Assembly: GCA_016186795.1 (NCBI GenBank)
Contig: JACPKY010000002.1
Coordinates: 604,771 to 668,770, forward strand
Direction: 5' to 3'
DNA length: 64,000 bases
DNA from: Candidatus Gottesmanbacteria bacterium
GTDB lineage: Bacteria; Patescibacteriota; Microgenomatia; 2-02-FULL-39-11
Part shown: positions 1 to 64,000 of the stretch, in pieces
How positions within the stretch are numbered: position 1 is the stretch's first letter
How the letters are laid out: the number at the start of each line of letters is the position of its first letter
Position numbers and translations under genes: made by a program
Notes under the pieces: generated by a model
What the model was told of the DNA's origin: nothing
The model's input: only the letters and a program-made list of their open reading frames with translations
Database searches by the model: none

Positions 1-138
1 CTACAACTGCAAAAAGAAAAAAAATCTTCATTCATTCACTTTCAATTCTTTCATTTTCTACACTGATTTCTTAGAAAGTCAATACCGAGGAAATTTTCTT
101 GAATATCCTCTTTCTTCCTTCTATACTAGTTATCGTCT

Positions 139-1074
139 ATGTTTTTTCTCCACATCCTCACCTACATTTCCTCGTTTATTTTTATATGGATTGGTGCTGG
201 TCTTATTGTTTCCTCGACAGATAGATTTTCACGAAAGTTGAGGCTCTCTACTTTTGCAGTTTCATTTATTATCCTTGGAATTCTTACGTCATCTCCGGAA
301 TTTGCAGTGGGACTTACTGCAATTGCAGAAAGTAATCCTGAAATATTTGTTGGGAATCTCCTCGGTGGTGTCCCAGTTATCTTTCTTTTTATCATTCCTA
401 TCTTGGCAATATTTGGGAATGGCATAAACCTGAAGCATGATCTTGATCGCAATACTTTGCTTGCAACACTTGGAGTAATACTTATTCCGTTTCTCCTTGT
501 TATAGATAAGAAAATTACAAATCCAGAGGGAATACTTTTGATACTTCTTTATATCGTATTAATTTTTCTAATCGAAAGGAGACATGGAATTTTTGACCGG
601 AAAAATACAGAGATACTTAATATAAAATCATACTCGTACCGAGATATTATTCGGGTTCTTGTGGGAGTCGGAATCGTTTTTGTCTCAAGTCAAATCATTG
701 TTGACAAAACGATGTACTTTTCCTCATTTTTCAATATTTCCGCATTCTATATTAGTCTTATTATCCTCTCTTTAGGAACGAATTTACCTGAACTATCACT
801 TGCCATTCGCTCTATCACTTTGGGGAGTAAAGATATTGCCTTTGGCGATTACATGGGATCGGCAGCGGCAAATACGCTTCTTTTCGGAGTATTTACACTT
901 TTGAATAATGGCGAAATCCTGACGGTAAACAATTTTCTTTTTACCTTCGTCTATATAACCATGGGGCTTACGCTTTTTTATTTTTTCTCCAGATCGAAAA
1001 ACAATATTTCCAGGACTGAGGGATTGATCCTCCTTATAGTTTATCTCACCTTTGTAATTGTTGAATTGGTTTGA
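139..1074 (+). CDS. Ca2+/Na+ antiporter, CaCA family (YrbG-like), polytopic membrane protein
   Basis: Two alpha-repeat-like motifs are visible (GNLLGGVPVIFLF and GTNLPELSLAIRS), and the protein is multi-TM and hydrophobic throughout. Confidence 0.55.
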   Translation: MFFLHILTYISSFIFIWIGAGLIVSSTDRFSRKLRLSTFAVSFIILGILTSSPEFAVGLTAIAESNPEIFVGNLLGGVPVIFLFIIPILAIFGNGINLKHDLDRNTLLATLGVILIPFLLVIDKKITNPEGILLILLYIVLIFLIERRHGIFDRKNTEILNIKSYSYRDIIRVLVGVGIVFVSSQIIVDKTMYFSSFFNISAFYISLIILSLGTNLPELSLAIRSITLGSKDIAFGDYMGSAAANTLLFGVFTLLNNGEILTVNNFLFTFVYITMGLTLFYFFSRSKNNISRTEGLILLIVYLTFVIVELV

Positions 1075-1087
1075 CAGGTAATAATAG

Positions 1088-1690
1088 TTGGCATATTCAA
1101 TGAATCAAAAAGTAATTGACCATTTTCGCAAATATGATCCTATCATTTATTCATACGCAGTAAGAATCGGTCAAGTACAAATAGATTCTTCCTCAGACCA
1201 CTTCATAAATCTTTGCGAAAGTATCATTAATCAACAACTTTCAGAAAAAGCAGGAGCAACAATTTTCCATCGCTTCCAACAAGCTTTCAAAGGGAAAATC
1301 TCTCCAAAAAATGTTGCTTCTCTATCTTCTGAAAGACTGCGAAGTACGGGAATTTCTCTGTCAAAGATCGGATACCTGAAAGGATTAGCAAAGGGAGTCT
1401 TAGAAAAGAAATTAGTGTTGGAAATGCTGCTAGATCTTCCGAATGAGAAAGTAATTGAAGAACTCACGAAAATAAAAGGGATTGGTAGATGGACTGCCGA
1501 GATGTTTCTTATGTTTTCTCTTGGACGAGAGGATATTTTCTCGTATGGAGACCTGGGGCTGAGACGAGCTATTGAAAAACTTTATAAACTAGAAAATCCC
1601 TCAAAAGAGCATTTGGGGGAAATCTCTCAGAAATGGTCACCCTACCGAACGTACGCATGTATTGTTTTGTGGAGGAGTCTTAAACTATAG
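1088..1690 (+). CDS. HhH-GPD superfamily DNA glycosylase (AlkA-like DNA-3-methyladenine glycosylase II)
   Basis: Helix-hairpin-helix/GPD motif IKGIGRWTAEMFLMFSLGREDIFSYGDLGLRRAI. Confidence 0.65.
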   Translation: MAYSMNQKVIDHFRKYDPIIYSYAVRIGQVQIDSSSDHFINLCESIINQQLSEKAGATIFHRFQQAFKGKISPKNVASLSSERLRSTGISLSKIGYLKGLAKGVLEKKLVLEMLLDLPNEKVIEELTKIKGIGRWTAEMFLMFSLGREDIFSYGDLGLRRAIEKLYKLENPSKEHLGEISQKWSPYRTYACIVLWRSLKL

Positions 1691-2731
1691 TCTATTTTCT
1701 TTCGAAACGTCACTTAATTCTTTTAAGATGAATTTACTCGATTCCAATGGCCCCATTTGTACATAGTTCAACTTATATTTTCTACAAATTTCCAGAATAA
1801 ACGGTGTAATTTTTTTTAGCTTACTGCGCGGACAGTTTGGGAAAAGATGATGCTCTATCTGATAATTTAGCCCCATGTACATATAATCAGTCATCCAATG
1901 TCCATAGATATTTCGTGCGGTCATAATCTGATGCTCAAGGAATGAAAATTTCATGCCCCTTGCTATCTGGGGCATACCTTTGTGATTGGGCGCAAAAATA
2001 TTGAGCATATAAAACCCGGCAACCTCATTCGTGAGAATAAAAAATAGAATCGCCTTCCAGAGGGGGAAAATGAGAAACGGCAACACATACCACACGAACA
2101 TTCCCACGATTTGAAGTGTCATTGCAGAGAAAATAACAAGACTCATGTTGTCTTTGTAATATCGGAAAGCTTTAAACCGCATCGTAAAGGACACAAGAGA
2201 CCCTAGAGGATAAAAAAGCCAGGCTTGGTATTTGCGCATGAATCGAACCGCAAGACCTTTTCGCCTCCACATCTCTTTTGTAAAAGAAATCGGTACTTCA
2301 AGATCCGGATCTTCTCCTTCTTCATTCGTATGAGCATGATGGGCATTATGCTTATACTGCCAAACAGCAAATGGAAAGGCAACCACTGACGAACACATAT
2401 ATCCGAAAAGATCATTTATCAAACTTGATTTGAAAATTGCGCGGTGTCCCGCATCGTGGATGAGACCTCCTATTCTTACGGTAAATATTGAAAGTAAAAT
2501 GCTTGCAAGAGCTACAAGCCAGGGATTTGTTTGTACAACGAGAAGATAGACAAAAAAAACAAATCCGGAAATATCAATTATTGAAAGTCCAAGATAATAA
2601 CTATAATCCCTGTTAAGAATTCCGGCTTTCGTCACCTGTGTTCGAAGATGCCCGTAGAGACGTGCCCCTTCAATTGGTGTTATTTTTCTAAGACGCAATA
2701 CGTCAGAATTATTTCTTATTTTGATCGCCAT
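1685..2731 (-). CDS. membrane fatty-acid (acyl-lipid) desaturase
   Basis: Three histidine boxes (HDAGHRAIF, HNAHHAHTNEEGEDPD, QIEHHLFP) and several TM helices. Confidence 0.7.
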   Translation of the reverse strand: MAIKIRNNSDVLRLRKITPIEGARLYGHLRTQVTKAGILNRDYSYYLGLSIIDISGFVFFVYLLVVQTNPWLVALASILLSIFTVRIGGLIHDAGHRAIFKSSLINDLFGYMCSSVVAFPFAVWQYKHNAHHAHTNEEGEDPDLEVPISFTKEMWRRKGLAVRFMRKYQAWLFYPLGSLVSFTMRFKAFRYYKDNMSLVIFSAMTLQIVGMFVWYVLPFLIFPLWKAILFFILTNEVAGFYMLNIFAPNHKGMPQIARGMKFSFLEHQIMTARNIYGHWMTDYMYMGLNYQIEHHLFPNCPRSKLKKITPFILEICRKYKLNYVQMGPLESSKFILKELSDVSKENRL

Positions 2732-2857
2732 AGGGAAAACAAAAAAAGGTATCTCATTATACCAGGATATACTACAAAAAAACTCAGGTTTTCACCTGAT
2801 TTTTTCAGTATAGGTTCTACCAAGATAGGCAGCTTTTCTTTATAATACTATCGTCTT

Positions 2858-3610
2858 ATGAATACCTCTCCCTCTGCAGTCAAAAAGGAGCTTCGGAAAC
2901 TACAACATCCCAAAAAGGCAAGAATTCTCCAACGATTTTTCAAAACCGGCCCTGGAGAATACGGAGAGGGTGATATTTTCTTGGGAATTAGTGTCCCTCA
3001 AATTCGAAATACGGCAAAGAAATATTTTCACCTTGATCTTATCACGCTTACATCTCTTATAAGAAGCTCAATTCATGAAGAACGACAACTTGCCCTTATG
3101 ATTCTTGTTGCGCAATTTAAAAAAGGAGATGAAAAAGAAAAAAAGAGACTCTATACCTTTTATCTAGACAATATTCACTCTATTAACAATTGGGATCTAA
3201 TCGATGGGTCGGCAGAACATATTATCGGTTCATACTTGGAAAGTAAAAATAAAACTCTCCTTAAAAATTTCGCGTCATCAGACAATCTTTGGAAGAAACG
3301 CATTGCTATGGTCTCGACATTTTACTATATAAAACAAGGCGACCCAAAAGAAGCACTAAAAATCGCCACAATCCTTATCAAGGATAGACATGACCTTATA
3401 CAAAAAGCGGTTGGGTGGATGTTACGAGAGATTGGGAAACGGTGTGGAGAAGATATTGAAGAGGCGTTTTTGAAAAAATACTATAAAGCCATGCCTCGGA
3501 CGATGCTCCGCTACGCTATTGAACATTTTAGTAATTCAAAAAGGGAGTTCTATCTCGCCAAAAAAAATGGTTCGATGCGAAAATCCCCTTCCCTTGCTAT
3601 AATCGAATAA
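2858..3610 (+). CDS. DNA alkylation repair enzyme (AlkD/AlkC-like HEAT-repeat glycosylase family)
   Basis: Characteristic N-terminus (LQHPKKARILQRFFKTGPGEYGEGDIFLGISVPQIR) and a HEAT-like repeat architecture about 250 aa long. Confidence 0.6.
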   Translation: MNTSPSAVKKELRKLQHPKKARILQRFFKTGPGEYGEGDIFLGISVPQIRNTAKKYFHLDLITLTSLIRSSIHEERQLALMILVAQFKKGDEKEKKRLYTFYLDNIHSINNWDLIDGSAEHIIGSYLESKNKTLLKNFASSDNLWKKRIAMVSTFYYIKQGDPKEALKIATILIKDRHDLIQKAVGWMLREIGKRCGEDIEEAFLKKYYKAMPRTMLRYAIEHFSNSKREFYLAKKNGSMRKSPSLAIIE

Positions 3611-3613
3611 TAT

Positions 3614-4789
3614 ATGAAGAAACTAGTACCTCCAAAACCGCCAAAAAAGAAAATCTCTCCTTCATGGCATTTGCCAAATAGAGGCTATCTTATTGCGTTT
3701 ATCTTTGTCGTAGTTATTCTCTCCATTGTTTTACTAAAATTGAAAGACGTCTATACGTCTATCTACACACCCAGTGGTGCTCCTCAAATAACTCAACCAG
3801 CGAAAAATAAAGATATATACACATTTCTTCTCATGGGATATGCCGGTGGGAACCACGATGGTCCGTATCTTACCGATACTATGATGGTTGTCTCTCTTGA
3901 TACGAAAAAGAAAACGGTGCTTCTTGTATCAATCCCTCGGGATCTATGGGTAAAACTTCCAACACGATCAGGGCGGGATCTTCATACCAAAATAAACACA
4001 GTGTACCAGCGAGAGATTTTTGCAAACGAGACAACCGATCTTGACCCTGTGTACCTCGGCAATAAAGAGGACGCAACATTTACAAAATACGTGGTTTCGG
4101 AAGTTCTAGGAATTCCAATTGATAATTATGCGGCAATAGATTTTGCAGGATTTATAACTACCATTGACCTTTTAGGAGGAGTCGATATCCAAGTTCCCAA
4201 ATCATTTGATGACCCCGAATATCCTATCGAAGGAAAAGAGAACGATATCTGCGGTCAAAATGTGGGAGATCTCCCCCGTCTTATCGAAATTGCAACCATT
4301 TCTGCACTCCAAGCATTCCCTTGTCGTTATGAGATTCTCCATTTTGACCAAGGTCCGAACCATATGGATGGAGTTTTGGCATTAAAATTTGTCCGTTCTC
4401 GTCATAGTAAGCAGGATGGAACAGATTTTGGTCGGGCAGAAAGACAACAACTGCTTCTGGAAGGCGTAAAAAATAAAATTCTCTCCATCTCGTTTATTCC
4501 GAAAATTATTCCGTTTATTGATGAAATGAAAAAATATGTGAAGACTGATCTAGAAATTCTTCAAATTCAGAAGCTTATTCAAGAGTCCGAAAAACAAAAA
4601 TTGTATACCGTAATACCACTTGTCCTTTCGGATAAAAACTACGTTGATGTTACACAATCTGAGGATGGTCAATATATCCTAATTCCTAAGAGTGGAGTCG
4701 ATAATTGGGATGTACTCCATAAAGAAATCAAGAGATTAACCGAGGATATTGGCAATACTCCTACACCACCTCAGAAGCCTTCCTCCTAG
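3614..4789 (+). CDS. LytR-CpsA-Psr (LCP) family cell-envelope phosphotransferase
   Basis: N-terminal TM anchor followed by the LCP core motif (FLLMGYAGG...TDTMMVVSLDTKKKTVLLVSIPRDLWV). Confidence 0.65.
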   Translation: MKKLVPPKPPKKKISPSWHLPNRGYLIAFIFVVVILSIVLLKLKDVYTSIYTPSGAPQITQPAKNKDIYTFLLMGYAGGNHDGPYLTDTMMVVSLDTKKKTVLLVSIPRDLWVKLPTRSGRDLHTKINTVYQREIFANETTDLDPVYLGNKEDATFTKYVVSEVLGIPIDNYAAIDFAGFITTIDLLGGVDIQVPKSFDDPEYPIEGKENDICGQNVGDLPRLIEIATISALQAFPCRYEILHFDQGPNHMDGVLALKFVRSRHSKQDGTDFGRAERQQLLLEGVKNKILSISFIPKIIPFIDEMKKYVKTDLEILQIQKLIQESEKQKLYTVIPLVLSDKNYVDVTQSEDGQYILIPKSGVDNWDVLHKEIKRLTEDIGNTPTPPQKPSS

Positions 4790-5439
4790 ACGCTTTGTTG
4801 GAACTTTTCAAGAATTTGCTTTACTTTCTCATCTGTCACCTGTTGAAAATTTTGATAGTAATTACTGATGGAACTTAAATTTTGAGCTGTTACAACACAA
4901 AGAATCTGGTCAACATATCCCGAAATATCTTCTCGGGCCTCCTGGGAACATACAGGGCAAGCGAAAATAATTTCTTTCGGATGGTACTTTCTTATTGCTT
5001 TCACTGCAGCCAAAACCGTTGCTCCAGTTGCAACCCCATCATCAACAAGAACGACCACTTTTCCACGTATGTCTTGCAATTCCCTTCCTTTTCTATAGAC
5101 GGAAACACGTCGCTCTAATTCCTTCTTTTCTTGAAATATAATGTCTGAAAGCTTGGATTTTTCGATATTCATTTGATTTAAAGCATCCGTATTCCAGTGT
5201 GTTTGTCCTCCCTCAGAGATTGCCCCAATTGCAAACTCTGGATTTCTTGGAGCACCAATTTTTCGGGAAATAATAACATCCAGAGGAAGGTGCATTTTTT
5301 GGGCAACTTCATACCCTACGATAACGCCACCACGAGGAATTGCAAGAAGTATGCGGGGTGTATCTTTATACTGCTGCAGCTTTTCAGAAAGCATTCTTCC
5401 GGCATCAGATCTATCTTGGAAAAATACTGTTCCATCCAT
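4786..5439 (-). CDS. predicted phosphoribosyltransferase (type I PRTase fold, COG1926-like)
   Basis: PRPP-binding motif VVVLVDDGVATGATV. Confidence 0.55.
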   Translation of the reverse strand: MDGTVFFQDRSDAGRMLSEKLQQYKDTPRILLAIPRGGVIVGYEVAQKMHLPLDVIISRKIGAPRNPEFAIGAISEGGQTHWNTDALNQMNIEKSKLSDIIFQEKKELERRVSVYRKGRELQDIRGKVVVLVDDGVATGATVLAAVKAIRKYHPKEIIFACPVCSQEAREDISGYVDQILCVVTAQNLSSISNYYQNFQQVTDEKVKQILEKFQQSV

Positions 5440-5449
5440 ATGAATACTT

Positions 5450-5764
5450 TCAACCTCTTACCGGAACTACCCGTATTGTATCACCTAACTGAAAACCGGA
5501 TTTTTGAATAAACCCTTCCGGTGCTTCGAGGATTTTGGAGTACCGCGGATTCCAGAAATACAGTCTCCATGGAGGAAGAGACCTTTTTATCTTTATAATT
5601 CTCTTTTGGTTATCCAAGACAAGCACATCGATTGCAAATTTCATGCCAAATGTATGAATACCGTATCGGGTGGAAAAAAGTATTGGATAGCCTGTCTTGA
5701 TGGAAAGATAGCCTGTGAGTTTATCAAAGAAAGTCTCTACTTTGTACGCTTTTATCACTTTCAT
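5450..5764 (-). CDS. DUF192 family protein
   Basis: About 100 aa, with the DUF192-like motifs LEAPEGF and GDTIRVV. Confidence 0.4.
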   Translation of the reverse strand: MKVIKAYKVETFFDKLTGYLSIKTGYPILFSTRYGIHTFGMKFAIDVLVLDNQKRIIKIKRSLPPWRLYFWNPRYSKILEAPEGFIQKSGFQLGDTIRVVPVRG

Positions 5765-6027
5765 TTTTTCTTGATGATGTCCAATAGATCCTGAATTTCC
5801 TTCTGTAACCCAGTCACCATAGCCTTAAGAACCATTACTTCCTGATGCTTCATCTCAGATGATGCGCTTTCATGAACTACCCCGCGATATCTTCTCATTT
5901 TCATCTTCAGTTTTCCTTCAAAGAAGCTCAATTTCTCCTGAAGTTTACGCAGTTTTTCTTCCTTATCTTTTTCTAAGCTCATTTTATCAATTGAGGGTAA
6001 TTATTTAGTTTCTTGGAAACTTGGAGG

Positions 6028-6312
6028 TTATTTCTTGGATGATTTTTTGGAGCTTTTTGTTTTTGATATCTGCCCTTCCGTCTCTTCTTCTAATTCCTCA
6101 TCAGCGGTCATGAGTATTGAAAAAAGAATAAAGCCCGCAAAAATCGGCATAATGAGGGTGAATCGAGTGACTTCATCGGGAACTTTCACTAGTACTGCCA
6201 CTATTCCAACTATTGCAGCTACCCCGGCCCAAACGATTGCTTTATTCTCTGAATAAATCTTTTTCCACATACTAACTATCATAATCCTATGGTAAGCATG
6301 TATAATTGTCAA
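6028..6312 (-). CDS. small membrane protein (hypothetical)
   Basis: ORF with two predicted TM helices and an acidic/lysine-rich tail. Confidence 0.3.
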   Translation of the reverse strand: MTIIHAYHRIMIVSMWKKIYSENKAIVWAGVAAIVGIVAVLVKVPDEVTRFTLIMPIFAGFILFSILMTADEELEEETEGQISKTKSSKKSSKK

Positions 6313-6399
6313 GAACTCATATATTCATTTTCATTTCTTTGCTCAGCCAAAGAAACGAAACAAAGAAAAGCTGGCCTAGTGCAAGTTTTTGTATTTCTC

Positions 6400-6620
6400 T
6401 ACGCCTCGCATGGTCAGGGGGTCCCTCGGTTGATGAATCACCCGACACCCCACTTTCATGCTCAGTAAGAGAAATAAGCAAAAACTCTACAGACGGCAAC
6501 TAATGAAAAGACTAATATCCTCGTTGAGAGTTTACATAGTTTTTCTTACCGAAATGCAAGCGTGGGGAAACGGCTGATCCTCAGCCGTGGGACCCCCGCA
6601 GTACATGAGGTTAGAAAAAC
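6400..6620. ncRNA. candidate structured RNA or leader element (unclassified)
   Basis: Two GC-rich islands sit in an AT-rich 380-bp divergent intergenic region and include a perfect hairpin, CGGCTGA-tcc-TCAGCCG. Mutually overlapping sense and antisense 60-aa ORFs here argue against coding. Confidence 0.25.
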
Positions 6621-6694
6621 AAGTAAACTCTCACTCGAGGCGCTTTTTCTTTCTCCTATTTCTTTGAGCGAACAAAGAAATAGGAACAACATCT

Positions 6695-7558
6695 ATGAAA
6701 GCAGGATATGTCGCAATTATCGGTCGACCAAATAGCGGGAAATCAACGCTTCTTAATAATCTTTTGGGGCAGAAAGTGTCTGTAACCTCGCCGAAACCGC
6801 AAACAACTCGTTTCTCAATCCAAGCAGTTTATAAAGACGAGAGGGGACAAATTATTTTTATCAATACACCTGGCGTATTTGGGAAAGTGAAAGATGCCCT
6901 TTCAAAGAAAATAAATCCTATCACCTCGCAAGTTCTCGGAAACGATGTGGATGTCGTTATCCATCTTGTTGATCACACACGAGATCGGGATTTTGAGGAA
7001 AATAAAATATTAGGTATTATTCGTACGGTTGATAAACCGAAAATTCTTGCCATAAATAAAAGCGACATCCAAAAACCATCTTTCCTTCCGCACTACAAAT
7101 TTATGGAGACAGAATACCATAAAACAATCATGATTTCGGCGCTATACAAATCGAATCTGAATTATCTTTTAGATAGCATTTTTGAACTTCTGCCAGAGCG
7201 AGAAAAGATCGTTGACGATGAAAATCTTCCTACTCCTGCACTCAACATTGATGGTAAAACGTTTCTCGCAGAAATTGTTCGTGAAAAAGCATTCCTCTTT
7301 CTTCGCAAAGAAGTACCATATTCGCTTACTACCAAAATCGATGCTGTGGAGGAAAAAGACGACAATATACTCTATATTAAAGGAAGAATTATTACATCTC
7401 ACGATAGATATAAAAGCATGATTATAGGCGCAAAAGGACGGATGATCAAAGAAATCGGCATGGCAGCACGGAAAGAACTGGAAACAGCAACGAATAAAAA
7501 AATATTTTTGGATTTAACTGTTGAAGTAAACCCGCACTGGTTCGATGAACTACTTTAG
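6695..7558 (+). CDS. era: GTPase Era
   Basis: P-loop AIIGRPNSGKSTLLN and a C-terminal KH domain. Confidence 0.85.
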   Translation: MKAGYVAIIGRPNSGKSTLLNNLLGQKVSVTSPKPQTTRFSIQAVYKDERGQIIFINTPGVFGKVKDALSKKINPITSQVLGNDVDVVIHLVDHTRDRDFEENKILGIIRTVDKPKILAINKSDIQKPSFLPHYKFMETEYHKTIMISALYKSNLNYLLDSIFELLPEREKIVDDENLPTPALNIDGKTFLAEIVREKAFLFLRKEVPYSLTTKIDAVEEKDDNILYIKGRIITSHDRYKSMIIGAKGRMIKEIGMAARKELETATNKKIFLDLTVEVNPHWFDELL

Positions 7559-8140
7559 ACGCATCAGAGACGGAATACTTTTCCTCAAAGCAATCGATCG
7601 GTGACTGACACGATTTTTCTCACCTAGAGTAACTTGTGCATTTGTTTTTCCGAAAATAGGATTGAAAAAAATCGGATCATACCCAAACCCATTCGCGCCC
7701 TTCGGTTTATCGGTAATATATCCTTCATTGACACCTTTAAATTTTTCTAATTCTCTCGATACAGGATTAAAAAGAGCAACAACAGCAATAAATCGGGCAG
7801 TTCTTTGATCTTTTGGAATTCCTTTCAGTTCTATCAAAACCTTCTTCACTCGATCCTCATCACTCCCATCTGTGTATCGTGCAGAAAAAACCCCAGGACG
7901 ACCATTTAGTGCATCAATCTCCAACCCTGAATCATCTGCAAGAGTCAAAACAGAAAATTTTTCTCCAACTTTCATGGCTTTCAGCGTTGCATTCTCTTCA
8001 AAAGTCATTCCTTTCTCTTCTATATCCTCGTTGAATGAGAAGTCACGGAGCGCTTGAATACGAAAAGGAACATCTTTGAGGATCTCCATCATTTCAGATA
8101 TCTTTCCGGGGTTTTTTGTAGCAAGAAGGAGAGTCTTCAT
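7550..8140 (-). CDS. rdgB: non-canonical purine NTP pyrophosphatase (Ham1/RdgB)
   Basis: Ham1 family motifs, including GFGYDPIF. Confidence 0.8.
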   Translation of the reverse strand: MKTLLLATKNPGKISEMMEILKDVPFRIQALRDFSFNEDIEEKGMTFEENATLKAMKVGEKFSVLTLADDSGLEIDALNGRPGVFSARYTDGSDEDRVKKVLIELKGIPKDQRTARFIAVVALFNPVSRELEKFKGVNEGYITDKPKGANGFGYDPIFFNPIFGKTNAQVTLGEKNRVSHRSIALRKSIPSLMRLK

Positions 8141-9564
8141 GCGGATATCGTTTGCAGCCTTGCAATTGTCTCATTTTTCCCGAGAATTTCCATAGATTCA
8201 TTCAAGGGTGGCGAAACTTTCTTGCCTGTTATAGTTACTCTTAAAATCATGAAATACTCACTATTGGTAAGACCTGTAGCTTTTGCAACTTTTTGTAACT
8301 CTTCCCCGATCCGATCAGATTTCCACTGGGCAATTTGTATATTTTCTAATATATCTGCTGATTTACTAATCACGTCCTGATAGGATTCTAAATCGACTTC
8401 ATACTTTTGGGGTCTCGCATGGAAAAAACTGGAAATCGCATCGTATTCCTTCAATGTACTTATTCGCGGGGAAACAAGCGGAATAACCTTCCTAACTTTT
8501 TCATCAAACTCAGGAGTCGTTCCATACGAACTCATTGTTCTCAAAAGCGTTGTAAAACGTTTTGGATCTAGGGTTGCAAGATCTTGAATGTATTTTTTAT
8601 TGAGCCACTTCAATTTCTCTCTATCAAAAATAGGCGCTGTTGTTTTTATATCTTCAAGTTTAAAGTGCTTCACCATTTCAGAGAGAGAAAATTTGTCTCT
8701 CTCGTTAGGATCTGACCATCCCATAAGAGAAAGATAATTGATAAGCGCCTCGGGCAATATCCCTTGCTCTTTATACCATGATACCCACACCGGGTTTTTC
8801 CGTTTGGAAAGCTTACTTTTATCAGGATTTCGAAGTAGAGGCAGATGAGCAAAAACTGGAAGATCCCATCCGAATGCTTGATAGAGAAGTATATGCTTGG
8901 GTGTTGAGGAAATCCATTCCTCTCCCCGGATAACATGAGTGATTTTCATGAGATGATCGTCAACAACCACCCCTAAATGATATGTGGGAAATCCATCAGA
9001 TTTAATAAGTACCTGATCATCAATGAGCTTATTTTCAAACGAGATTTTCCCCCGCAAAACATCGGTAAACTCTGTAATTCCCTCCTCTGGAACATTGAGT
9101 CGAATAACGTATTTTTCGTTCTTTATTTTTGCCCGCACTTCTTCGGACTTTACTCTCTTGCACGTTCCGTCATACATAGGTGGAAGGCCTTGTGCTATTT
9201 GCTTTTCTCTCATCTTGGTCAAACGTTGGGGAGTACAAAAGCAGTAATATGCATTTCCTTTCTCAACTAGATTCTGAGCATAATTTTTATACAGTGATAA
9301 TCTCTCTGATTGCCTGTATGGAGAATATGGCCCTCCAATATCTGGACCCTCATCGTATGTCAATCCTAACCACTTCAGCGAAGAGAGAATTCTTTCTTCC
9401 GACCCTTTCACAAGTCGTGACCGATCCGTATCTTCTATCCGAATAATAAACTGACCGTTGTTCTTTTTTGCAAATACGAAATTAATAAGTGCCGTATACG
9501 CATTTCCGATGTGGAGATTTTCACCAGTTGGGGATGGGGCAATACGCGTTCGCACCGTCTTCAT
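8137..9564 (-). CDS. gltX: glutamyl-tRNA synthetase
   Basis: HIGH-region variant (PSPTGENLHIGNAYTA) and the KLSKRK motif. Confidence 0.85.
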   Translation of the reverse strand: MKTVRTRIAPSPTGENLHIGNAYTALINFVFAKKNNGQFIIRIEDTDRSRLVKGSEERILSSLKWLGLTYDEGPDIGGPYSPYRQSERLSLYKNYAQNLVEKGNAYYCFCTPQRLTKMREKQIAQGLPPMYDGTCKRVKSEEVRAKIKNEKYVIRLNVPEEGITEFTDVLRGKISFENKLIDDQVLIKSDGFPTYHLGVVVDDHLMKITHVIRGEEWISSTPKHILLYQAFGWDLPVFAHLPLLRNPDKSKLSKRKNPVWVSWYKEQGILPEALINYLSLMGWSDPNERDKFSLSEMVKHFKLEDIKTTAPIFDREKLKWLNKKYIQDLATLDPKRFTTLLRTMSSYGTTPEFDEKVRKVIPLVSPRISTLKEYDAISSFFHARPQKYEVDLESYQDVISKSADILENIQIAQWKSDRIGEELQKVAKATGLTNSEYFMILRVTITGKKVSPPLNESMEILGKNETIARLQTISA

Positions 9565-9603
9565 ACGTTAATTGATTCTAGCACAGGCCATCATTTATAC
9601 TCA

Positions 9604-10665
9604 ATGTATATGGCAAATCTTACCGAAGTATCCGTTTACACTCGAAAGTTCTTCGTTTGGTTTATTATCGCCATTATTGCCTATATTCTTTTAAAAGGTA
9701 TGGTTGACCTCGGTGTCACGTACTGGAAGATCACCCATCCACCGCCAATTCCACCACCTGATGCGAAATTTGGAAGACTTCCCTCTCCAAACTTTTCTCA
9801 TGTTGCTTCATCTTCATCAGGGTTGACCTTTAGTCTTGTAAACATTGAAGGCCGGCCTCCAGAAACAACAACAGCAGCAAAAGTGTATTTTATGCCAAAA
9901 AAAGTTCCCACTCTTCTCTCCACTCAAAGGGCGAGAGAACTTGCCGCAAGGATGGGATTTACGAATCCGCCGAAGGAAAATACTCCTACTGAGTATTTTT
10001 ATGTTGATCCTCTCGATACGTTACGGACCTTTGCTCTTAACACAACAACACTCAATTTCCGGTATAAATACGCATACGAAAAAAAAGGTGACCTTTTTGA
10101 GAGCAACACAATAATCTCGAAGGATCAAGCCGTGGGTGAAGTCAGAACTTTTATTCAAAGCTATGGATTGTTCGATGGATCGATACTGGATGGCAATATA
10201 CAATCACAATACCTCACCTATGATTCAGGGGCAGATGTATTTCGACCTTCTGATAGTATCGCCAAGTCAAATAGCGTACGTATCGATTTTTGGCGAAAGC
10301 CAATAGGAGAATTTCCATTGGTCACACCGTTATTTTTCCAAAGTTATAACTATGCTCTCTATACGCGTGATCCTAGGGTAAAAATCGTTGATCTTTCTTA
10401 TGCGTTTTGGCCGATTGCATTTGACAACGTTGGAACGTATCCGCTCAAAACTTCGGACATGGCATGGCAGGATCTTATTGATGGATATGCGCCTATCGTG
10501 AATATGGGAGAAAACAAAGGGAATACTGTTATCATTCGCCAAATATATCTTGCCTACTATGATAGTCCCGAACCACAAATGTATTTACAACCAATTTTTG
10601 TTTTTAGAGGGGATAATAATTTTGTTGCATATCTTCCAGCGATCCTTCCTGATTGGCTGGAATAA
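9604..10665 (+). CDS. membrane-anchored extracytoplasmic protein (hypothetical)
   Basis: N-terminal TM helix. The start was moved to MYMANL to clear the overlap with gltX. The 3' end overlaps dacA convergently. Confidence 0.4.
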   Translation: MYMANLTEVSVYTRKFFVWFIIAIIAYILLKGMVDLGVTYWKITHPPPIPPPDAKFGRLPSPNFSHVASSSSGLTFSLVNIEGRPPETTTAAKVYFMPKKVPTLLSTQRARELAARMGFTNPPKENTPTEYFYVDPLDTLRTFALNTTTLNFRYKYAYEKKGDLFESNTIISKDQAVGEVRTFIQSYGLFDGSILDGNIQSQYLTYDSGADVFRPSDSIAKSNSVRIDFWRKPIGEFPLVTPLFFQSYNYALYTRDPRVKIVDLSYAFWPIAFDNVGTYPLKTSDMAWQDLIDGYAPIVNMGENKGNTVIIRQIYLAYYDSPEPQMYLQPIFVFRGDNNFVAYLPAILPDWLE

Positions 10666-11620
10666 TCTCATCAATTGTCTTCCATGTAAACGAGTCAAAA
10701 ATCCATTGGATTAACTTTTCGGTCTCCCCAAATCTGTCTTGACTTCGGAGAAGAACGATAAGAACATTCCGCCCATTCTTTCGCACCTCAGAAACTAATA
10801 TTTCTCCGCCATTTTGAGTAAATCCTGTTTTAACCCCGGAAACCCCTGGGATTTTCCCTAATAATTCATTGACGTTGGTAAGCGTATGAAATCGAGAGTA
10901 GGAAGTATCTGCTACCGTAATACTTCGAATTCCCACAGTCTTTGCAAATGTCGTATTTGCCAAAGCAACTTCAGCTTGTATGGTAAGATCTTTTGCTGTT
11001 GTATAGTTCTCAGGATGATCAAACCCGATGGGATTCGTAAAATGCGTATCGGAAAGACCAAGATCTTTACTCTTTTTATTCATCGCCTCCACAAATGCTT
11101 CAACTCCTTGCGGATAGTTCTGAGCAATTGCATATGCAGCATCATTCGCTGAGTGAATTAAAGCACCATCAAGAAGATACTCAAAAATCATTTTCTCTCC
11201 CTCAGTAAGTCCCATCGTCCTCCCCTCTTTCTCAACGAATTTGACTGTCAAAACATCGTCAGGTTTAAACTCCTCAAGCGCAACAAGCGCCGTCATAATT
11301 TTTGTTGTAGAAGCAGATGGAAATCTAACAGTTTCATTTTTTGTATAGAGAATTGCTCCTGAGTCTATATCTTTGATATAGACTCCCTCTGATGTTAAAA
11401 GGGGTGGAGGTATGTGGTTCGTATTTACTGGATAAGGAGGAGGTGAAGGAACAATATCCGTACTCAACGGCTGAAAGATACCTTCTGTTTTATTTACAGC
11501 GCGGAAATACCTGTTGGGGTATGGGAAAAGAGATAAAACAATGGTAAAAAGTAAAAACCAGACAATCTTCTCACCAATTTTTCGAAAAGAATGTCCTTGT
11601 ATGGCAGGATGCTTTGTCAT
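10604..11620 (-). CDS. dacA: D-alanyl-D-alanine carboxypeptidase (low-MW PBP, peptidase S11)
   Basis: SxxK (SASTTK), SxN (SANDAA) and KTG (KTGFT) active-site motifs. Confidence 0.75.
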   Translation of the reverse strand: MTKHPAIQGHSFRKIGEKIVWFLLFTIVLSLFPYPNRYFRAVNKTEGIFQPLSTDIVPSPPPYPVNTNHIPPPLLTSEGVYIKDIDSGAILYTKNETVRFPSASTTKIMTALVALEEFKPDDVLTVKFVEKEGRTMGLTEGEKMIFEYLLDGALIHSANDAAYAIAQNYPQGVEAFVEAMNKKSKDLGLSDTHFTNPIGFDHPENYTTAKDLTIQAEVALANTTFAKTVGIRSITVADTSYSRFHTLTNVNELLGKIPGVSGVKTGFTQNGGEILVSEVRKNGRNVLIVLLRSQDRFGETEKLIQWIFDSFTWKTIDEIIPANQEGSLEDMQQNYYPL

Positions 11621-11621
11621 T

Positions 11622-12995
11622 TCAGACCAATTTTATTCCCAATTCCTTTAATTGCTCTTGTGATACCAAACTTGGTGCATCCATGACAGAAGCTTGTCCT
11701 TGGGATGTCGTGGGAAATGCTACAACTTCGCGGAGATTTATCTCATTGGTCAAAATCATAACAAGGCGATCAACTCCAAACGCACACCCTCCGTGAGGTG
11801 GAGTCCCAAATGAAAATGCTTCAAGCATGTGACCAAACTCATTATGGATCTGGGTCCTACTATAACCAAGAATCTCAAATACCGCCTCAAGAAGTTCTTT
11901 TTTATGTGAGCGAATACTCCCTCCCCCGACTTCAAAACCGTTGCACACCAGATCATACTGAGAGGTTAGAATCTTTCCGATATTTCTCTTCATCAAAACA
12001 TCTTCAATGTATTCATCATTCGGTTTGGAGAAAGGATTATGTGTAAATGTCCACTTCCCTTCCTTATCTTTTTCAAAGAACGGAAAATCAACGACCCACG
12101 AAAACGCGAGAACGTTTTTATCTTCTTTTTCTTTTTGGGTCCGCAGATCAAATTTATCGGCTCCAAATTTCTCTATCGCCTGATTATAGGTATACACTGG
12201 GAAAGGTTTTTGCTGGATCGTCTTGCCCATCGCTTCACATACGGTTATCATCATCTCCTCAAGAATGTTCATGACATCTTCACGATCAACAAAACTCATT
12301 TCAACATCAATCTGCGTATGCTCAAATCCACGATCTGCACGAAGATCTTCATCCCGAAGGCACCTGGCAATCTGGAAATACCGTTCAAATCCTGCAGTCA
12401 TCAGAAGCTGTTTATACTGCTGAGGAGATTGAGGAAGAGCATAGAATTTTCCTTTTTGGAGTCGGGATGGAACAAGAAAATCCCGAGACCCCTCGGGTGT
12501 TGATTTTGTCAAAAGGGGTGTCTCAACCTCAACAAAATCATTTTTGGTAAAAAACTCGCGAACATTTCTGACAAACGCAGACCTGACTTGAAGATTTCTC
12601 GCAAGTCTTTTTCTTCGAAGATCTAAGTAACGGAAACGCAACCGAACTTCCTCGTTAATATCATACCCATCGGTATCAATTTGAAACGGAAGTTCTTTCG
12701 CCTTTGAGAGACAAAGTACTGAATACACTTCAACTTCGACTTCTCCTGTTGAAATTTTTGGATTTACCATTGCCGGAGGTCGCTGTCTCACAACTCCTTT
12801 TACTTCAACGACATCTTCATCTCGGGAAGAAACTACACCTTTTGCGTCAACAAGCTGAACGATTCCACTTCTATCCCGAAGGTCAAAAAAAGTAATTTTT
12901 CCATGACTTCGCCTTGTGGCAATCCACCCATATAAGGTAATCTCTTGCCCGACTTTTTTGGAAGTTTCGATAATAAGGGTTCTGTTTTTCTCCAT
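11622..12995 (-). CDS. aspS: aspartyl-tRNA synthetase, short archaeal/eukaryal type (no GAD insertion)
   Basis: Class IIb motifs QSPQQYKQ and FQIARCLRDEDLRADRGFEHTQID. The 457-aa length lacks the bacterial insertion domain. Confidence 0.8.
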   Translation of the reverse strand: MEKNRTLIIETSKKVGQEITLYGWIATRRSHGKITFFDLRDRSGIVQLVDAKGVVSSRDEDVVEVKGVVRQRPPAMVNPKISTGEVEVEVYSVLCLSKAKELPFQIDTDGYDINEEVRLRFRYLDLRRKRLARNLQVRSAFVRNVREFFTKNDFVEVETPLLTKSTPEGSRDFLVPSRLQKGKFYALPQSPQQYKQLLMTAGFERYFQIARCLRDEDLRADRGFEHTQIDVEMSFVDREDVMNILEEMMITVCEAMGKTIQQKPFPVYTYNQAIEKFGADKFDLRTQKEKEDKNVLAFSWVVDFPFFEKDKEGKWTFTHNPFSKPNDEYIEDVLMKRNIGKILTSQYDLVCNGFEVGGGSIRSHKKELLEAVFEILGYSRTQIHNEFGHMLEAFSFGTPPHGGCAFGVDRLVMILTNEINLREVVAFPTTSQGQASVMDAPSLVSQEQLKELGIKLV

Positions 12996-12996
12996 A

Positions 12997-14193
12997 CTAC
13001 TTGTTATATTTCCTTAATGCTAGACTTAGCAGTTCAACAGCACGTTCTAATTTTTTCTCCTCCAAAACATAAGCGATGCGTACCTCATCCTTCCCAAGTC
13101 CAGGCGTTTTATAAAATCCAGTTGCTGGCGCAACCATCACCGTTTCTCCATTATCAGAAAACTCGGTTAGTAAGTATGTTGCGAACCGATCACTATCGTC
13201 AATTGGAAGTTTTGGAATTATATAGAATGCTCCCTGTGGTGCAACACACGTCACTCCAGAAATTTTCCGAAGATTCTCAACAACAACATCTCGCCTTCTT
13301 TGATAGATTTCTTTTATCTCCCTAATATAAGAAGAATGATTATATAACATAGGTATAATTGCAACTTGCTCAACCGTTGCAACACTTAACCGCGCTTGAG
13401 CAAATCGAAGTATTGCACTCATCACATCTTTGTTCTTACTTGTAACACAACCAATGCGAAGCCCACAGGAGTTGAACCGCTTCGAGACACTATCAACAAT
13501 TACGAGTTGATTTCTTAACTTCTCAAACGAATAAAAGGGAAGAACCTTTTTCCCGTCAAATACAATTTCCTGATATGTCTCATCCGAAATAATAAACAGA
13601 TTATGCTTTAATGCAATATCTGCAAGCATTGTTACTTCTTTGTCTGTATAGAGAGTTCCTGTGGGGTTATTTGGATTGCAAACTACAATTCCTCTCGTTT
13701 TGGGGGTTACTTTTTTCTCGATTTCCTCCCGACTCGGCAGATGAAATCCATCTTCCACAAACGTCCGCACCGGCACTAATTTAATATTTCCCATCGCAGC
13801 AATAATTGCATAGCTTGTATAAAATGGTTCAAAAACTACAAGTTCCTCACTTGGATCTGCGACAGTTAGAAATGCAAAAATTAATCCTTCCGAACCTCCG
13901 CTGGTAACCAGAATATCACGCAGATCAAGTGAAACATCCTTATCTTGATAAAACTTCTGCCAGGCAGTCACAGTTTCTGAGAGGCCCGTTGACGGGGCGT
14001 ATCCAATAGTCTTTTCACTAAATGTATGGATTTTTTTCAAAATTGCCTCTGGTGTGGGAAGATCAGGATTTCCAATGTTTACATGGTAGACTGCGAGTCC
14101 TTTCTTTTTCGCTTCATCTGCAAGAGGTACTAGTTTACGTATTGCCGATGCAGGAGTATGTTTTGCTCTTTGTGAAATAGACGTGTCTCCCAT
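12997..14193 (-). CDS. class I/II PLP-dependent aminotransferase (aspartate aminotransferase-like)
   Basis: PLP-lysine context SVSKRFNSCGLRIG and aminotransferase fold-type I architecture. Confidence 0.7.
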   Translation of the reverse strand: MGDTSISQRAKHTPASAIRKLVPLADEAKKKGLAVYHVNIGNPDLPTPEAILKKIHTFSEKTIGYAPSTGLSETVTAWQKFYQDKDVSLDLRDILVTSGGSEGLIFAFLTVADPSEELVVFEPFYTSYAIIAAMGNIKLVPVRTFVEDGFHLPSREEIEKKVTPKTRGIVVCNPNNPTGTLYTDKEVTMLADIALKHNLFIISDETYQEIVFDGKKVLPFYSFEKLRNQLVIVDSVSKRFNSCGLRIGCVTSKNKDVMSAILRFAQARLSVATVEQVAIIPMLYNHSSYIREIKEIYQRRRDVVVENLRKISGVTCVAPQGAFYIIPKLPIDDSDRFATYLLTEFSDNGETVMVAPATGFYKTPGLGKDEVRIAYVLEEKKLERAVELLSLALRKYNK

Positions 14194-14228
14194 ATATATC
14201 CTCCTTCAGATTGAAAAATATTGATATA

Positions 14229-15731
14229 TTAGCCTAAACTTTTTCTAAGCATCCCTCCATATGAGAGAAGATTACTCATTTTTTTCTTTTCCTCTAAAGC
14301 TTTGAAAATCCGTCCAGAGAGAGCATAGTGTTCGAAATGAGTCCCTTTCCTTGGTCCCAATTCTTCTCCAATCTCTTTTTCCACTTCTTCAATATCTTCT
14401 AAGACCTCCTCCCATCCACCAAAGACGTTGGCAAGAGATGTCACATTCTCTTTATTGAGAAAGTATCCAGCTTTTATCATATCACTACGAAAATTCACAT
14501 AAAGAGGTAATATCTCAGTCCAAATCCCTTGGCGTTTTGCCTCGCGTATTCCTCTTCCTGTACCAATAAGCTCGGGTGGAATACCAATCGAATATAACGC
14601 TGCGGTGAATGGAATGGCTCGAGGAAGTATTATGCCACCAAACCCACGAGAATACCCAAAAAGACCAATATGTTGCATTCTTTCTCTTCGTCTTGCCAAC
14701 TGAGTACTTAAGGAGTTGATTATGGGCGCAAGTTTTTCAATCGACTGTTGATAATATTTTTCAAAAAATGGAATACTTTTTATTACAGCCTTCTTTTGAC
14801 TATCATGAATTGATATGGGGGTTTTACCAGGTAAGTACTTTTTGAGAAATTCAACAGCATCTCGAACTTGAGTTTTTTCGTAGTCATACCGAAAAGCGCT
14901 TTGCAGGGTAAGCGTTGCTACACCGCGATATTCTTCCACTCCCGTCTCAATTGAACTAGGTGAAATACCCCCTCTGAATGGTAAAGAACCAGTTCCTACC
15001 ATAGGGTAGAGCTTTACGCCTGTTTGACGTTCCAATTTCCGATATTCCCAAAGGGCAATTTTCAATGAAACGATTGTCGGAACCAGGCCGGAATTTAATG
15101 CGGGGTCGCTTCTTGCACAATACGGTCGAATATAGGCAGGAATCTTTCGAAAAACGTTACGATGAAGTACTATGTATCTTTTAAGTATTTCAGGAGATTC
15201 AACTATTTTGGCAACCTGCTCAAAAAGTGGAATGATCTCAATGGACTTCATAGATTCCCGCATTTTCAAAAGCTTGTGTTCAAGACTCACCAAATGCTGA
15301 AATGCCTCTTGAATGTCGATAATTTCCTGAGCACTTTCCGTCAAAGGAAGGATGGTTTCAAAAATAGGAGGATCGTCAAATCCAAGACTCTGCGACAGCT
15401 GACTACTTGTTATCATCACCATAAATGCCCGTGCCAAACGAAATTGTTTCTCCACACGCGGATTGGGAATTCGAAACGTAAGAAACTTGTCCCGACCAAG
15501 AGGATGTTTTTGAAAATATTCAAGATGCTGATGCAAAAGTCTATCAACAACAGCTTCGTCAACATACTTTCCCTCCCAATCCCAGTTATACTCATCAATT
15601 CCAAGATCGGAGAAACACAAGAAACACTCTTTTAGTTCGGCGGCTGTTGAGACAAATGCCCGACTATGCCAGTATGGCTTTCCTGCATTATCGGGATGCT
15701 GTGTCGCCATCCCTGTTGGAATTTTTCTCAT
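14229..15731 (-). CDS. archaeal-type phosphoenolpyruvate carboxylase (PepcA)
   Basis: The N-terminus (MRKIPTGMATQHPDNA) matches the archaeal-type PEPC signature IPRxMSTQHPDN. At about 500 aa it is far shorter than bacterial Ppc. Confidence 0.6.
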   Translation of the reverse strand: MRKIPTGMATQHPDNAGKPYWHSRAFVSTAAELKECFLCFSDLGIDEYNWDWEGKYVDEAVVDRLLHQHLEYFQKHPLGRDKFLTFRIPNPRVEKQFRLARAFMVMITSSQLSQSLGFDDPPIFETILPLTESAQEIIDIQEAFQHLVSLEHKLLKMRESMKSIEIIPLFEQVAKIVESPEILKRYIVLHRNVFRKIPAYIRPYCARSDPALNSGLVPTIVSLKIALWEYRKLERQTGVKLYPMVGTGSLPFRGGISPSSIETGVEEYRGVATLTLQSAFRYDYEKTQVRDAVEFLKKYLPGKTPISIHDSQKKAVIKSIPFFEKYYQQSIEKLAPIINSLSTQLARRRERMQHIGLFGYSRGFGGIILPRAIPFTAALYSIGIPPELIGTGRGIREAKRQGIWTEILPLYVNFRSDMIKAGYFLNKENVTSLANVFGGWEEVLEDIEEVEKEIGEELGPRKGTHFEHYALSGRIFKALEEKKKMSNLLSYGGMLRKSLG

Positions 15732-15741
15732 AAACACCAAA

Positions 15742-15775
15742 AACCTCACCTCTTTCAAAGGGTGAGATTTCTCAC
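15742..15775 (-). terminator. rho-independent terminator downstream of recJ
   Basis: Minus-strand hairpin CTCACC-ctttgaaaga-GGTGAG followed by GTTTTTGGTGTTT. Confidence 0.4.
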
Positions 15776-15897
15776 GGTACCACCTTTTTTTATCCTCTTT
15801 CTGCTATTACGGGCTTACCCGTCGAGTTCTAAACCTCCCGTTAAAATTGGTTTCCTCTCGCAACGTCCCCGATTGAGTCGGAAGAATAGGTTTGTCA

Positions 15898-17634
15898 TTA
15901 CCTAATCGTCTTTTTAATTACTTTGGACATAATAACATCACGAAGACGAAGTTGCAAGTTAGAAGATCCGTTCCACGTATTCTTCATTACGGTAAAGGCG
16001 ATATCGACATGGCTTCCGACAGTTATATCTCCGACATTTGCACCCATTCCAAAACCAATTGCTTCTATCTGCGATACAAAAGCCAAATCCGCGTATGGGT
16101 CACGAAGAAGAAGTTTTACATGGTTTCCATTTTTACCAACTAGTCGAAGTCTCTCGACAATAAGATTTTTTACAGCGAATATTGGCTCTGGACTCCCATT
16201 TCCAAATGGACGAAACTTGGAAATTAGATCGTAAAGATCGTAAGAAACTTGGGAAAGTGAAATAAGGGCATCAATCTCAATCTCTTTTTCTCTCATATCA
16301 GGTTTTTTCTTTTCGAGAAGTTTATGAAGTTTCTTTTCTAACTCGTCAAGGTTTTTCGTTTCTACGGTAAATCCAGCAGCCATAGGGTGTCCACCGACAT
16401 CCACGAGTAATTCCTCTGCCTCCCGAATTGTTTCTACAATATTGACCCCTCGTATAGATCGAGCTGAAGCTTTCGAGTATTCCAAACCTTTAGAAACCAC
16501 AATTGTTGGCAGGTGAAATTCTTCGGCTAATTTCCCTGCAATAAGACCAATAATTCCTTGATTGTACCGTTCATCTGCGAGAAATATCATCTTTCTCCCA
16601 TTCTTTTTCTGATACGATGAATATGCCTTCACGACAGAACGCGCATGCAAAACGGATTCTTCTGTCATTACCTGTCGATCACGATTCATGGAAGAAAGTT
16701 TAGAAGCCAAAAGTCGTGCCCGTTCCTTATTGGGGGTACAAAGCAGACGAAGTGCATCAAGCGCATGGGAAAGTCTCCCCAGAGCATTGATTCTTGGTGC
16801 TAAAACGTGTCCTATCTCATACTCCCCTATCTCACCGAAACGAAGACTGCTCTCAGCGATAAGCGCTCTTAGACCTATACGTTTCGTCTTGTTTAATAGT
16901 TCAAGACCAAATTTTGCAAGTATCCTATTTTCTCCTCGCAACGGTACCAAATCCGCAATTGTTGCAAGAGAGACAAGATCAAGGTACTGTAAGATTTCCG
17001 CATCAAAGATTCCGCTTTTTTTCTGAGTCTTTCTTTTGACTTTTAAGAAATCGTACAAATACTGGCCAAAAAGAAACGCAACTCCGGTCGCACACAGTTT
17101 AGTTGAATGGATAAGCGCAAAACAGGGAAGTTTCTTTTCTGGTTTTAGATGATGGTCGACGACAATCACATCAATTCCTAAATTTCTCGCATAACGAATC
17201 TTCTCATGAGCCGTTACTCCATGATCAACGGTAATAATAAGAGAGGCATTCATTTCTTTCTTTACATGATCAATTCCTTTTTTGGATAATCCGTACCCTT
17301 CATCAACTCTATGAGGGACATGAGGAAGAACATGTGCTCCAAAACGGTAGAGTATTTCCCAAAGAATCGTCCCGCTTGCTATTCCGTCAACATCGTAATC
17401 GGTGTAAACAATGATTGATTCCTTCTTTTTGATTGCCTGAAGAATTCGTTCTGCTGCCCTTAGTAACTGCCTTCCATCAAGACCAATTGGAGCATACTTG
17501 ATATCAGACAAAGAGGGGTGCAAGAATTTATCTTGTTCACTTTTGGAAATTCCACGGTTTGTAAGAAGTATCTTTTGAATATTAACGATACTTTCTCCCG
17601 CTTTAGACTTTGCTTGAATATTCCACTTCATCAT
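15898..17634 (-). CDS. recJ: single-stranded-DNA-specific exonuclease RecJ
   Basis: DHH/DHHA1 motifs (DYDVDG, DHH, GGHPMAAG). Confidence 0.85.
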   Translation of the reverse strand: MMKWNIQAKSKAGESIVNIQKILLTNRGISKSEQDKFLHPSLSDIKYAPIGLDGRQLLRAAERILQAIKKKESIIVYTDYDVDGIASGTILWEILYRFGAHVLPHVPHRVDEGYGLSKKGIDHVKKEMNASLIITVDHGVTAHEKIRYARNLGIDVIVVDHHLKPEKKLPCFALIHSTKLCATGVAFLFGQYLYDFLKVKRKTQKKSGIFDAEILQYLDLVSLATIADLVPLRGENRILAKFGLELLNKTKRIGLRALIAESSLRFGEIGEYEIGHVLAPRINALGRLSHALDALRLLCTPNKERARLLASKLSSMNRDRQVMTEESVLHARSVVKAYSSYQKKNGRKMIFLADERYNQGIIGLIAGKLAEEFHLPTIVVSKGLEYSKASARSIRGVNIVETIREAEELLVDVGGHPMAAGFTVETKNLDELEKKLHKLLEKKKPDMREKEIEIDALISLSQVSYDLYDLISKFRPFGNGSPEPIFAVKNLIVERLRLVGKNGNHVKLLLRDPYADLAFVSQIEAIGFGMGANVGDITVGSHVDIAFTVMKNTWNGSSNLQLRLRDVIMSKVIKKTIR

Positions 17635-17672
17635 TAAAATATTATCTGTATGGACTATAATAAGAGAGGATC

Positions 17673-19052
17673 ATGACAACAATCATTTTACCAGAAGAGG
17701 TACAAAACATTCTTCACACTCTCAAGCGAGCCGGTTTTGAGGGCTTTGTTGTGGGAGGGGGAATACGAAATGCAATTTTGCATAAACCAACCGTCAACTG
17801 GGACTTCACAACGAATGCAAAACCGCAAGAAATCCTCACTCTTTTTAAGAACAGCTTTTACAATAATACCTTTGGAACGGTTGGGGTTGCCGTACAGTTA
17901 AAAAATCCTTTCAAAAAGAGTGGAAAGCTCTCAGTGATTTTTGAAATAACTACCTACCGAAGTGAGTTTGGTTATTCCGATCACCGTCACCCAGACAAAA
18001 TAGTCTGGGGTGAAACACTTGATGAGGACTTGAAACGTCGAGATTTTACGATGAATGCACTTGCATTTGACGGAGTTCGCATCGTTGATCTTTTCGGAGG
18101 AATCAAAGATATCAAAAAAAAGATAGTCCGGGCCGTAGGTGACGGCCAAGCACGGTTTGCCGAAGATGCTCTCCGAATGGTTCGGGCAGTCCGATTTGCC
18201 ACAGAGTATTCATTCACTATCGATCCCGATACAAGTAGCGCAATTTCCAAAAACGCAGCACTTATTGCATCAATTTCAGGAGAACGGATTCGGGAGGAGC
18301 TTATAAAAATTCTTTCATCCGACTTTCCATCCGATGGCATACGACTTCTGAAAAATACCGGACTTCTGTCTTTTATCTTACCGGAGCTGGAAAAATGTTT
18401 TGGCATCGAGCAAAAAAGTCCGAAGCGACACCACGTCCACGATGTCGGGACACATCTTCTTTTATCCCTTTCCCATTGTCCATCAAAAGATCCAATTGTC
18501 AGACTTGCGACACTTCTCCATGACGTCGGAAAACCAGCGACATTTCAAAAAACAGATGAGGGTATTATTACGTTTTACAATCATGAAATCATCGGTGCCT
18601 CAATCGTGCGTCATATAGCTGATCGATTGCACCTTTCAAAAAACGAAAGAGAGAAACTGGTAACACTTGTCCGCTTCCACCAATTTACTGTTGATGAAAA
18701 ACAAACAGATTCCGCAATCAGACGATTTATAAGAAACATTGGAAAAGAAAATATCGATGATATGTTGGCTCTTCGAACAGGAGATCGGCTTGGGGGTGGA
18801 GCGCGTCAAACTTCCTGGAGATTAGAACTTTATAAAAAACGCCTCGAAGATGTTCAAAAACAACCATTCACTGTTTCTGATCTTAAAGTTGACGGACACG
18901 ATGTGATGAAAGTTTTTGATATTTCTCCGGGACCAAAGGTAGGAAAAATTCTGGAAATGCTTTTCACTCAAGTAGTTGAGGGAAAATTGAAAAACGAGAA
19001 AGAATTGCTTTTGGAAAAAATATCGGAGTTTTCGGAGAAAAAAATAGTCTAG
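17673..19052 (+). CDS. cca: CCA-adding tRNA nucleotidyltransferase with HD domain
   Basis: Pol-beta head domain (GGGIRNAIL...DFTMNA) and an HD motif (HHVHDVGTH). Confidence 0.8.
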   Translation: MTTIILPEEVQNILHTLKRAGFEGFVVGGGIRNAILHKPTVNWDFTTNAKPQEILTLFKNSFYNNTFGTVGVAVQLKNPFKKSGKLSVIFEITTYRSEFGYSDHRHPDKIVWGETLDEDLKRRDFTMNALAFDGVRIVDLFGGIKDIKKKIVRAVGDGQARFAEDALRMVRAVRFATEYSFTIDPDTSSAISKNAALIASISGERIREELIKILSSDFPSDGIRLLKNTGLLSFILPELEKCFGIEQKSPKRHHVHDVGTHLLLSLSHCPSKDPIVRLATLLHDVGKPATFQKTDEGIITFYNHEIIGASIVRHIADRLHLSKNEREKLVTLVRFHQFTVDEKQTDSAIRRFIRNIGKENIDDMLALRTGDRLGGGARQTSWRLELYKKRLEDVQKQPFTVSDLKVDGHDVMKVFDISPGPKVGKILEMLFTQVVEGKLKNEKELLLEKISEFSEKKIV

Positions 19053-19948
19053 CGTTTTTTCCTCTCTTCCCAAAAAACAAGAAGTGGAGCTGCGTTAAAA
19101 ATTGAGGAATACGTTCCAGAGACTATTCCAATAAGAAGAGCGACCACAAACCACCGTATAGATTCTCCCCCAAAGAGAAGTAAACTAAAAAGCGTAAAAA
19201 TGACGGTCAAGGATGTTGCCAGAGATCTAGCAAGCGTCTGAATGATCGAAACATTGACGATATGTTCAAAAGATTGCGAGGGCATCTTTTGTAAGTTTTC
19301 CCGGATTCGATCAAAAACAACAATCGTGTCATGAACAGAAAATCCCATAATTGTTAAAAGGGCTGTAATAAATAATGTATCAATTTCAACGTGAAAAAAA
19401 TGGCCAAAGATGGAAAAAATACCAACGACAACGAGTATGTCATGGATAAGTGCTGCAACGGCGCATATTCCAAACTTCACGGATGAATACGGTTTCGGAA
19501 CCTGCCGGAATGCCAATGCGATATAGATAATAATAGCAACAGATGCAATGAGAACTGCTTTCATAGCGTTTGCCGTTGTCTCACTCCCGATCGTTGGACC
19601 AACTGTCTCATACCGTAATTGGGTAATATCCCCGTACCCATTTTTCAAAGCGTTCTGCAGTTCCCTATTTTTGATAGTATCAATGGGCTTTAGACGGAGA
19701 AGATAGGTATTTTCACCCGACTTCTGAATCGAGGCAATTTCCACACTCTCTTTCTCAACCACTTGCCGGATCGATTCAGCAGAATGTGTTTTTTGTGGCG
19801 AAATCTGAAATTCAAGAAGCGTTCCCCCGGTAAAATCAATTGCGGGGCGAAGACCCCAAAAAACGAGCGCAACAATACCGGGAATAATAACTAATCCCGA
19901 AATCAGAAAGAATATTTTCTTTTTCCCTATAATGTTTGGTTCACTCAT
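19049..19948 (-). CDS. secF: protein translocase subunit SecF
   Basis: SecD/F family topology; paired with secD immediately upstream. Confidence 0.8.
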   Translation of the reverse strand: MSEPNIIGKKKIFFLISGLVIIPGIVALVFWGLRPAIDFTGGTLLEFQISPQKTHSAESIRQVVEKESVEIASIQKSGENTYLLRLKPIDTIKNRELQNALKNGYGDITQLRYETVGPTIGSETTANAMKAVLIASVAIIIYIALAFRQVPKPYSSVKFGICAVAALIHDILVVVGIFSIFGHFFHVEIDTLFITALLTIMGFSVHDTIVVFDRIRENLQKMPSQSFEHIVNVSIIQTLARSLATSLTVIFTLFSLLLFGGESIRWFVVALLIGIVSGTYSSIFNAAPLLVFWEERKKR

Positions 19949-19951
19949 ATT

Positions 19952-21280
19952 TTACCGGTACAGAAGTCTTAACAGTGTCCGCGTTACCGTAATTGCGCTA
20001 AAAAGGGAAACGAGAATACCAATTGCAAGTGTTACAGCAAACCCACGTACCACTCCTGTTCCAAACCAATAAAGTATTGCACAAGTAATAAGAGATGAAG
20101 CGTTGGAATCACGAATTGAAGGGAATGCTCGATCAAATCCTAAACGCAGTGCAGTTTGATAATCTTTTCCCCATCTGAGTTCCTCTTTTATGCGCTCAAA
20201 AATGAGAATGTTGGCATCAACTGCCATTCCAATTGAGAGAATAAATCCGGTAATGCCAGCAAGTGTCAAAGTTACCGGTATCATCTTAAAAAGAGCAAAA
20301 ACGGTAAGTGTATAAAGGATAAGAGCAATATCTGCAATCAGTCCTAACAGTCCGTACTGAATTATCATAAAAGTTCCCACAATGAAAAGTCCAATCATTC
20401 CTGCAAAAAGACTTTTTGTAACGGAAGAAACTCCAAGGGTTGCACCAACGTTTCTCTGTTCGATAACTTTCAACGGTACCGGAAGTGCTCCGGCATTTAA
20501 TGCAATGGAAAGTTGTTTGGCCTCGTCAGCGGAAAATGAACCTTGAATAACGGCTCTCCCTCCAGATATTGCAGTATTCACCTGCGGAGCAGAAAGGAGC
20601 TCTTCGTCTAAAAATATAGCAAGTGTTTTGCCTACAGATCGTTTTGTAATTTCTTCAAAAAGGGTTGCACCTTCTGAATCAAACTCTAGACTGACTTCAG
20701 GTTTCCCGGTATTTTGGTCAAATGTTACTTCACTCCGTTTGAGATGTTTTCCGCTAAGACCTGTTGGGCTAGACCAAATGCTTTTGGCTGACGATGGTGT
20801 TGCAATTTGTGCAGACTTCGTCCCTTCTTCAAAAAATGTCAACTGTGCTGTTCTCCCAACAAGCTCTATTGCTTGATTAGCATCATCAATCCCAGGCATC
20901 TCAACGATGATTCGTTTACTTGATCCTATATTTGCTTTTTGAACAACAGACTCTGTCAGCCCATAAAGATTAATTCTTCGCTCCACAACATCACGAGCAG
21001 AATCAAATGCCTTCTCTTGATCGGTAGAAGATATGCCGGAGAGATCTGCCTCTAAGACTAAGTGAGTTCCACCGGAAAGGTCAAGCCCATACCGACCATT
21101 GAGATCATTTCTTATCTGCAAAGGTCCAACTGATACGTTGAGTGCCGGCCCAGAAATGGTGCGGTCGAAAGTCAAAGGGCCAAGAGTAAACTGCATACGG
21201 AGTTCTTTTGGTAGAGATACAATTGCTGATAAGACAAAAAGTATAGCAATAAACCACAATCGAAAACCGAAGTACTTCAT
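19952..21280 (-). CDS. secD: protein translocase subunit SecD
   Basis: SecD periplasmic domain plus a six-TM C-terminal region. Confidence 0.8.
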   Translation of the reverse strand: MKYFGFRLWFIAILFVLSAIVSLPKELRMQFTLGPLTFDRTISGPALNVSVGPLQIRNDLNGRYGLDLSGGTHLVLEADLSGISSTDQEKAFDSARDVVERRINLYGLTESVVQKANIGSSKRIIVEMPGIDDANQAIELVGRTAQLTFFEEGTKSAQIATPSSAKSIWSSPTGLSGKHLKRSEVTFDQNTGKPEVSLEFDSEGATLFEEITKRSVGKTLAIFLDEELLSAPQVNTAISGGRAVIQGSFSADEAKQLSIALNAGALPVPLKVIEQRNVGATLGVSSVTKSLFAGMIGLFIVGTFMIIQYGLLGLIADIALILYTLTVFALFKMIPVTLTLAGITGFILSIGMAVDANILIFERIKEELRWGKDYQTALRLGFDRAFPSIRDSNASSLITCAILYWFGTGVVRGFAVTLAIGILVSLFSAITVTRTLLRLLYR

Positions 21281-21468
21281 GACGCTTGTTTTGAGGAGGG
21301 TAAACGGAGCTGTACAGCACCACTAAATTTTAGTCGGATAATGCCGGTGTCAACATTTGCCTCAACCATAACGGAATCACCCGCCTTAATTCCTAAGGCG
21401 TGAACAAACCGTGCAGGGATCGTAACTCCTAAGCTATAAGTACCACTTTTAACAACTTTTTGATGCAT
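21277..21468 (-). CDS. AbrB/MazE/SpoVT-type DNA-binding domain protein
   Basis: The swapped-hairpin motif SLGVTIPARFVHALGIKAGDSVMV. Confidence 0.4.
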   Translation of the reverse strand: MHQKVVKSGTYSLGVTIPARFVHALGIKAGDSVMVEANVDTGIIRLKFSGAVQLRLPSSKQAS

Positions 21469-21473
21469 AGCTT

Positions 21474-22049
21474 TTATGAGACGAGCTCTTCTTCGTCACC
21501 AATGACCATGATGCGTGACCCCCGAAGAATCTCAAGAACAAATGGATCACGTCGTTTCTTTCTAAACTCAAACTCTTCCTCACTCATAACTGTGTAGTTA
21601 ATTTCTCTCTCTCGCCGCACCTCTTCTTCTTTTACAATTTGTGAAAGTTCGGGAAGCACTATCTTTCCAACAACCAGAAGATCTACTGAGTTGGTTCCTT
21701 TCGTAGATACCCGAGCAAAACTCCCAGCAACCATTGCAAATTTAACTTTTCCAAGTCTTACCTTGTTTTTGATAATTTCCCCGCCCATCCCAGATGATTT
21801 TACAATCAACTCAAGAAGGTCAAAGTACAGTGGGTAATCTTTTCTGAGAGCATAAAAGAGTCGATTGGCTCTATGTTCTTTACTCATCAAGCCAATCTTT
21901 TCCAAATGAGCAAGCTCACGCCTCACGGCGTTTATCTCCTCACTTGTACGGCGGACGATTTCTCGAACATGAAATATTTTCCCCGGGGAAAGAAAAAATA
22001 GTTGTAATATCTTTACCCGGACTCGAGAAACGATAAGATCTTTTAACAT
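21474..22049 (-). CDS. winged-helix HTH fused to a minimal nucleotidyltransferase (MNT) domain
   Basis: N-terminal ArsR-like HTH and the nucleotidyltransferase motif GSFARVSTKGTNSVDLLVVG. Confidence 0.5.
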   Translation of the reverse strand: MLKDLIVSRVRVKILQLFFLSPGKIFHVREIVRRTSEEINAVRRELAHLEKIGLMSKEHRANRLFYALRKDYPLYFDLLELIVKSSGMGGEIIKNKVRLGKVKFAMVAGSFARVSTKGTNSVDLLVVGKIVLPELSQIVKEEEVRREREINYTVMSEEEFEFRKKRRDPFVLEILRGSRIMVIGDEEELVS

Positions 22050-22123
22050 TCTCCTCCTTTCTGATGGTTTTAACTTGCGTAGTCAAAATCCATCTTCTCC
22101 GGGCAGATTTTTCAAATACTAGA

Positions 22124-23296
22124 TTAATAGGTTACCTGGTTTACACTTGGAATAACCTCAATCCATATAGGACCCTTATTGAACTTCACTTCTTTACCTT
22201 TCTCATCAAAATAGACTGTCCGTGCCGTTCGAGTTTTCTTACTCCATGTCCCTTCTATCACTTTCCCATCCTGAAAAATCAGTGCTTTCCCCGTACCAAT
22301 TGTTCCGTAGAGTAAATGACCGTGGTCATCAACTGGTCCGGTGATCTTTGTAAGTTGGACGACAATATTTTTAGCAGAAAGTTGCTGTTGCGCTTCGAGA
22401 TCAAAATGAGGAGCTCCTCCGCTTACTCTTTTATAGGTACCTTCGGTCGCATCGTAGTTCCATGAAACGTCGTATTTACTATATCCAGGAGAAAATATGA
22501 TACTTACAGTATTTGTTGTTCCTCGATCTGATGATGGTGCGTCATCTTTAAATGTCCAAGATTTGAAATTTTTATCCCAAGAAATACCATCTTCGTCGAC
22601 GTTTGTCCACTCTCTTTTTTGGGCAATTTTATAGAGATTGTCTGAAAAACATACCATGGTATGTTCTGTTGCGACAGGATGATCGAGTCTATCAGGATTC
22701 CTATAACAATCGGGGTAACCGATACCAAATTGGTCAAGATCTTTAATTCCATACTGGCCGATCTGACAGAGAGCTTTCGCACGTGGATCAACGGTATCAT
22801 CTGGACATCTTCCTGCTCCTCCAACATGATTGTATAACGCATCGTATTCTGAAACCCAATCAAGAAAGTAGGTACGAGCAGAGCGAACAGGTGCAAAGGT
22901 AATATTCTCCATGGGCGTATTACAGTAAAAAACACCCATAAGCCGTGTAATCCATCCTTCTGCTAACGCTTCGTAGACAACGTCAGCTCGAGAAAGGCCT
23001 GATTGAGGACGAGCTTCTTCACTATTTTCAATCATGACAGCAAGAGGCCGACGTGTTGCCCAAATATCTTTCTCCTCCCCTGTATACATCATGCCATTCA
23101 AAGGACATACCTGATCGCGAGGGACAGATGGATCTACTTTATACTTTGGCTTTTGAGAGGGTGAAACTTTTGGAGATTCGGAAGGAGTAACACTTGACGC
23201 TCCACCTCGTAAGGCACTAAATCCAGCGTAGGATAAACCCGTGCTAAGAAGATAAAGGACAAATCCTGCTCCAAAGAGCATAATTTTTCTATTCAT
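22124..23296 (-). CDS. secreted DUF3048-like protein (YerB family)
   Basis: Signal peptide and the motif RPLAVMIENSEEARPQSGLSRADVVYEALAEGWITRLMGVF. Confidence 0.4.
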   Translation of the reverse strand: MNRKIMLFGAGFVLYLLSTGLSYAGFSALRGGASSVTPSESPKVSPSQKPKYKVDPSVPRDQVCPLNGMMYTGEEKDIWATRRPLAVMIENSEEARPQSGLSRADVVYEALAEGWITRLMGVFYCNTPMENITFAPVRSARTYFLDWVSEYDALYNHVGGAGRCPDDTVDPRAKALCQIGQYGIKDLDQFGIGYPDCYRNPDRLDHPVATEHTMVCFSDNLYKIAQKREWTNVDEDGISWDKNFKSWTFKDDAPSSDRGTTNTVSIIFSPGYSKYDVSWNYDATEGTYKRVSGGAPHFDLEAQQQLSAKNIVVQLTKITGPVDDHGHLLYGTIGTGKALIFQDGKVIEGTWSKKTRTARTVYFDEKGKEVKFNKGPIWIEVIPSVNQVTY

Positions 23297-23350
23297 AGAC
23301 CCACATTGTACAACAAAAGGATACTATCATTCTAGTTGGCATATTGACTA

Positions 23351-23845
23351 TCACCTCTGGCTTTTTTTGTTTTTCCTTTTATCATGAAGAGATACTGCAT
23401 CGCGTATTGCTTTCTGTTCCTCGGAAGAAAGCTGATGATCTTCTCCCTTTCCTCCTACAACGTTTTTTGCATACCACCGTGTCATTCCACGTCCATGAAG
23501 AGATGTTAATACAATTCCATTGTCTTCACCATCTAAAAGGGCCAGGATAAAACTCTGATCTCCCCCTGTATCTGCGAATGGATTAAACCTCAGTATTCCA
23601 ACTTTCTGAATATTGGATCTTCCCGCAACGACAATCTCATCTAGCTTTGCATCCAAATCGCTTGAAACTCTTTTGTTTTTATCTAATTCCTGAAGAATTC
23701 TATCCAATACTTCTGATAACGTCTCTTTCTTACTACCTTTCACCAACTGATCATAATGGCGTTTCACTCTGTAAACATAGACTGACAACAGTACAAGCCA
23801 AACGACACCTCCGACTATCAAGAGACTGAAGAGTGTGGTATTCAT
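23351..23845 (-). CDS. DUF4446 family membrane-anchored protein
   Basis: N-terminal TM helix and the motif FNPFADTGGDQSFILALLD. Confidence 0.4.
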   Translation of the reverse strand: MNTTLFSLLIVGGVVWLVLLSVYVYRVKRHYDQLVKGSKKETLSEVLDRILQELDKNKRVSSDLDAKLDEIVVAGRSNIQKVGILRFNPFADTGGDQSFILALLDGEDNGIVLTSLHGRGMTRWYAKNVVGGKGEDHQLSSEEQKAIRDAVSLHDKRKNKKSQR

Positions 23846-24256
23846 TCACAAATGAGTACACTATGTATTCATAGTCTACTTACTTTACAAGATACTGTCA
23901 ATATGTTAAGCTCACTTGACTTCGTATGCCAAGAAGAACAAGGAAAGAAAAACTACTTCGTGATATCCACCGGAAAAAGCTTTCCACTTTCTCTCATTTT
24001 GTCAAGACCCAAAATCAATCTCAGCCTCAAACAGTCCTGCCAGCCTCCACGACGGATTCACCTTATGAATTCCGTACCATCACAAAGCCAAAAGAAGTAA
24101 AATCAATCTCAGACTATCAATACGTACGACATGACATTATAAAAATTACTATATTTACAACAGCTGTGTTTTTTTTCCAGTGTATGCTATATTTCCTGCT
24201 ACAGAGAGGTTAAGCAGATTTTGATGAATTTTTCATGTGGAAGGAGGTGAAAATAT

Positions 24257-24397
24257 ATGGCAGAAATGTATTGTGTGAAATGTCGAGCAAAAAGAGATGA
24301 CCCCAACGCAGTGAAAGTTACCATGAAAAATGGTAAACCCGCAATGAAAGGAAAGTGTCCAGTTTGCGGAACCGGGATGTACAAAATTGGAGGCTAA
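24257..24397 (+). CDS. DUF5679-type small zinc-ribbon protein (46 aa)
   Basis: A perfect RBS (AAGGAGGTGA) lies 7 nt upstream. The protein has two CxxC pairs (MAEMYCVKCRAK...CPVCGTGMYKIGG). It is below the 60-aa ORF-track cutoff. Confidence 0.55.
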   Translation: MAEMYCVKCRAKRDDPNAVKVTMKNGKPAMKGKCPVCGTGMYKIGG

Positions 24398-24420
24398 ATA
24401 AAAGTTTACCCTACAAAAAT

Positions 24421-24454
24421 GAAAAACCCGGGGTTCTGTACCTCGGGTTTTTAC
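24421..24454. terminator. bidirectional rho-independent terminator
   Basis: GAAAAACCCGGGG-ttctgtacct-CGGGTTTTTAC sits between convergent genes. Confidence 0.5.
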
Positions 24455-25080
24455 TGCTTTACGGCAACAATCTTATGAACAATATTAAACGGCCCGAAAT
24501 CTTCACGGGTTGTTTTAAATCCGTATTCATCAAAATATTTTTCGTTATCACGCTCAAGCCGTAAAGAGGTTTGAATACTGACGATTTTAAAAAGAGTTTG
24601 CGCAATTATGTTGCGATCTTTCGGCATTCCGCCGGCAATAATAATTATTTTCCCTCCTTTTTTCAGCACCCGCCGCATTTCCTCTATCGCTTTTCGAATA
24701 TCTGCAATTTCTGCTAAAACAAACGTCATCACAATACAATCAAAGGTACTATCTTTAAAGGGGAGATGGTACACGGATTGATGCAAAATATCGATGTCAT
24801 ACCCTGCTTGTTTTGCTCGCTTCCTTGCCTCATATGCCATCCCGCTGCGAAGTTCAATACCGGTTACGGTATAACCTTTTTTTGCCATCCGAAGCATAAG
24901 TTTCCCAGGTCCGACACCAATTTCTAGAATTGAGGATCCAGTGATATCAGGAAATACACGCTCCTGCCATTTCTCCCACTGTCCAACAGAAAGAAGCTGG
25001 GTAATACCGTCATAAAAAAGAGGGAACGCGTGGTAGGCGCGATAGAAGAGGTCAAAAAGTTTTAAACGGGTCAGTCGCAT
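24451..25080 (-). CDS. class I SAM-dependent methyltransferase
   Basis: Motif I (LEIGVGPGKL). The start was trimmed to MRLTRLKLF to remove a spurious N-terminal extension. Confidence 0.65.
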   Translation of the reverse strand: MRLTRLKLFDLFYRAYHAFPLFYDGITQLLSVGQWEKWQERVFPDITGSSILEIGVGPGKLMLRMAKKGYTVTGIELRSGMAYEARKRAKQAGYDIDILHQSVYHLPFKDSTFDCIVMTFVLAEIADIRKAIEEMRRVLKKGGKIIIIAGGMPKDRNIIAQTLFKIVSIQTSLRLERDNEKYFDEYGFKTTREDFGPFNIVHKIVAVKQ

Positions 25081-25145
25081 AGAAGCGGCTAGAGGCGAGT
25101 ATAGCACCCATTGACAGAGAAAGTAAAGATGTGTATATTCCGGGT

Positions 25146-25208
25146 ATGAATATGAATCTCTCAAACCTTTCACTTCTCCTTCTTGGAGAAGGTGAATTCG
25201 TGGTTTGA
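25146..25208 (+). CDS. leu operon leader peptide (MNMNLSNLSLLLLGEGEFVV)
   Basis: A 20-codon ORF with six Leu codons, including four consecutive (ctt ctc ctt ctt), followed by a terminator abutting the leuA start. Confidence 0.5.
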   Translation: MNMNLSNLSLLLLGEGEFVV

Positions 25209-25270
25209 GAGAATAGAAAAAAACAAACAACTGAATAATAAAATGACCTCTCAAACCAGAGAGGTTTTTT
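25159..25270 (+). promoter_or_regulatory. transcription attenuator of the leu operon
   Basis: Segment 1 is tctcaaacc (25159-25167), segment 2 ggtttgaga (25202-25210) and segment 3 tctcaaacc (25249-25257). The terminator is acctctc-aaacca-gagaggt plus T6 (25246-25270). Segment 2 can pair with either segment 1 or segment 3, the mutually exclusive alternatives of a classic attenuator. Confidence 0.55.
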
Positions 25271-25275
25271 GATGC

Positions 25276-26778
25276 ATGAAAAAACAAAAAATTTTTATCT
25301 TTGATACTACCCTTCGTGATGGCGAGCAAACGCCTGGAGCAAAACTCAATACGAATCAAAAAGTAACACTGGCAAGACAGCTCGAAGTGTTAGGCGTTGA
25401 TGTTATTGAGGCGGGATTTCCAATTTCATCACCTGGTGATTTCCGCTCAGTGGTGGAAGTTTCAAAGGTAATTAAGAAGGCTACAATCTGTGGACTTACC
25501 CGTGCAATACCCAAAGATATCGAGGTTGCGGCTGATGCTCTACGATTTGCCAAACGTCCCCGAATACATACCGGAATTGGTGCATCTGATATCCATATCA
25601 AATATAAATTTAAATCTACCCGCGAAGAAATTCTCGCTCGAGGAATTTCTGCAGTAAAATATGCGAAAAGATTTGTTGGCGATGTAGAATTTTATGCCGA
25701 AGATGCGGGACGAGCAGAGAATGAATTTCTCGCAAGAATGGTTGAGGAGGTGATCAAAGCTGGAGCAACCGTTGTGAATATTCCAGATACAACCGGATAC
25801 TGTTTCCCTGAGGAATTCGGCGCAAAAGTAAAATATCTTTTCGACCATGTGACAAATATCGATCGAGCAATTATTTCTGTCCATTGCCACAATGACATAG
25901 GCCTTGCGACAGCCAATACTATTACCGGGATAGCAAATGGGGCAAGACAAGTGGAAGTAACAGTGAATGGTATCGGAGAACGGGCTGGAAATACTTCCTT
26001 GGAAGAAGTTGTTATGGCTATATATACAAGACGTGAGTATCTCCCCTACCAGACAAATATCAAAACTTCCGAAATCGCCAAAACAAGCAAAATGGTTTCT
26101 CAAATCATGGGAATACCAGTCCAACCCAATAAAGCGATTGTGGGAGCAAATGCATTTGCACATTCATCCGGCATACACCAAGATGGGGTTTTGAAGAGGC
26201 GGGAAAACTACGAAATTATTGATCCAAAAATTGTCGGCTTTGACAAATCGCATATTGTGTTAACTGCAAGATCCGGACGGGCGGCTCTTCGGCACAAGTT
26301 AGAGACGATTGGAATAAAAATGGAGAAAAAAGAACTCGATATGCTCTATGAAAAATTCCTTCGACTTGCAGATATCAAGAAAGAAATCTATGAAGATGAT
26401 TTACGATTTTTGGCAGGTCAAAAAGAAGAAACAAATCACAAAAAAGTAAAACTTGTACTTATCCAAGCAGTGTCAGGGAATAAAAACATTCCAACGGCAA
26501 CAGTACGATTATTAATTAACAGTCAAACCCGAGAGGCAGTAGGTATTGGGGATGGACCAATTGATGCAAGTTTCAAGGCAATCGATGCATGTATTGGGAA
26601 AAAATATTCACTGGAACACTTTATGATTCAGGCTGTTACAGTGGGATCTGATGCTATGGCAAATGTCAATGTGGCACTTAAAAAAGGAAATAAAATATTT
26701 TGGGGGACCGGAACAAATACCGACACGATTGTTGCGGCTGTTCTTTCCTATATTGATGCACTGAATAAATTTCTATAA
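25276..26778 (+). CDS. leuA: 2-isopropylmalate synthase / citramalate synthase family, with C-terminal LeuA_dimer regulatory domain
   Basis: HMGL-like N-terminus ([10 protein letters not shown]) and a C-terminal [13 protein letters not shown] regulatory domain. Confidence 0.8.
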
Positions 26779-26780
26779 TA

Positions 26781-28181
26781 ATGAAACCAAAAACACTTTT
26801 TGAAAAAATCTGGGAATCTCATGTTGTTACGAAAGAAAAAGGTACTCCCTCACTTCTCTATATTGATGCCCATCTTATTCACGAAGTCACCAGCCCTCAA
26901 GCATTTGCGAATCTTCGGAAAAAAAATCTAAACGTACGAAGAACTGATAAAACATTTGCAACCGTTGATCATAACGTTTCCACAACAAGTCAAAGAAATA
27001 TAAAAGATGCGCTTTCCCGAGTGCAGGTAGAAACCTTGGAAAGAAATTGCAAAGATTTTGGAATTGAACTCTTTGGACTTAATAGTCCAAATCAGGGAAT
27101 TGTCCATGTTATTGGACCAGAACTAGGAATAACCAAACCGGGAATGACAATCGTTTGTGGAGATTCCCACACTTCAACCCATGGCGCGTTTGGAACACTC
27201 GCTTTTGGTATTGGAACAACCGAAGTAGAGCATGTACTGGCAACGCAGTGCTTACTCCAACAGCCCATGAAGATCATGGAGGTACGAATTGATGGAACTC
27301 TGGGAAAAGGAGTAACGGCAAAAGATGTTATTTTGACTATACTTTCTAAAATCGGCACAAAAGGGGGAATTGGGTATTGCATTGAATACACAGGATCAAC
27401 AATGCAAAACATGAATATGGAAGGAAGGATGACCATCTGCAATATGAGTATTGAAGGTGGGGCTCGAGCCGGAATGATTGCTCCAGATGAGATTACATTT
27501 GCCTATCTGAAGGGTAGACAGTTTAGTCCTAAACAAGAAAAATGGGAAGAATCTTTGAAGAGATGGAAATCACTTCGTACTGATCCCGATGCACCGTATG
27601 ATAAAACTGTCATCATCGAGGCCAAAAAAATTGCACCGTTAGTTACATGGGGTACTGATCCGTCTACCGGGATTCCGATCCATGAGAAAATACCACACCC
27701 AAACAAAATGCAGTCGAAAGATCAAAAAATAACAAGTGAAAAAGCACTTACCTATATGGCGCTTAAACCAGGGATGAGACTTGAGGGATTCCCTATCGAT
27801 TATGTTTTTATAGGAAGCTGCACGAACGCTAGAATTTCAGATCTTCGAGAGGCGGCAAAAATTATCAAAGGAAAAAAAGTAAAAAACACTGTCACTGCAT
27901 GGGTCGTACCTGGCTCCAGACAAATAAAACGACAAGCAGAAAAAGAAGGATTGGATAAGATATTCCATTCTGCAGGATTCGAGTGGCGATGGTCTGGATG
28001 TAGTGCGTGTATTGCCATGAATGATGACAAAATCCCACCAGGAAAATACTGTATATCAACCAGTAACCGAAATTATGAAGGACGACAAGGACCCGGATCT
28101 CGGACTTTCTTGGCAAGCCCTATTATGGCAGCAGCAGCAGCAATTGAAGGGAAGATTACCGATGTGAGGAATTATTTGTAG
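26781..28181 (+). CDS. leuC: 3-isopropylmalate dehydratase large subunit
   Basis: Aconitase-family Fe-S ligand motifs. Confidence 0.9.
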   Translation: MKPKTLFEKIWESHVVTKEKGTPSLLYIDAHLIHEVTSPQAFANLRKKNLNVRRTDKTFATVDHNVSTTSQRNIKDALSRVQVETLERNCKDFGIELFGLNSPNQGIVHVIGPELGITKPGMTIVCGDSHTSTHGAFGTLAFGIGTTEVEHVLATQCLLQQPMKIMEVRIDGTLGKGVTAKDVILTILSKIGTKGGIGYCIEYTGSTMQNMNMEGRMTICNMSIEGGARAGMIAPDEITFAYLKGRQFSPKQEKWEESLKRWKSLRTDPDAPYDKTVIIEAKKIAPLVTWGTDPSTGIPIHEKIPHPNKMQSKDQKITSEKALTYMALKPGMRLEGFPIDYVFIGSCTNARISDLREAAKIIKGKKVKNTVTAWVVPGSRQIKRQAEKEGLDKIFHSAGFEWRWSGCSACIAMNDDKIPPGKYCISTSNRNYEGRQGPGSRTFLASPIMAAAAAIEGKITDVRNYL

Positions 28182-28185
28182 ACCT

Positions 28186-28782
28186 ATGAAGAAATTTCAT
28201 AAATTATTTTCCACATGTCTTCCAGTTAGAGAAGAAAATATTGACACAGACCAAATAGTGCCTGCTCGATTTTTAAAGGTCACATCGCGGGAAGGGTTTG
28301 GAACGTACCTGTTCTATGATTGGCGATTTGACAAATCCTTCGGCGGTGCTCAGGATAAATCCAATACAAAATGTGTTTTTAATAATCCGAAATATAAAGG
28401 GGCAAAAATTCTCGTTGCAGGAAATAATTTCGGCTGCGGCTCCAGTCGAGAACACGCCGCATGGGCAATTGCCGAATATGGATTTCGAGTTGTGGTCTCC
28501 AGTTCGTTTGGAGACATTTTTTACAATAATGCGTTAAAAAATGGACTGCTGCCAATTAGTGTAAAACCTAAAGAATTGGAAATACTTTTCCAAATAATAG
28601 AAAAAAAATCCCAAACTGAAATTACTGTCGATTTGAAAAAGCAAAAGATCCATACTTTCCATTTCCCGATCGATTCTTTTCGAAAAACCTGCCTTCTTAA
28701 GGGCGTTGACGAGTTAGGGTATATTTTGTCTCACGAGGGTAAAATTAAACAATTTGAACAGAGGCAGAATATCTTTGTATGA
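28186..28782 (+). CDS. leuD: 3-isopropylmalate dehydratase small subunit
   Basis: Aconitase swivel domain; gene order leuC-leuD. Confidence 0.85.
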   Translation: MKKFHKLFSTCLPVREENIDTDQIVPARFLKVTSREGFGTYLFYDWRFDKSFGGAQDKSNTKCVFNNPKYKGAKILVAGNNFGCGSSREHAAWAIAEYGFRVVVSSSFGDIFYNNALKNGLLPISVKPKELEILFQIIEKKSQTEITVDLKKQKIHTFHFPIDSFRKTCLLKGVDELGYILSHEGKIKQFEQRQNIFV

Positions 28783-29852
28783 AAAAAACAATTGCAGTAC
28801 TACCGGGAGATGGAGTTGGACCAGAGATCATCGATCAAGCAGTAAAAGTTTTGCAAAAAGTTGCAAAGATTTATCATCATGAGTTTTCATTTGAATACGG
28901 CTTAATTGGAACAACTGCTATTGAAAAAACAGGTAATCCCTTACCTGATCAAACATTGAAACTTTGCAAAGATTCTGATGCAATTCTTTTTGGAGCAATT
29001 GGAGATCAGAAATATGATAACGACCCGAGTGCAAAAATTCGTCCTGAACAGGGACTTTTAGAACTTCGAAAATCTCTAGCACTCTTTGTAAACATTCGTC
29101 CTATTTTTGTTTTTCCCACACTCATCAATTCTTCACCACTCAAGGCAGAGGTAGTGAAAGATTCCGACTTTATTGTGATACGTGAACTTACCGGCGGAAT
29201 ATATTTTGGGAAACCAAGAATGAGAAAGAATCATGGAAAAACTGCAATTGATACATCGATATATTCGGAATCAGAAATTGAACGAATTGCCCGTGTGGCG
29301 TTTGAGATTTCCCGAAAACGAAATAAGAATGTTGTATCTATAGATAAAGCCAATGTTCTGGAAACTTCCCGCTTATGGAGGGAAACTGTGACGAAAACTG
29401 GGAAAGAATATCCAGACGTAGAATTATCTCATATGTTTGTTGATACTGCTTCCATGCAAATAATAAAAAATCCACAACAATTTGATGTTATTCTTACAGA
29501 AAATATGTTTGGAGATATTCTTACAGACGAAGCATCAGTTATATCCGGATCGATCGGCCTTTTGCCATCAGCATCCATTGGAGAAAGACATGCACTATAT
29601 GAACCCATCCATGGAGCCTATAACAAAGCCGCAGGGAAAAATACTGCAAATCCAATTGCTGCTATTCTTTCTGTTGAGATGATGCTGAAATATAGTTTTC
29701 ATCTGGTAAAAGAATGGAAATGCATCTGGAATGCTGTAGTAAAAACACTGGAGGAGGGATGGAGGACGAAAGATCTTGTGGCAAAAGAAACAGAGAAAGA
29801 AAAAGTCATCGGAACAAAAGAGATGGGAGATAAAATAACTAATAATATCTGA
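28779..29852 (+). CDS. leuB: 3-isopropylmalate dehydrogenase
   Basis: Isocitrate/isopropylmalate dehydrogenase motifs (NMFGDILTDEASVISGSIGLLPSAS). Confidence 0.9.
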   Translation: MKKTIAVLPGDGVGPEIIDQAVKVLQKVAKIYHHEFSFEYGLIGTTAIEKTGNPLPDQTLKLCKDSDAILFGAIGDQKYDNDPSAKIRPEQGLLELRKSLALFVNIRPIFVFPTLINSSPLKAEVVKDSDFIVIRELTGGIYFGKPRMRKNHGKTAIDTSIYSESEIERIARVAFEISRKRNKNVVSIDKANVLETSRLWRETVTKTGKEYPDVELSHMFVDTASMQIIKNPQQFDVILTENMFGDILTDEASVISGSIGLLPSASIGERHALYEPIHGAYNKAAGKNTANPIAAILSVEMMLKYSFHLVKEWKCIWNAVVKTLEEGWRTKDLVAKETEKEKVIGTKEMGDKITNNI

Positions 29853-29864
29853 TAAAATTAATTA

Positions 29865-30380
29865 ATGGATAAATTAGTAACAATCTCCCAGATTTCTTTC
29901 AAAGATATTCCGCAACTGGTAAATATGCATCATGATCCTACGATGTACACCTATGATCCAGATACAGAAAAAGTTATTACTGAAGAAATTGCAGGGAAGT
30001 ACATCCGAAAAGCTCATAAAATTTGGCAAGAGGGTACTACGTATGTATTTTCAATTCATAATAAGGAAAACGAATTTGTTGGATTTATTACACTTCGTGA
30101 TGTTATCAAAAACTCGTATGCTAAAATAGGATTTGCTATTGCAAAAGAACAACGAAAAAAGGGGTATGTAACTGCGGCAATTGGCGAACTTATCAAATTT
30201 GCCACAGAAATTTTGAAACTCGATATTTTTGAAGCTTATGTAGCTGAAGAAAATATTGCTAGTTTAAAAGCTTTATCTAAAAACGGGTTTGTTACAATTG
30301 ATCCAGAAAATAGTGTCGGAAAATTTAAACCAAGAGAGAATTTCATTGTCCTCCAAAGGAAAAAGAAAAACCTCATATAG
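29865..30380 (+). CDS. GNAT family N-acetyltransferase (RimJ/RimL-like)
   Basis: Acetyl-CoA-binding motif QRKKGYVTAA. Confidence 0.6.
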   Translation: MDKLVTISQISFKDIPQLVNMHHDPTMYTYDPDTEKVITEEIAGKYIRKAHKIWQEGTTYVFSIHNKENEFVGFITLRDVIKNSYAKIGFAIAKEQRKKGYVTAAIGELIKFATEILKLDIFEAYVAEENIASLKALSKNGFVTIDPENSVGKFKPRENFIVLQRKKKNLI

Positions 30381-30393
30381 AAGAACGAAAATT

Positions 30394-30624
30394 ATGGCAA
30401 AGGTGTTTTTAGTAATTCTTACAGTCCCAATCATACTGTTTCTCAGTATTATTATACTTTGGATGAATATTACTCCCGGTTATTTTCAGTCGGTGTGTTG
30501 TAATGTACGGTATGTCTCTGATGATCTTCTGATTTTTTGCAAGCCGGAAATAAATGAATGCATGGAGCTTAATGCTGTAGACACAGGGAAATTATTCTTA
30601 GCTTACCTAGATTTTAATAGATGA
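30394..30624 (+). CDS. small membrane protein (hypothetical)
   Basis: N-terminal TM helix (MAKVFLVILTVPIILFLSIIILW). Start trimmed from the listed ORF. Confidence 0.25.
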   Translation: MAKVFLVILTVPIILFLSIIILWMNITPGYFQSVCCNVRYVSDDLLIFCKPEINECMELNAVDTGKLFLAYLDFNR

Positions 30625-30648
30625 AAGTTAATACACTATCCTCTTTGA

Positions 30649-31392
30649 CTAGAGCAGTTTCATATTCTGTAAAATAGTCAACACGTCCTCTTTGGGGATT
30701 AATTTGTAATCGTACACGACGACTATATATCCTGTATTTGTATCGCCAATATAGTAGTCGAGGTCATTGTACGAAGAAAATATCGGGCTGTAACCATTCT
30801 TCTCGATTGTTTCCTTCTGTATACCATATACCCATCGAAAATAGTGAGGATATTTGATAAGAAAATATTTCTTCCCATCTGTGAAGGATAACTCAGACAT
30901 GAAAACATCTTTTTCTCTATCAAGCTTTTGACTTTTTTCAGTGGGCATTAATTCCGACTGTACCAGGTTTTTGACTATCTGATTGGTCTCCGGAGCGGTA
31001 AAGTTTTTTTTAAGAAAAATATCCCAAATGATAAGAACCGATTCGTCCCCCTTTCGTATTTCGATACCACCACTATCAACATTTTCTACTTCTAGAGATG
31101 GCGGGTGCCAAATCTCAAAATACGCCGGCGCACCGCCTCGGCTACCTTTGGTAACAAACCACCCTTTCTTAAGAGGATAGAAGAGATTACTCTGATCAAC
31201 ACGCTTGATAATTGTGTCATTCCCTTGAATGAGGACGCAGTTAGTATTTTTTCCACAGTCGTACTTTGGTAAAGACGATACTATTGTCTCACCACGTACT
31301 TTTAAGGCAACACCAATTCCAGTTAGAAGTGTTACGAGCATTAATAGAACAATCGTGAGACGTCGATTGATCTTTTTCTTCTTCTTTTTCAT
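30649..31392 (-). CDS. membrane-anchored hypothetical protein with poly-Lys N-terminus
   Basis: MKKKKKKINRR followed by a TM helix. No recognisable domain. Confidence 0.35.
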   Translation of the reverse strand: MKKKKKKINRRLTIVLLMLVTLLTGIGVALKVRGETIVSSLPKYDCGKNTNCVLIQGNDTIIKRVDQSNLFYPLKKGWFVTKGSRGGAPAYFEIWHPPSLEVENVDSGGIEIRKGDESVLIIWDIFLKKNFTAPETNQIVKNLVQSELMPTEKSQKLDREKDVFMSELSFTDGKKYFLIKYPHYFRWVYGIQKETIEKNGYSPIFSSYNDLDYYIGDTNTGYIVVVYDYKLIPKEDVLTILQNMKLL

Positions 31393-31601
31393 AAAGACAC
31401 TTTCATCATATCAAAATCAAGACATTAGTTTCCACTCGAATAGATTTTGGGATCGTAGAATATTTGCGGTTCGGGGTGGTATTTTACTTCTGGTTCAATT
31501 TATTTTTCTTGATCAATTTTCGCACGTATCCATGCGTCCTCTTTCGAATCCAGAATGGTCGCTTCTTCTTGGGAGTTCCGCGTATTTTTTTTGACATACT
31601 G

Positions 31602-31844
31602 TTAGTGGACCTTTTTCCGAGGCCTTCTATTTCGTCTCAGATTTTCTCTTCGCTTGAGGGAGTTTGCCTGTATTGTCTCAATATAATCCTTCCTCTCTTT
31701 GAGTTTACTTTCTACAATTTTTTGGCAGTCAGCATCCGGACAAATGAGCATTGTATATGTAATTTTGGAGGTTCCTATCTTCTCTTTCCACGATGTTGAT
31801 CGTATCCGTTCTTTCCCACAGCGAATACAAGAAAATGTTTGCAT
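31602..31844 (-). CDS. small zinc-ribbon protein with basic C-terminal tail (hypothetical)
   Basis: CIRCG...CPDADC motif and a C-terminal RRNRRPRKK tail. Confidence 0.35.
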   Translation of the reverse strand: MQTFSCIRCGKERIRSTSWKEKIGTSKITYTMLICPDADCQKIVESKLKERKDYIETIQANSLKRRENLRRNRRPRKKVH

Positions 31845-31851
31845 AGATCTC

Positions 31852-32193
31852 TTAGAATCTGCGACCCCGATTGAACCGTGACCCTCTTCTGTCTATTTTT
31901 CCCCTGCCATTCGTATACGTTGATGTAGGGGTTGCTTCTTTTACAGTGATGACTCTTTCTTCGAAAGAGAATCCATTGAGTTTTTCAATTGCTTTTTGGG
32001 CATCCTCCTCGTTTGTCATTTCCACAAACCCAAATCCTCGGCTGGACCCAGTAAAATTATCCTTAATGATCGTTACTGTCAACACAGGCCCAACATCGAG
32101 AAATAACTTCCTTAAATTTTCTTCCTTTGTTGCAAATGATAATTTTGAGACAAAAAGGTTTTTGGCCATACTTGTAACGGAAAACCTGTTCAA
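31852..32193 (-). CDS. RRM-domain RNA-binding protein
   Basis: RNP-2 motif (LFVSKLSF) and RNP-1 motif (RGFGFVEM). Confidence 0.75.
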   Translation of the reverse strand: MNRFSVTSMAKNLFVSKLSFATKEENLRKLFLDVGPVLTVTIIKDNFTGSSRGFGFVEMTNEEDAQKAIEKLNGFSFEERVITVKEATPTSTYTNGRGKIDRRGSRFNRGRRF

Positions 32194-32378
32194 ATGAAAG
32201 GACTGAATTGGTAAGTATCTTTATCTGCCTTAGTAAAACTATGTCAGATTTAAACAGATTTATCAGTTTAATCTGTTAGAAGAAGTATACCACGAATTGC
32301 TGAAAGAAACAACCCTGAAATCAGGAAATTCTCAGTATTCTCCCTACGGATTTTCTTGAAAACAAGTATAATGCTGAT

Positions 32379-33323
32379 ATGTTTATTGATGAGGCCGATG
32401 TTACGTTTGTTGCTGGACATGGTGGAGCAGGGAAAGCATCATTTTATCCCGGTTACAAATCCGGCCCAGACGGGGGAGATGGGGGAAACGGAGGCAATAT
32501 CTATATCTGTGCAACCTCGGATTTAACTACACTCAACCAATTTTCAAGTGTGAAGATCAAAAAAGCTGAAGATGGGTACCCAGGCCAACGATATAGAAAA
32601 TCTGGTAAAAATGGAAATAATGCAACGATACTGTTGCCAATTGGCTGTGAACTAATTGACCAGGATACTAACGAAATCATAGAGGTAAACAATACTACTC
32701 ACCCTATCCTTTTGTGTATATGTAAAGGTGGACAAGGTGGAAGAGGAACGTATGCGCTTGCTAACCCTTCCAATACAACACCCATCCATGCCGAACCTGG
32801 GCAACCTGGGCAAAAAAGACGAATTCACATCGAGTTGAAACTCATCGCGGATTATGGACTCATTGGTCTTCCAAACGTAGGAAAAAGCAGCCTTCTTAAC
32901 CAACTTACAGCTGCAAAAGTCAGAGTAGCACAGTATCCTTTTACTACGGTGGAACCAAACCTCGGAGTGATGAATGGAAAAATTATCGCGGATATCCCTG
33001 GACTTCTAGAAGGAGCATCAAAAGGAAAAGGTCTTGGGATAAAATTTCTCAAACATATCGAAAAAGTACATATTCTTCTCCATTGTATTTCCGCAGAATC
33101 AGACGATGTTGTTGCCGATTATCAAATCGTACGAAATGAACTTCATTCTTTTAATCCGATGATGGATCAAAAGGAGGAAATTATTGTATTAACCAAATCC
33201 GATACAGTATCTGATACAGTAATAAAAGAAAAATCTAGCATACTTTCCAAATTTGGGGAAATACTTCCACTTTCTATTCATGATTTTGAAAAACTTCAAA
33301 AATTAAAAGAAGTATTACAGTAA
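32379..33323 (+). CDS. obg: GTPase Obg
   Basis: Obg fold with a Gly-rich N-terminus (GGDGGNGGNIYI) and a G-domain (GLPNVGKSSL). Confidence 0.8.
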   Translation: MFIDEADVTFVAGHGGAGKASFYPGYKSGPDGGDGGNGGNIYICATSDLTTLNQFSSVKIKKAEDGYPGQRYRKSGKNGNNATILLPIGCELIDQDTNEIIEVNNTTHPILLCICKGGQGGRGTYALANPSNTTPIHAEPGQPGQKRRIHIELKLIADYGLIGLPNVGKSSLLNQLTAAKVRVAQYPFTTVEPNLGVMNGKIIADIPGLLEGASKGKGLGIKFLKHIEKVHILLHCISAESDDVVADYQIVRNELHSFNPMMDQKEEIIVLTKSDTVSDTVIKEKSSILSKFGEILPLSIHDFEKLQKLKEVLQ

Positions 33324-33326
33324 AAA

Positions 33327-33593
33327 TCAGAATAATTTTTTTTGTGCGTCTTTTGCTTCTATTTCCTCAATTGTTACGGGTACTTCAATAATTTTTTGTT
33401 TGGATGTTTCTCCGGACAAGATGAATATCTGAGATTGTGGCTTATTAAAATATTTTGAGAGAGATTGAATAATTGCGTTATTTGCTTTCCCAGAAACAGG
33501 AGGTTCTTTTACTGCTACGATAAAGTGGGTGGTATTCACTTTTTTGACATATGCTTTTTTATTTTTGGGTTTGGCGCGAATAAAGATTTTCAT
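33327..33593 (-). CDS. DUF167/YggU (UPF0235) family protein
   Basis: About 90 aa with the DUF167-like motif AKPKNKKAYVKKV...VSGKANNAII. Confidence 0.55.
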   Translation of the reverse strand: MKIFIRAKPKNKKAYVKKVNTTHFIVAVKEPPVSGKANNAIIQSLSKYFNKPQSQIFILSGETSKQKIIEVPVTIEEIEAKDAQKKLF

Positions 33594-33994
33594 TCGGAAA
33601 CTTCTTGTAACTGGTAATTATAATTGGGATTTATGATCCTTCGTATTTGTAGTTTGTGAGAATGAAAATCAACAACAAATGCGAGGGGCAAATTTTCTTT
33701 CAAAAGATACGCTGTCATCTGTTTATAAAACATTTTATGGTGGAGAAGATCTTTCCCTTTGGTATCCAAAAGTACTTTATCTTCAATAATAAAATCGATA
33801 ACGTGTCTATCAACGACTTTTCCTAAGTATTCAAGCTCAACTTCTTCATCGCAGCGGAAATGGAGCCCTTTTTGTGTTAGCTCATCTTTTATTGCTTCAC
33901 GGTACTGTTCATCATCAAGTGTTGGCCCACCCTCTTCGTGAATCCTAAAGCATATGCCAACAACCATGCGTACAAGAGTTGGTAAAAGAAGCAT
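33590..33994 (-). CDS. GxxExxY family protein (PD-(D/E)xK nuclease-like)
   Basis: ExxY motif (EQYREAIKDEL) and (D/E)xK-like residues. Confidence 0.5.
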   Translation of the reverse strand: MLLLPTLVRMVVGICFRIHEEGGPTLDDEQYREAIKDELTQKGLHFRCDEEVELEYLGKVVDRHVIDFIIEDKVLLDTKGKDLLHHKMFYKQMTAYLLKENLPLAFVVDFHSHKLQIRRIINPNYNYQLQEVSE

Positions 33995-34006
33995 AGAGAT
34001 TGTTAA

Positions 34007-34237
34007 TTACAGTGGATATCCCCCAGCGGGTTTCTTATCTTGCATCCACATGAATTTGTACATATCGCGTATCTCAATTGATGGATGGTCGTCAAATTGG
34101 TATTCCTTGTGGTCTTCGTTGTAATACTGAAGATGCTCTTTTATTCCATAGTAAAGAATTCTCGCAGCCTGAGATCTATTATTTGAATACGTATAGAAAA
34201 GTTTCCGGCAATACGAACAGCGATACATGTAGTACAT
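34007..34237 (-). CDS. hypothetical small Cys-containing protein
   Basis: ORF only; contains CSYC. Confidence 0.25.
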   Translation of the reverse strand: MYYMYRCSYCRKLFYTYSNNRSQAARILYYGIKEHLQYYNEDHKEYQFDDHPSIEIRDMYKFMWMQDKKPAGGYPL

Positions 34238-34276
34238 ACTGAGGGTAGTATAGATGTTTTTGACCTAAAACCCAAA

Positions 34277-35812
34277 ATGATCTCTCATGATAAGATTGTA
34301 GTAATGGGAAATACAATGGATTCTCTTCCAATTTCTCCCGATGAAATTGCTCCTTCTCCGTGGGCGTTTTTTCCTCAACTCCGAGAAGGAGAAATTCATG
34401 AATTGAATGATCAAAGAATTCCAGATGATACACTGACTGCCCAATATGAATGGGGAACAATGAAACGGGTATTTTTTGCACCGGCTACTTTCCTCGGAAG
34501 AGATGCTGCCTTGAAAGTCTATCGAGACCCTTCAAAAGAAGACCAAGCTCTTGATTTTTCCAAAGAGGATATTCCAATAATTATCCATCCCAATGGATTG
34601 GCTACCGAGGAACCACCAATTGGAACAGTGGAGCTCTCGCAATTTAAACGTGAGGCTTATTTACGTGCCAAAAAAAATTTTGGAGATCGAGTTCCACCTA
34701 CTTCTTTCTTTCTGGCAAGGGACCATAAAAATATTCTACGAAATTGGGAAGCACAGGTATGGATACACGGTGACATTATTAGTCAATATGCTGGAATTAT
34801 TCCATTTCTTGAACATGGGGCGAATTCATTTGGAACAATTATCCAAGCAGCAGAAACGATGCTTGAAGAAACAGGATATTTACCAGATTTTCAAGGGAAT
34901 GTGCTGGATAACAGAAACATTATCTGCACGGAAGAAGGCGATTGTTTTCTTGTCGATACCGATGGACAACTGCAAATTGATCCAGATCTTTTCTCAAAAA
35001 TAAAACGTGCGGGAGAAAAAATTGTTACTGCTGGAAAACTCCATCCTGAGATAATAACCTGGATGGAAAAGTCAGATTCTGACCAGGCCTTTCGTTGTAA
35101 ACAACTTCTTCAAACCACAGTTAACTCAATTCAAGAAGCAAAACAATATCTTGTAAAAGCTTTGGAGACTCCTCAGCTTAATGAAGCAGCGCGTGATCAA
35201 CTCTTTGTTCAGCACTTAGAAATCATGCCGATGAGTGTTTTTGATAAAGTAAATGTGCTGTTGGTATACAAAGGACTGCGAACAGCTACTACCACAGAAT
35301 TATCATTTTTTGAATATGATGAGACATATGATGAAACGATGGGTGAACCCGATAGTCGGACAATGACTTTACGTCAAGCAGAAAAACTAGAGACTTTCTT
35401 CAAGGAGTTTTCTCTCCCATATGAACGACAAAAACTGTATGAAGATGAGGAAAACCTTGATCTCTTCCATATTGATTTTCTTATTGGAAAAGATGCTAAA
35501 TCACTTGCTCAAATGAAAAAAGCTGATGGAATGAATGTCTTTGATCCACATCTTGATGAAGAATATGGTATTGCTTTGGGATTTCCAGAAACAGCAGCTC
35601 GAGCTCACTCTAGAGGGCAAACTATCCCTTTAGACGAATTACCTCCTGAAATTGCACAAAGTGAAGTACACCATTTTGCTCAATTTGATATGTCAAGAGA
35701 TCACTGGAAAGAAGAGTTTAAGATAAAACAACTATGGGCGGATACAGTGAAAAGACTTGCCCCCAAAATTTATCAAAATCTACTTTCTTTGGAGCCATTA
35801 CCTGAAAAATAA
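34277..35812 (+). CDS. hypothetical protein (511 aa), no confident domain
   Basis: A long, uninterrupted ORF with coding-like composition. Confidence 0.4.
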   Translation: MISHDKIVVMGNTMDSLPISPDEIAPSPWAFFPQLREGEIHELNDQRIPDDTLTAQYEWGTMKRVFFAPATFLGRDAALKVYRDPSKEDQALDFSKEDIPIIIHPNGLATEEPPIGTVELSQFKREAYLRAKKNFGDRVPPTSFFLARDHKNILRNWEAQVWIHGDIISQYAGIIPFLEHGANSFGTIIQAAETMLEETGYLPDFQGNVLDNRNIICTEEGDCFLVDTDGQLQIDPDLFSKIKRAGEKIVTAGKLHPEIITWMEKSDSDQAFRCKQLLQTTVNSIQEAKQYLVKALETPQLNEAARDQLFVQHLEIMPMSVFDKVNVLLVYKGLRTATTTELSFFEYDETYDETMGEPDSRTMTLRQAEKLETFFKEFSLPYERQKLYEDEENLDLFHIDFLIGKDAKSLAQMKKADGMNVFDPHLDEEYGIALGFPETAARAHSRGQTIPLDELPPEIAQSEVHHFAQFDMSRDHWKEEFKIKQLWADTVKRLAPKIYQNLLSLEPLPEK

Positions 35813-35917
35813 CAAGTTACCTTTTCCAATTATTTCCCACGAAAAAGTAAAAGAGAGGATGTTTTCTACTCTTTACCAAAATTTGAAAACGTACATAGCC
35901 GCTATATACTATGAGTA

Positions 35918-36394
35918 ATGAAGCAATTTCCGAAGCTGCTGTTTGCCATTATTCTTTGTGAAAGCGTTGGAATTCTGGCTACTCCCATAACTATTTCTGC
36001 CATTGAAAATTGGTACAACACCCTCAATAAACCTTACTTTTCACCTCCCAACTGGGTATTTGGCCCGGTTTGGACGCTCTTGTATCTGATGATGGGAATT
36101 TCTCTCTACCTTGTTTGGATGAAAGGATGGAAAAAGAAAAAAGTACAAGTTGCTCTTGTTGTTTTTCTCATCCAGTTAGGAGCTAATTTCCTGTGGTCAC
36201 TCCTTTTCTTTGGACTTCATTCTCCTCTTTTGGGATTTATTGATATCATTTTCCTTTTACTTTCTCTGGGAGCCACCATCTACTATTTTTATTGCATTTC
36301 AAAAACCGCCGCGTATCTTCTCATTCCGTATTTTCTCTGGGTGAGTTTCGCATCGATTCTCAATCTCTCAGTTCTTCTTCTCAACTCATACTAA
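35918..36394 (+). CDS. tspO: TspO/MBR tryptophan-rich sensory protein
   Basis: Five TM helices and the motif FSPPNWVFGPVWTLLY. Confidence 0.75.
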   Translation: MKQFPKLLFAIILCESVGILATPITISAIENWYNTLNKPYFSPPNWVFGPVWTLLYLMMGISLYLVWMKGWKKKKVQVALVVFLIQLGANFLWSLLFFGLHSPLLGFIDIIFLLLSLGATIYYFYCISKTAAYLLIPYFLWVSFASILNLSVLLLNSY

Positions 36395-36420
36395 CTGCCG
36401 TAAGATACATCTGCACCGAA

Positions 36421-36471
36421 AAAGAAGCCAAAGATGCGGGATTTGTGAAATCCAAAGATTGCGACGAATAA
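36421..36471 (+). repeat. about 50-bp imperfect direct repeat, left copy, flanking the hicAB cassette
   Basis: GAAAAAGAAGCCAAAGATGCGGGATTTGTGAAATCCAAAGATTGCGACGAA. It contains the hairpin GGATTT-gtg-AAATCC. Confidence 0.45.
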
Positions 36472-36480
36472 TATATTTAC

Positions 36481-36512
36481 ACTTGACTATATAGTACTAT
36501 ATATAGTACTAT
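36481..36512 (+). promoter_or_regulatory. palindromic tandem repeat, likely hicAB promoter/operator
   Basis: Two copies of TATATAGTACTATATA follow a TTGACT -35-like hexamer, immediately upstream of hicA. Confidence 0.4.
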
Positions 36513-36524
36513 ATATTTAGTTGT

Positions 36525-36773
36525 ATGACGAAACGCCAGAAGAGATTGAAAAAGCTCTTTACGAATCCAAAGTCTGTCAGCTTTGAAGAGTTGAACCGGG
36601 TATTATTAGACTTGGGATTTACCAAAAGGCAGCCAAGGTCAGGAAGCAGCCATCATATATACACGAAAGGTGAGATACAAATTTCGGTGCCGTACAAACG
36701 TCCATACGTAAAGGAAATATATGTTAAACACGTTTTAGAAATTATTGGAGGAATATATGAAAAAAAATCTTAA
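36525..36773 (+). CDS. hicA: type II toxin HicA (mRNA interferase)
   Basis: About 80 aa with the GSHH motif (SGSSHHIYTKG). Confidence 0.7.
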   Translation: MTKRQKRLKKLFTNPKSVSFEELNRVLLDLGFTKRQPRSGSSHHIYTKGEIQISVPYKRPYVKEIYVKHVLEIIGGIYEKKS

Positions 36774-37104
36774 CTATTATCTTGGCCTTGATTATACTGT
36801 CAGACTGAAACAAAATGCTGACGGGACGTATTTTGCAGAAATTGAAGAACTCACCGGGTGCATATCCGAAGGAGATACGAAAGAAGAAGCCTTATCCATG
36901 ATCGAAGATGCAAAAAGAGCGTGGCTTGAAGTAGCATTGGAAAGAAAAACATACATCCCTGAGCCAACCACTGATGAATTCAGCGGTAAACTCAATATCC
37001 GTCTACCAAAATATATTCACCGAAAGTTATCGTATCGGGCAAGACAAGAAGGAATGAGTCTGAATAGTTTTATAAACTCTACTCTCTCTTCTGCAGTTAA
37101 ATAG
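36757..37104 (+). CDS. hicB: type II antitoxin HicB with C-terminal RHH domain
   Basis: RBS GGAGGA upstream. RNase-H-like N-terminal domain and a C-terminal RHH (KLNIRLPKYIHRKLSYRARQEGMSLNSFI). The gene overlaps hicA. Confidence 0.7.
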   Translation: MKKNLNYYLGLDYTVRLKQNADGTYFAEIEELTGCISEGDTKEEALSMIEDAKRAWLEVALERKTYIPEPTTDEFSGKLNIRLPKYIHRKLSYRARQEGMSLNSFINSTLSSAVK

Positions 37105-37131
37105 AAAATCAATATCAGTAAACGTCAAAGT

Positions 37132-37181
37132 GAAAAAGAAGCAAGAGACGCGGATTTACAAAATCTAAAGATTGTGAAAAG
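37132..37181 (+). repeat. about 50-bp imperfect direct repeat, right copy
   Basis: GAAAAAGAAGCAAGAGACGCGGATTTACAAAATCTAAAGATTGTGAAAAG, about 80% identical to the left copy. Confidence 0.45.
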
Positions 37182-37249
37182 TAGATTCTTTTCAATTATT
37201 TTCCTAATAGTAAAAGTGTTTATACGCGACAAATTTTAAACTTAATATT

Positions 37250-37903
37250 CTAAGTGACCTGAAGATGTAAGCCCTTTGTTAGCTCACTTGAAGAAATTTT
37301 ATATTTACGAGAGAAATGAGAAAATTTCAATCCTTTTTGTAATAATTTGGATCTTTCTACAGCTTTTTTTAAATCAAGATAAAAAAGTCCTGGATGTAAT
37401 TTTATCCAAATATTTTTTGATTGTTTCGAGAAACTTAAATGATCTGATAATCTTTGTTTCTTAAAATAATCTAAGTTAAAACCATGTTCAGCACCTGTTA
37501 GAGATATTCCTAAATATTTTTTATTACTTAGTTCAACTGATATTTGTTGATATTGGTGTGCCTGGCCGTTCCTAATTAGGTCAAAAAGCATCGAAAGTAA
37601 TTCATCACCTATATTATTATTCAAAGAAGGCAAAGAAAAGTCTTTAGTTTTTATACTAAGTCCACTTATTCGTGTAAAATATTTTGGCTCTATTTTTGAT
37701 AATTCGCTGGCATACTCATGTAAGATAGTTTTATTATCTAGACACAATCTCGCTATAAACTCTAAAAGGATAGTAGCTAAAAGTGCAAACATAAAATTTC
37801 CCCTGTTGGTTGCATTTTGATTGTTCGCAATACAATTCCATGTTTGCTCAAAATCACCTGTAATAAAATTATATAACGTTTGTGGGGAAAGATTTGTATT
37901 CAT
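37250..37903 (-). CDS. hypothetical protein encoded in an AT-rich islet
   Basis: GC is about 28% against about 40% in the flanks. The start was taken at MNTNLSPQ to avoid overlap with ilvD. Confidence 0.35.
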   Translation of the reverse strand: MNTNLSPQTLYNFITGDFEQTWNCIANNQNATNRGNFMFALLATILLEFIARLCLDNKTILHEYASELSKIEPKYFTRISGLSIKTKDFSLPSLNNNIGDELLSMLFDLIRNGQAHQYQQISVELSNKKYLGISLTGAEHGFNLDYFKKQRLSDHLSFSKQSKNIWIKLHPGLFYLDLKKAVERSKLLQKGLKFSHFSRKYKISSSELTKGLHLQVT

Positions 37904-37905
37904 TT

Positions 37906-39618
37906 TTAACTTGTCACGGCGCCTTTGGAGGCGCTGCTTACCAGTTTGGCGTATTTTGCTAGCACTCCCCTTTTGTATTTGAAATTTGGTCTTTTCCATT
38001 TTCTCTTTCTCTCTTCCAAAACTTTAGCATCAACATCAATATCTACTACTCTTCTTGTCAGATCAATAGTGATACTATCCCCTTCCTCTACCAATCCAAT
38101 CGGTCCGCCGACGTGAGCTTCCGGCGAGACGTGACCGACCATGATACCGTGTGTTCCTCCGGAAAATCTGCCATCGGTAATAAGAGCCACGTCTTTCCCC
38201 AGTCCTGCCCCCATCAGTGCTGATGATGGAGATAACATTTCTCTCATACCGGGTCCTCCTTTGGGTCCTTCATTGCGAATAATAATCACATCGCCTTTTT
38301 TGATTTTCTTTGCCAAAATGGCATCGAGGGCATCTTCTTCCTTATCAAAAACTCTGGCAGGACCGGTATGTTTATCCAGCTCCTTTCCACTTAACTTGAT
38401 AACGGCTCCTTCTAGTGCAAGAGTTCCATAAAGAACAACAATATGATGCTCTGGCGATGCAAATGGCTTTTTTACATGAGCAATAATTTTCTGATCCTCA
38501 GGAAAATCCGGTGCTTCTTTGAGGTTTTCTGCAACAGTTTTCCCAGAAACGGTAAGACAGTCTCCATGGATAAGGTCTTCTTTAAGAAGCATTTTCATCA
38601 CCATTGGGATCCCACCAATGTTATCCAGATGTTCCATCATGTATGATCCAAATGGAGAAAAGTTTCCCAGAAGCGGAACATTTTTGGCAACTTCCGTAAA
38701 ATCATCAAGGGTTAAGGAAACCTCGGCTTCGTGAGCTAACGATAATAAATGTAATACTGCATTGGTTGATCCGCCAAGGGCAAGGACAACAGCAATAGCA
38801 TTTTCAAACGCTTTTCGCGTCATAATATCGCGGGCGTGAATTCCTTTTTCCATCAAATGGAAAAGCGCAGCAACACTTTCCATACAATCTTTCTTCTTCT
38901 TTTCTGAAATTTTATTCTCCCTGTCAACTGCCGGATGAGAAGCGCTTCCCGGCAAGCTCATACCAAGTGCTTCAATTGCTGAAGCCATGGTATTTGCCGT
39001 ATACATACCTCCACAGGCACCGTTTCCCGGACAAGCATTACACTCTATCCGATGAAATTCTTCATCAGTTATTTTGCCAACTCCGGCTGCACCCACTGCT
39101 TCAAAGACACTGACGATATTTAAGTCTTTCCCATTCCCTATCCCTGGTAAAATTGTCCCGCCATAAAGAGTTATTCCAATCGAGTTATTGCGGGCAAGAG
39201 GAATAAGAGCCCCAGGAATTGTTTTATCGCATCCAGCAAGAGTAAAACTGGCATCCGTTGCATAAGACTCTTGCATCATCTCGATACAGTCGGCGATAAG
39301 CTCCCTTGAGACAAGAGAATATTTCATCCCTTCCATGCCCATCGTCTCTCCATCTGTGACAACCGGAGTCCCAAAAACAATGGGTTTTCCACCTTGTTTC
39401 TCAATTTCTGCACCAACAATTTTCCCAAGATCTTCGATATGCGCATTGCAGGGAGTGATGTTGATGGCTGGGCACGCAACAGCAATAAGTGGTTTGGTAA
39501 AATCTTCGTCAGTAAATCCAACTGCTCGCATCATGGCCCGGGCTGGGGCGCGCTTGATCCAGTCTTTTCCCCCGGGAGTACCAGTTAATTGGTTGCTGCG
39601 GTTTTTGAGGGATTTCAT
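37906..39618 (-). CDS. ilvD: dihydroxy-acid dehydratase
   Basis: ILVD/EDD family motifs (CDKTIPG and Fe-S cysteines). Confidence 0.9.
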
Positions 39619-40670
39619 TTTTTCTTCCAGTTCTCAGGTCGAAGTTGTCTTACTTGTTTTCCTGCCTGCCACATCTCCGAATTGCCCATTTCTTGGAGCT
39701 CGCAGTTCAAATCTTCTCTATAGTTGGGCTGACTGTTTTTATCCAAGACGCGTTTGGCCTCTGTCCCATCTGCAACTTTTTGATAAAGTTTCTCAAATAC
39801 CGGTTCGACTGCTTTTTTGAATTTGTCTTTCCAATCAAGTGCACCCCTTTGAGCAGTGGTACTTATATTTGCATACATCCAATCCATTCCTTTTTCGCCA
39901 ACAAGTTTTATTAGACTTTGGGTAAGCTCCTCAACTGTCTCATTAAACGCCTCAGAAGGTGAGTGACCTTTTTTCCGAAGCGTTTCATATTGCGCTTCCA
40001 TAACTCCAGTGAGAGCCCCAACTAAAATTCCCCTCTCACCTGTTAAATCACTAAATACTTCTTTCTCAAATGTTGTTGGGAATAAAAACCCGGACCCTAT
40101 GGCTATTCCTACTGCTAATACTTTTTCTTTTGCTTTCCCAGATGTATCCTGGAAAATGGCATAGCTACTATTTATTCCTGACCCATCAAGGAAGTTGCGC
40201 CGTACTGAAAGGCCGGATCCTTTTGGCGCTACCAAAATAACATCAACATCTTTGGGAGGAATAACACCGGTTAGATTTTTATAAGTTATCGAAAATCCAT
40301 GAGAAAAAACAAGTGTTTTCCCGTGGGTTAGATATTTTTGCAAAGTTGGCCAAAACGCTTTCTGTCCTGCATCGGAAAGTAAAAATAAGATAATCGTAGC
40401 TTTCTTTGCTGCAATTTCTAGATCAAAAAGAGTCTTGCCAGGAATCCACCCATCGGAAACTGCTTTGTCCCAGCTTTTGGAATTTTTCCGTTGACCAACG
40501 ATGACGTTAATTCCATTATCCCGCATGTTCTGGCTTTGCCCCGGACCTTGAACTCCGTATCCTAAGACGGCAACGGTTTCCTTTTTAAGAATTTCTTTGG
40601 CTTTCCCTAGAGGAAATTCCTCACGAGTTATGATATTTTCCTTAACTCCTCCGAAATCCAGTATTGCCAT
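39615..40670 (-). CDS. ilvC: ketol-acid reductoisomerase
   Basis: NADPH motif ([17 protein letters not shown]). Confidence 0.85.
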
Positions 40671-40683
40671 ACTTTTTCTCCCT

Positions 40684-41607
40684 TTATACCTTTGTGAGCC
40701 AATCTGAATATTTTTTCTGTTTTCCTCGAACGAGAGAAAAGAAAAGCTTATTTATTTTTTCTGTGATAGGGCCCATTTTCCCGGTACCAATTTTTCTCCC
40801 ATCAACTTCTGCTACCCAAGCAACTTGTGCTCCAGTGCCAGTTAAAAACGCCTCGTCAGCAATATATACCTCTGTCCTGTCTATATTCCTTTCCTCAGTT
40901 GGTATATCTAAATCATGAGCAAGTTGGAGAATTGTTCTTCTCGTCATTCCCTCTAAAACATCACCATATTTAGGAGGTGTAACAAGAACACCATCGCGAA
41001 CAATGAAAAAATTTGCTCCACTTCCTTCGGCGATATGGCCATCGGCAGACATTAGAAGTGCATCATCGTACCCAAGATTTGCGGCATCACCTCTGGCAAG
41101 AGACGAGTTTATATATCCTCCAGAAATTTTGGCACGTGAAGGAATCATATTATCATTTATCCTCACCCAATTGGAGATTGCCAGTTTCAACCCTTTGGTT
41201 ATGGAAAGGTACTCTCCCAATGGAATCATGTAGAGAGCAAATTCAAATGTTAATGGCGCAAGATCTGGTGAAAGGAAAAAGTCACTCCCATATGCAAAAG
41301 GGCGAAGATAATAATCAGTTTTCGGCTGATTTTTCCTTACCAACTCAAGCGTCGTATGCATCAGTTGTCCAAGATCGTACCGGATAGATTTGTTAAGAAT
41401 TTTTAACGAGTTGAGAAATCTTTTGTAATGATCCTCGAGCCGGAAAATATACGTATGCTTTTTATCTGATGACGTATATCCCCGAATCCCCCCAAATATG
41501 GCATTACCATACTGAAGGGCATTGGTCATGATGTTTACCTTTGCTGTCTCAATTGGGACTATATTTCCTTCAAAAAACGCAAATGGAAATGATCGTGTAT
41601 CTTTCAT
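40684..41607 (-). CDS. ilvE: branched-chain amino acid aminotransferase (class IV)
   Basis: Fold-type IV PLP motifs. The start was trimmed to MKDTRSF. Confidence 0.8.
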   Translation of the reverse strand: MKDTRSFPFAFFEGNIVPIETAKVNIMTNALQYGNAIFGGIRGYTSSDKKHTYIFRLEDHYKRFLNSLKILNKSIRYDLGQLMHTTLELVRKNQPKTDYYLRPFAYGSDFFLSPDLAPLTFEFALYMIPLGEYLSITKGLKLAISNWVRINDNMIPSRAKISGGYINSSLARGDAANLGYDDALLMSADGHIAEGSGANFFIVRDGVLVTPPKYGDVLEGMTRRTILQLAHDLDIPTEERNIDRTEVYIADEAFLTGTGAQVAWVAEVDGRKIGTGKMGPITEKINKLFFSLVRGKQKKYSDWLTKV

Positions 41608-41609
41608 AG

Positions 41610-42047
41610 TTACGAGCAGCCGCAGTTTCCGCCGCAACCACATCCTCCTTCTTCATGAGCCATAGGACGCGTAATATAGGCAACTGCATCTATTTCAACA
41701 AGAGCATCTTTGGGAAGTTTCGCAACTTGAACTGTTGCCCGTGCTGGATAGGGCTTTTGAAAAAATGAAGCATATACTTCATTCATCTTTCCGTAGTCAT
41801 CCATGCTTTTAAGATACACAGTTGTTTTAAGAATCGTTTGTAAACTTCCGCCAGCCTCTTCCAAGACATACTCGAGATTTGTTAATGCTTGACGAGTTTG
41901 TTCTTCAATTGCCCCTTTGACAAACTCCTTCGTTTTCGGATCAACACCGATATGACCGGAACAAAAAATTAAATCACCCAAGACAATCCCTGGTGAATAT
42001 GGGCCAATTGCCGCAACACCCTTTTTCGCAACAATTTCTTTTTTCAT
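41610..42047 (-). CDS. ridA: RidA (YjgF) family enamine/imine deaminase with a Cys/Gly-rich C-terminal tail
   Basis: RidA core followed by HEEGGCGCGGNCGCS. Confidence 0.7.
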   Translation of the reverse strand: MKKEIVAKKGVAAIGPYSPGIVLGDLIFCSGHIGVDPKTKEFVKGAIEEQTRQALTNLEYVLEEAGGSLQTILKTTVYLKSMDDYGKMNEVYASFFQKPYPARATVQVAKLPKDALVEIDAVAYITRPMAHEEGGCGCGGNCGCS

Positions 42048-43918
42048 AAGCTTTTCTCCTTTCGGTGGTTTTTCACTTGATAATACAATTCGTTGTACCC
42101 AGCAACATATGCATTCATCGATGCCACTATTATATCAGGAGATGTTCCTTTCTCGACTACTTGCGTACCATTTTGCGCCTGAAGCACCATTGTCACCTCT
42201 ACAGTTGAATCACTCCCAGTCGTTGGAATCTCAACGGTAAAATCTGAGAGTTTAAATTTCAACCCATCGTGTTTTGCGATAACCTTATTGATTGCAGAAA
42301 TTGCTGCATCGACCGGTCCAACCCCATCACTTTGTGCATGATACTTCTTCCCATGCAATAAAACATCAATGGTTGCTTTGGGCCGTTTATTTTTGGTATC
42401 CCAAATTTGAAAATCGGTAAGTGTGAGATATTTATTTTTTGTCTCCTGCTGAATAATTCCTTCAAGAATAGACTGAAGATCTGCACGTCCTATGACTTTT
42501 CCTTTATCTTTTATAAACTGACGTAAACGAAGATATGTTTCCTCTAAATCTCGTTTGGGTAACTTTATACCAAACTCGTCTTTCACCACGTTTTGTATCC
42601 GACTCTTTGTAGGAAGGGAGGAAAAAAGAATTTTTTCTTTGTCCCTCACTCCTTGTGCACGAAGCGCAAACAGATTCCCAGAAATAACTCTTTTCACTTC
42701 CTTCTCATCTGGTTCAATCGTTGGAGGTTCGGCAAGTACCTTCAGAGTTGCTGCTGGATCTTTCAAGCCAGCTCCTGTTGCAACACAGACAACACGATCA
42801 TCTCTTTGAATTGTTCCATCTCGTAACAGTTTCTTTAATGCAACAATAGTGGTTGCGGATGATGGCTCAATGTAGAGAGCTTCCAAATGAGCAAGTTCCT
42901 GCTGAGCTGCAAGCGTTTCCTCATCAGAGACCGAAACGACCATTCCATGTGAACGATTGAGCGCTTCTATAACCTTGACTCCATCAAGAGGATTCCCAAC
43001 TGCGATTGCCGAATTTATGGTCTTTGGATTTTTAACGGGTTTGATAAAAAACTCGCTCTTATCTGTTTTTTGAAATATCGAATGACACCCATAGGCCTGC
43101 ACTGCAATAAGTTTTGGAAGTTTTTCGATAAATCCTAAGCGGTAATACTCCCAAAACCCCTTCCAGATAGAAGCTAAATTTGTCCCCATTCCAACAGGAA
43201 CAATGACCCAGTCAATTATTGCCTCCCAAGTACTTTCTGCCAACTCAAACCCAAGAGACTTCTGACCCTCAGACCGAAAGACATAATCTCCCGCAAGGTA
43301 ATACCCGTATGTTTTGGCCGTCTTTTCTGCAAGCGTATTTGCCTCAGTGTATGTTCCACGTACCTGAATAACTTTGGCACCATACGATAGACTTTGTGCC
43401 AATTTTCCCCTTGGAGTGTTCTCGGGTACAAAGACAAAACACGAAAGACCTGCTTGAGCAGAGTAGGCTGCAACCGATGCAGCCATATTTCCGGTTGAAG
43501 CAACACAAACAGATGAGTATCCCAGTTCTTTTGCTTTATTGATTTCAATGAAACTTCCCCGATCCTTAAATGCTCCGGTTGGGTTAAGCCCTTCATTTTT
43601 AATAAATAGTTTGGGAATCCCGATTTTCTCACCAAGTCGTCGTGCCTGATGCAAAGGTGTTCCCCCTTCCTGCAGACTAATAAGATTGTCGCGGGTCTTT
43701 AAAGGGTAAAAATCAAGATATTTCAGTGTTTTTGATGGAGTATTTTTGAGTATGTATGCATTAACCTGCTTTTTCAGTTCGTCATAATCGTATGTTACAT
43801 CAAGGGGGCCTCTACACGAGAGACAACGTGACGTAGTCTTTAGCTCATCGGTCTTTTTATGGCAAGCAACACAGGAAAGATAGTATAGATTCTTATTCAT
43901 AAAAGAATTCAAATTCAT
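42044..43918 (-). CDS. threonine-synthase-like PLP enzyme fused to a C-terminal LeuA/CimA-type allosteric (LeuA_dimer) domain
   Basis: N-terminal Zn-ribbon (CxxC...CxxC) and ThrC-like fold-II PLP core (GGTPL...NPTGAFKDRG, EGQKSLGFE, TGAGLKDP). The C-terminal about 190 aa parallel the leuA C-terminus in this window (DGVGPVDAAISAIN against [13 protein letters not shown], plus a GSDS/GSDA block). Confidence 0.55.
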   Translation of the reverse strand: MNLNSFMNKNLYYLSCVACHKKTDELKTTSRCLSCRGPLDVTYDYDELKKQVNAYILKNTPSKTLKYLDFYPLKTRDNLISLQEGGTPLHQARRLGEKIGIPKLFIKNEGLNPTGAFKDRGSFIEINKAKELGYSSVCVASTGNMAASVAAYSAQAGLSCFVFVPENTPRGKLAQSLSYGAKVIQVRGTYTEANTLAEKTAKTYGYYLAGDYVFRSEGQKSLGFELAESTWEAIIDWVIVPVGMGTNLASIWKGFWEYYRLGFIEKLPKLIAVQAYGCHSIFQKTDKSEFFIKPVKNPKTINSAIAVGNPLDGVKVIEALNRSHGMVVSVSDEETLAAQQELAHLEALYIEPSSATTIVALKKLLRDGTIQRDDRVVCVATGAGLKDPAATLKVLAEPPTIEPDEKEVKRVISGNLFALRAQGVRDKEKILFSSLPTKSRIQNVVKDEFGIKLPKRDLEETYLRLRQFIKDKGKVIGRADLQSILEGIIQQETKNKYLTLTDFQIWDTKNKRPKATIDVLLHGKKYHAQSDGVGPVDAAISAINKVIAKHDGLKFKLSDFTVEIPTTGSDSTVEVTMVLQAQNGTQVVEKGTSPDIIVASMNAYVAGYNELYYQVKNHRKEKSL

Positions 43919-44421
43919 TTAAAAAGAGCTGTTCTTCCAGTACGGACAAATTCAATAATGCGATATTCTTTCATATTTTCGTAAAAAGCGTCAATTTTTT
44001 CCTCTCCACCGGTCACCTCAACTAAGAATGTATCTTTGGTCATATGGAGAACCTTTGCGCGAAAGTGCTCTATTATTTTTAATATTTCACCTTTTTCTCC
44101 CTTTCCTTTAATCTGAATTTTGGCAAGAGCCAGCTCGCGACTGATAAGTTTTTCATCGGCTACTTTCTCAACACGTAAAACATTTACCAGTTTGGCAACT
44201 TGTTTACACATATTGGCTACTTGGTCTCCGTTCCCAGAGACGGTGATGGTAAATCGCGTGACATTTGGTATCTCTGTATACCCAACGGTAGCGGTTTCGA
44301 TGTTGAACATTTTTCGACGAAAAAGCCAGAGAATTCGGAAAAAAACTCCGGGAGTATTTTCACTCCAAATGATAATTGTTGAAAGATTTTTTGCCATATT
44401 ACTTATCCTTGGGAGAAACAA
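43915..44421 (-). CDS. ilvH: acetolactate synthase small (regulatory) subunit
   Basis: N-terminal ACT domain; the gene overlaps ilvB. Confidence 0.8.
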   Translation of the reverse strand: MFLPRISNMAKNLSTIIIWSENTPGVFFRILWLFRRKMFNIETATVGYTEIPNVTRFTITVSGNGDQVANMCKQVAKLVNVLRVEKVADEKLISRELALAKIQIKGKGEKGEILKIIEHFRAKVLHMTKDTFLVEVTGGEEKIDAFYENMKEYRIIEFVRTGRTALFK

Positions 44422-46129
44422 TCATATCCGCAATTCCAGCTCCCGCTGGAATCATAGGAAACACGTTTTCTTCGGCTTCAACTACAAACTCTACTAAAAA
44501 AGGTCCTCTCTTTTTCCGTGCTTTGGAAATTGCCTCACGAGTTTCTTTAAATGTTTTTGCTTTTAAAGAGGGAATCCCAAACCCGTCACAGAGCTTTTGG
44601 AAATTTGGGTTTTTAAGCTTCACCTCAGAGTAATTCCCTTTGTAAAATAACTCTTGCCATTGCCGAACCATTCCCAAGAAATTATTATTCAGAAGCGCTA
44701 TTTTTACTTCAAGTTTTTCTTGAACGATTGTTGCCAATTCCTGGATGGTCATTTGAATTCCTCCATCTCCTATAACAATCCACACCTCACGATTGGAATC
44801 TGCACTTTTCACTCCCATTCCGGCGGGAAGTGCAAATCCCATAGTACCTAGTCCTCCTGAAGTGATGTGAGTGTTGTAATCATTAAACGTATAATATCGA
44901 GCAGCATACATCTGATTCTGCCCTACATCGGCAACAATAGTTGCTTTATTTTTAGTTTGTCTCGATATTTCCGCAATCACTTGCGCGGACTTTAAGTGCG
45001 GAGCATGCAGTTCTTTCTTATACACTTTTTCCGTTTCCTCGCGCTTCCACTGATGAAACCGCTTGAGCCACTGGGGATTCCGACGTTTGGAAAGCTTTGG
45101 AAGAATCTGCTCAAGGACCATTTTTGCATCTCCAACCACTCCAAGTGTTGGCTTTACGTTTTTCCCTAACTCAGACGGATCAATATCGATATGGATTATT
45201 TTTGCCTGTTGTGCGTACTTTGCGACATTCCCCGTCACGCGATCATGAAATCGCATTCCAACAGCAAGAATAACATCGGCTTCATTTGGGGCCCTGTTTG
45301 CGGCAACATTCCCGTGCATTCCCGGCATACCCATAAACAACCGATGTGTTGATGGAATTGTTGAAAGACCAAGCTGGGTGAGTGTTACCGGAATATCTTG
45401 TTTTTCTGCAATTTGCAAAAGTGTCTTCCCGTCACCTGAAAGAAGCATCCCATGTCCTGCGATAATAAGAGGACGAACGGCAGAATTTAACATGGATACT
45501 ATCTTTTCAACTTCTTTTGGTGTTGCTTGTAGTCTTACTCTTCCCTCAAGATGTTTTTTGGGCAAAGGAATATGAAATTCGGCATAGGCAGTTTGCGCAT
45601 CCTTTGTGATATCAACAAGTACTGGTCCGGGGCGCCCATGTGATGCAAGATAAAATGCCTCGTACAGACTTGGTGCAATATCTTCTGCTTTTGTCACCAA
45701 ATAATTGTGTTTAGTTACGGCAAGTGTCACACCCAAAACATCAGTTTCTTGAAACGCATCGGTTCCTAAAAGTGGCGATGGAACTTGTCCAGTTATACAA
45801 ACAAGAGGAACACTATCAAGCATGGCATCGGCAAGACCGGTCACAAGATTTGTTGCACCAGGTCCACTTGTTGCAAAACAAATGCCAGGTATACCGTTTG
45901 CCCATGCGTACCCTTCTGCAGCGTGAGCTGCTCCTTGCTCGTGACGAACTAAGATATGGTGGAGCTCCGGATATTTATACAAGGCATCGTAAATCGGAAT
46001 ATTTGCTCCGCCCGGATACCCAAATATTGTTCGGACACCGTGGCGAAGCAAACACTCACAGACTATATCTGCCCCTTGCACTTTTTCACCTTCTTTTAAT
46101 CTGGTTTTTAGTTTCGTTTTTTGCTCCAT
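44399..46129 (-). CDS. ilvB: acetolactate synthase large subunit (TPP-dependent)
   Basis: TPP-enzyme N-terminal, central and C-terminal domains (GDG...N motif). The start is ATG at 46129, with an alternative GTG at 46081 preceded by GAAGGTGA. Confidence 0.85.
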   Translation of the reverse strand: MEQKTKLKTRLKEGEKVQGADIVCECLLRHGVRTIFGYPGGANIPIYDALYKYPELHHILVRHEQGAAHAAEGYAWANGIPGICFATSGPGATNLVTGLADAMLDSVPLVCITGQVPSPLLGTDAFQETDVLGVTLAVTKHNYLVTKAEDIAPSLYEAFYLASHGRPGPVLVDITKDAQTAYAEFHIPLPKKHLEGRVRLQATPKEVEKIVSMLNSAVRPLIIAGHGMLLSGDGKTLLQIAEKQDIPVTLTQLGLSTIPSTHRLFMGMPGMHGNVAANRAPNEADVILAVGMRFHDRVTGNVAKYAQQAKIIHIDIDPSELGKNVKPTLGVVGDAKMVLEQILPKLSKRRNPQWLKRFHQWKREETEKVYKKELHAPHLKSAQVIAEISRQTKNKATIVADVGQNQMYAARYYTFNDYNTHITSGGLGTMGFALPAGMGVKSADSNREVWIVIGDGGIQMTIQELATIVQEKLEVKIALLNNNFLGMVRQWQELFYKGNYSEVKLKNPNFQKLCDGFGIPSLKAKTFKETREAISKARKKRGPFLVEFVVEAEENVFPMIPAGAGIADMIVSPKDK

Positions 46130-46130
46130 A

Positions 46131-46170
46131 AAACAAAAAACCTCTCGTTTCTTGAGAGGTTTCAATCTTT
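46131..46170 (-). terminator. attenuator terminator immediately upstream of ilvB
   Basis: Minus-strand AACCTCTC-aagaaac-GAGAGGTT followed by TTTTTGTTTT, ending at the ilvB ATG. Confidence 0.55.
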
Positions 46171-46180
46171 ATTCTTACTT

Positions 46181-46276
46181 TTATTTCTTTATTCTTGCCT
46201 TTATTACCTCCCAAGAATATCCCTGCACAATTGCAAGGACAATAACTGAGAGAATAATAAGGTTATTTTTGATCAT
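46181..46276 (-). CDS. ilv operon leader peptide (MIKNNLIILSVIVLAIVQGYSWEVIKARIKK)
   Basis: A 31-codon ORF with a run of 11 Ile/Leu/Val codons in 13 positions, lying between the promoter and the terminator. Confidence 0.5.
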   Translation of the reverse strand: MIKNNLIILSVIVLAIVQGYSWEVIKARIKK

Positions 46277-46286
46277 GACTGGTGGA

Positions 46287-46315
46287 ACTATAACAAAGTG
46301 ATACTTTACTGTCAA
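46287..46315 (-). promoter_or_regulatory. sigma70-type promoter of the ilv leader/operon
   Basis: On the minus strand, a consensus -35 TTGACA, a 17-nt spacer and a -10 TATAGT. Confidence 0.55.
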
Positions 46316-46325
46316 TAGGCATGTT

Positions 46326-47855
46326 TTAGAAAAGTTCTTCTTCCCTAGGTCTGTATTGGAGAGCTTCTGCAATAAATCTTGGTTCAACGATTTTTTCTTC
46401 CTCTAAATCTGCGATAGTTTGCGCAAGTTTTATTATCCGGTGGTAACTTCTCGCCGATAACTGTAATGAAACTACAGCTTTTTTTAAAAGTGATAGACAC
46501 TCGGTTGATAAAGGAATAAATTCTTTTATTTCCTTTGACCGTAAATCACTATTACAGGTAAATGGAGTTCCCTTAAACCGTCTCAATTGTATATCTCGTG
46601 CTTTTTGAACTCGTTTCCGAACTATTTTCGATGAATCTAGTCTCTTTTCACCTGTCAACGCTTCGATTTTTACCTGTGGCAGATGTATATGAAGATCAAT
46701 ACGATCATAAATAGGACCTGATACTCGCTTTGTGTACCGTATAATCTGCCCGGCAGGACAGGTACACTTCTTGGTAAGATCTCCAAAATTTCCGCATGGG
46801 CATGGATTTGCTGCAGCAACAAGCATGAATTTCGCCGGATAGGTAATTGTTCCAGATGCTCGTGAAATAGTCACAATACCATCTTCAATTGGCTGCCGAA
46901 GAGCTTCAAGTACAGATCTCGGAAATTCAGGAAATTCATCCAAAAATAAAACACCGCGATGCGCAAGAGAAATCTCTCCTGGAATTGGACGAGCCCCTCC
47001 TCCAATAAGTCCAATTCGAGATGTCGTATGATGTGGGGCTCGAAATGGTCGTGACGAAATAAGCGAGCGACCTTGAGAAAGATTTCCCGTGATTGAATAT
47101 ATTTTTGTCACCTCAAGAGCTTCATTTTCTGTCAAATCGGGTAGTATTGCCGGAAACGCCCGTGCAAGCATTGTTTTTCCAGCCCCTGGTACTCCTTTGA
47201 AAAAAATATTATGACCTCCGGCTGCAGCAATCTCAAGCGCACGCTTCCCTTGCTCTTGCCCAAGTACATCAGAAAGATCAAACTCTGCGCTTTTTTCCTC
47301 ATGAAAAGTATGAAACGAAACATGAGGTAAAGGAGAAATACTGCTCGTCCCTGTTATATGTCGAAAAAGTGCCAGAAGTGATTGGCACGGATAAACAGAT
47401 ATGTGATCAATAATTGCTGCTTCTTTCGCATTGATTTCAGAAAGATAAAGACCGGTAAATTTTTTCTCTTTTGCAAGGAGTGTAACTGGAAGAACTCCGT
47501 TGGTATGTGTAAGCGACCCATCAAGTGACAATGCCCCATACGCAAGTATCCGAGAATCTACTTTCGGAAGCTGGCCTGAGGCAATGAGAATGCCAAGAGC
47601 AATTGGCAAATCATAGGCCGGTCCATCTTTTGGAATATCAGCTGGTGCCAGATTGACGGTAATTCTATGTGGAGGAAACTCTGCACCGGAGTTTCTTATG
47701 GCTGAGCGTACTCTTTCTTTTGATTCTTCAACTGATTTTGAGGGAAGACCAACAATGGTAAAGGATGGAAGACTTTTGGTTGATATATCAACTTCGACAA
47801 TAATTGGGATTGGTTCAAGACCGACTGTTGCACCAGAATGTATTTTTGCAAACAT
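46326..47855 (-). CDS. comM: YifB/ComM family Mg-chelatase-like AAA+ ATPase
   Basis: N-terminal Lon-like domain, AAA+ Walker A (GVPGAGKT) and a C-terminal domain. Confidence 0.8.
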   Translation of the reverse strand: MFAKIHSGATVGLEPIPIIVEVDISTKSLPSFTIVGLPSKSVEESKERVRSAIRNSGAEFPPHRITVNLAPADIPKDGPAYDLPIALGILIASGQLPKVDSRILAYGALSLDGSLTHTNGVLPVTLLAKEKKFTGLYLSEINAKEAAIIDHISVYPCQSLLALFRHITGTSSISPLPHVSFHTFHEEKSAEFDLSDVLGQEQGKRALEIAAAGGHNIFFKGVPGAGKTMLARAFPAILPDLTENEALEVTKIYSITGNLSQGRSLISSRPFRAPHHTTSRIGLIGGGARPIPGEISLAHRGVLFLDEFPEFPRSVLEALRQPIEDGIVTISRASGTITYPAKFMLVAAANPCPCGNFGDLTKKCTCPAGQIIRYTKRVSGPIYDRIDLHIHLPQVKIEALTGEKRLDSSKIVRKRVQKARDIQLRRFKGTPFTCNSDLRSKEIKEFIPLSTECLSLLKKAVVSLQLSARSYHRIIKLAQTIADLEEEKIVEPRFIAEALQYRPREEELF

Positions 47856-47906
47856 GTTTTTAGTGTACCATGTTCTTTTTGCCTCAAAAATGATATAATC
47901 AACGTG

Positions 47907-48296
47907 TCTACGGAAGCCGGATGACTACCCTGATTTATTCGGGGAGGAAAGTCCAGACTGCTGAAGACGAGGGACTCGCGGTAACGCGTGATCCCGATTT
48001 AATCGGGACTGGTTCCCAAAAGCGAAAGCTTACGGGCCGATCCTTGAAATAACAAGGTGAGAGAGCAACAGAGACGAACGGAGATCTATAAGTCGCAAGA
48101 CCATGATCGACGAGTGAAACGAGGCAATCCCACCTGCAGCAATCTCCGAAAGGGCGATCCGCCAACTGGCGGAGACGGATGTCTTCCCGATGCCCGAAGT
48201 TTGAGAGCATCATCCCTAAAGGATGGCGGTAGTCGTCTTTAGGACGAAACCGAGAGAAATGGTCATCTAAAAACAGAATCTGGCTTACGAGCTTTT
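47907..48296 (+). ncRNA. rnpB: RNase P RNA (bacterial type A-like)
   Basis: Conserved motifs GGAAAGTCCAGAC (P4 5' side), GCGGTAACGCG, GCAACAGAGA and ACAGAATCTGGCTTA (P4 3' side), with P1 pairing of the 5' and 3' ends. An extended -10 (TGATATAAT) sits at 47891-47899. Only short mutually overlapping ORFs occur on both strands. Confidence 0.75.
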
Positions 48297-48320
48297 GTAG
48301 ATATTGGAAAGTAAGAAATA

Positions 48321-49310
48321 TTATCTTGATGTTTGAGGTGGTTGTTCCCGAAACTTCATGTATTCAGAAAAGACGGTTTCAATGGTAACAACTAATGGGA
48401 CCGCAAGAACTGCTCCGCCTATTCCCCCAAGTTTTGCACCGACAAGAATAGAAAGAAGCGTCACGAGTGGAGGAAGTCCGACAGCTTGTTTCATAACATA
48501 CGGTACTACCAGATTATTCTCGGCCTGCTGAATAACAAAATAGAGTGCGGCAATTGCCAGAGCATATAAAGGTGATACCGTTAAAGCAACCAGAATCGCA
48601 GGGACTGCGGAAATTATCGGTCCAATTGTTGGTACTATTTCAAGTACGCCCGCAATGATAGAAAGGGGAAGAACATACGGAAGACCAAGGAGTTGAAGTC
48701 CGATAAATGTTGAAACACCAATGATTATTCCCAAGGTGAATTGTCCACGAACCCAAGAACCGAGACGTTCCTCTATTTTTTTGATAACAACTAAAAACCT
48801 CTTTGCACCTTCTTCTCCCAAAAAAGTCTCCAGCTGCATATCTAAATTACCTCGCTCCATAATTAGATAGAAAGAGATAACAAAAATCGTAAGTACTCCG
48901 ACAATATTATTAAAAACTCCGAGCGTCACTTTTAAAAGATTTTCCCCGAGCGGCGCGACCTGCTGAGTCAGTGCCTGAGGATCTATTGCAGCAAACGGTA
49001 CAAATTCGTTGATATATCGGGGAAGATTATCTGATAAATGAATTGTTTGAGAGACAAGTGGTGGAAGAAGTGCAGTTAAAAGAGATGCAATCCCTGCAAT
49101 AAAAAATACATAAATTGTGAGAGCCGATACCATCCGAGGTATACGCCATTTTTCCAGCGAATCAACCCACGGTTTTAAAGCCGACATAATAATGAATGCA
49201 ATAAATAGAAGCGATATAACTTCTCTCACTTGAACAAGAAGCCAAAGGAGAAGAAGAAAGCAAACGGTAAAGATAATCGTTCTATGTGATATTTCTATTT
49301 TCGTTGGCAT
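48321..49310 (-). CDS. AI-2E family transporter (PerM/UPF0118)
   Basis: Eight-TM topology typical of PF01594. Confidence 0.65.
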   Translation of the reverse strand: MPTKIEISHRTIIFTVCFLLLLWLLVQVREVISLLFIAFIIMSALKPWVDSLEKWRIPRMVSALTIYVFFIAGIASLLTALLPPLVSQTIHLSDNLPRYINEFVPFAAIDPQALTQQVAPLGENLLKVTLGVFNNIVGVLTIFVISFYLIMERGNLDMQLETFLGEEGAKRFLVVIKKIEERLGSWVRGQFTLGIIIGVSTFIGLQLLGLPYVLPLSIIAGVLEIVPTIGPIISAVPAILVALTVSPLYALAIAALYFVIQQAENNLVVPYVMKQAVGLPPLVTLLSILVGAKLGGIGGAVLAVPLVVTIETVFSEYMKFREQPPQTSR

Positions 49311-49336
49311 ACAAGATCTGAACGCTCAATTGATTT

Positions 49337-50308
49337 TCATTGAGTATACCATGTCCTCACTGTTTCCTCTATATTTTCGATACAATGAGTATCTGACGGA
49401 TTAAACCAGTGAACATCTCTTTCTTTTCGAAACCACGTAAGCTGCCTTTTTGCATACTGATGCTCTTTCCTCTCCCATAGAGAAATTGTATCCTCTAAAG
49501 ATGCCTGTCCCAGAAAGAATTGTCGAAACTGCCGGTAACCTAATGTATTCATTCCTGGAGATTCCCAGGAAACTCCAGAGGAAAGCAGTTTTTGTATTTC
49601 CTCTCTCACTCCATTCTTTACCCTCTTCTCAACTCGATTATTTATATTTTGAATTCGTTGTTCAATTGGTACCTGTAAACCAATTTTTAAAACATCATAC
49701 AATGGGAGTAATGAAGAAGGAGCTTTTTTCCCTCCTTTTGCAACTTCAATTGCGCGAATTAGTCTTCTGGGATTAAAACGATCTGACTGGTTCATCTGTC
49801 CCCACTTCTTTAAATTACTTTTCTTTAAAAGTACTTGCAAATTCTCAACCGACATACTTTGCAGTCTTCTTCGCAGGTGAACATTCGGAACCACATCAAT
49901 GGTTTGAATCGGATCAGTCAAGCTTTTAATATATAAACCGGTACCTCCGACAATAATCGGCAGATGCATATGTTCATAAATTGTGTCGATGGTCTTGAGT
50001 GCAAGTGTGTGAAAGTGTGCAACACTCCATGAATCTTTGGGCTCAACCAAATCTACTAACCACACGGGAATAGTACCAACCGTGTAATACCCGTATGTTA
50101 CCTCTATACCTTTCACCAGAAACGACTTTTTTAAAAGAGTAAATCGTGAAGATGCTGGAATATCTTTCCCGGTACCAATATCCATGCCTTTGTAGATTTG
50201 TCTACTATCTGCCGATACTATTTCACCAGCAAATCGCCGGGCGAGACGAAGTGCTACATTGGTTTTCCCGGAGGCGGTAGGTCCCAAAACTATAAGGAGT
50301 TTATTCAT
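49337..50308 (-). CDS. miaA: tRNA dimethylallyltransferase
   Basis: P-loop LIVLGPTASGKT. Start trimmed to MNKLL. Confidence 0.8.
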   Translation of the reverse strand: MNKLLIVLGPTASGKTNVALRLARRFAGEIVSADSRQIYKGMDIGTGKDIPASSRFTLLKKSFLVKGIEVTYGYYTVGTIPVWLVDLVEPKDSWSVAHFHTLALKTIDTIYEHMHLPIIVGGTGLYIKSLTDPIQTIDVVPNVHLRRRLQSMSVENLQVLLKKSNLKKWGQMNQSDRFNPRRLIRAIEVAKGGKKAPSSLLPLYDVLKIGLQVPIEQRIQNINNRVEKRVKNGVREEIQKLLSSGVSWESPGMNTLGYRQFRQFFLGQASLEDTISLWERKEHQYAKRQLTWFRKERDVHWFNPSDTHCIENIEETVRTWYTQ

Positions 50309-50696
50309 GTACCGAGATGATAACCGTTCTCTCTCGGGGTCCGTCAAATTCCATAAGAAACACCTCTTGCCAATTACCTAAGAGAAGCTTTTTATTCTGA
50401 AATGGTACTGAGAGAGACTGGCCGACAAGAGAGGATGCCATGTGAGACCATGCATGTGAAGGATCATGAGCATGTCGAAAATGAATATCTGGGATAATAC
50501 GTTCCATTACTTCGAGAAAATCCTGATCCGTACCTTCGCCTACCTCTCCGACAGAAATCGCAGCAGTTGTGTGCCTTACAAAAATCGTACAGACCCCTTC
50601 TTTTCTATTGACTTTCTCAAGGATGTTCTCGATTTGTTTCGTAAAAGGAATAATTTCTTTCTTCTTATTCGTTTCGATTCGTATCTGATCTATCAT
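50301..50696 (-). CDS. yjbQ: YjbQ/UPF0047 family (secondary thiamine-phosphate synthase-like)
   Basis: The HTTAAIS motif and a length of about 130 aa. Confidence 0.6.
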   Translation of the reverse strand: MIDQIRIETNKKKEIIPFTKQIENILEKVNRKEGVCTIFVRHTTAAISVGEVGEGTDQDFLEVMERIIPDIHFRHAHDPSHAWSHMASSLVGQSLSVPFQNKKLLLGNWQEVFLMEFDGPRERTVIISVHE

Positions 50697-50707
50697 AGTT
50701 GGTATAC

Positions 50708-51931
50708 TTAATGTACCGAACCCTTTTGTCTTGGAGAATTAATCATTTTTTCCAAAATGAGCCATCGCCTCTTCTTCTCTTTATGCACTACATCATCGTG
50801 GAACACTTTATGTGCTGCAGTTTGGGGACGATCAGAATAGAGAGAAATATATGCTTTGTAAAATCCAACTTTTTGAACTAATTTACAAGTATCTTCAAAT
50901 TCTTCTTCTGTCTCCCCACAAAATCCAACAATAATATCAGTCGAAAAGCGGACATGTGGAATTTTCGTTCGTATCCTTTCAATGAGAGAAAAGTAGATTT
51001 CTTTCGTATACCACCGATTCATTCGCTTCAAAACGGAATTACTCCCCGATTGAACAGGGAGATGAATTGAGCGAGTAATGTTTGGATTTCGAGAAATCAC
51101 ATCAATAAGTTTGTCGGAAAAATCCCATGGGTTACTTGAAAGAAAATCAATCAACTCAATTCCCCTAACATGCGCAATATCTTCTAACAGATAGGGAAAA
51201 AGTGTGGGAATACGCAGACGATTGAGATGTTTCACAAATACTGGTTCAATTTTCTTTCCACTCGGAAGGACAAAACCGGTTTTTTTGCTTTCGGAAGATT
51301 TTGGGAAATAGGTTTTTTCTAAATCTCGAAGTACATGGATATTACCTAGTCCCGAAACCAGATCCGCACCGTAGGAGTTAACATTCATTCCTAGTAGGGT
51401 AATTTTCTTATAGCCGGTCTTTGCAAGTTGCTCGCATTCGCCGATTACATCTGTATATGGCCTACTTATTTCCCGACCACGGGTAAATGGAACGACACAA
51501 AAAGTACAGAAATTATTACATCCATTGGAGATTGGTACCCATGCATGAGTTATCTCAGTTCGAAGTGGTGCATGATCAAAACCAACCTCCTCAATTGGTA
51601 AAAATTCATCTACAGCCGGCATTCTTTGCCGGATGAGCTTTAAAAACTTTCCCGAACTATCACGTAGCGCCATTCCTACCATACAACCAGTTACAACAAT
51701 TTTCTCAGGGAGTCCTTCTCTTTTTCGAACGAGGGAGAGATTATGAACAAGCCCATACACTCTCGTCTCAGCCTTTTCTCGAATCATGCATGTATTGATC
51801 ACAACGTGGTGAGCGCTCTCAATGCTGGAAGCTTTTTTCATTCCTTTACTTTCATATGCATTGGCAATACGCTCTGAATCCGCAACATTTTGTGCACAAC
51901 CAAAGGTTTTTATAAAATATGTCTTTTGCAT
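50708..51931 (-). CDS. miaB: tRNA-i6A37 methylthiotransferase (radical SAM MTTase)
   Basis: MTTase N-terminal domain (FGCAQN), radical-SAM CxxxCxxC (CNNFCTFC) and a TRAM domain. It is adjacent to miaA. Confidence 0.75.
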   Translation of the reverse strand: MQKTYFIKTFGCAQNVADSERIANAYESKGMKKASSIESAHHVVINTCMIREKAETRVYGLVHNLSLVRKREGLPEKIVVTGCMVGMALRDSSGKFLKLIRQRMPAVDEFLPIEEVGFDHAPLRTEITHAWVPISNGCNNFCTFCVVPFTRGREISRPYTDVIGECEQLAKTGYKKITLLGMNVNSYGADLVSGLGNIHVLRDLEKTYFPKSSESKKTGFVLPSGKKIEPVFVKHLNRLRIPTLFPYLLEDIAHVRGIELIDFLSSNPWDFSDKLIDVISRNPNITRSIHLPVQSGSNSVLKRMNRWYTKEIYFSLIERIRTKIPHVRFSTDIIVGFCGETEEEFEDTCKLVQKVGFYKAYISLYSDRPQTAAHKVFHDDVVHKEKKRRWLILEKMINSPRQKGSVH

Positions 51932-51965
51932 AGCGCGGATAATTGTATCAAATCTGAGAATTTAT

Positions 51966-53201
51966 TCATTCTTTTGGCAGTATTTGCTTTGCAACTTCAA
52001 CCATTAATTTTTCAGCAATACTTTGCTTTGACGCTCTAGCAAGTTTTACATGTAATCCCTTTTTGGTAACAATGTATATTTCGTTTTCATCTTCTCCAAA
52101 ACCTATCCCTTTTCTTCCTACATCGTTTACAACAATAAAGTCTGACCTACTTTCGTCCAATTTTTTCATTCCAATTGATACAATCGCATCATCTGTCTCT
52201 TTATAAACGGCTTTAAATCCAATAAGCAAAACATGTGGATTCCAGGATTTCACCATGTTTAGTATTTTGGGAGTTGGCGTAAGACGTAGACGGAGAGGCC
52301 GACTACTGATAATTTTTCTCGAAGAGATTTCCCGTGGTTTAAAATCTGATACAGCTGCGGTATGAATGAGAATATCGATGTGGCTACTATACGCTTTCAT
52401 AATTGAGGTAAGATCGTTTGCACTTTCAAAAATTTCTTCCTTTACTTTCAAAGATGCTACGGCAGATTTTGCTCTTATCAAAATAACCTCTGCACCAAAA
52501 TCTTTACAGACTTCTGCAATTGCTTTTCCCATTTTTCCAGAACTTCGGTTGGTGATAACTCGAACCGGATCAATCATTTCCATTGTCCCTCCGGAAGTTA
52601 CCAGTATACGTTTTCCTCGAAGTATTTGTTTTTTATGAAGTACAGCACCTATCGTGTTCTCAATTTCTGAAATAGATACTAATCTTCCAACTCCTCTATA
52701 CCCACACGCTAAATCTCCACTGTCAGGATGAAGTATGGTGTATCCACGCTTCATAAGCATTGTAAGATTTTCCTGAACACGGGGATTTTCCCACATATGA
52801 GTATTCATCGATGGACAAACAATGACTGGTGCACGCGTTGCAATGGTAACTGTTGTCAACATATCATCCGCAATACCATGTGCAATTTTTCCGATTATAT
52901 TCGCAGTTGCCGGCGCAATGACAAAAACTGATGCACTATCGGCAAGCTGAATATGTTGCACTTTCCGCTGCCGAAGAATTTGTCTGTAGTTAAAATGCGG
53001 AGGGAAAAGTGTAGAAACAACAGGATTACCCGATGATTTTTCAATTTGTTGTACGTCAACCATATTTATTGCATGCTCTGTCATTACGACCTGGATCGCA
53101 TAGTTTTTCTGGCGTAGTCGTGCAATAAGAGCATTGATTTTAAACGCTGCAATACCGGAGGAAATGCCAATCAGAATCATTGTTTTCATAGCGCGAATCA
53201 A
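51966..53201 (-). CDS. coaBC: bifunctional phosphopantothenoylcysteine decarboxylase / phosphopantothenate-cysteine ligase
   Basis: N-terminal flavoprotein domain and C-terminal DFP domain. Confidence 0.85.
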   Translation of the reverse strand: MIRAMKTMILIGISSGIAAFKINALIARLRQKNYAIQVVMTEHAINMVDVQQIEKSSGNPVVSTLFPPHFNYRQILRQRKVQHIQLADSASVFVIAPATANIIGKIAHGIADDMLTTVTIATRAPVIVCPSMNTHMWENPRVQENLTMLMKRGYTILHPDSGDLACGYRGVGRLVSISEIENTIGAVLHKKQILRGKRILVTSGGTMEMIDPVRVITNRSSGKMGKAIAEVCKDFGAEVILIRAKSAVASLKVKEEIFESANDLTSIMKAYSSHIDILIHTAAVSDFKPREISSRKIISSRPLRLRLTPTPKILNMVKSWNPHVLLIGFKAVYKETDDAIVSIGMKKLDESRSDFIVVNDVGRKGIGFGEDENEIYIVTKKGLHVKLARASKQSIAEKLMVEVAKQILPKE

Positions 53202-53980
53202 CTTGAGGCAGATGTATAGGTATTGAGTGAATATCGCCAGAGCAGGAGGCTTGAAAGAAAGAGTGTCGTGCTCACAACCAGAGCAATTATAACACTTTCT
53301 ACCTGTAATAATCCTACCAGTGCTTTCACGGGAAAACTCATCATGATCCCGACAGGGATGATAAAGGTAACAAATGATCGAAATGGCTCACCATACACAT
53401 CGATTGGAATTTTTCCCATACTGGTAAAGTCTCTATAAATCATAATCGCATGATCAATTTCTGAGGTGAGAACTGCAAGTGAAAGTACAAAAATGTGGAA
53501 AGAAACTGCAATAAGGAGAGCATTTGCGATGAGTAAGATATACAGTATGACTCCCGGCAAATTAATGTATGGAATATGCGATACAGTAATGATAATAAAA
53601 ACAACAAACGGTATAAGTGTTACCAAATCTAGAAAATCCGTCCCGCCAAAAAGGACACGGAAGAGTACATTGACTGGTTTTACCAAAAGCAAATCAAAAC
53701 TACCAGAGACAACCATTTGTCGAAATCGATATACTTCGCGAAAAAGCATTTGTGTTGTTGAATCGATTAGATTAAACGTAAGATAAAAAAGTACGACCTC
53801 CCAAAGAGAATAGCCTGAAAGTACGCGTGTTTTCGATACAAGAAGATACAGAAAACCCAAGTAAAATATAAACCGTATAATTTTTCCGCTCAAAAATAAA
53901 ATGGCACCAACGCGAGAAAGAAAAAATACCTGGAAGGAATTTACTGATAGCGCGAACCAAACTCTGATGTATTTCTCCAT
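53198..53980 (-). CDS. ABC-2 type transporter permease (COG3694-like)
   Basis: Six TM helices, in an operon with the ABC ATPase. Confidence 0.5.
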   Translation of the reverse strand: MEKYIRVWFALSVNSFQVFFLSRVGAILFLSGKIIRFIFYLGFLYLLVSKTRVLSGYSLWEVVLFYLTFNLIDSTTQMLFREVYRFRQMVVSGSFDLLLVKPVNVLFRVLFGGTDFLDLVTLIPFVVFIIITVSHIPYINLPGVILYILLIANALLIAVSFHIFVLSLAVLTSEIDHAIMIYRDFTSMGKIPIDVYGEPFRSFVTFIIPVGIMMSFPVKALVGLLQVESVIIALVVSTTLFLSSLLLWRYSLNTYTSASS

Positions 53981-53983
53981 GAT

Positions 53984-54781
53984 TTATTGTCCTACGGCAG
54001 TATAAATTCGAAGGCCCTTCCGCCAAATATATTCCATGACTCCAAAAAGCGCGACCACCCAAAAAAGGAGAATCAGGAAACCTTTGACAACAGAAATACC
54101 CGCTCCGTGCCCGATGAATAGTTTGAGTGGGAAATACACGAGATAGCTGAAGGGTAGGAACTCTAAAAATTTATAGATACTCTCAGGAAAGATATCTAGC
54201 GGAAAATAATTCCCTGCGAGAAATGAAACGAGAATAAAAAAAAGGAACCGAGGGGCCCATACGTCATTGACCCAAAATCCTAAGAAGGACAAAATCATGT
54301 TGATCTCAAAATACAAGATTGATGCACAAATTACCGCAAGGATAAAAAGGGCAATACTTCCCAAATCTCTTGCTATATACAGCGGTGGATGAAGAAGAAA
54401 AATAAGAATTCCCAACTCTATAAACGAGAAGAATGTATTGATGCATTTATCTGGCAAATCTCGAAAAACATTATAAAGAAAGTAATTTATCGGGCGGATT
54501 AAAAACCCATTGAGACTCCCTGAATTTATCTCCTCTGCCACTCTTGCTGTTTGAGTAGAAAGTACTATTCCGTTTATGAGGATCGTAAGCATTATGTACG
54601 TGAGTATCTCTTTTTGGCTGTACCCGAAAATAGAACCTTCATTTGGCATCACTGCAAGCCAAAGAAAATAGTTGATAAGCATGAAAAGAATCACTCGCAT
54701 CCTCCAAAGAAGAAAGTTGAGCCTGTATGCTAAATAATCGTAAAAGCTATTTTGTGATACAGCGATGTATTTTCTCATCAT
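53984..54781 (-). CDS. ABC-2 type transporter permease (COG4587-like)
   Basis: Six TM helices, in an operon with the ABC ATPase. Confidence 0.5.
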   Translation of the reverse strand: MMRKYIAVSQNSFYDYLAYRLNFLLWRMRVILFMLINYFLWLAVMPNEGSIFGYSQKEILTYIMLTILINGIVLSTQTARVAEEINSGSLNGFLIRPINYFLYNVFRDLPDKCINTFFSFIELGILIFLLHPPLYIARDLGSIALFILAVICASILYFEINMILSFLGFWVNDVWAPRFLFFILVSFLAGNYFPLDIFPESIYKFLEFLPFSYLVYFPLKLFIGHGAGISVVKGFLILLFWVVALFGVMEYIWRKGLRIYTAVGQ

Positions 54782-55755
54782 GGTGATTTTTGAAAAACCA
54801 TTCGGATGACATCTTCAATTTCTACATCTTCTATATTCATATCATCAACAGGTAATGTGGTAAGAACTTTTGAGGCTATACTCTTTGCTTCCTTTTTAGG
54901 AACGACTAAAACAATCTTCGTGGGGGTAAAAGATTTAAGTTGTCCAAAACTACTCACGTCACTTTCTTTTACTCGTCTATTGAACTCAATTGTAAGAATT
55001 TTTGTATCTGCATATCGTTCTATGAGCTTTTCGAAATCACCATCATAGACAATCCTTCCCTGATCGATAACTAAAATCCGTCTACACAGTTGCCGTACAT
55101 CAGACATATAGTGGCTGGTCAATAAAATTGTCGCTTTGTATCGGACATTATAATCCGCAATAAAGTCACGCATTTTTTTTTGCATGACAACATCCAATCC
55201 TATGGTTGGTTCATCTAAAAAAAGTACTTTTGGACGGTGAATAAGGGCTGCAATAAGCTCCATCTTCATTCTTTGCCCAAGAGAAAGTTGTCGAACTGGC
55301 ACACGAATAAGGTCAGATATTTCCAATAGTCCAGAGAGTTCATTGAGCGTTTCAGAAAATGCACTATCTGAAATATCGTAAATTTCCTTATTAAGTTTAA
55401 ATGTGTCAAATGCCGGTAAATCCCACCATAATTGGTTTTTCTGCCCCATGATAAGACTAATTCTTTTTAGGAATTCATCTTTCCGTTCGTATGGAGTAAA
55501 TCCAAGCACCGATATGTTACCAGATGTAGGATAGAGAAGACCCGATAAGCATTTCAACGTAGTTGTTTTTCCGGCTCCATTTGGCCCGATAAATCCGACA
55601 AGCTCACCCTCCTGAATAGTAAATGAAATATCCTCTACCGCATGGACTGAGATGGTTTCACGAGCAACAACAGAACGAAGAGAAGAAAATATTCCAAAAT
55701 CACGCTTATATGTTTTGTAGATTTTTGAAAGGTTCGATACGGAAATTGTCATCAT
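54778..55755 (-). CDS. ABC transporter ATP-binding protein
   Basis: Walker A (GPNGAGKTT), signature (LSLGQR) and Walker B (LFLDEPT) motifs. Confidence 0.8.
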   Translation of the reverse strand: MMTISVSNLSKIYKTYKRDFGIFSSLRSVVARETISVHAVEDISFTIQEGELVGFIGPNGAGKTTTLKCLSGLLYPTSGNISVLGFTPYERKDEFLKRISLIMGQKNQLWWDLPAFDTFKLNKEIYDISDSAFSETLNELSGLLEISDLIRVPVRQLSLGQRMKMELIAALIHRPKVLFLDEPTIGLDVVMQKKMRDFIADYNVRYKATILLTSHYMSDVRQLCRRILVIDQGRIVYDGDFEKLIERYADTKILTIEFNRRVKESDVSSFGQLKSFTPTKIVLVVPKKEAKSIASKVLTTLPVDDMNIEDVEIEDVIRMVFQKSP

Positions 55756-55796
55756 GGAGACATTGTATAGTATCTTTCAACTCACTGGAAGTAAAC

Positions 55797-55835
55797 AGAA
55801 GAACTCTCTTCACGAACGAAAGAGAGTTCTTCATA
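55797..55835 (-). terminator. rho-independent terminator downstream of hup
   Basis: A 13-bp perfect stem, GAAGAACTCTCTT-tcgttcgtg-AAGAGAGTTCTTC, followed by TGTTTACTT. Confidence 0.5.
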
Positions 55836-55849
55836 CGTAAACCTTCTCT

Positions 55850-56131
55850 TTAGCGAACAACTTTCTTTAATGCTTTCCCGGCGGTAAAACCAGGAGTTTT
55901 GCGGGCTGAGATATTAATAGGTTGTCCAGTTTGTGGATTTCGACCTTTTCTGGCGGCTCGAGACCGAACCATAAAGGTACCAAAACCAGTGACAACAACT
56001 TTGTCGCCTTTTTTCAATGCGTCAGAAATTGCTCCAAATACCGAATTTACAGCATCTTTCGCAGCTTTTGCTGTAAGGCTTGCTTTTTTTGCAACGTAGG
56101 CAATAAGATCAGCTTTGGTCATAAAGTTCAT
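55850..56131 (-). CDS. hup: DNA-binding protein HU
   Basis: HU/IHF fold (GFGTF...RNPQTG) and an upstream TTGACA-17-TACATT promoter. Confidence 0.85.
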   Translation of the reverse strand: MNFMTKADLIAYVAKKASLTAKAAKDAVNSVFGAISDALKKGDKVVVTGFGTFMVRSRAARKGRNPQTGQPINISARKTPGFTAGKALKKVVR

Positions 56132-56299
56132 TTCACCTCCTTTTGTAATCCCGATTGAATCGGGACGGGCAGAAGATTTTTTTGTATTGTCAGAACAATC
56201 CAGAATTCAATGTATTAGATTTTTTCGTTGTTGTCAAGCCCCGTAAACTATATCAAAGATATGAAGAATATAACGAAATGGCGTTAGAAGAAGAAAAGA

Positions 56300-57826
56300 C
56301 TAGTGAACTGTCTCTTGAATGCGAAGTTCCCGAATGAGAGTAATTTTGATTTGACCTGGAAATGTCGGGAATTTCTTCTCGATTTCCTCCCCAATTTTAT
56401 GTGCCGTGACCGCACTTTGGGCATCATCAAGTTTTCCGGGATCCACAATGACGCGGAGTTCTCTCCCTGCCTGGAGCGCATACGCCTTTTCAATTCCAGG
56501 AAATGTTGTTGCAGTATCCTCAAGCGTTTTAAGCCGTTTCACATACTCTTCAATATCCTCATATCGAGCACCAGGCCTTGCACCTGAAATAGCATCAGCA
56601 ATATACACAATAACTGCCTCAATAGAGGGGAACGGAATATCCTCATGATGTGCTGCAACGCAATCGATGACAGAGCTCGGCATAGCAAATTTCTTCAAAT
56701 ACTCAACTCCTAGTTGAACATGTGATCCATCTTTATCGGTAATGATTTTTCCGATATCATGGAGAAGACACCCAAGCCTCACAATATTGACATCAGCGCC
56801 TAATTCATTGGCGATGGCAATACCGATTTTTGTCTCTTCAAGTGTATGAACAATCATATTTTGTCCGTAAGAAAATCTATATTTGAATCTTCCAAGAAGT
56901 CCGATTAAGTCAGTCGGCATATTGTATACGCCAACCGCATGGCATAACTTTTCTCCCTCTGTGTACATTATTTTTTCTATCTCTTTCCTGGTTTGTTCAA
57001 CGAGTTCTTCAATCCGTACAGGCTGGATACGTCCATCTCGCAGAAGTTTCTCAAGTGTTACACGCGCAATCTCCCGTCTGACTGGGTCAAACGATGAGAG
57101 ACGAATAACACCCTCTTCATCGAGATCAACATCGACTCCAGTTGCCATTTCAAAGGCGCGAATATTTCTTCCTTCTTTTCCGATAATCCGTCCTTTAAAA
57201 TCTTCATCACTTATTTTGATTGTCGAGACGGTATATTCCGCAACATAATCTGTCGCACCGTGTCGCATAGCATCGATAATAATCTCTCGAGCCTTTGTTT
57301 CTGCCTCCAGCTTTATCTGATCTTGTGCGTCTTTCACTTTTTTGGCAATTTCTTCCTTAAGTTTTTCTTCAACGGCCGCCAAAATGAGTTCTTTTGCCTC
57401 CTCCCGCGTGAGGTGAGCCACTTTTTCAAGCTTCATGATAAGATCTGAGCGAAGCTTATCGACATCTGCTAGTCGTTTAAAAACTCCTTCTTCTTTTCCT
57501 ATTACCTGCCGTTCTTTATTTCCAAGCTCGGTAATTTTCTTATCAATACTTTCTTCTTTTGCAACGAGCCGCTGTTCGATATTTAGTGCTTCCTGGCGTA
57601 CTCTTCTTGATTCTTCTTCAGCCTCACGCTTAATTCTCAGTGCTTCATCTTTCGCTTCCAAAATAATTGTTCGAGCATCTTGCTGTACCGTAATAGATGC
57701 ATGTGGATCAGAAACTGGGGTTGTAGATTTCGCTGCCCCTTTCGGAACTCCCCCATCTTCCTTTGTTCCCAACTGTTTCTCAATTTTATCCAGTCGTGTG
57801 AGTATGACTTTTAGAACTTGTAACAT
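56300..57826 (-). CDS. rny: ribonuclease Y
   Basis: Coiled-coil region, KH domain and HD domain (HDIGK). The N-terminal TM helix is apparently absent. Confidence 0.8.
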   Translation of the reverse strand: MLQVLKVILTRLDKIEKQLGTKEDGGVPKGAAKSTTPVSDPHASITVQQDARTIILEAKDEALRIKREAEEESRRVRQEALNIEQRLVAKEESIDKKITELGNKERQVIGKEEGVFKRLADVDKLRSDLIMKLEKVAHLTREEAKELILAAVEEKLKEEIAKKVKDAQDQIKLEAETKAREIIIDAMRHGATDYVAEYTVSTIKISDEDFKGRIIGKEGRNIRAFEMATGVDVDLDEEGVIRLSSFDPVRREIARVTLEKLLRDGRIQPVRIEELVEQTRKEIEKIMYTEGEKLCHAVGVYNMPTDLIGLLGRFKYRFSYGQNMIVHTLEETKIGIAIANELGADVNIVRLGCLLHDIGKIITDKDGSHVQLGVEYLKKFAMPSSVIDCVAAHHEDIPFPSIEAVIVYIADAISGARPGARYEDIEEYVKRLKTLEDTATTFPGIEKAYALQAGRELRVIVDPGKLDDAQSAVTAHKIGEEIEKKFPTFPGQIKITLIRELRIQETVH

Positions 57827-57988
57827 AGGACCTCCTATAGAAAATCTGTGATAATACTTTCAAGGAAGAGTAACAAGAAGAATAAAAGGAGTACGCGCTT
57901 ATGAACGCGTAGAAATAAAAAGACTGGCTTTACTAAAAGATGTTCGTCTCATCATATAATCCTTTTTATCCTTCTTATACATCAATCC

Positions 57989-58486
57989 TTACTCTTTATT
58001 GTATGCTTTTCGTTTAAGAGAGTCAATGATCTTCAAAATAACATCCCAATCAAATCCTCGACGGAGTAACATCCCAGATACTTTCTGTTTTACTTTCTGC
58101 ATAGGTAGTTTAGAAAAAAGGTGAAGTTTCGGCTGAATAACTTTCCAAGCTAAATCCTCATCACCTTTTCCAGAATCTTTATTTGAAAGAACGAAATGGA
58201 TGGTATCAGTATCTATTCCTTTCTCCTTCAACTCAAATGTGATAAGTCGATCCCCCTTTGGATTTGCGCCACGTCGCTGTTCTACCCACCAAGAAGCAAA
58301 CTCACGATCGTTGATGAAATTATGTTCTCTGAAATATGAAACTGCTGCAAGGACAAAGGCTTGAGGAATTCCTTTTTTAATTGCGAATTGACTGAGTTTC
58401 CCTTTTAACTCTTTTTCGGATCGCGGACGGAAGGATAGAAGTTTGAATCCATAATCCTTCAATTGTTGAAATTTGGTGGAATCCAT
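57989..58486 (-). CDS. recX: recombination regulator RecX
   Basis: Triple-helical-repeat RecX family protein directly downstream of recA. Confidence 0.65.
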   Translation of the reverse strand: MDSTKFQQLKDYGFKLLSFRPRSEKELKGKLSQFAIKKGIPQAFVLAAVSYFREHNFINDREFASWWVEQRRGANPKGDRLITFELKEKGIDTDTIHFVLSNKDSGKGDEDLAWKVIQPKLHLFSKLPMQKVKQKVSGMLLRRGFDWDVILKIIDSLKRKAYNKE

Positions 58487-59517
58487 TAATCGTTTTCTTT
58501 TCCGACTACTTTTTCTTTCATTGGACCAGCTTTGTAGATTTTCCAGATAGCATCCAAAATCTCCTTTGCTACTTTATTGCTCTCGGCTAAATACATTCTT
58601 GCTGCTTCTCTTCCTTGGCCTAATATTTGTGAACCAAAACGTATAAATGCACCACTTTTCGTCAAAACGCTAAATTCCAATCCAACATCAATGATCCCCC
58701 CTTCACGGGATATTCCTGATTCCAGCACATCGAACTCGGCAATCCTAAATGGAGGAGAAACTTTGTTTTTTACTATTCGAACTCTATGTCTACTCCCAAC
58801 AATTTTATCTCCATCTTTGAGGGTTTCAATTTTCCTCGTATCCATACGTATTGATGAATAAAATTTCAACGCCAGTCCTCCTGGAGTTGTTTCTGGGTTG
58901 CCAAACATAATACCAATCTTTTGCCGAAGTTGGTTTGTAAATATCGCAACCGTCCTTGACTTCGAGATGGCTCCTGTCAATTTTCGAAGAGCCTGAGACA
59001 TAAGACGGGCTTGGACCCCGACCATGGAATCTCCCATTTCTCCCTCAATTTCAGCCCTGGGAACCAATGCTGCCACTGAATCAATGACAAGAACGTCCAC
59101 TCCCCCTGATCGAATAAGAGTTTCTGCAATTTCCAACGCTTGCTCTCCGGTATCCGGCTGAGATACCAAAAGATCATCAAGCTTCACCCCAAGTTTTTCC
59201 GCCCAAATTGGGTCAAGAGCATGTTCTGCATCAATAAATGCGGCAACTCCTCCTGCTTTTTGGGTTTCGGCAATAATTGAAAGCGCAACAGTTGTTTTTC
59301 CTGATGCTTCCGGACCAAAGATTTCAATAATTCTCCCGCGAGGTACGCCTCCGATACCTAAGGCAATATCAAGGGCAAGTGAACCTGTCGGAATCACATC
59401 AAGACCAGACTTCGTATTTGCTTGATCACCCAATTTCATGATTGATCCCTTCCCGTATTGCTTTTCTATCTGTTCCATGGCAAGCCGTACTGCTTGCAGT
59501 TTGGGATTTACTGTCAT
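58486..59517 (-). CDS. recA: recombinase RecA
   Basis: Walker A (GPEASGKTT) and L1/L2 loops. Start trimmed to MTVNPKL. Confidence 0.9.
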
Positions 59518-59609
59518 AAAAACTCCTTTCGTGAGGCAGGAATTGGTTACCATTTTGTCACACCCTATGATAAAATACAAGGGTTTTATCCTTTAGAATA
59601 ATCACAAAA

Positions 59610-59686
59610 CGGGGATTGGCGCAGTTGGCTAGCGCACACGCATGGGGTGCGTGGGGTCGGCAGTTCAAGTCTGCCATCCCCGACCA
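59610..59686 (+). tRNA. tRNA-Pro (anticodon GGG)
   Basis: Hand-folded cloverleaf: acceptor CGGGGAT/ATCCCCG, D-stem GCGC/GCGC, anticodon stem CACGC/GCGTG, loop AU-GGG-GU with U33 and G37, T-arm GGCAG-TTCAAGT-CTGCC, discriminator A and an encoded CCA. Confidence 0.85.
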
Positions 59687-59754
59687 AAAGAGAAAAAGAG
59701 TCCGTCGAGTTGGAGACCCTCCGTGCGCCGCAAAGTCCTTTTAGAGAAGAAAAC

Positions 59755-60246
59755 TTATCTTTTGGGGGATTGTTTTCTGGCGCGAGCTTTTTGAGCAAAT
59801 CCTGCTTTTCTTCTCTCCTTTGCCCGAGAATCCCGAGTTAGGAAACCTGCTTTTTTCAGAGTGGGTCGGTGTTTTTCTTTATCGAGCTTTTCCAATGCAC
59901 GAGAAACTCCAAGTCGAAATGCACCAACCTGTCCAGAAAGTCCACCGCCAGAAATGATTGCTGAAACTGCAAATCGTCCTTCTGTTCCAGTTATCTGGAA
60001 TGGTTCAAGATACATTTTTTTGTATACATCGCCAGGGAAATATTTTCCAACTGGTGTACTATTAACAACAACTTCCCCTTTTTTGATTACAACTCCTTTG
60101 ATATGCGTTTCTTCAGAAGCAACATAGAGTCTGACTCGGGCAATAGCTTCTTTTCGTCTCCCAATTGCCTCATAGTACGAATGTTCCCCATGCTTTTTTG
60201 TATCTTTTTCTGTTGGTATTTCTACTTTTGTTGATTTTTTTGGCAT
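59755..60246 (-). CDS. rpsI: 30S ribosomal protein S9 (with N-terminal extension)
   Basis: The S9 C-terminus ends ...RKQSPKR and the gene follows rplM. Confidence 0.85.
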   Translation of the reverse strand: MPKKSTKVEIPTEKDTKKHGEHSYYEAIGRRKEAIARVRLYVASEETHIKGVVIKKGEVVVNSTPVGKYFPGDVYKKMYLEPFQITGTEGRFAVSAIISGGGLSGQVGAFRLGVSRALEKLDKEKHRPTLKKAGFLTRDSRAKERRKAGFAQKARARKQSPKR

Positions 60247-60276
60247 ACACTATTTTAAAATCTCCAATTTATACTA

Positions 60277-60696
60277 TTACGATTGGAATTTTGCTCCATA
60301 TGGATGATGAACGTCTGCGTAAATATATAATCGTTTCAACATTTCACTCCGTAATTTATTTTTAGGAAGCATCCCAGATACAGCTTCACGAACAATCCTT
60401 GTTGGATTCTCTTGCTTCAGTTGTTGAAACGTCTTCACTTTCCTTCCCCCGGGGAATCCTGAATATTTTTCGTACGTTTTGTTCGATGCTTTCTTTCCAG
60501 TCACTTCAATTTTTTGTGCGTTTATAACAACCACATAATCCCCACAATCGAGGTTTGGGACATAATAGGGTTTCTCTTTCCCTATAAGAATGACGGCAAT
60601 ATTTCCGGCAATTCTTCCTAGTATTTTCCCATTAACATCAACCAGATGCCAACTTCTTTGGATATCTGATGCCAGAGTGGGTTTGGTATACTTCAT
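60277..60696 (-). CDS. rplM: 50S ribosomal protein L13
   Basis: L13 family sequence. Confidence 0.9.
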   Translation of the reverse strand: MKYTKPTLASDIQRSWHLVDVNGKILGRIAGNIAVILIGKEKPYYVPNLDCGDYVVVINAQKIEVTGKKASNKTYEKYSGFPGGRKVKTFQQLKQENPTRIVREAVSGMLPKNKLRSEMLKRLYIYADVHHPYGAKFQS

Positions 60697-61148
60697 GCTT
60701 TTTTCTTCCTTTCTGGTCTTTTGGCTTTTCCCTCTGATTTCTTTGAAGGAGGCGTTTTTGATACGGTTTTCTTGGGTTGAGCTTTCTCCGCCAGAGCTTT
60801 ACTCCACTCAAGAATCACTTCCTCACTGCTATCACCTCGTCGCATGCCTGTCCTTCTTATCCGAACATATCCCCCGATTGTATCTTTAAAGATTGGAGCG
60901 ATTTTGTTTATAAGCGTTTCAACAGCATCTTTTTTTGCTAAAAATGCATACAACTGATGCCGAGCATTTTCGGATCCATCTTTGGCTTTGGTAACTAATT
61001 TATCAATAAGTCCATGAACAGCTTTTGCTTTTGCAACCGTCGTTTTGATCTTCCCGAATTGAATCAGTGATAGAATTAGGCTCTTAAATAAAGCTTTCCG
61101 CTCTTTACTATTTCTATTTAATTTTCTTCCAAAAACGTGATGCCGCAT
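60693..61148 (-). CDS. rplQ: 50S ribosomal protein L17 (Lys-rich C-terminal extension)
   Basis: L17 N-terminus (MRHHVFGRKLNRNSKERKALF) and conserved position after rpoA. Confidence 0.85.
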   Translation of the reverse strand: MRHHVFGRKLNRNSKERKALFKSLILSLIQFGKIKTTVAKAKAVHGLIDKLVTKAKDGSENARHQLYAFLAKKDAVETLINKIAPIFKDTIGGYVRIRRTGMRRGDSSEEVILEWSKALAEKAQPKKTVSKTPPSKKSEGKAKRPERKKKA

Positions 61149-61152
61149 GTCT

Positions 61153-62070
61153 TTATACAGTAAATGCTATTCCTTTACTCCGTAAGGTATCCTCAATCGT
61201 TGTAATTGATTTTGCTCCTAAGTTTTTGATCTTATAAAGCTCTTTTTTCGGAGTCCCCAAAAGCTGTCCTACTGTATCAATTCCGCCATTGTGAAGAGCG
61301 TTAACGATCCGAGTTGGAAGATCAAGTTCCTCCAATGTCATTTTTAGAATTTCTTCAGAAACTGTTGGTGTCAATGCTACTCCTTCTGTTGTCTTTGCTT
61401 TTGGTTCATAGAGTTGAAGAAAGTAGGAAACAAGAATTTTTGCAGACTGCTTCACCGCATCAAAGGGAGAAATACTCCCGTCAGTCCACACTTCAAGAAC
61501 AAGTCGATCAAGATCTGTCATTCGACCTACACGCGTTGCTTCCACTTTGTAATTCACTCGTATAATTGGAGAAAATAGTGCATCAACAACAACTACCCCA
61601 ACTTCTTTCTTTCCTTCAAACGCTTCAGCTGGTCGATATCCTGTACCTGTTTCAACGGTAAGTTCCATCGAAAGTTTTGACTTATTCGAAGTAAGCTCAC
61701 CAAGATAAAGATCTTTATTCACCACCTCAAGTTCGGATGATTCTAAATCTCCTGCCTTTACTTTCTTTGATCCTTTCACCGAAAGAGAAATAATAACAGG
61801 TGATTCACTTGTTGTTCGAAAGCGGATCTTTTTGATATTCAGTAAAAGTTCAACAATATCTTCCTTCAGTCCTGGAAGAGTTGAAAATTGGTGTTTCACC
61901 CCATCGATTCGGACGCTTGTTACCGCTGCTCCAGAAAGCGATGTCAGAAGAACTCTTCTGATACTATTCCCCAGTGTATGACCATAGCCTGGATCAAGTG
62001 GTTCAATAAGAAACTTCCCGTACTCCGACGTATCAACCTCTGGTTTAATAGTAAAATTAGGCTCTCCCAT
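61153..62070 (-). CDS. rpoA: DNA-directed RNA polymerase alpha subunit
   Basis: Alpha N-terminal domain and C-terminal domain; conserved gene order. Confidence 0.9.
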   Translation of the reverse strand: MGEPNFTIKPEVDTSEYGKFLIEPLDPGYGHTLGNSIRRVLLTSLSGAAVTSVRIDGVKHQFSTLPGLKEDIVELLLNIKKIRFRTTSESPVIISLSVKGSKKVKAGDLESSELEVVNKDLYLGELTSNKSKLSMELTVETGTGYRPAEAFEGKKEVGVVVVDALFSPIIRVNYKVEATRVGRMTDLDRLVLEVWTDGSISPFDAVKQSAKILVSYFLQLYEPKAKTTEGVALTPTVSEEILKMTLEELDLPTRIVNALHNGGIDTVGQLLGTPKKELYKIKNLGAKSITTIEDTLRSKGIAFTV

Positions 62071-62080
62071 TCTATCCTCC

Positions 62081-62701
62081 TTAGCGTGAATAAAATTCTA
62101 TAATAAGTTGCTCATTGATATCATCTGTTATATCCACACGTTGAGGAAATCGTACCACTTTTCCGGCTGGGCCTTCTCTTGCTAACCACGGGGAAATATT
62201 TGGGTTTTTTTCCTCCAGAAGTTTTTTTACAACAGGAGTTTCCATAATTGTGGGACGAAGTGTTACTACCATTCCTTTTTCAACTTGAAACGAGGGGATG
62301 GTTACCTTTTTCCCATCAACAAAAACATGTCCATGTGAGACATATTGACGGGCTGAAGTCCTGGTTGGAGCAAATCCCAGTCGATAGATAACATTGTCAA
62401 GTCGTCGCTCCAAAAAACTTAACATTTGTTCCCCTGTGTTTGCTCTCTCTCGACTTGCTTGCAAAAAGTATTTTTTAAATTGGTGTTCGGCGATACCGTA
62501 TACACGCTTCACCTTTTGCTTTTCCCGAAGCTGTCTTCCGTAGTCTGACATCTTCCGTGATCCCTTCTGTCCATGCTGTCCAGGAAGTATTTTGAGACGC
62601 CGAAGAAGTGCAGCGTGGGCTGCAGACCCAACGGTCTTTAGTCCTAAATCAATACCTTCTCTTCGAGCTAATCTATTTCTGGGACCTCTATATCGTGCCA
62701 T
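62081..62701 (-). CDS. rpsD: 30S ribosomal protein S4
   Basis: S4 N-terminus (MARYRGP) and an S4 domain. Confidence 0.9.
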   Translation of the reverse strand: MARYRGPRNRLARREGIDLGLKTVGSAAHAALLRRLKILPGQHGQKGSRKMSDYGRQLREKQKVKRVYGIAEHQFKKYFLQASRERANTGEQMLSFLERRLDNVIYRLGFAPTRTSARQYVSHGHVFVDGKKVTIPSFQVEKGMVVTLRPTIMETPVVKKLLEEKNPNISPWLAREGPAGKVVRFPQRVDITDDINEQLIIEFYSR

Positions 62702-62716
62702 AATATTTTCTACTAC

Positions 62717-63091
62717 TTAAATACGCCGTTTCTTTTTTGGACGTACCCCATTATGTGGCATAGGTGTGACATCCGCAATCATACTAATATTTAATCCTGC
62801 GCTTTTTAAAGCACGAAGAGAAGAATCCCTCCCTGCTCCTGGACCCTTAATATACACTTCTACACTTCGGAGACCATATGTCGAAATGACCTTCTTTGCA
62901 ACCTGATCAACCGCGGTCGTTGCAGCAAAGGGGGTAGATTTTCGTGTTCCTTTGAAACCAACATTTCCAGATGATCCCCAACCCAAGGTATTTCCTTTTT
63001 CATCAGTGAACGTAATAAGTGTATTATTAAAAGTAGCAGTTATATACACTCTCCCTTTATCAATTACTTTGGTTTGCTTCTTTTGCATCAT
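62717..63091 (-). CDS. rpsK: 30S ribosomal protein S11
   Basis: S11 family sequence. Confidence 0.9.
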   Translation of the reverse strand: MMQKKQTKVIDKGRVYITATFNNTLITFTDEKGNTLGWGSSGNVGFKGTRKSTPFAATTAVDQVAKKVISTYGLRSVEVYIKGPGAGRDSSLRALKSAGLNISMIADVTPMPHNGVRPKKKRRI

Positions 63092-63096
63092 ACAGA

Positions 63097-63513
63097 TTAC
63101 TTTCCTTCTTCTTTCGTAGCAGGTTGTTCAAGTTTTGCCCGGATTTCTTTTCGAAGTGCACCGACAGTTTTTCTTTTGCCCCGTTTCGTTCGAGCATTCA
63201 CCCGTGTCCGCTGACCTCTCACAGGAAGACCTTTCATATGTCGCAGACCTCTATAGCTTGCAATCTCTTTTAACCGTTTAATGTTTTCTGTAATTTCTGT
63301 ACGGAGATCTCCTTCAACTTTCACTGATTCATCGATTACTTTCTGAATTTTTCCAACTTCTTCATCAGTCAATTCCTTCACACGCTTCGCCGGAGATAGA
63401 TGTGCCTTTTCTATGAGTTTCCCAGCATTTCTCCTCCCTATTCCATATATATAAGTAAGAGCAATATCTAAACGTTTATGGTTTGGTAAATCGATACCTG
63501 AAATTCTCGCCAT
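63097..63513 (-). CDS. rpsM: 30S ribosomal protein S13
   Basis: S13 N-terminus ([10 protein letters not shown]) and an AAAGGAG RBS. Confidence 0.9.
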
Positions 63514-63526
63514 TTGCTAACTCCTT

Positions 63527-63640
63527 TCACCCTTGTCGTTGTTTATGTTTCGGATTATCACAAACAATATAAAGTTTCCCTCTCCGAAGAACAACTTTAC
63601 ATTTATTACACCTTTTTTTTACTGATGCTTGTACTTTCAT
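63527..63640 (-). CDS. rpmJ: 50S ribosomal protein L36 (37 aa)
   Basis: Translates to [37 protein letters not shown]. It is below the ORF-track cutoff and lies at the conserved infA-rpmJ-rpsM position. Confidence 0.85.
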
Positions 63641-63642
63641 AC

Positions 63643-63858
63643 TTACAATCGAAAAATAATCCGACCTTTTGTCTGATCATATGGCGTTATCTCAACCCTT
63701 ACTCTATCTCCAGGCAGGATACGAATATAATTCATTCGCATCTTCCCTGATAGATGACACAATATCACTCTGTCATTAGTTAGTTTCACCCGAAACATCG
63801 TATTGGGTAAAGCCTCAACAACCTGACCGATTACCTCTTGAGTGCCTGAATGAGCCAT
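63643..63858 (-). CDS. infA: translation initiation factor IF-1
   Basis: S1-like OB fold ([20 protein letters not shown]). Confidence 0.9.
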
Positions 63859-63862
63859 ACTT

Positions 63863-64000
63863 TTATGTCAAAACAAGAGCACCGTGCGCGGTTTGGGCCA
63901 CGGTCGCTTCAAAAAGTCCTGCCATTTTACCATCCTTGGTGACAATTGTCCACTCATCACTTCCTTTGTAGACAACATCTGGTTTTCCCATGGTATAAAT
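63863..64000 (-). CDS. map: methionine aminopeptidase type I, C-terminal fragment (gene continues beyond the window edge)
   Basis: The last about 45 codons translate to ...[41 protein letters not shown], matching the MAP C-terminus, at the conserved map-infA position. Confidence 0.7.

Follow-up and report, generated by a model that had tools for sequence, protein, structure and literature searches.

The locus described here raises the question of how leucine synthesis is controlled in Candidatus Gottesmanbacteria. The source organism is uncultivated, and CPR bacteria are usually regarded as host-dependent and poor in biosynthesis. The whole stretch of DNA analysed (64 kb, referred to as the window) nevertheless belongs to a host with complete leu and ilv operons, which are separate and each preceded by its own predicted attenuator. 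An initial annotation of the DNA placed it in a low-GC, small-genome lineage, and this is right (window approximately 40% GC, longest recorded contig 1.12 Mb). It also proposed that the region before leuA has the 1:2 / 2:3 / 3:4 pairing logic of ribosome-mediated attenuation. The analysis supports this, in that the alternative pairings are present and their geometry suits a ribosome sensor. We consider it quite likely that the leu leader is a ribosome-mediated (leader-peptide) transcription attenuator, tying expression of leuA-leuC-leuD-leuB to the supply of charged tRNA-Leu.

The features of the locus are collected in Table 1. A 20-codon ORF with four consecutive Leu codons (ctt ctc ctt ctt) inside a small hairpin was found exactly as first annotated. 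Six of its codons are Leu, every one of them CUY, with the two outside the run at 25158-60 and 25167-69. In the long ORFs of the window, CUU makes up 42% of Leu codons and CUC 13.5%. No Shine-Dalgarno (SD) sequence was found upstream of the leader ORF. The run itself pairs locally with GGAGAAGG (25185-92), forming an inner hairpin that may also serve as a pause hairpin. The four genes downstream make the amino acid that the regulatory codons specify. On the other side, the divergent neighbour encodes a methyltransferase; the 1:2 hairpin was considered as its terminator and rejected, since this gene is transcribed away from the hairpin.

Table 1. Features of the leu leader and operon, in window coordinates.
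Feature	Position	Strand	Details
-35 hexamer TTGACA, predicted leu promoter	25111..25116	+	consensus scan
-10 hexamer TATATT, predicted leu promoter	25134..25139	+	6 nt to leader ATG
Leader-peptide ORF (leuL-like) MNMNLSNLSLLLLGEGEFVV	25146..25208	+	20 codons, ATG 25146, TGA 25206-25208
Region 1 UCUCUCAAACC, anti-antiterminator 5' arm	25157..25167	+	leader codons 4-8; inverted repeat 11/11; fold
Inner hairpin, extends helix 1:2	25169..25196	+	four-Leu run in 5' arm and loop; fold
Regulatory Leu run CUU CUC CUU CUU	25173..25184	+	leader codons 10-13
Region 2 UGGUUUGAGAGA, partner of region 1 or region 3	25201..25212	+	includes leader stop UGA 25206-08; both inverted repeats
Spacer between regions 2 and 3	25213..25244	+	A-rich, unstructured
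Intrinsic terminator (3:4)	25245..25270	+	stem 25245-52 / 25259-66 (8 bp), loop AAACCA (6 nt), T-run 25265-70
Region 3 CUCUCAAACCA	25248..25258	+	antiterminator 3' arm, or part of terminator 5' arm and loop
Putative leuA Shine-Dalgarno GAGGU	25261..25265	+	10 nt before ATG, within terminator 3' arm
leu operon leuA-leuC-leuD-leuB	25276..29852	+	NCBIfam equivalog matches above cut-offs
leuA	25276..26778	+	NF002086, 726 bits
leuC	26781..28181	+	NF004016, 773 bits
leuD	28186..28782	+	NF002458, 254 bits
leuB	28779..29852	+	TIGR00169, 481 bits

The pairing regions are built around a repeated 9-mer, TCTCAAACC, which is found at 25159-67 and 25249-57, with its complement (25202-10) spanning the leader stop codon; the duplication had been annotated correctly to the base. 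The 9-mer has three occurrences on both strands of the window, all at the leu leader, while shuffled sequence has on average 0.76 across the whole window, and 1 shuffle in 100 reached three. Two perfect inverted repeats result, 1:2 (25157-67 with 25202-12, 11/11) and 2:3 (25201-11 with 25248-58, 11/11). Region 3 is common to the terminator, and the 2:3 antiterminator and the 3:4 terminator are mutually exclusive. The terminator and its T6 tract end 5 nt before the leuA ATG (25276), as had been reported. The fold of 25140-25285 has an energy of -42.9 kcal/mol compared with -25.4 +/- 3.7 kcal/mol for 200 dinucleotide shuffles (z = -4.7), none of which is as stable.

A comparison of the 2:3 and 3:4 energies, proposed with the initial annotation as a check, gave -13.8 and -11.9 kcal/mol respectively, with -29.4 kcal/mol for helix 1:2. 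Masking of the ribosome footprint leaves the antiterminator and terminator states equal in energy (approximately -15.3 kcal/mol). Thus, the choice between them would be set by the order of synthesis. As the antiterminator is not thermodynamically preferred over the terminator and closes a 36-nt loop, kinetic control is needed. The geometry of the leader suits a ribosome sensor: a ribosome blocked at Leu codons 10-13 would occlude region 1 together with the inner hairpin but not region 2, whereas one terminating at the UGA occupies region 2.

In the proposed mechanism, transcription from TTGACA-17-TATATT would begin at, or 1-2 bases from, the leader AUG, and a ribosome would load at this 5'-proximal AUG without a Shine-Dalgarno interaction and read the 20 codons. 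When Leu-tRNA is scarce, the ribosome is predicted to stall at codons 10-13 (or at codon 5 or 8), hiding region 1 and the inner hairpin, and region 2 could then pair with newly made region 3. This pairing would block the terminator, allowing RNA polymerase to enter leuA and leaving the leuA SD in region 4 single-stranded. With ample Leu, the ribosome would reach the UGA and mask region 2, the 3:4 hairpin would form, and the T6 tract would stop the transcript 3-6 nt upstream of the leuA AUG. If the leader is not translated at all, the stable 1:2 hairpin would form, again leading to termination.

The consensus scan predicts a leu promoter with 11/12 matches and a spacer of 17 nt. Because its -10 box lies just 6 nt from the leader ATG, the transcription start is predicted at approximately 25145-25147, placing the AUG at about +1. 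Given this position and the missing SD, the leader ORF is probably leaderless or near-leaderless in translation, and in the absence of an SD its translation hangs on this reading. The missing SD and the start 6 nt past the -10 box had been overlooked in the initial annotation. A TTGACA-17/18-TAnnnT arrangement is likewise present before the leu leader in relatives, and the distance from the end of the -10 box to the leader start codon is 6-14 nt in 26 of 32 related leu loci; in those with 9-14 nt the implied 5' UTR is 2-7 nt, not zero. A similar context is seen elsewhere in the window, where 11 of 43 long ORFs are preceded by a strong -10 box at a distance of 5-13 nt from the ATG, compared with 4% of all ATGs (p = 7e-7). 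Judging from sequence, many genes of this genome start in the same context close to a -10 box as the leader, with one in four of those in the window appearing leaderless. Together, the leaderless-looking leader ORFs and window genes suggest a mode of translation initiation that has received little study in CPR bacteria.

The leu leader architecture is shared by approximately 32 related loci from Microgenomates / Gottesmanbacteria-type MAGs and metagenomes, a count that is biased as the loci were found via their Leu-run ORFs. Each combines an ORF of 17-29 codons, which contains LLL or LLLL and whose stop codon falls at or close to region 2, with antiterminator and terminator elements before leuA. 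Conservation of the Leu run and the duplicated segment in relatives had been set as a check on the attenuator reading, and the check was passed: relatives retain the run, a region 2 close to the stop codon, and the terminator. The spacers of relatives are also A-rich. In 27 of 28 loci, the offset of region 2 from the leader stop codon is between -13 and +20 nt. In three loci with 1-3 extra genes before leuA (L008, L018 and L031), the leader and terminator are found at the new operon start. Roizmanbacteria-type loci (L010, L011, L016, L017 and L035) have the order ilvB-ilvN-leuA with no leader directly before leuA, the operon start lying outside the sequence covered.

The element falls into several classes with different helix sequences, for example UCUCAAACC/GGUUUGAGAG in class A and CCGCC/GGCGG in class B. 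Within class A, the aligned sequences preserve the helices (1:2 90-98% paired, 2:3 94% paired), and the inner hairpin is also kept (helix 4, 85% of cells paired). No covariation above shuffle controls was found in this alignment of 13 sequences, as the sequences are too similar and the terminator loop was misaligned by MAFFT. Nucleotide-level covariation is therefore not claimed for the leu element, and the structure is supported instead by comparing classes and by testing duplexes against shuffles. The 2:3 duplex is better than dinucleotide shuffles (p <= 0.05) in 17 of 28 loci, not all of which are independent.

These data bear on the alternative that a chance ORF lies beside a constitutive terminator or insulator hairpin with no regulatory role. 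Short ORFs and hairpins are frequent in AT-rich intergenic DNA, and the window's own 2:3 duplex gives p = 0.086 with conservative region boundaries. However, no copy of the 9-mer lies outside this leader in the 64 kb, the fold has a z-score of -4.7, and the element is kept across the related loci and shifts with the operon start. Moreover, the operon would be silenced if a terminator 5 nt ahead of its first biosynthetic gene were constitutive. Chance association thus appears very improbable.

A second alternative is that the output is mainly translational: the 3:4 hairpin would sequester the leuA SD, the leader ORF and 2:3 pairing would govern leuA initiation, and the T-run would terminate little. 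The initial annotation had suspected an unusual initiation context at leuA, and this stands in part, as the SD GAGGT (25261-65) sits in the terminator 3' arm; the same motif with the same 10-nt spacing is seen before ilvB. The 3:4 hairpin is formed in the minimum free energy fold of the full leader, so that a refolding read-through transcript would hide the leuA SD, and in many relatives the hairpin lies directly against the start codon, 0-6 nt away. Yet all related loci examined have 5-8 T's right after a GC-containing stem, a signature of intrinsic termination that is needless for masking an SD. The 3' arm of many class B relatives (GGCGGG) does not resemble an SD, and in four loci (L002, L005, L033 and L104) the terminator and leuA are 70-134 nt apart, a distance too great for the hairpin to mask the leuA ribosome binding site. 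We therefore consider a mainly translational output unlikely as a replacement for transcription attenuation, although the two layers may act together at leuA.

A second attenuator of identical build is found before ilvB in the same window. Its leader peptide, MIKNNLIILSVIVLAIVQGYSWEVIKARIKK, is rich in Leu, Ile and Val, so its regulatory codons match the products of the pathway. Relatives retain the ilv attenuator, with compensatory changes, and it stands before ilvD where ilvD is the first gene. The Logan assembly of SRR12113430 contains an identical ilvB contig.

The ilv copy helps to evaluate a third alternative, in which a protein or some other trans-acting factor binds the conserved hairpins and sensing does not involve the mini-ORF, as proposed for the actinobacterial LEU element (PMC1262725). 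Beyond this precedent, the leader ORF has no SD, and the high conservation of class A sequences with little covariation could equally mark a sequence-specific site. However, classes with unrelated helix sequences keep the same ORF with its Leu run, the same position of the stop and the same geometry of the terminator, and in the ilv copy the codons switch to Leu, Ile and Val with the architecture unchanged. The start-codon context of the leader also matches that of real genes of the genome, and no regulator gene is linked to the locus, the divergent gene being the methyltransferase. A trans-acting factor in place of the translating ribosome therefore seems decidedly improbable, and attenuation by the ribosome remains the preferred reading.

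Known regulatory RNAs do not account for the element. In a scan of 24900-25500 at E <= 10, Rfam gave no match to T-box (RF00230), Leu_leader (RF00512) or the leu/phe leader (RF01743), and there was no match at gathering level in the whole window. What was returned was noise: miRNA and sRNA models on hairpins, and the Phe_leader model on the terminator (16.6-17.9 bits, against a threshold of 55). T-box, riboswitch and known Rfam leader families were rejected on this basis, as none of their covariance models fits; a better fit of a T-box or riboswitch model had been named in the initial annotation as evidence against the attenuator. The T-box resembles the leu leader in sensing tRNA charging through a terminator/antiterminator switch before amino-acid genes, but the leu leader, at approximately 125 nt, is too short and has at its centre an ORF that is predicted to be translated.

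The classical models of this type of regulation are the enterobacterial leu attenuator (leuL; Leu_leader RF00512) and the trp, his, thr and ilv attenuators of E. coli and Salmonella. The Gottesmanbacteria leader resembles leuL in its short ORF with four consecutive Leu codons, its 1:2/2:3/3:4 pairings and its stop codon at region 2, and the intrinsic terminator before leuA and the leu biosynthetic operon downstream are also common to both. However, no sequence or covariance-model similarity is detectable. The Gottesmanbacteria leader also differs in having no SD, in starting at about the predicted +1, in a terminator that adjoins leuA and contains its SD, and in its CPR host. The regulatory codon of E. 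coli leuL is the rare CUA, whereas those of the Gottesmanbacteria leader (CUU, CUC) are the commonest Leu codons of the genome.

The ilv-leu attenuators of Firmicutes depend on an SD and commonly operate together with CodY or a T-box. Leucine-rich attenuator peptides are described there in Staphylococcus aureus (PMC5794164) and Listeria monocytogenes (PMC5864092), and a leu/phe leader in Lactococcus (RF01743). These systems share with the Gottesmanbacteria leader a Leu- or BCAA-rich leader peptide and a terminator/antiterminator switch before BCAA genes in low-GC bacteria. They differ in that leu and ilv are separate in Gottesmanbacteria and, as compared by Rfam scan only, there is no Rfam match.

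Sensing ORFs on leaderless mRNAs have parallels in actinobacteria. The Corynebacterium glutamicum ilvBNC attenuator has a leaderless leader and a three-hairpin model, where hairpin 1 is the anti-antiterminator and can also block initiation (PMC11857589), and polycysteine short ORFs of mycobacteria are leaderless leader-peptide attenuators (bioRxiv 10.1101/834739). The phylum, sequences and amino-acid specificity are different, and the leaderless state in Gottesmanbacteria is deduced from the promoter-to-ATG distance. The LEU element before actinobacterial leuA has a pseudoknot and no obvious terminator, and its mechanism is disputed (PMC1262725). It also has an ORF with a Leu-codon run before leuA and RNA pairings involving the leuA SD. 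However, it is defined by its pseudoknot, a base stem between the Leu run and the leuA SD, and the lack of a terminator, whereas here the Leu run pairs locally and a canonical terminator and antiterminator are present. In Streptomyces coelicolor, codon mutants of the attenuator-like ilvB and leuA leaders did not behave as classical attenuation predicts (reviewed in PMC1262725), a cautionary precedent against reading such leaders as attenuators.

As the mechanism is textbook, the element adds nothing new on attenuation itself; its value is in what it tells about CPR bacteria. This Gottesmanbacteria genome appears to regulate its leu and ilv operons by sensing tRNA charging via coupled transcription and translation. 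A broader proposal, on which we are evenly divided, is that leu and ilv form two attenuator families, probably paralogous and not described before, in Gottesmanbacteria and other Microgenomates (CPR / Patescibacteria), with a common CUCUCAA / GAGAGG core, read by ribosomes that initiate on leaderless or near-leaderless mRNAs, and with a terminator 3' arm that doubles as the SD of the first gene, giving combined transcriptional and translational control. A literature search for attenuators, leader peptides, leaderless translation and leucine/BCAA genes in CPR, Patescibacteria, Microgenomates and Gottesmanbacteria returned nothing relevant, which is weak evidence of novelty as few subscription journals were covered. 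If the proposal is true, the pair would be, to our knowledge, the first amino-acid-sensing cis-regulatory RNA system in CPR bacteria. The two leader families could become covariance models for annotating BCAA prototrophy and operon starts in CPR bins. The broader proposal, if true, would also mean that these ultra-small bacteria are regulated BCAA prototrophs that rely on transcription-translation coupling.

The element upstream of leuA is most likely a classical leucine attenuator, shared by Candidatus Gottesmanbacteria and other Microgenomates. In the initial annotation it comprised a 20-codon leader ORF with four consecutive Leu codons, a duplicated 9-mer with its complement across the leader stop codon, and a terminator abutting leuA, and the sequence agrees at every coordinate. 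All six Leu codons of the ORF are CUY. Counting both strands, the 9-mer occurs only three times in the entire 64-kb window, never outside the leu leader, and a repeat finder returned two perfect inverted repeats with a common middle arm. Downstream lie leuA, leuC, leuD and leuB, each above its NCBIfam equivalog cut-off. The upstream gene, a methyltransferase, is divergent, so the leu promoter must lie within the 195-nt intergenic region. The window has a GC content of about 40%, and its IlvB shows 100% identity to a protein that NCBI assigns to Candidatus Gottesmanbacteria. Its nearest LeuA matches (72-79% identity) come from MAGs of Gottesmanbacteria, Roizmanbacteria, Woesebacteria and Patescibacteria, which also keep synteny for the three genes preceding the leader; the host is a CPR (Microgenomates) genome.

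Features of the leu and ilv leaders, with example gene starts, in window coordinates
Feature	Position	Strand	Detail
leu leader ORF	ATG 25146 to TGA 25206-08		MNMNLSNLSLLLLGEGEFVV
Four-Leu run	25173-25184
9-mer	25159-67; 25249-57		TCTCAAACC
9-mer complement	25202-10
11-bp inverted repeats	25157-67/25202-12; 25201-11/25248-58
leu terminator	25245-52/25259-66, then T 25265-70		8-bp stem
Putative leuA Shine-Dalgarno (SD)	25261-65	+	GAGGU; 10 nt before ATG, within terminator 3' arm
leuA start	ATG 25276
ilv attenuator	46315-46130	minus	upstream of ilvB
ilv promoter	46315-10; 46292-87	minus	TTGACA, 17-nt spacer, TATAGT; 10 nt to leader start codon
ilv leader ORF	ATG 46276 to TAA 46183-81	minus	MIKNNLIILSVIVLAIVQGYSWEVIKARIKK, Leu/Ile/Val-rich
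ilv region 2	46215-06	minus	CUUGGGAGGU, complementary to region 3
ilv region 3	46160-51	minus	ACCUCUCAAG
ilv terminator		minus	ACCTCTC-aagaaac-GAGAGGT + T6; 1:2 hairpin precedes
ilvB start	ATG 46129	minus	length matches NCBI protein; GAGGT 10 nt before
Example starts with -10-like hexamer, no SD	139, 2858, 3614, 9564(-), 17673, 23296(-), 32379, 51931(-), 55755(-)

The leu leader folds at -42.9 kcal/mol, against -25.4 +/- 3.7 kcal/mol in shuffled controls (z = -4.7). Folded separately, helix 1:2 (anti-antiterminator) with its inner hairpin has -29.4 kcal/mol, 2:3 (antiterminator) -13.8 kcal/mol and 3:4 (terminator) -11.9 kcal/mol. Masking a ribosome footprint over the Leu run leaves the antiterminator and terminator states nearly isoenergetic (both about -15.3 kcal/mol), and thus the outcome would hinge on the order of synthesis, by which classical attenuators are understood to be decided; region 4 is made only after 2:3 is complete. 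With any of Leu codons 10-13 in its A site, a ribosome would shield about 25155-25195, taking in region 1 and the inner hairpin and leaving region 2 free; one at the UGA would lie right over region 2. In an untranslated leader, 1:2, a very stable hairpin, would form, and the terminator next. The anatomy, the energies and the relatives' loci all support the ribosome-mediated 1:2/2:3/3:4 attenuation originally proposed. Confidence is set no higher because attenuator-like leaders of Streptomyces coelicolor failed mutational tests (PMC1262725).

LeuA scans of genome and metagenome collections gave 160 loci. The same layout precedes the leu operon in about 32 distinct Microgenomates loci, a count biased by their selection through Leu-run ORFs and drawn from phylogenetically non-independent loci. 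It consists of a sigma-70-like promoter, a Leu-run ORF, an antiterminator and a terminator with 5-8 T's. The leader ORFs have 17-29 codons, an LLL or LLLL run (e.g. MRNLTLSSLNLLLGEDF, MKNLFLLNLFLLLPGEF, MCKFTLLNLNELLLLGEAF, MVLQIDNQSLALLLSAGFRR, MKIFSISNSLLLLTPTRAGA) and a stop codon at or beside region 2 (region 2 within -13 to +20 nt of it in 27/28 loci). The predicted 2:3 duplex beats dinucleotide shuffles (p <= 0.05) in 17 of 28. Helix sequences differ between classes, with UCUCAAACC / GGUUUGAGAG / CUCUC-GAGAG in class A and CCGCC / GGCGG in class B; thus, it is the architecture that is conserved, beyond sequence alone. Class A helices are 90-98% paired, with no excess of covariation over controls. 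Where one to three extra genes precede leuA, as in three Gottesmanbacteria loci, the class A leader and terminator stand at the operon start.

In some relatives the leader before leuA has mixed regulatory codons (L012 106-210, L038 2795-2900, L090 1343-1470; MKKSLSLITLILITHKG, MQINKFKNNQLLLILTIP, MSKLYTILLGLIINIILIVPI), as if this attenuator design also had multivalent Leu/Ile(/Thr/Val) variants. Two relatives, L002 (1624-1760) and L004 (1698-1810), have a two-Trp mini-ORF (MKVGLWKWVLE / MKVELWKW...) followed by a hairpin and T-run some 1.1 kb before the leu leader, which may be a trp-type leader or simply the terminator of a convergent gene. Some MAGs labelled 'uncultured Gammaproteobacteria bacterium' (binchicken TPA; e.g. 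L001, L002, L032, L040, L045) carry Gottesmanbacteria-like LeuA (68-74% identity), with a class A leader in L002 and L032, syntenic upstream genes in L002, other leader variants in L040 and L045, and no leader directly before leuA in L001; these labels look wrong. Class A loci L002, L003, L004 and L032 keep the motif AGTCGCAT(A)GAAGCGGCT around the methyltransferase start codon (25073-25090, minus strand). It can pair as a 6-bp hairpin (AGCCGC/GCGACU, mRNA strand) that places the AUG where loop meets stem, possibly a small translational element of the mRNA 5' end.

The leu leader ORF lacks an SD, and the best promoter match (11/12) ends 6 nt before its ATG, placing the predicted +1 at the A of the AUG. 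In 26/32 related leaders, 6-14 nt (median 10) separate the end of the -10 box from the start codon, for a predicted 5' UTR of about 0-7 nt. Strong -10-like hexamers ending 5-13 nt before the ATG, without SD, are found at 11 of 43 long ORFs versus 4% of all ATGs (p = 7e-7), so that the leader ORF resembles an ordinary first gene in this genome; GGAGG-type SDs are commoner at internal operon genes of the window. From these start contexts, mRNAs with no leader or a very short one seem to be common in this Gottesmanbacteria genome, and the leader ORF is probably translated from an mRNA that is leaderless or nearly so. Precedents for leaderless sensing ORFs exist in Corynebacterium ilvBNC (PMC11857589) and mycobacteria (bioRxiv 10.1101/834739).

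In predicted folds the leuA SD is free in the antiterminated conformation and paired in the terminator conformation, making an added translational layer plausible. This layer cannot be general, as in some relatives the terminator lies 70-134 nt upstream of leuA or its arm has no SD-like sequence. The terminator U-run (GUUUUUU) is also complementary to the A-run of leuA codons 2-3 (AAAAAAC), the two runs flanking the start codon (25264-25285), and similar U-run/ATG/A-rich starts are seen in relatives. This may be chance, LeuA starting with Lys codons, or further initiation-site structure.

A second attenuator precedes ilvB (fold z = -5.2), and its junction is constructed identically to that of leuA. 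It is found in Gottesmanbacteria relatives L165-L169 (leaders MTARHGNEINILSIIVLVIGQGKMREA in L166 and MVGQIALIITILSILILVIGRGFTWEALEKQRTKN in L169; GTG start codons in L165 and L168), before ilvD where that gene is first, and with compensatory terminator changes (CCUCUC/GAGAGG to CCUCCC/GGGAGG). The regulatory codons are Leu before the leu operon and Leu, Ile and Val before ilv; this fit to pathway is the strongest single argument that ribosomes read the leader ORFs. A CUCUCAA/GAGAGG core is common to both elements, which we infer may be paralogues. The ilv operon also encodes a 613-624-aa protein (43918-42044, minus strand; also L165, L166, L168, L169) with a PLP-dependent domain (Pfam PALP) and a C-terminal LeuA allosteric/dimerisation domain (PF08502). 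Its best NCBIfam matches are to threonine synthase, slightly under cut-off; it occupies the expected place of ilvA, with a RidA gene next in L168 and L169, and may be an analogue of threonine dehydratase under feedback regulation.

In mode of action, the leu element resembles the leu attenuator of enterobacteria and the ilv-leu leaders of Firmicutes. A T-box or riboswitch had been the alternative; the element is not a T-box, and in Rfam scans it is a sequence member of no curated family. The actinobacterial LEU element, an RNA element upstream of leuA, has no terminator (PMC1262725), whereas this one does. In the literature searched, nothing connected CPR with attenuators, leader peptides or BCAA operons, which is weak evidence of novelty given incomplete coverage. 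The features that appear lineage-typical are the predicted leaderless leader ORF and the putative SD inside the terminator arm. The mechanism is unsurprising, and it is on CPR physiology and translation that the leu element, alongside its sister ilv attenuator, is informative.

Follow-up and report, generated by a model that had tools for sequence, protein, structure and literature searches.

The 1.5-kb interval between tspO and ilvD in a Candidatus Gottesmanbacteria genome appears to be an accessory slot for small, variable genes, holding two unrelated modules, a hicAB toxin–antitoxin operon and a gene for a 217-aa protein, with copies of a short repeat, R, at the module junctions. We hold this explanation as a whole, including our reading of the 217-aa protein as a new family of the HEPN ribonuclease superfamily, with moderate confidence. 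The interval lies in the 64-kb stretch of the ~1.1-Mb genome that was analysed (the window; coordinates count from its first base). The conserved left flank of the slot is tspO (35918..36394, plus strand; TspO/MBR family, Pfam PF03073, 168 bits), whose product is matched exactly (100% identity) by an NCBI protein from a 1.12-Mb Candidatus Gottesmanbacteria contig; the right flank is ilvD (37906..39618, minus strand), the last conserved gene of the ilv operon, with a product 76% identical to a Candidatus Roizmanbacteria IlvD and with Pfam families listed for the same gene in locus L001. An earlier note on this DNA had described a hicAB pair bracketed by direct repeats and preceded by palindromes, with a low-GC 217-aa ORF beside it, and all of these are present: the left copy of the 47-nt junction repeat (R1, 36418..36464, plus strand; GAAAAAGAAGC..GGATTTGTGAAATCC AAAGATTGCG), an operator-like element (36488..36515), hicA (36525..36773, plus strand), hicB (36757..37104, plus strand), the right repeat copy, one base shorter (R2, 37132..37177, plus strand), and the 217-aa gene (37250..37903, minus strand), which we regard as the variable cargo of the slot.

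The note had also read the ORF as adjacent and convergent and the islet as shifted in composition, and each statement holds for part of the locus. The ORF converges with hicAB but is co-directional with ilvD, and because its start lies only 2 nt past the ilvD stop codon it is probably read from the ilv operon transcript. Its GC content of 29.4% is the lowest of any gene in the window, where 654-nt windows average 39.9% (s.d. 2.8%) and only 0.46% of them reach so low a value, whereas hicAB lies at 37–38%; the deviant composition is confined to the ORF and the spacer before it. At 29% GC, the 217-aa gene was acquired horizontally. We rejected an extension of the ORF into ilvD that would give 249 aa, because the alignment of its protein family begins at M1 of the 217-aa form.

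Evidence that the slot is variable comes from L091, a syntenic 1.3-kb contig from another sample, reached through the closest HicB homologue. Its order is hicAB, R, a 103-aa gene rather than the 217-aa gene, R and ilvD; nucleotide identity to the window is 77.5% for hicA, 81% for hicB and 84.5% for the 3' end of ilvD, and the best direct repeat of the contig (34 nt, 74%) brackets the 103-aa ORF. As a different gene, for a membrane protein, occupies the place between R copies in L091, we read the locus as a variable slot whose junctions carry R. The comparison with relatives proposed in the note gives a divided answer: the islet is indeed accessory, its content differing in L091 at the position of the 217-aa ORF, but it is not one small mobile module, for hicAB and R stay in place there (~80% nucleotide identity) while the neighbouring gene differs. 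Loci anchored on IlvD in 80 species representatives have no tspO, hicAB or 217-aa ORF nearby; the closest of them, from Roizmanbacteria (76%) and Gottesmanbacteria (72%), are too distant and yielded no empty site, and the closest TspO homologues, at most 70% identical, led to no close relative. The locus offers a view, at the resolution of single genes, of accessory gene exchange at one fixed spot in a ~1.1-Mb CPR genome.

The alignment of R1 and R2 spans 47 columns, 38 of them identical, with a single 1-nt indel; its local score is 47, against 17.9 ± 2.8 (maximum 28) in 500 shuffles. Both extend to the L091 comparison: R1 is identical at 33 of 38 positions to the sequence just past hicB in L091, R2 is orthologous to the L091 copy beginning 5 nt after the hicB stop codon, and a full copy in L091 (1163–1196) stands at the orthologous position before the ilvD stop; the L091 orthologue of the upstream copy has decayed to ~62% identity. 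The 10-mer TTGTGGGGAA, also present in the L091 R copy, occurs in the window at the ilvD-proximal junction (37880..37889, plus strand), where the opposite strand forms codons 5–8 of the 217-aa gene. The nhmmer profile of R does not detect this site, and it is possible, on slight evidence, that it represents a remnant of, or microhomology with, a third R copy.

Whether R is a dispersed REP/MITE-like element or a generic terminator, as the note had asked, can be answered in the negative: blastn-short, pattern search and an nhmmer profile find only two copies in the 64-kb window of the ~1.1-Mb genome, and 1.5 Mb of other loci contain none. In JGI metagenomes the pattern GGNTTTNNNAAATCYAAAGATTGYG has three matches; as their flanks and GC content are unrelated and hicAB is absent, they were treated as chance. 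Bracketing by R is specific to this locus and is not a trait of hicAB cassettes, those of loci L092 and L093 being without R. The hairpin ascribed to each repeat survives only as a motif: GGATTT-nnn-AAATC[C/T] is present in R1 and R2, but its stem of six A/T-rich pairs, closing with G–T in R2, is thermodynamically insignificant (RNA folding z-scores ~0 for all four strands tested) and is broken in an L091 copy. Given these scores and the lack of any Rfam match at E ≤ 1 in 30–42 kb, we rejected R as a structured RNA. An apparently compensatory hairpin in the L091 copy R' has a stem 6 nt out of register with that of R1 in the sequence alignment, and was not counted as covariation.

We suggest that the native tspO/ilvD spacer was the source of R, which was then duplicated in the course of gene insertion or exchange, an origin that draws on one 1.3-kb contig from one relative, and against which stand the decay of the upstream copy in L091, the lack of a recombinase within ~10 kb and a third-base pattern among the copies that fits a coding origin and is not explained by a junction model. 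Two other accounts compete with this one. R might be a functional 3'-end element under selection and unrelated to insertion: an RNA-processing site, or a terminator acting weakly in both directions or on the minus strand, placed behind every transcription unit. All copies closely follow a stop codon of either the plus or the minus strand (at 23, 27 and 5 nt from tspO or hicB, at 61–62 nt from the 217-aa and 103-aa genes, and just after ilvD in L091); the minus strand of each reads as a box, a short hairpin and a T-rich tract, the last being TTTTTG directly after the stem in R' of L091 and CTTCTTTTTC in R1 and R2; and the four copies agree completely in the box AAAGATTGYG, against an identity of only ~80% for coding DNA between the two genomes. 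The weak A/T-rich stem with its T-rich tract on the minus strand is a possible terminator, but a scan of 35800–38100 for a G+C-rich stem directly before a T-run finds no site, R folds no more stably than shuffled sequence, one copy has a broken hairpin and another a displaced one, and the T-run of R1 and R2 lies ~12 nt from the stem. Terminators of different operons, moreover, do not normally share 47 nt, and no other gene of the window uses R; we consider a 3'-end element unlikely. Alternatively, R copies could be decayed coding fragments joined by recombination, either the 3' end of a plus-strand gene (..GF[VTA][KS]SKDC[DEG][EK]*) or a minus-strand 5' stub (..[SP]QS[LF][DE]F..): eight of the 12 R1–R2 substitutions fall at every third base (binomial p = 0.019), variable columns across the four copies divide 6/6/10 by phase, stop codons align in three copies, and a serine codon (TCC/TCT/TCG) and a cysteine codon (TGC/TGT) vary among copies. 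On the minus strand, SPQSL is similar to NLSPQTL, the N-terminus conserved in the 217-aa family, and R' of L091 lies where that N-terminus lies in the window. Yet no source gene was found. R is neither a HicB tail, longer HicB homologues being extended N-terminally or carrying unrelated tails, nor a TspO tail, all TspO extensions being N-terminal; every copy lacks both a usable start codon and an intact frame, R2 being frameshifted; and the statistics come from few sites with the best of six frames chosen, the third-base signal fitting two opposite-strand frames without choosing between them. A coding origin strikes us as quite improbable, and we retain duplication of the native spacer as the preferred origin.

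The slot recalls known mobile systems in part. As in integron arrays and CALINs (attC clusters that have no integrase), short, imperfect repeats of the same orientation with a small hairpin separate single-gene or toxin–antitoxin cassettes, and related genomes carry different cassettes at one fixed chromosomal position. An integron cassette array was nevertheless rejected for want of attC core sites, there being no RYYYAAC ... GTTRRRY pair on either strand of 36300–38000; the locus also lacks an intI within ~10 kb, R is shorter with a 6-bp stem, and the two or three cassettes are oppositely oriented. Replication-terminus systems (Xer/dif, IMEX) were rejected as well, since the cumulative GC skew declines steadily along the whole window and has no turning point at 37 kb; by eye, R is also unlike the dif consensus. 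hicAB loci have been linked to structural variation in ANME-1 archaea (PMC13385816), and the present locus resembles those hotspots, and islets with att-type direct repeats, in having toxin–antitoxin or defence genes between housekeeping genes, imperfect repeats of tens of bases and strain-variable content. It differs from att-type islets in having neither an integrase nor a tRNA target and in units that are single genes of 0.5–0.7 kb: direct repeats such as an integrase-borne island would carry are present, but no integrase occurs among the Pfam-annotated genes within ~10 kb, and the only tRNA in the window is at 59610. A more speculative reading, to which we give little credence, is that R is the recombination site of an undescribed CPR cassette exchange. 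It would follow an integron-like logic with a different site and a distantly encoded recombinase, single defence or toxin genes being swapped at a fixed slot, and the 217-aa gene would be cargo and the founder of a stand-alone HEPN abortive-infection family with a β-rich sensor. Were R such a site, the cassette mechanism would be one so far undescribed for these organisms.

The 217-aa protein, which the note had called an orphan with no recognisable domain, matches nothing in Pfam, NCBIfam, PADLOC or PHROG, but it is no orphan: it has 237 homologues and 441 representative clusters. The 237 homologues are 38–50% identical and occur in Dehalococcoidia, Chloroflexota and Verrucomicrobiae; no relative was found in IMG/VR, INPHARED phages or PLSDB plasmids. 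Across 40 sequences the invariant residues are D17, W22, G35, N36, F37, L46, E48, Y75, P92, D108, R111, G113, H116 and D177. Two motifs recur in the family: D-x2-R-[N/H]-G-x-[A/S]-H, kept in 225 of the 239 full-length members and read here as R111-N-G-Q-A-H116, with the residue after the arginine alternating only between N and H across the family; and E-x3-[R/K], kept in 188 of the 239, with E48 invariant and R52 conserved at ≥90%. In the AF2 model (pLDDT 92.9), E48 and R52 lie in the helix of residues 36–53, while the helix of residues 102–112 ends at R111/N112 and is followed by a break at 113–114 and a short turn containing H116. In the modelled family fold, four helices form the core; E-x3-R lies in helix 2, R-[N/H]-G-x-A-H closes helix 3, and a family-specific β-rich insert of ~50 residues precedes the last helix.

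These features recall HEPN proteins, which are defined by Rx4-6H at the end of helix 3 with N, D or H after the arginine, Ex3[KR] within helix 2 and an insert separating helix 2 from helix 3 (PMC3710099). Judged from motifs and model, the 217-aa protein is probably a new family of the HEPN ribonuclease superfamily. With AbiV, HepT of MNT-HEPN, LsoA/RnlA and Csm6 (PMC3710099) it shares the R-[N/H]-x3-H that closes helix 3, the E-x3-R of helix 2, an insert between these two helices, the modelled four-helix core and a genomic setting of defence islands and mobile elements; AbiV is likewise small, and the 217-aa protein here has no adjacent antitoxin. It differs from described HEPN families in lacking any profile match, in the β-rich insert between motif and last helix, in the additional invariant residues D17, W22, GNF, Y75, P92 and D177, and in having no MNT, CARF or other partner or fused domain, ribonuclease activity being a prediction. 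By analogy, it would form a dimer with a composite, metal-independent RNase site and cut RNA when triggered.

Remote-homology searches of the kind the note had recommended speak against this assignment: they gave no structural or profile match. Foldseek of the model against PDB and BFVD returned nothing informative, a PDB profile search with the family found no HEPN match, the Pfam matches of 40 members at E ≤ 1 include no HEPN family, a comparison by hhalign with one HEPN_Swt1 protein gave a probability of 0.1 and no signal, and longer members (P0176 and others) carry no Pfam domain as a fusion partner. The protein might then be some other helical protein (an immunity or anti-defence protein, a regulator or a DinB-like metal-binding enzyme) in which R-x4-H is coincidental, a view in keeping with the failed profile and Foldseek searches, with the invariant residues outside the HEPN signature and with the lack of an antitoxin partner; an RNase that was always active would poison a cell that has no antitoxin, and no regulator was identified. 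Against coincidence, three independent HEPN signatures coincide at the expected secondary-structure positions, the residue after the arginine obeys the HEPN rule in alternating between N and H, DinB-type histidine triads are absent and the genomic contexts are typical of HEPN defence genes; we regard a non-HEPN protein as somewhat unlikely. A last alternative, put forward in the earlier note, treats the entire islet as a single integrated defence unit: the 217-aa protein would cooperate with HicAB, and the 50-bp repeats would mark where the mobile element ends. The genes are indeed adjacent and convergent and belong to classes known from defence islands, the repeats do bracket hicAB, and 217-aa homologues sometimes adjoin other toxin–antitoxin-like pairs such as XisH/XisI. 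But the repeats enclose hicAB only and leave out the ORF, the two parts differ in GC content (37–38% against 29%), L091 keeps hicAB and R with another gene replacing the ORF, hicAB homologues in L092 and L093 have neither R nor ORF, and six other neighbourhoods of the family have neither hicAB nor any neighbour in common. A single module is largely refuted and extremely improbable.

The new HEPN family that we favour instead has neighbourhoods of its own. Homologues lie after a type I restriction–modification system together with TIR and RAMA proteins, beside XisH/XisI, in integrase-bearing elements, and between HEPN_Swt1/NERD/AAA_14 and an OLD-like ATPase. As the note had supposed, the ORF has no housekeeping homologue, its family being found in defence islands and mobile elements; the idea of an abortive-infection or defence partner fares well as to defence, which the HEPN-like features make plausible, but not as to partnership with hicAB, with which the family does not co-occur in the six other neighbourhoods and which L091 carries without the ORF. 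Since members are always lone genes in defence islands or integrative elements, the protein is most likely a stand-alone effector of abortive-infection type. The family comprises several hundred clusters in at least four phyla, yet no profile in Pfam, NCBIfam, PADLOC or PHROGs recognises it; should its members prove to be RNase effectors, they would add a new candidate for single-gene defence that current defence-finder tools miss, and one small enough (~220 aa) for direct testing. The locus is moderately novel in two respects: the HEPN family, which is probably new, and the junction repeat.

hicAB, by contrast with these, is a canonical type II toxin–antitoxin operon, already annotated at NCBI and itself nothing new. 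The toxin gene comes first and overlaps hicB by 17 nt, an order repeated in L091 and L093 (overlapping) and L092 (adjacent). HicA (82 aa) matches Pfam HicA_toxin (PF07927) at E = 1.6e-5 over profile positions 2–57 of 58, its 25.4 bits falling below the gathering score of 27, and a PHROG annotated 'toxin' at E = 4e-6. HicA toxins have a conserved catalytic histidine in a G-S-H type motif; here S41-S42-H43 of a GSSH motif is invariant in four orthologues, and the protein would be a small RNA-cleaving toxin using this histidine. HicB (115 aa) combines an N-terminal HicB-like domain (PF15919, HicB_lk_antitox, 42.2 bits, cut-off 27, residues 13–72) with a C-terminal ribbon–helix–helix (PF05534, 42.4 bits, cut-off 21, residues 73–110, with weak Arc/CopG-type matches on the same residues); an identical NCBI protein is named HicB family antitoxin (Candidatus Gottesmanbacteria). 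Neither protein has a PDB sequence match by phmmer, and neither they nor the 217-aa protein match PADLOC-DB 2.0 defence models at E ≤ 1.

Upstream, the operator-like element on the plus strand consists of two overlapping 16-nt perfect palindromes, TATATAGTACTATATA, 12 nt apart; it reads as TATATAGTACTA twice plus TATA and overlaps a promoter-like site from a consensus scan (36483..36512, plus strand; −35 TTGACT, 18-nt spacer, −10 TACTAT). The core TAGTACYA-N4-TAGTACYA is invariant upstream of four hicAB loci in different contexts (alignment A2), and TTGAC and the promoter spacing are kept in L091, L092 and L093. HicB would bind and neutralise HicA, while its ribbon–helix–helix may repress the operon at the two palindromes, which cover the −35 and −10 elements. 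The arrangement matches known HicAB type II systems in gene order and overlap, in the small HicA with its conserved histidine, in the two domains of HicB and in the predicted palindromic operator over the promoter; the comparison system is HicBA of Streptococcus pneumoniae, in which a structural study describes a HicB with a ribbon–helix–helix DNA-binding domain (PMC6159526). What sets the present operon apart is a HicA just below the Pfam cut-off, with a 20-residue basic N-terminal extension, and a CPR bacterium as host; it is otherwise ordinary.

The slot between tspO and ilvD holds the features that an earlier note had described at 36395-37905: a hicAB pair and a 217-aa ORF (37250-37903, minus strand) that is adjacent and convergent to it, as claimed, and additionally co-directional with ilvD, starting 2 nt past the ilvD stop codon. 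The ORF has a GC content of 29.4%, whereas the window averages 39.9% and stretches of equal size fall that low in just 0.46% of cases; since hicA and hicB stand at 37–38%, only this ORF and the spacer before it deviate, so that the proposed composition shift holds for these and not for hicAB. The identical gene arrangement recurs on four Logan contigs, which come from four sequencing runs. TspO and HicB each have a 100% identical counterpart among the NCBI proteins of a Candidatus Gottesmanbacteria bacterium (1,118,283-bp contig), and IlvD shares 76% identity with a Candidatus Roizmanbacteria protein and 72% with a Gottesmanbacteria one. The exact 217-aa sequence (P0001) is recorded only in Logan assemblies, TspO and HicB also in NCBI (1.12-Mb contig); annotation of the public genome may give the gene a different start or omit it.

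The hicAB module is ordinary and already annotated, and its reading as a HicA toxin with a ribbon-helix-helix HicB antitoxin stands. Two Pfam models recognise HicB above their cut-offs, HicB_lk_antitox at 42.2 bits and the ribbon-helix-helix model of HicB at 42.4 bits. HicA aligns with almost the whole of the HicA_toxin profile, scoring 25.4 bits, slightly below the cut-off of 27, and also matches PHROG toxin families; the histidine of its GSSH motif is invariant in four orthologues. The hicA and hicB reading frames share 17 nt. The palindromic operator-like repeat reported before them is likewise present, as TATATAGTACTA twice plus TATA (36488-36515), two overlapping perfect 16-nt palindromes over which a consensus scan places a -35 TTGACT and a -10 TACTAT. 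At four hicAB loci in different genomic contexts (the window; L091, the contig with the closest HicB homologue; and L092 and L093, homologue loci elsewhere), the -35 TTGAC and the core TAGTACYA-N4-TAGTACYA upstream of hicA are invariant and the DNA around them varies; such an upstream region is what a promoter repressed by HicB would be expected to show. The predicted -10 ends 12 nt upstream of the ATG, with no Shine-Dalgarno-like sequence in 36512-36527, and the mRNA would be leaderless or nearly so.

The imperfect direct repeat of about 50 bp said to bracket hicAB proved real: its two copies, R1 (36418-36464) and R2 (37132-37177), align with 38 identities over 47 columns and one single-base indel, for a local score of 47 against 17.9 ± 2.8 (maximum 28) in 500 shuffles. 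The hairpin ascribed to it is present as sequence, GGATTT-nnn-AAATC[C/T] with a stem of six A/T-rich pairs, but on both strands of both copies it folds no better than shuffled RNA (z -0.3 to +0.7). The proposed search for a dispersed REP- or MITE-like element turned up no copy besides these two, neither in the 64-kb window nor in another 1.5 Mb of retrieved loci (blastn-short, degenerate pattern and nhmmer profile), and the three matches to the core pattern in JGI metagenomes all have unrelated flanks; the repeat is not dispersed. Rfam held no match to it. Core sites of the attC type were absent, as was any GC-skew extremum that would point to a dif site. The 3' end of a DUF167 gene (33344-33365, minus strand) resembles the 5' half of the repeat (GAAATAGAAGCAAAAGACGCAC; 3 mismatches against a 22-nt pattern, a match not expected in 100 shuffles; E = 0.25 by blastn-short). 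Hairpin and box are absent there, and the likeness is probably due to chance. The sole other exact AAAGATTGCG box in the window, at 19269-19278, has flanks unlike the repeat.

Comparison with L091, from another sample, separates the parts of the slot. Its HicB is 87% identical to that of the window (nucleotide identity 77.5% for hicA and 81% for hicB), and the contig closes with 70 bases of the ilvD 3' end (minus strand, 84.5% identity), so the locus is syntenic. In L091, hicB is followed five bases past its stop by GGCTTTGCGAAATCCAAAGATTGTGGGGAATAA, which matches R1 at 33 of 38 positions. The place of the 217-aa gene is occupied by a 103-aa hydrophobic ORF (806-1117, minus strand), a further repeat copy separating it from ilvD; the strongest direct repeat of the contig, 704-737 / 1163-1196 (34 nt, 74%), is the pair that brackets this ORF. 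Since L091 has the repeat at its junctions and the hicAB loci L092 and L093 do not, the repeat is a feature of this chromosomal slot, found at each unit junction. Because the ilvD-adjacent gene differs between the two genomes and has 29% GC in the window, the 217-aa gene is horizontally acquired, replaceable cargo. The locus is thus accessory, as the earlier note held; its picture of one mobile module fails, since hicAB and the repeat persist in L091 when the gene beside ilvD changes. The 103-aa protein, whose gene is the one bracketed by the two repeat copies, has three predicted hydrophobic segments and no Pfam match; it might be a small toxin of the membrane or some other type of cargo.

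As to how the repeat arose, we favour an origin in the original tspO/ilvD spacer, duplicated on gene insertion. Spacer duplication alone does not account for several features of the four copies (window 36418-36471 and 37132-37184; L091 704-745 and 1163-1208). The box AAAGATTGYG is the same in 4/4 copies although the genomes are ~20% diverged, and R1 is closer to the post-hicB copy of L091 (33/38; R2 against that copy, 20/25; upstream copies, ~62%) than orthologous pairs are to each other. Differences fall mostly at every third base, and three of the copies have aligned stop codons, which gives conserved peptide readings on either strand (plus, GF[VTA][KS]SKDC..; minus, [SP]QSLDF..); a search for a parent gene found none, and derivation from the tail of HicB or of TspO was ruled out. 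Nor does duplication alone explain why the 10-mer TTGTGGGGAA of an L091 copy (L091 positions 731-740 and 1190-1196) recurs at 37880-37889, at the ilvD junction and within codons 5-8 of the 217-aa gene, exactly where L091 has its third copy, a full one. These codons (NLSPQ) are kept throughout the protein family, so the recurrence may reflect microhomology or chance. The repeat is also compatible with a weak minus-strand terminator, a role that the positions of all copies fit; terminator prediction around it returned none. Known from two genomes, it is a small curiosity.

The 217-aa protein matches nothing in Pfam, NCBIfam, PADLOC or PHROGs, in keeping with the earlier report of no recognisable domain, nor among PDB sequences, and has no relatives in phage, plasmid and IMG/VR collections. 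It is nevertheless no orphan: 237 proteins match it at E <= 1e-3 over their full length (38–50% identity), the named ones from Dehalococcoidia, Chloroflexota and Verrucomicrobiae, and a profile search gathers 441 clusters at the 50% level. The family alignment, which also places the start at the 217-aa form and so rules out a 249-aa ORF overlapping ilvD, shows the block FDLIRNGQAHQYQQI and invariant D17, W22, G35, N36, F37, L46, E48, Y75, P92, D108, R111, G113, H116 and D177.

HEPN domains are four-helix up-down bundles in which an insert separates helices 2 and 3, helix 3 ends in an Rx4-6H motif with N, D or H following the R, and helix 2 frequently bears an acidic residue as part of E-x3-[KR] (PMC3710099). 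The AlphaFold model of the 217-aa protein (pLDDT 92.9, pTM 0.89) has helices at 7-26, 36-53, 58-71, 102-112 and 171-185, an insert at 58-101 and a beta-rich insert at 120-169 before the last helix; it places E48-x3-R52 in the second helix and R111-N-G-Q-A-H116 at the end of helix 102-112. Among 239 full-length members, D-x2-R-[N/H]-G-x-[A/S]-H is kept in 225, with only N or H after the R, and E-x3-[R/K] in 188. Because these signatures fit that description, we consider it rather likely that the proteins form a new HEPN family, an argument from motif and predicted fold rather than from demonstrated homology, and hence probably a new family of a known superfamily. Some family members, P0176 (529 aa), P0175 (344 aa) and P0205 (349 aa), carry N-terminal extensions of 115-290 residues without a Pfam domain, which might add a sensor or a partner domain to the HEPN-like core.

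In six independent neighbourhoods that we read, family members lie straight after a type I restriction-modification system with TIR and RAMA proteins; beside XisH/XisI and a MazG-like gene; in integrase-bearing elements with an HNH nuclease, a Dam-type methylase and a PDDEXK_11 protein, or with TrwB-like and relaxase-type proteins; beside a group II intron and an IS200-type transposase; and flanked by HEPN_Swt1, NERD and AAA_14 genes and an OLD-like ATPase. An all-against-all comparison of ORFs within 3.5 kb, in these and the window, found no shared neighbour besides the family itself, and hicAB is never adjacent in the six. The 217-aa gene is a single-gene module: the suggestion that it is an uncharacterised defence gene is plausible, and it is not a partner of HicAB.

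Beside tspO lies a 511-aa ORF (34277-35812, plus strand) without a match in Pfam, NCBIfam, PADLOC or PHROG, kept in all Logan contigs of this organism. The DUF167 gene and a PD-(D/E)XK (PDDEXK_3) gene (33327-34237, minus strand) overlap by 4 nt and are followed by a family-less 76-aa Cys-rich ORF; outside the slot, GC in the window falls below 31% only at 33134-33835. On the other side of the slot runs a full branched-chain amino-acid operon (37906-47855, minus strand: ilvB/N, a PALP+LeuA_dimer enzyme, RidA, ilvE, ilvC and ilvD), in a CPR genome of ~1.1 Mb; amino-acid biosynthesis is usually missing from such genomes. The IlvD of this operon is 65–73% identical to contigs binned in Neisseriaceae or Gammaproteobacteria MAGs (loci L007-L013, L015 and L017), and because it is closer to these than to most bacteria, the likeness suggests horizontal transfer or mis-binned CPR contigs.

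Follow-up and report, generated by a model that had tools for sequence, protein, structure and literature searches.

What does a threonine synthase-like protein do in a branched-chain amino acid operon, at the place where the threonine deaminase gene ilvA is usually found, and with a LeuA-type regulatory domain attached to it? The question was raised by one gene (the fusion gene, Table 1) in the window, the 64-kb stretch of a 1.1-Mb genome that was analysed here.

The fusion gene and its operon

The operon has the gene order ilvB-ilvN-fusion-ridA-ilvE-ilvC-ilvD. The fusion gene is joined to both neighbours by 4-nt overlaps (ATGA), with ilvN upstream and with ridA downstream, where the ridA ATG overlaps the TGA of the fusion gene. 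The initial annotation had placed the gene between ilvH (ilvN) and ridA, in the usual position of ilvA, and had taken RidA as an argument for a PLP dehydratase; both the placement and the argument hold, as does the domain architecture. The gene is real, an uninterrupted 624-aa ORF in the ORF listing and the translation, with its strand now corrected to minus; the plus-strand reading of the interval is full of stops. All motifs quoted from it earlier (GGTPL, NPTGAFKDRG, EGQKSLGFE, TGAGLKDP, DLEETYLRLRQF, DGVGPVDAAISAIN and GSDSTVEV) were found in the ORF. The genes ilvE, ilvC and ilvD also flank the fusion in related loci, and ilvN beside ilvB was retrieved in many of these when the ilvN of the window was used as a seed. 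The RidA of the window has a Cys/Gly-rich C-terminal tail.

Table 1. Features of the fusion gene and its operon (positions in the window)
Feature	Position	Strand	Basis
Operon leader	46127..46315	-	promoter, leader ORF, hairpin
ilvB (acetolactate synthase large subunit)	44399..46129	-	ORF; leader read
ilvN/ilvH (acetolactate synthase small subunit)	43915..44421	-	stop overlaps fusion start by 4 nt
Whole fusion gene: Zn-ribbon, ThrC-derived PLP domain, helical linker, LeuA_dimer	42044..43918	-	ORF, Pfam, AF2
N-terminal Zn-ribbon, residues 12-43 (C16, C19, C32, C35)	43790..43885	-	Cys conservation, model
Fold-type II PLP domain, residues 80-382, PLP lysine K118	42773..43681	-	Pfam, Foldseek, phmmer
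Helical linker, residues 405-477	42488..42706	-	AF2 helices, BLASTP alignment to window LeuA
LeuA_dimer (PF08502) allosteric domain, residues 478-611	42086..42487	-	Pfam E 1e-26
ridA (enamine/imine deaminase)	41610..42047	-	TIGR00004 153 bits, cut-off 106
Downstream operon part ilvE-ilvC-ilvD	37906..41643	-	ORFs
ilvE	40684-41606 or 41643	-	ORF; label of initial annotation, translation read, no profile scan
ilvC	39615-40670	-	ORF; label of initial annotation, translation read, no profile scan
ilvD	37906-39618	-	ORF; label of initial annotation, translation read, no profile scan

The leader contains a sigma-70-like promoter (46315-46287), a 31-aa leader ORF rich in I/L/V (46276-46181) and a terminator-like hairpin with a U-run (46163-46137; fold z = -5.15), and ilvB likely starts at the ATG at 46129 rather than at the TTG at 46165. 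Similar I/L/V-rich mini-ORFs were present upstream of the operon in two related loci (L006 and L009). The leader peptide and the terminator-like hairpin may be counted as co-regulation support for a role in the isoleucine pathway. Rfam yielded just a sub-threshold Phe_leader match, so that neither a T-box nor a riboswitch is supported ahead of the operon.

When about 40 of the 57 ORFs with 150 aa or more (those that look like real genes, from about 190 aa upward) were scanned against Pfam and all six frames were searched with an HMM of the PLP domain (ORFs of at least 100 aa), no second PALP-family ORF, and therefore no ilvA, came up in the 64-kb window, in line with the initial annotation. 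With thr-pathway seeds, no other thrC was seen in the window.

The AF2 model of the 624-aa protein (pLDDT 88.3, pTM 0.80) shows the Zn-ribbon with beta strands at residues 12-16 and 38-43. Each of the four cysteines of its CxxC...CxxC pattern is at least 90% conserved among 90 homologues, and the PALP match to the PLP domain has an E value of 4.2e-74 (Pfam), in agreement with the ThrC-type enzyme with an N-terminal Zn-ribbon described at first reading. The linker comprises helices 405-413, 416-422, 438-449 and 455-471 and is homologous to the accessory helices preceding the LeuA regulatory domain; NCBIfam LeuA models match the fusion from model position ~340 onward. The C-terminal domain is a significant LeuA_dimer match, scoring 93.9 bits against a cut-off of 24.9 and covering profile positions 4-130 of 131, and PF08502 was present in all 120 best homologues. 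The reported parallel with the LeuA encoded in the window (25276-26778, plus strand) is real, and much stronger than chance would give: its residues 343-499 and the C-terminal 198 aa of the fusion protein show 32% identity (BLASTP, E 2e-16). The protein is 100% identical to a database protein of Candidatus Gottesmanbacteria. An assembly or frameshift artefact was ruled out because more than 150 independent sequences, spread over many phyla, have this architecture.

Active site and regulatory pocket

The best Foldseek and phmmer matches were the solved threonine synthases 2ZSJ, 2D1F, 1UIM and 6CGQ. The class I enzymes (EC 4.2.3.1; T. thermophilus 1UIM/1V7C, A. aeolicus 2ZSJ, M. tuberculosis 2D1F, B. 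subtilis 6CGQ/6NMX) share the fold of the fusion protein (Foldseek E 1e-30; TM on the target 0.83-0.86) but lack its additional 220 aa of LeuA-type linker and regulatory domain, and identity in the structural alignments was 36-40% to solved threonine synthases versus ~23% to IlvA/TdcB. The closest relative of all was the Zn-ribbon ThrC of Bathyarchaeia (~42% identity), which has the N-terminal Zn-ribbon in common with the fusion. The curated thrC model TIGR00260 was passed (238.4 bits, cut-off 167.1; 363 bits for a canonical Bathyarchaeia ThrC), and NF006050 was not (296, cut-off 303). The PLP domain retains the ThrC fold, the invariant Schiff-base lysine K118 in its F-K-D-R-G motif, the carboxylate-binding S-T-G-N loop, and the EGQK and GLKDP motifs.

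Signature residues were compared between 32 canonical enzymes (five solved threonine synthases and 27 Bathyarchaeia ThrC) and 175 fused-family sequences, including 120 database homologues and 53 fused loci. T88, N154, S155, N157, N188 and S248 (T. thermophilus numbering) were invariant in 32/32 canonical enzymes. In the fused family, T88 was replaced by Met (174/175), N154 by Gly and both S155 and S248 by Asp (175/175 each), N157 was deleted, and N188 was mostly Cys, Met or Val, the Asn being retained in 4 of the 53 fused loci. The window protein has M145, G210, D211 and M244 at T88, N154, S155 and N188, respectively, and lacks N157; the family-specific residues of its PLP domain are M145, G210-D211-Y212, R215, M244, G245-T246 and D312. 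T88, N154, S155, R160 and N188 are the residues which we take to be the ligands of the substrate or product phosphate in threonine synthase, in roles reportedly described by Omi in 2003 and Murakawa in 2011. Only the equivalent of R160 survives among them in the window protein, as R215, and because it is retained, anion binding may partly persist.

In the regulatory domain, the pocket is lined by G532-x-G534-P-V536-D537-A538, L557, F560, I564, S569, V573, P594 and I596, of which G532, G534, V536, D537, A538, L557, I564, V573 and P594 are at least 90% conserved. The sole solved relative found by sequence was the regulatory domain of Leptospira CimA (3F6G/3F6H). Nine residues of its isoleucine pocket, whose roles Zhang is said to have described in 2009, fall on conserved positions in the fused family, and the conserved pocket residues map onto CimA Y430, D431, L451, I458, V468 and P493 (identities checked against the 3F6G sequence). 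When one CimA and five LeuA-like sequences were compared, the fused family had the CimA residue at I458 (159/164), V468 (163/164) and P493 (164/164), while the five LeuA-like proteins had A, A/V and T, respectively. Overall, LeuA similarity (93 bits) is above CimA similarity (43 bits). In CimA the domain responds to isoleucine, in LeuA to leucine (PMC13381585). On the pocket residues, the effector would most likely be isoleucine, the pathway end product, inhibiting the enzyme.

Relatives, phylogeny and gene neighbourhoods

In a genome scan, 585 fused and unfused relatives of the PLP domain were confirmed; the fusion itself was found in Patescibacteria, NC10, DPANN archaea and others. Among the 150 best 50%-identity clusters, 14 were fused and 43 were of MGD type, and 101 cluster representatives had neither the canonical nor the MGD motif; to judge by these motifs, functions within the Zn-ribbon ThrC-like superfamily are very diverse. 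The MGD-type sequences were monophyletic (98/100 NJ bootstraps), apart from the canonical threonine synthases. The initial annotation did not recognise the fusion as a described family. No functional study was indeed found in the literature, where the only paper related to the fusion or to a ThrC-type threonine deaminase in isoleucine synthesis concerned an unfused cyanobacterial ThrC (PMC12172450) and nothing on the architecture was found; the architecture itself, however, is common. The named database copies are all called "threonine synthase".

Bathyarchaeia matches were ruled out as unfused members of the same subfamily, with L062 being a canonical ThrC in a thr operon. Since these enzymes are canonical and lie in thr operons, they served as a useful control. 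They carry an NSINP motif.

Neighbourhoods of five genes were compared between 53 fused loci and 27 canonical relatives, each taken as ±10 kb around the match. Genes of the ilv/leu pathways lay within this distance in 27/53 fused and 0/27 canonical loci (Fisher p = 7e-7), and ridA in 15/53, directly adjacent in 14, versus 0/27 (Fisher p = 0.0016). A hom gene adjoined all 27 canonical relatives, usually together with lysC and, where the seed detected it, thrB. A search of 85 loci and the window with thr-pathway seeds and the PLP-domain HMM found thrB, lysC or metA/metX adjacent to the fusion in 0/53 fused loci and a hom-like gene in one (L040, homoserine-dehydrogenase-like, immediately downstream); in L050, a methionine-gamma-lyase-like gene lies between the fusion and ilvE. 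The HMM detected no clear second PALP gene in the loci (one weak match, L049), so the ilv operons concerned are without ilvA.

Unfused MGD-type genes adjoined RidA in three of six contexts inspected, so the pairing tracks the catalytic domain and not the ilv operon. Roughly every second fused locus, and each of those from NC10, lies outside ilv clusters. In L003/L087 the pair that the gene forms with ridA adjoins the glycolytic PGK. In Micrarchaeia the fusion adjoins a LeuA/CimA-like gene, which could itself supply a citramalate route.

Candidate reactions and effector

The fusion protein is best explained as a neofunctionalised descendant of threonine synthase and a non-orthologous replacement of IlvA in isoleucine biosynthesis, which most likely takes the place of threonine deaminase in many uncultured bacteria and archaea. 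We infer (probability about 0.6) a deaminating lyase, inhibited by isoleucine, whose product is 2-ketobutyrate and whose substrate is probably threonine. In threonine synthase, the released phosphate is said by Murakawa (in 2011) to steer the PLP-aminocrotonate intermediate to water addition and threonine ('product-assisted catalysis'). In the fusion, the side chains that we take to hold the phosphate of O-phosphohomoserine would be lost; with no phosphate site, PLP-aminocrotonate would therefore not be steered to threonine and would instead be released as 2-aminocrotonate/2-iminobutyrate, which the translationally coupled RidA would hydrolyse to 2-ketobutyrate and ammonia. L-threonine would most likely be the substrate, undergoing beta-elimination of water as in EC 4.3.1.19, and D211 or D312, the new invariant aspartates, may assume the acid/base role of the phosphate ion. 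The LeuA/CimA-type domain would bind the end product, most likely isoleucine, and inhibit the enzyme. As a chemical precedent, deamination of threonine to 2-ketobutyrate in vitro is documented for canonical ThrC enzymes (PMC12172450).

IlvA (EC 4.3.1.19) and the fusion share the fold-type II PLP superfamily, the ilv operon position, the RidA partner and, as proposed here, the logic of an isoleucine-inhibited entry step supplying 2-ketobutyrate. The catalytic domains of IlvA/TdcB, however, are only ~23% identical to the fusion, which scores 58-85 bits on the ilvA NCBIfam models (cut-offs 378-801). For regulation IlvA has one or two domains of the ACT-like Thr_dehydrat_C type, for which Pfam gave no match in the fusion, and LeuA_dimer is unrelated to them; the relation would thus be one of analogy by recruitment, not orthology. 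With LeuA/CimA the fusion shares the homologous linker helices, the regulatory domain, the G-x-G-P-x-D-A motif and the hydrophobic pocket, but in those enzymes the domain follows a TIM-barrel HMGL-like catalytic domain (condensation of acetyl-CoA with a keto acid) and here it follows a PLP enzyme. Other ThrC-fold proteins with an outcome shifted from threonine synthesis are THNSL2, the methanogen cysteate synthase and the cyanobacterial 'moonlighting' ThrC; to our knowledge, they still act on phosphorylated substrates or remain active as threonine synthases, and none carries a LeuA-type domain. The fusion scores 81 bits on the cysteate synthase model (cut-off 325), and the cyanobacterial enzyme deaminates threonine to 2-ketobutyrate in vitro (PMC12172450).

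The TIGR00260 pass and the 36-40% identity to threonine synthases count against a deaminating lyase, as do the retained R215, the loci outside ilv clusters and the LeuA/CimA-like neighbour in Micrarchaeia. The pass and the identity, together with the top sequence and structure matches, the names of the database copies, the lack of another thrC in the window and the precedent of an allosteric plant threonine synthase, activated by SAM according to a work cited in PMC13381585, would fit a genuine threonine synthase with acquired branched-chain amino-acid feedback, which stands in an ilv operon because threonine is the precursor of isoleucine. This is improbable in our estimate. Six positions invariant in the 32 canonical enzymes, presumably including four phosphate ligands, are replaced family-wide; the canonical Zn-ribbon relatives retain them and occur in thrB-thrC-hom-lysC operons, as the fusion clade never does. 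Threonine synthase frees no enamine, so that the coupling to RidA, including that of unfused relatives outside ilv operons, would go unexplained, and the operons would remain without a 2-ketobutyrate-forming step. Of the two functions that the initial annotation left open, the feedback-controlled threonine synthase is thus argued against by the replaced signature residues, the separate clade and the ilv/ridA rather than thrB/hom/lysC context, and because of these and the CimA-like isoleucine pocket the 2-ketobutyrate step is favoured. Another fold-type II PLP reaction (a catabolic serine dehydratase, a racemase or beta-replacement), with the ilv association secondary, is given equally little weight: the loci outside ilv clusters, the pair beside PGK and the 101 clusters with neither motif speak for it, but RidA coupling points to a deaminating lyase and to neither a racemase nor an enzyme of replacement reactions, ilv/leu genes are enriched with high significance, the pocket for the effector is similar to the one in an enzyme of the isoleucine pathway, and serine dehydratase activity is an expected side activity of threonine deaminase and no true alternative.

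Somewhat less improbable, but still unlikely, is an isoleucine-regulated, RidA-assisted enzyme that bypasses threonine and obtains 2-ketobutyrate directly, by beta,gamma-elimination, from a substrate at the level of homoserine; candidates would be O-phosphohomoserine, O-acetyl- or O-succinyl-homoserine, homoserine, and methionine or cystathionine. Gamma-elimination is native to the ThrC scaffold, 2-ketobutyrate is what threonine synthase yields when phosphate is absent, and the mammalian phospho-lyase THNSL2 forms the same product from O-phosphohomoserine. MetB, which converts O-succinylhomoserine to 2-ketobutyrate and is able to sustain isoleucine synthesis in E. coli (PMC7476758), offers a further precedent. 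The RidA and ilv context fits equally well as with threonine deamination, R215 is kept, D211 and D312 could recognise a different leaving group, and L040 and L050 have hom-like and methionine-gamma-lyase-like neighbours. These, however, occur in single loci only, thrB, metA/metX or lysC adjoins none of the 53 fusions, and hydroxide is a poor gamma-leaving group for homoserine itself. For O-phosphohomoserine, the presumed phosphate positions are now Met, Gly, Asp and Cys/Met/Val, hostile to phosphate.

At roughly even odds, the isoleucine-inhibited lyase would represent a new class of allosteric threonine deaminase that combines the scaffold of threonine synthase, its presumed phosphate-binding residues replaced, partly by carboxylates, with a LeuA/CimA-type isoleucine sensor; it would be systematically misannotated and the chief or sole route to 2-ketobutyrate in many Patescibacteria, DPANN and NC10, and the unfused RidA-paired relatives would form a wider family of ThrC-derived dehydratases. 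If this is true, many "threonine synthase" genes are misannotated, and reconstructions of uncultured lineages err both in crediting them with threonine synthesis and in reporting the ilvA step of isoleucine synthesis as missing. A few active-site substitutions and one deletion would then have turned a synthase into the lyase of the next pathway step, and an allosteric module would have passed between catalytic folds that are unrelated, from a condensing enzyme with a TIM barrel to one that uses PLP, and would go on sensing the end product of the same pathway. The gene is small and its product soluble-looking, ilvA and thrC mutants of E. coli are available, and the residues predicted to switch specificity are explicit.

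The fused gene and its operon

A single ORF was read on the minus strand, and the plus strand of the same interval contained many stops. All motifs quoted in the initial annotation were found in this ORF, and its proposal of a PLP enzyme with a LeuA-like C-terminus was borne out by Pfam, which placed PALP at residues 80-382 (E 4.2e-74) and LeuA_dimer at residues 478-611 (E 1e-26; 93.9 bits, well above the gathering score of 24.9). The likeness to the LeuA of the same window also held, as the C-terminal 198 residues aligned to residues 343-499 of that protein (32% identity, E 2e-16), the gene of which is followed by leuC, leuD and leuB. The AlphaFold2 model, made with an alignment of 90 homologues, was confident (pLDDT 88.3, pTM 0.80) and contained the PLP fold together with the three elements listed below.

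Features of the fused gene, its window and related loci
Feature	Location	Strand	Remarks
Fused gene	42044-43918	minus	single 624-codon ORF
Zn-ribbon	fusion residues 12-43		AlphaFold2 model; four cysteines nearly invariant
Helical linker	fusion residues 405-490		AlphaFold2 model
Two beta-beta-beta-alpha units	fusion residues 498-623		AlphaFold2 model
Window LeuA	25276-26778		HMGL-like + HCS_D2 + LeuA_dimer; standard enzyme
Operon leader	46127-46315	minus	upstream of ilvB; three elements
ilvE, longest ORF	40684-41643	minus	starts at 41643; 34-nt overlap with ridA
RidA tail	41610-41660	minus	HEEGGCGCGGNCGCS
PEP carboxylase and aminotransferase	12997-15758	minus	adjoining genes
Unfused gene beside RidA, L086	8001-9702		MGD-type
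Unfused gene beside RidA, L087	6621-8269		MGD-type
Unfused gene beside RidA, P0146 contig			MGD-type
LeuA/CimA-like gene, L045	11807-13270		Micrarchaeia
Methionine-gamma-lyase-like gene, L050	8244-9425		Parcubacteria

The operon order is ilvB-ilvN-[fusion]-ridA-ilvE-ilvC-ilvD. The placement between ilvN and ridA was confirmed, with a 4-nucleotide overlap at each junction (ATGA between the fused gene and ridA), and the reported lack of ilvA was matched by Pfam scans and a PLP-domain HMM, which detected no second PALP-family gene in the 64-kb window. The ORF, both domains, the LeuA alignment, the operon position and the single PALP gene together demonstrate that the fusion is real. It joins two known kinds of module, a PLP enzyme of fold-type II that is probably a lyase and an allosteric domain of LeuA type, and the combination is a new variant.

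The leader carries a strong sigma-70-like promoter (TTGACA-17-TATAGT, TG upstream), a 31-aa ORF (MIKNNLIILSVIVLAIVQGYSWEVIKARIKK) in which I, L and V make up 13 residues, and a 10-bp hairpin with a U-run, which ends shortly 5' of the likely true ilvB ATG at 46129. The leader RNA fold had a z of -5.15, and Rfam returned Phe_leader alone for the leader, below threshold (E 0.46). I/L/V-rich mini-ORFs likewise lie upstream of the operon at two related loci, L006 and L009. Judged by these elements, the leader looks like a candidate for leader-peptide attenuation in a CPR bacterium; the 31-aa ORF could instead encode a small membrane peptide.

For ilvE, the ATG at 41606 (MKDTRSFPFAFFEGN...), right past the ridA stop, is a more plausible start than that of the longest ORF. 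Elsewhere in the window, an archaeal-type PEP carboxylase gene (PEPcase_2, E 6e-131) adjoins a class I/II aminotransferase gene, which suggests that this small-genome organism makes its own oxaloacetate and aspartate. Its ilv and leu operons are complete, which is probably unusual among Patescibacteria.

Residues of the PLP domain

By both sequence and fold, the nearest solved proteins were class I threonine synthases (2ZSJ, 2D1F, 1UIM/1V7C and 6CGQ/6NMX; phmmer E 1e-63 to 1e-74; Foldseek E 1e-30, TM 0.83-0.86, 36-40% identity), whereas IlvA and TdcB ranked behind them at about 23% identity. The fusion scored 238 bits against the TIGR00260 thrC curated cut-off of 167, which accounts for the annotation "threonine synthase". 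Individual positions were then compared using solved sequences rebuilt from printed alignments, with the T. thermophilus numbering confirmed (PLP lysine K61). The canonical residues were kept in 5/5 solved threonine synthases, bacterial and plant. The fused family keeps the PLP lysine, the S-T-G-N loop, R160 (R215 in the fusion) and the EGQK motif, and departs from the canonical residues as follows.

Substituted positions in the fused family (175 sequences; N188 column from 53 loci)
T. thermophilus	Canonical	Fusion	Fused family
T88	T	M145	M 174/175
N154	N	G210	G 175/175
S155	S	D211	D 175/175
N157	N	deleted (Y212 in that column)	deleted in all
N188	N	M244	C 34, M 6, V 6, N 4, F 3, S 1
S248	S	D312	D 175/175
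A189-G190	A-G	G245-T246	invariant

In the work of Omi et al. (2003) and of Murakawa et al. (2011), T88, N154, S155, R160 and N188 reportedly bind the phosphate of the substrate or product. The bound phosphate ion reportedly steers water addition to give threonine, and 2-ketobutyrate reportedly forms without it. By sequence and fold the PLP domain is derived from threonine synthase, and at the positions compared it is without the signature residues of that enzyme.

A scan of one genome per species yielded 27 unfused Zn-ribbon ThrC genes in Bathyarchaeia, about 42% identical to the fusion, with the canonical motifs ASTGNTSAS, LLNSINPFRIEGQK and PVGNAGN. All 27 adjoin hom, usually with lysC after and, where the seed detected it, thrB before. 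In a neighbour-joining tree, the fused sequences and one unfused Aenigmatarchaeota protein of MGD-type (M, G and D in place of T88, N154 and S155) formed a clade in 98/100 bootstraps, apart from the Bathyarchaeia ThrC and the solved threonine synthases. The gene neighbourhoods also differed: ilv or leu genes lay within 5 genes at 27/53 fused loci and 0/27 canonical relatives (Fisher p 7e-7), and ridA at 15/53 (14 directly adjacent) and 0/27, respectively (Fisher p 0.0016), while thrB or lysC was adjacent at none of the 53 fused loci. When the window and 85 loci were searched with the PLP-domain HMM, one weak match (locus L049, E 1.6e-5) was the sole trace of another PALP-family ORF, indicating that the ilv operons with the fusion have no ilvA.

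Distribution and pairing with RidA

A Candidatus Gottesmanbacteria protein encoded on a 1.12-Mb contig matches the fusion at 100% identity. The PALP + LeuA_dimer architecture was shared by each of the 120 best homologues in the database, the most distant of which was 46% identical, and every named copy among them was called "threonine synthase". The scan of one genome per species with the PLP domain, fused and unfused genes counted together, confirmed at least 585 relatives, and the fusion was present in 53 of the 80 best loci. Fused genes occurred in Patescibacteria (Gottesman-, Woese-, Peregrini-/Peri-, Gracili- and Parcubacteria), Methylomirabilota/NC10 including M. oxyfera, Baltobacteraceae, one Nitrospinota MAG, and DPANN archaea (Woesearchaeota, Micrarchaeia and Altimarinota); we know of no well-studied cultured organism among the carriers. 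A literature search for the architecture found no paper. The fusion is widespread, uniformly and probably wrongly annotated, and apparently uncharacterised.

Two contigs are labelled Gammaproteobacteria MAGs. One (L057), with the Gottesmanbacteria-type operon order, a 60%-identical fused gene and a RidA with a Cys/Gly tail, is probably a mis-binned CPR contig; in the other (L049) the gene order differs and the fused gene is 48% identical.

The PLP domain alone gave 1507 matches at E <= 1e-30 among 1.84 billion cluster representatives, and the best 150 (P0120-P0269) were typed. MGD-type sequences made up 43 of these, comprising 14 full-length fusions to LeuA_dimer, one 403-aa fragment with LeuA_dimer and 28 unfused or fragmentary forms; the canonical threonine-synthase motif was found in 6 and other motifs in 101. 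Among these last are one N-terminal fusion of 718 aa (P0201) and several proteins of 460-510 aa whose C-terminal extensions are unexplained. This spread at the positions that define threonine synthase indicates functional heterogeneity in the Zn-ribbon ThrC-like superfamily, and many of its "threonine synthase" annotations are probably wrong.

A RidA gene directly adjoins 3/6 unfused MGD-type genes (about 370-440 aa) with readable context (P0134/L086, P0126/L087 and P0146), and L087 shows synteny with L003, a locus where the gene is fused. RidA accompanies the catalytic domain both within ilv operons and beyond them. The enamine/imine products of PLP dehydratases are hydrolysed by RidA (PMC3565831, PMC4433059). 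The recurrent, translationally coupled pairing therefore indicates that the PLP domain is an enzyme predicted to release 2-aminocrotonate or 2-aminoacrylate. To our knowledge, threonine synthase releases neither.

On the P0146 contig, the PLP gene and then RidA come after an HMGL-like gene of 410 aa that lacks LeuA_dimer, an order from which the domain fusion could have arisen or of which it could have left a relic. The Gottesmanbacteria RidA has a Cys/Gly-rich C-terminal tail of 12-18 residues (e.g. CCGGGCGGDC, GCCGGCC and GCDGCGGECC among L007, L008, L009, L010 and L057), which was found in none of the other lineages examined and might be metal-binding or redox-active.

Regulatory domain and proposed reaction

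The only solved sequence relative of the C-terminal part was the regulatory domain of Leptospira citramalate synthase (3F6G/3F6H), and the domain scored 93 bits with LeuA models versus 43 bits with CimA models. The isoleucine pocket of CimA, which we take from Zhang et al. 2009 to consist of Y430, D431, L451, Y454, I458, T464, V468, P493 and Q495 (identities agreeing 9/9 with the printed 3F6G sequence), corresponds to V536, D537, L557, F560, I564, S569, V573, P594 and I596 of the fusion. When 164 fused-family sequences were compared with one CimA and five LeuA-like proteins, three positions split CimA from the latter: I458 (I in 159/164; A in the five), V468 (V in 163/164; A or V) and P493 (P in 164/164; T). 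The domain responds to isoleucine in its CimA version and to leucine in its LeuA version (PMC13381585). The CimA-like pocket positions and this response point to isoleucine as the likely effector of the fusion, within a comparison of few reference sequences.

The best explanation, at a probability of roughly 0.6, is an isoleucine-inhibited ThrC-derived lyase that makes 2-ketobutyrate, probably from threonine, in place of IlvA; we infer its reaction, substrate, effector and sign of regulation alongside an established architecture, substitutions, clade and contexts. L-threonine would form the external aldimine on K118, and alpha-proton abstraction would be followed by departure of the beta-hydroxyl, with D211 or D312 as a putative acid/base substitute for the phosphate ion. 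Transimination would free PLP-aminocrotonate, RidA would hydrolyse it to 2-ketobutyrate and ammonia, and 2-ketobutyrate would pass to IlvBN, IlvC, IlvD and IlvE, all encoded in the same operon, while isoleucine bound to the paired C-terminal domains would inhibit the enzyme. Canonical ThrC deaminates threonine as an in vitro side reaction (PMC12172450), so the proposed change would be a shift in specificity and not new chemistry.

Of the two roles considered in the initial annotation, the 2-ketobutyrate step is better supported by the residues, RidA coupling and ilv context than a feedback-controlled threonine synthase. The latter agrees with the database scores but clashes with the substituted residues and RidA coupling and still leaves the 2-ketobutyrate step missing, and we consider it very improbable. 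Gamma-elimination from a homoserine-level substrate is the native chemistry of the scaffold and has a precedent in MetB (PMC7476758); however, the altered site speaks against O-phosphohomoserine, and neither thrB nor metA/metX is linked to the fused loci, making this reading unlikely. Some other PLP reaction is kept as a rival because about half of the fused loci, NC10 included, lie outside ilv clusters, although we give it little credence.

At two Micrarchaeia loci, L045 and L047, the gene immediately 3' of the fused gene is LeuA/CimA-like, encodes 487 aa including a LeuA_dimer domain (best NCBIfam match NF002085, 620 bits) and may specify a citramalate synthase. Two enzymes that each bear this kind of allosteric module thus lie side by side. 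In the Parcubacteria locus L050, the fused gene and ilvE are separated by a methionine-gamma-lyase-like gene (460 bits, below cut-off), which would be a second potential source of 2-ketobutyrate in the operon.
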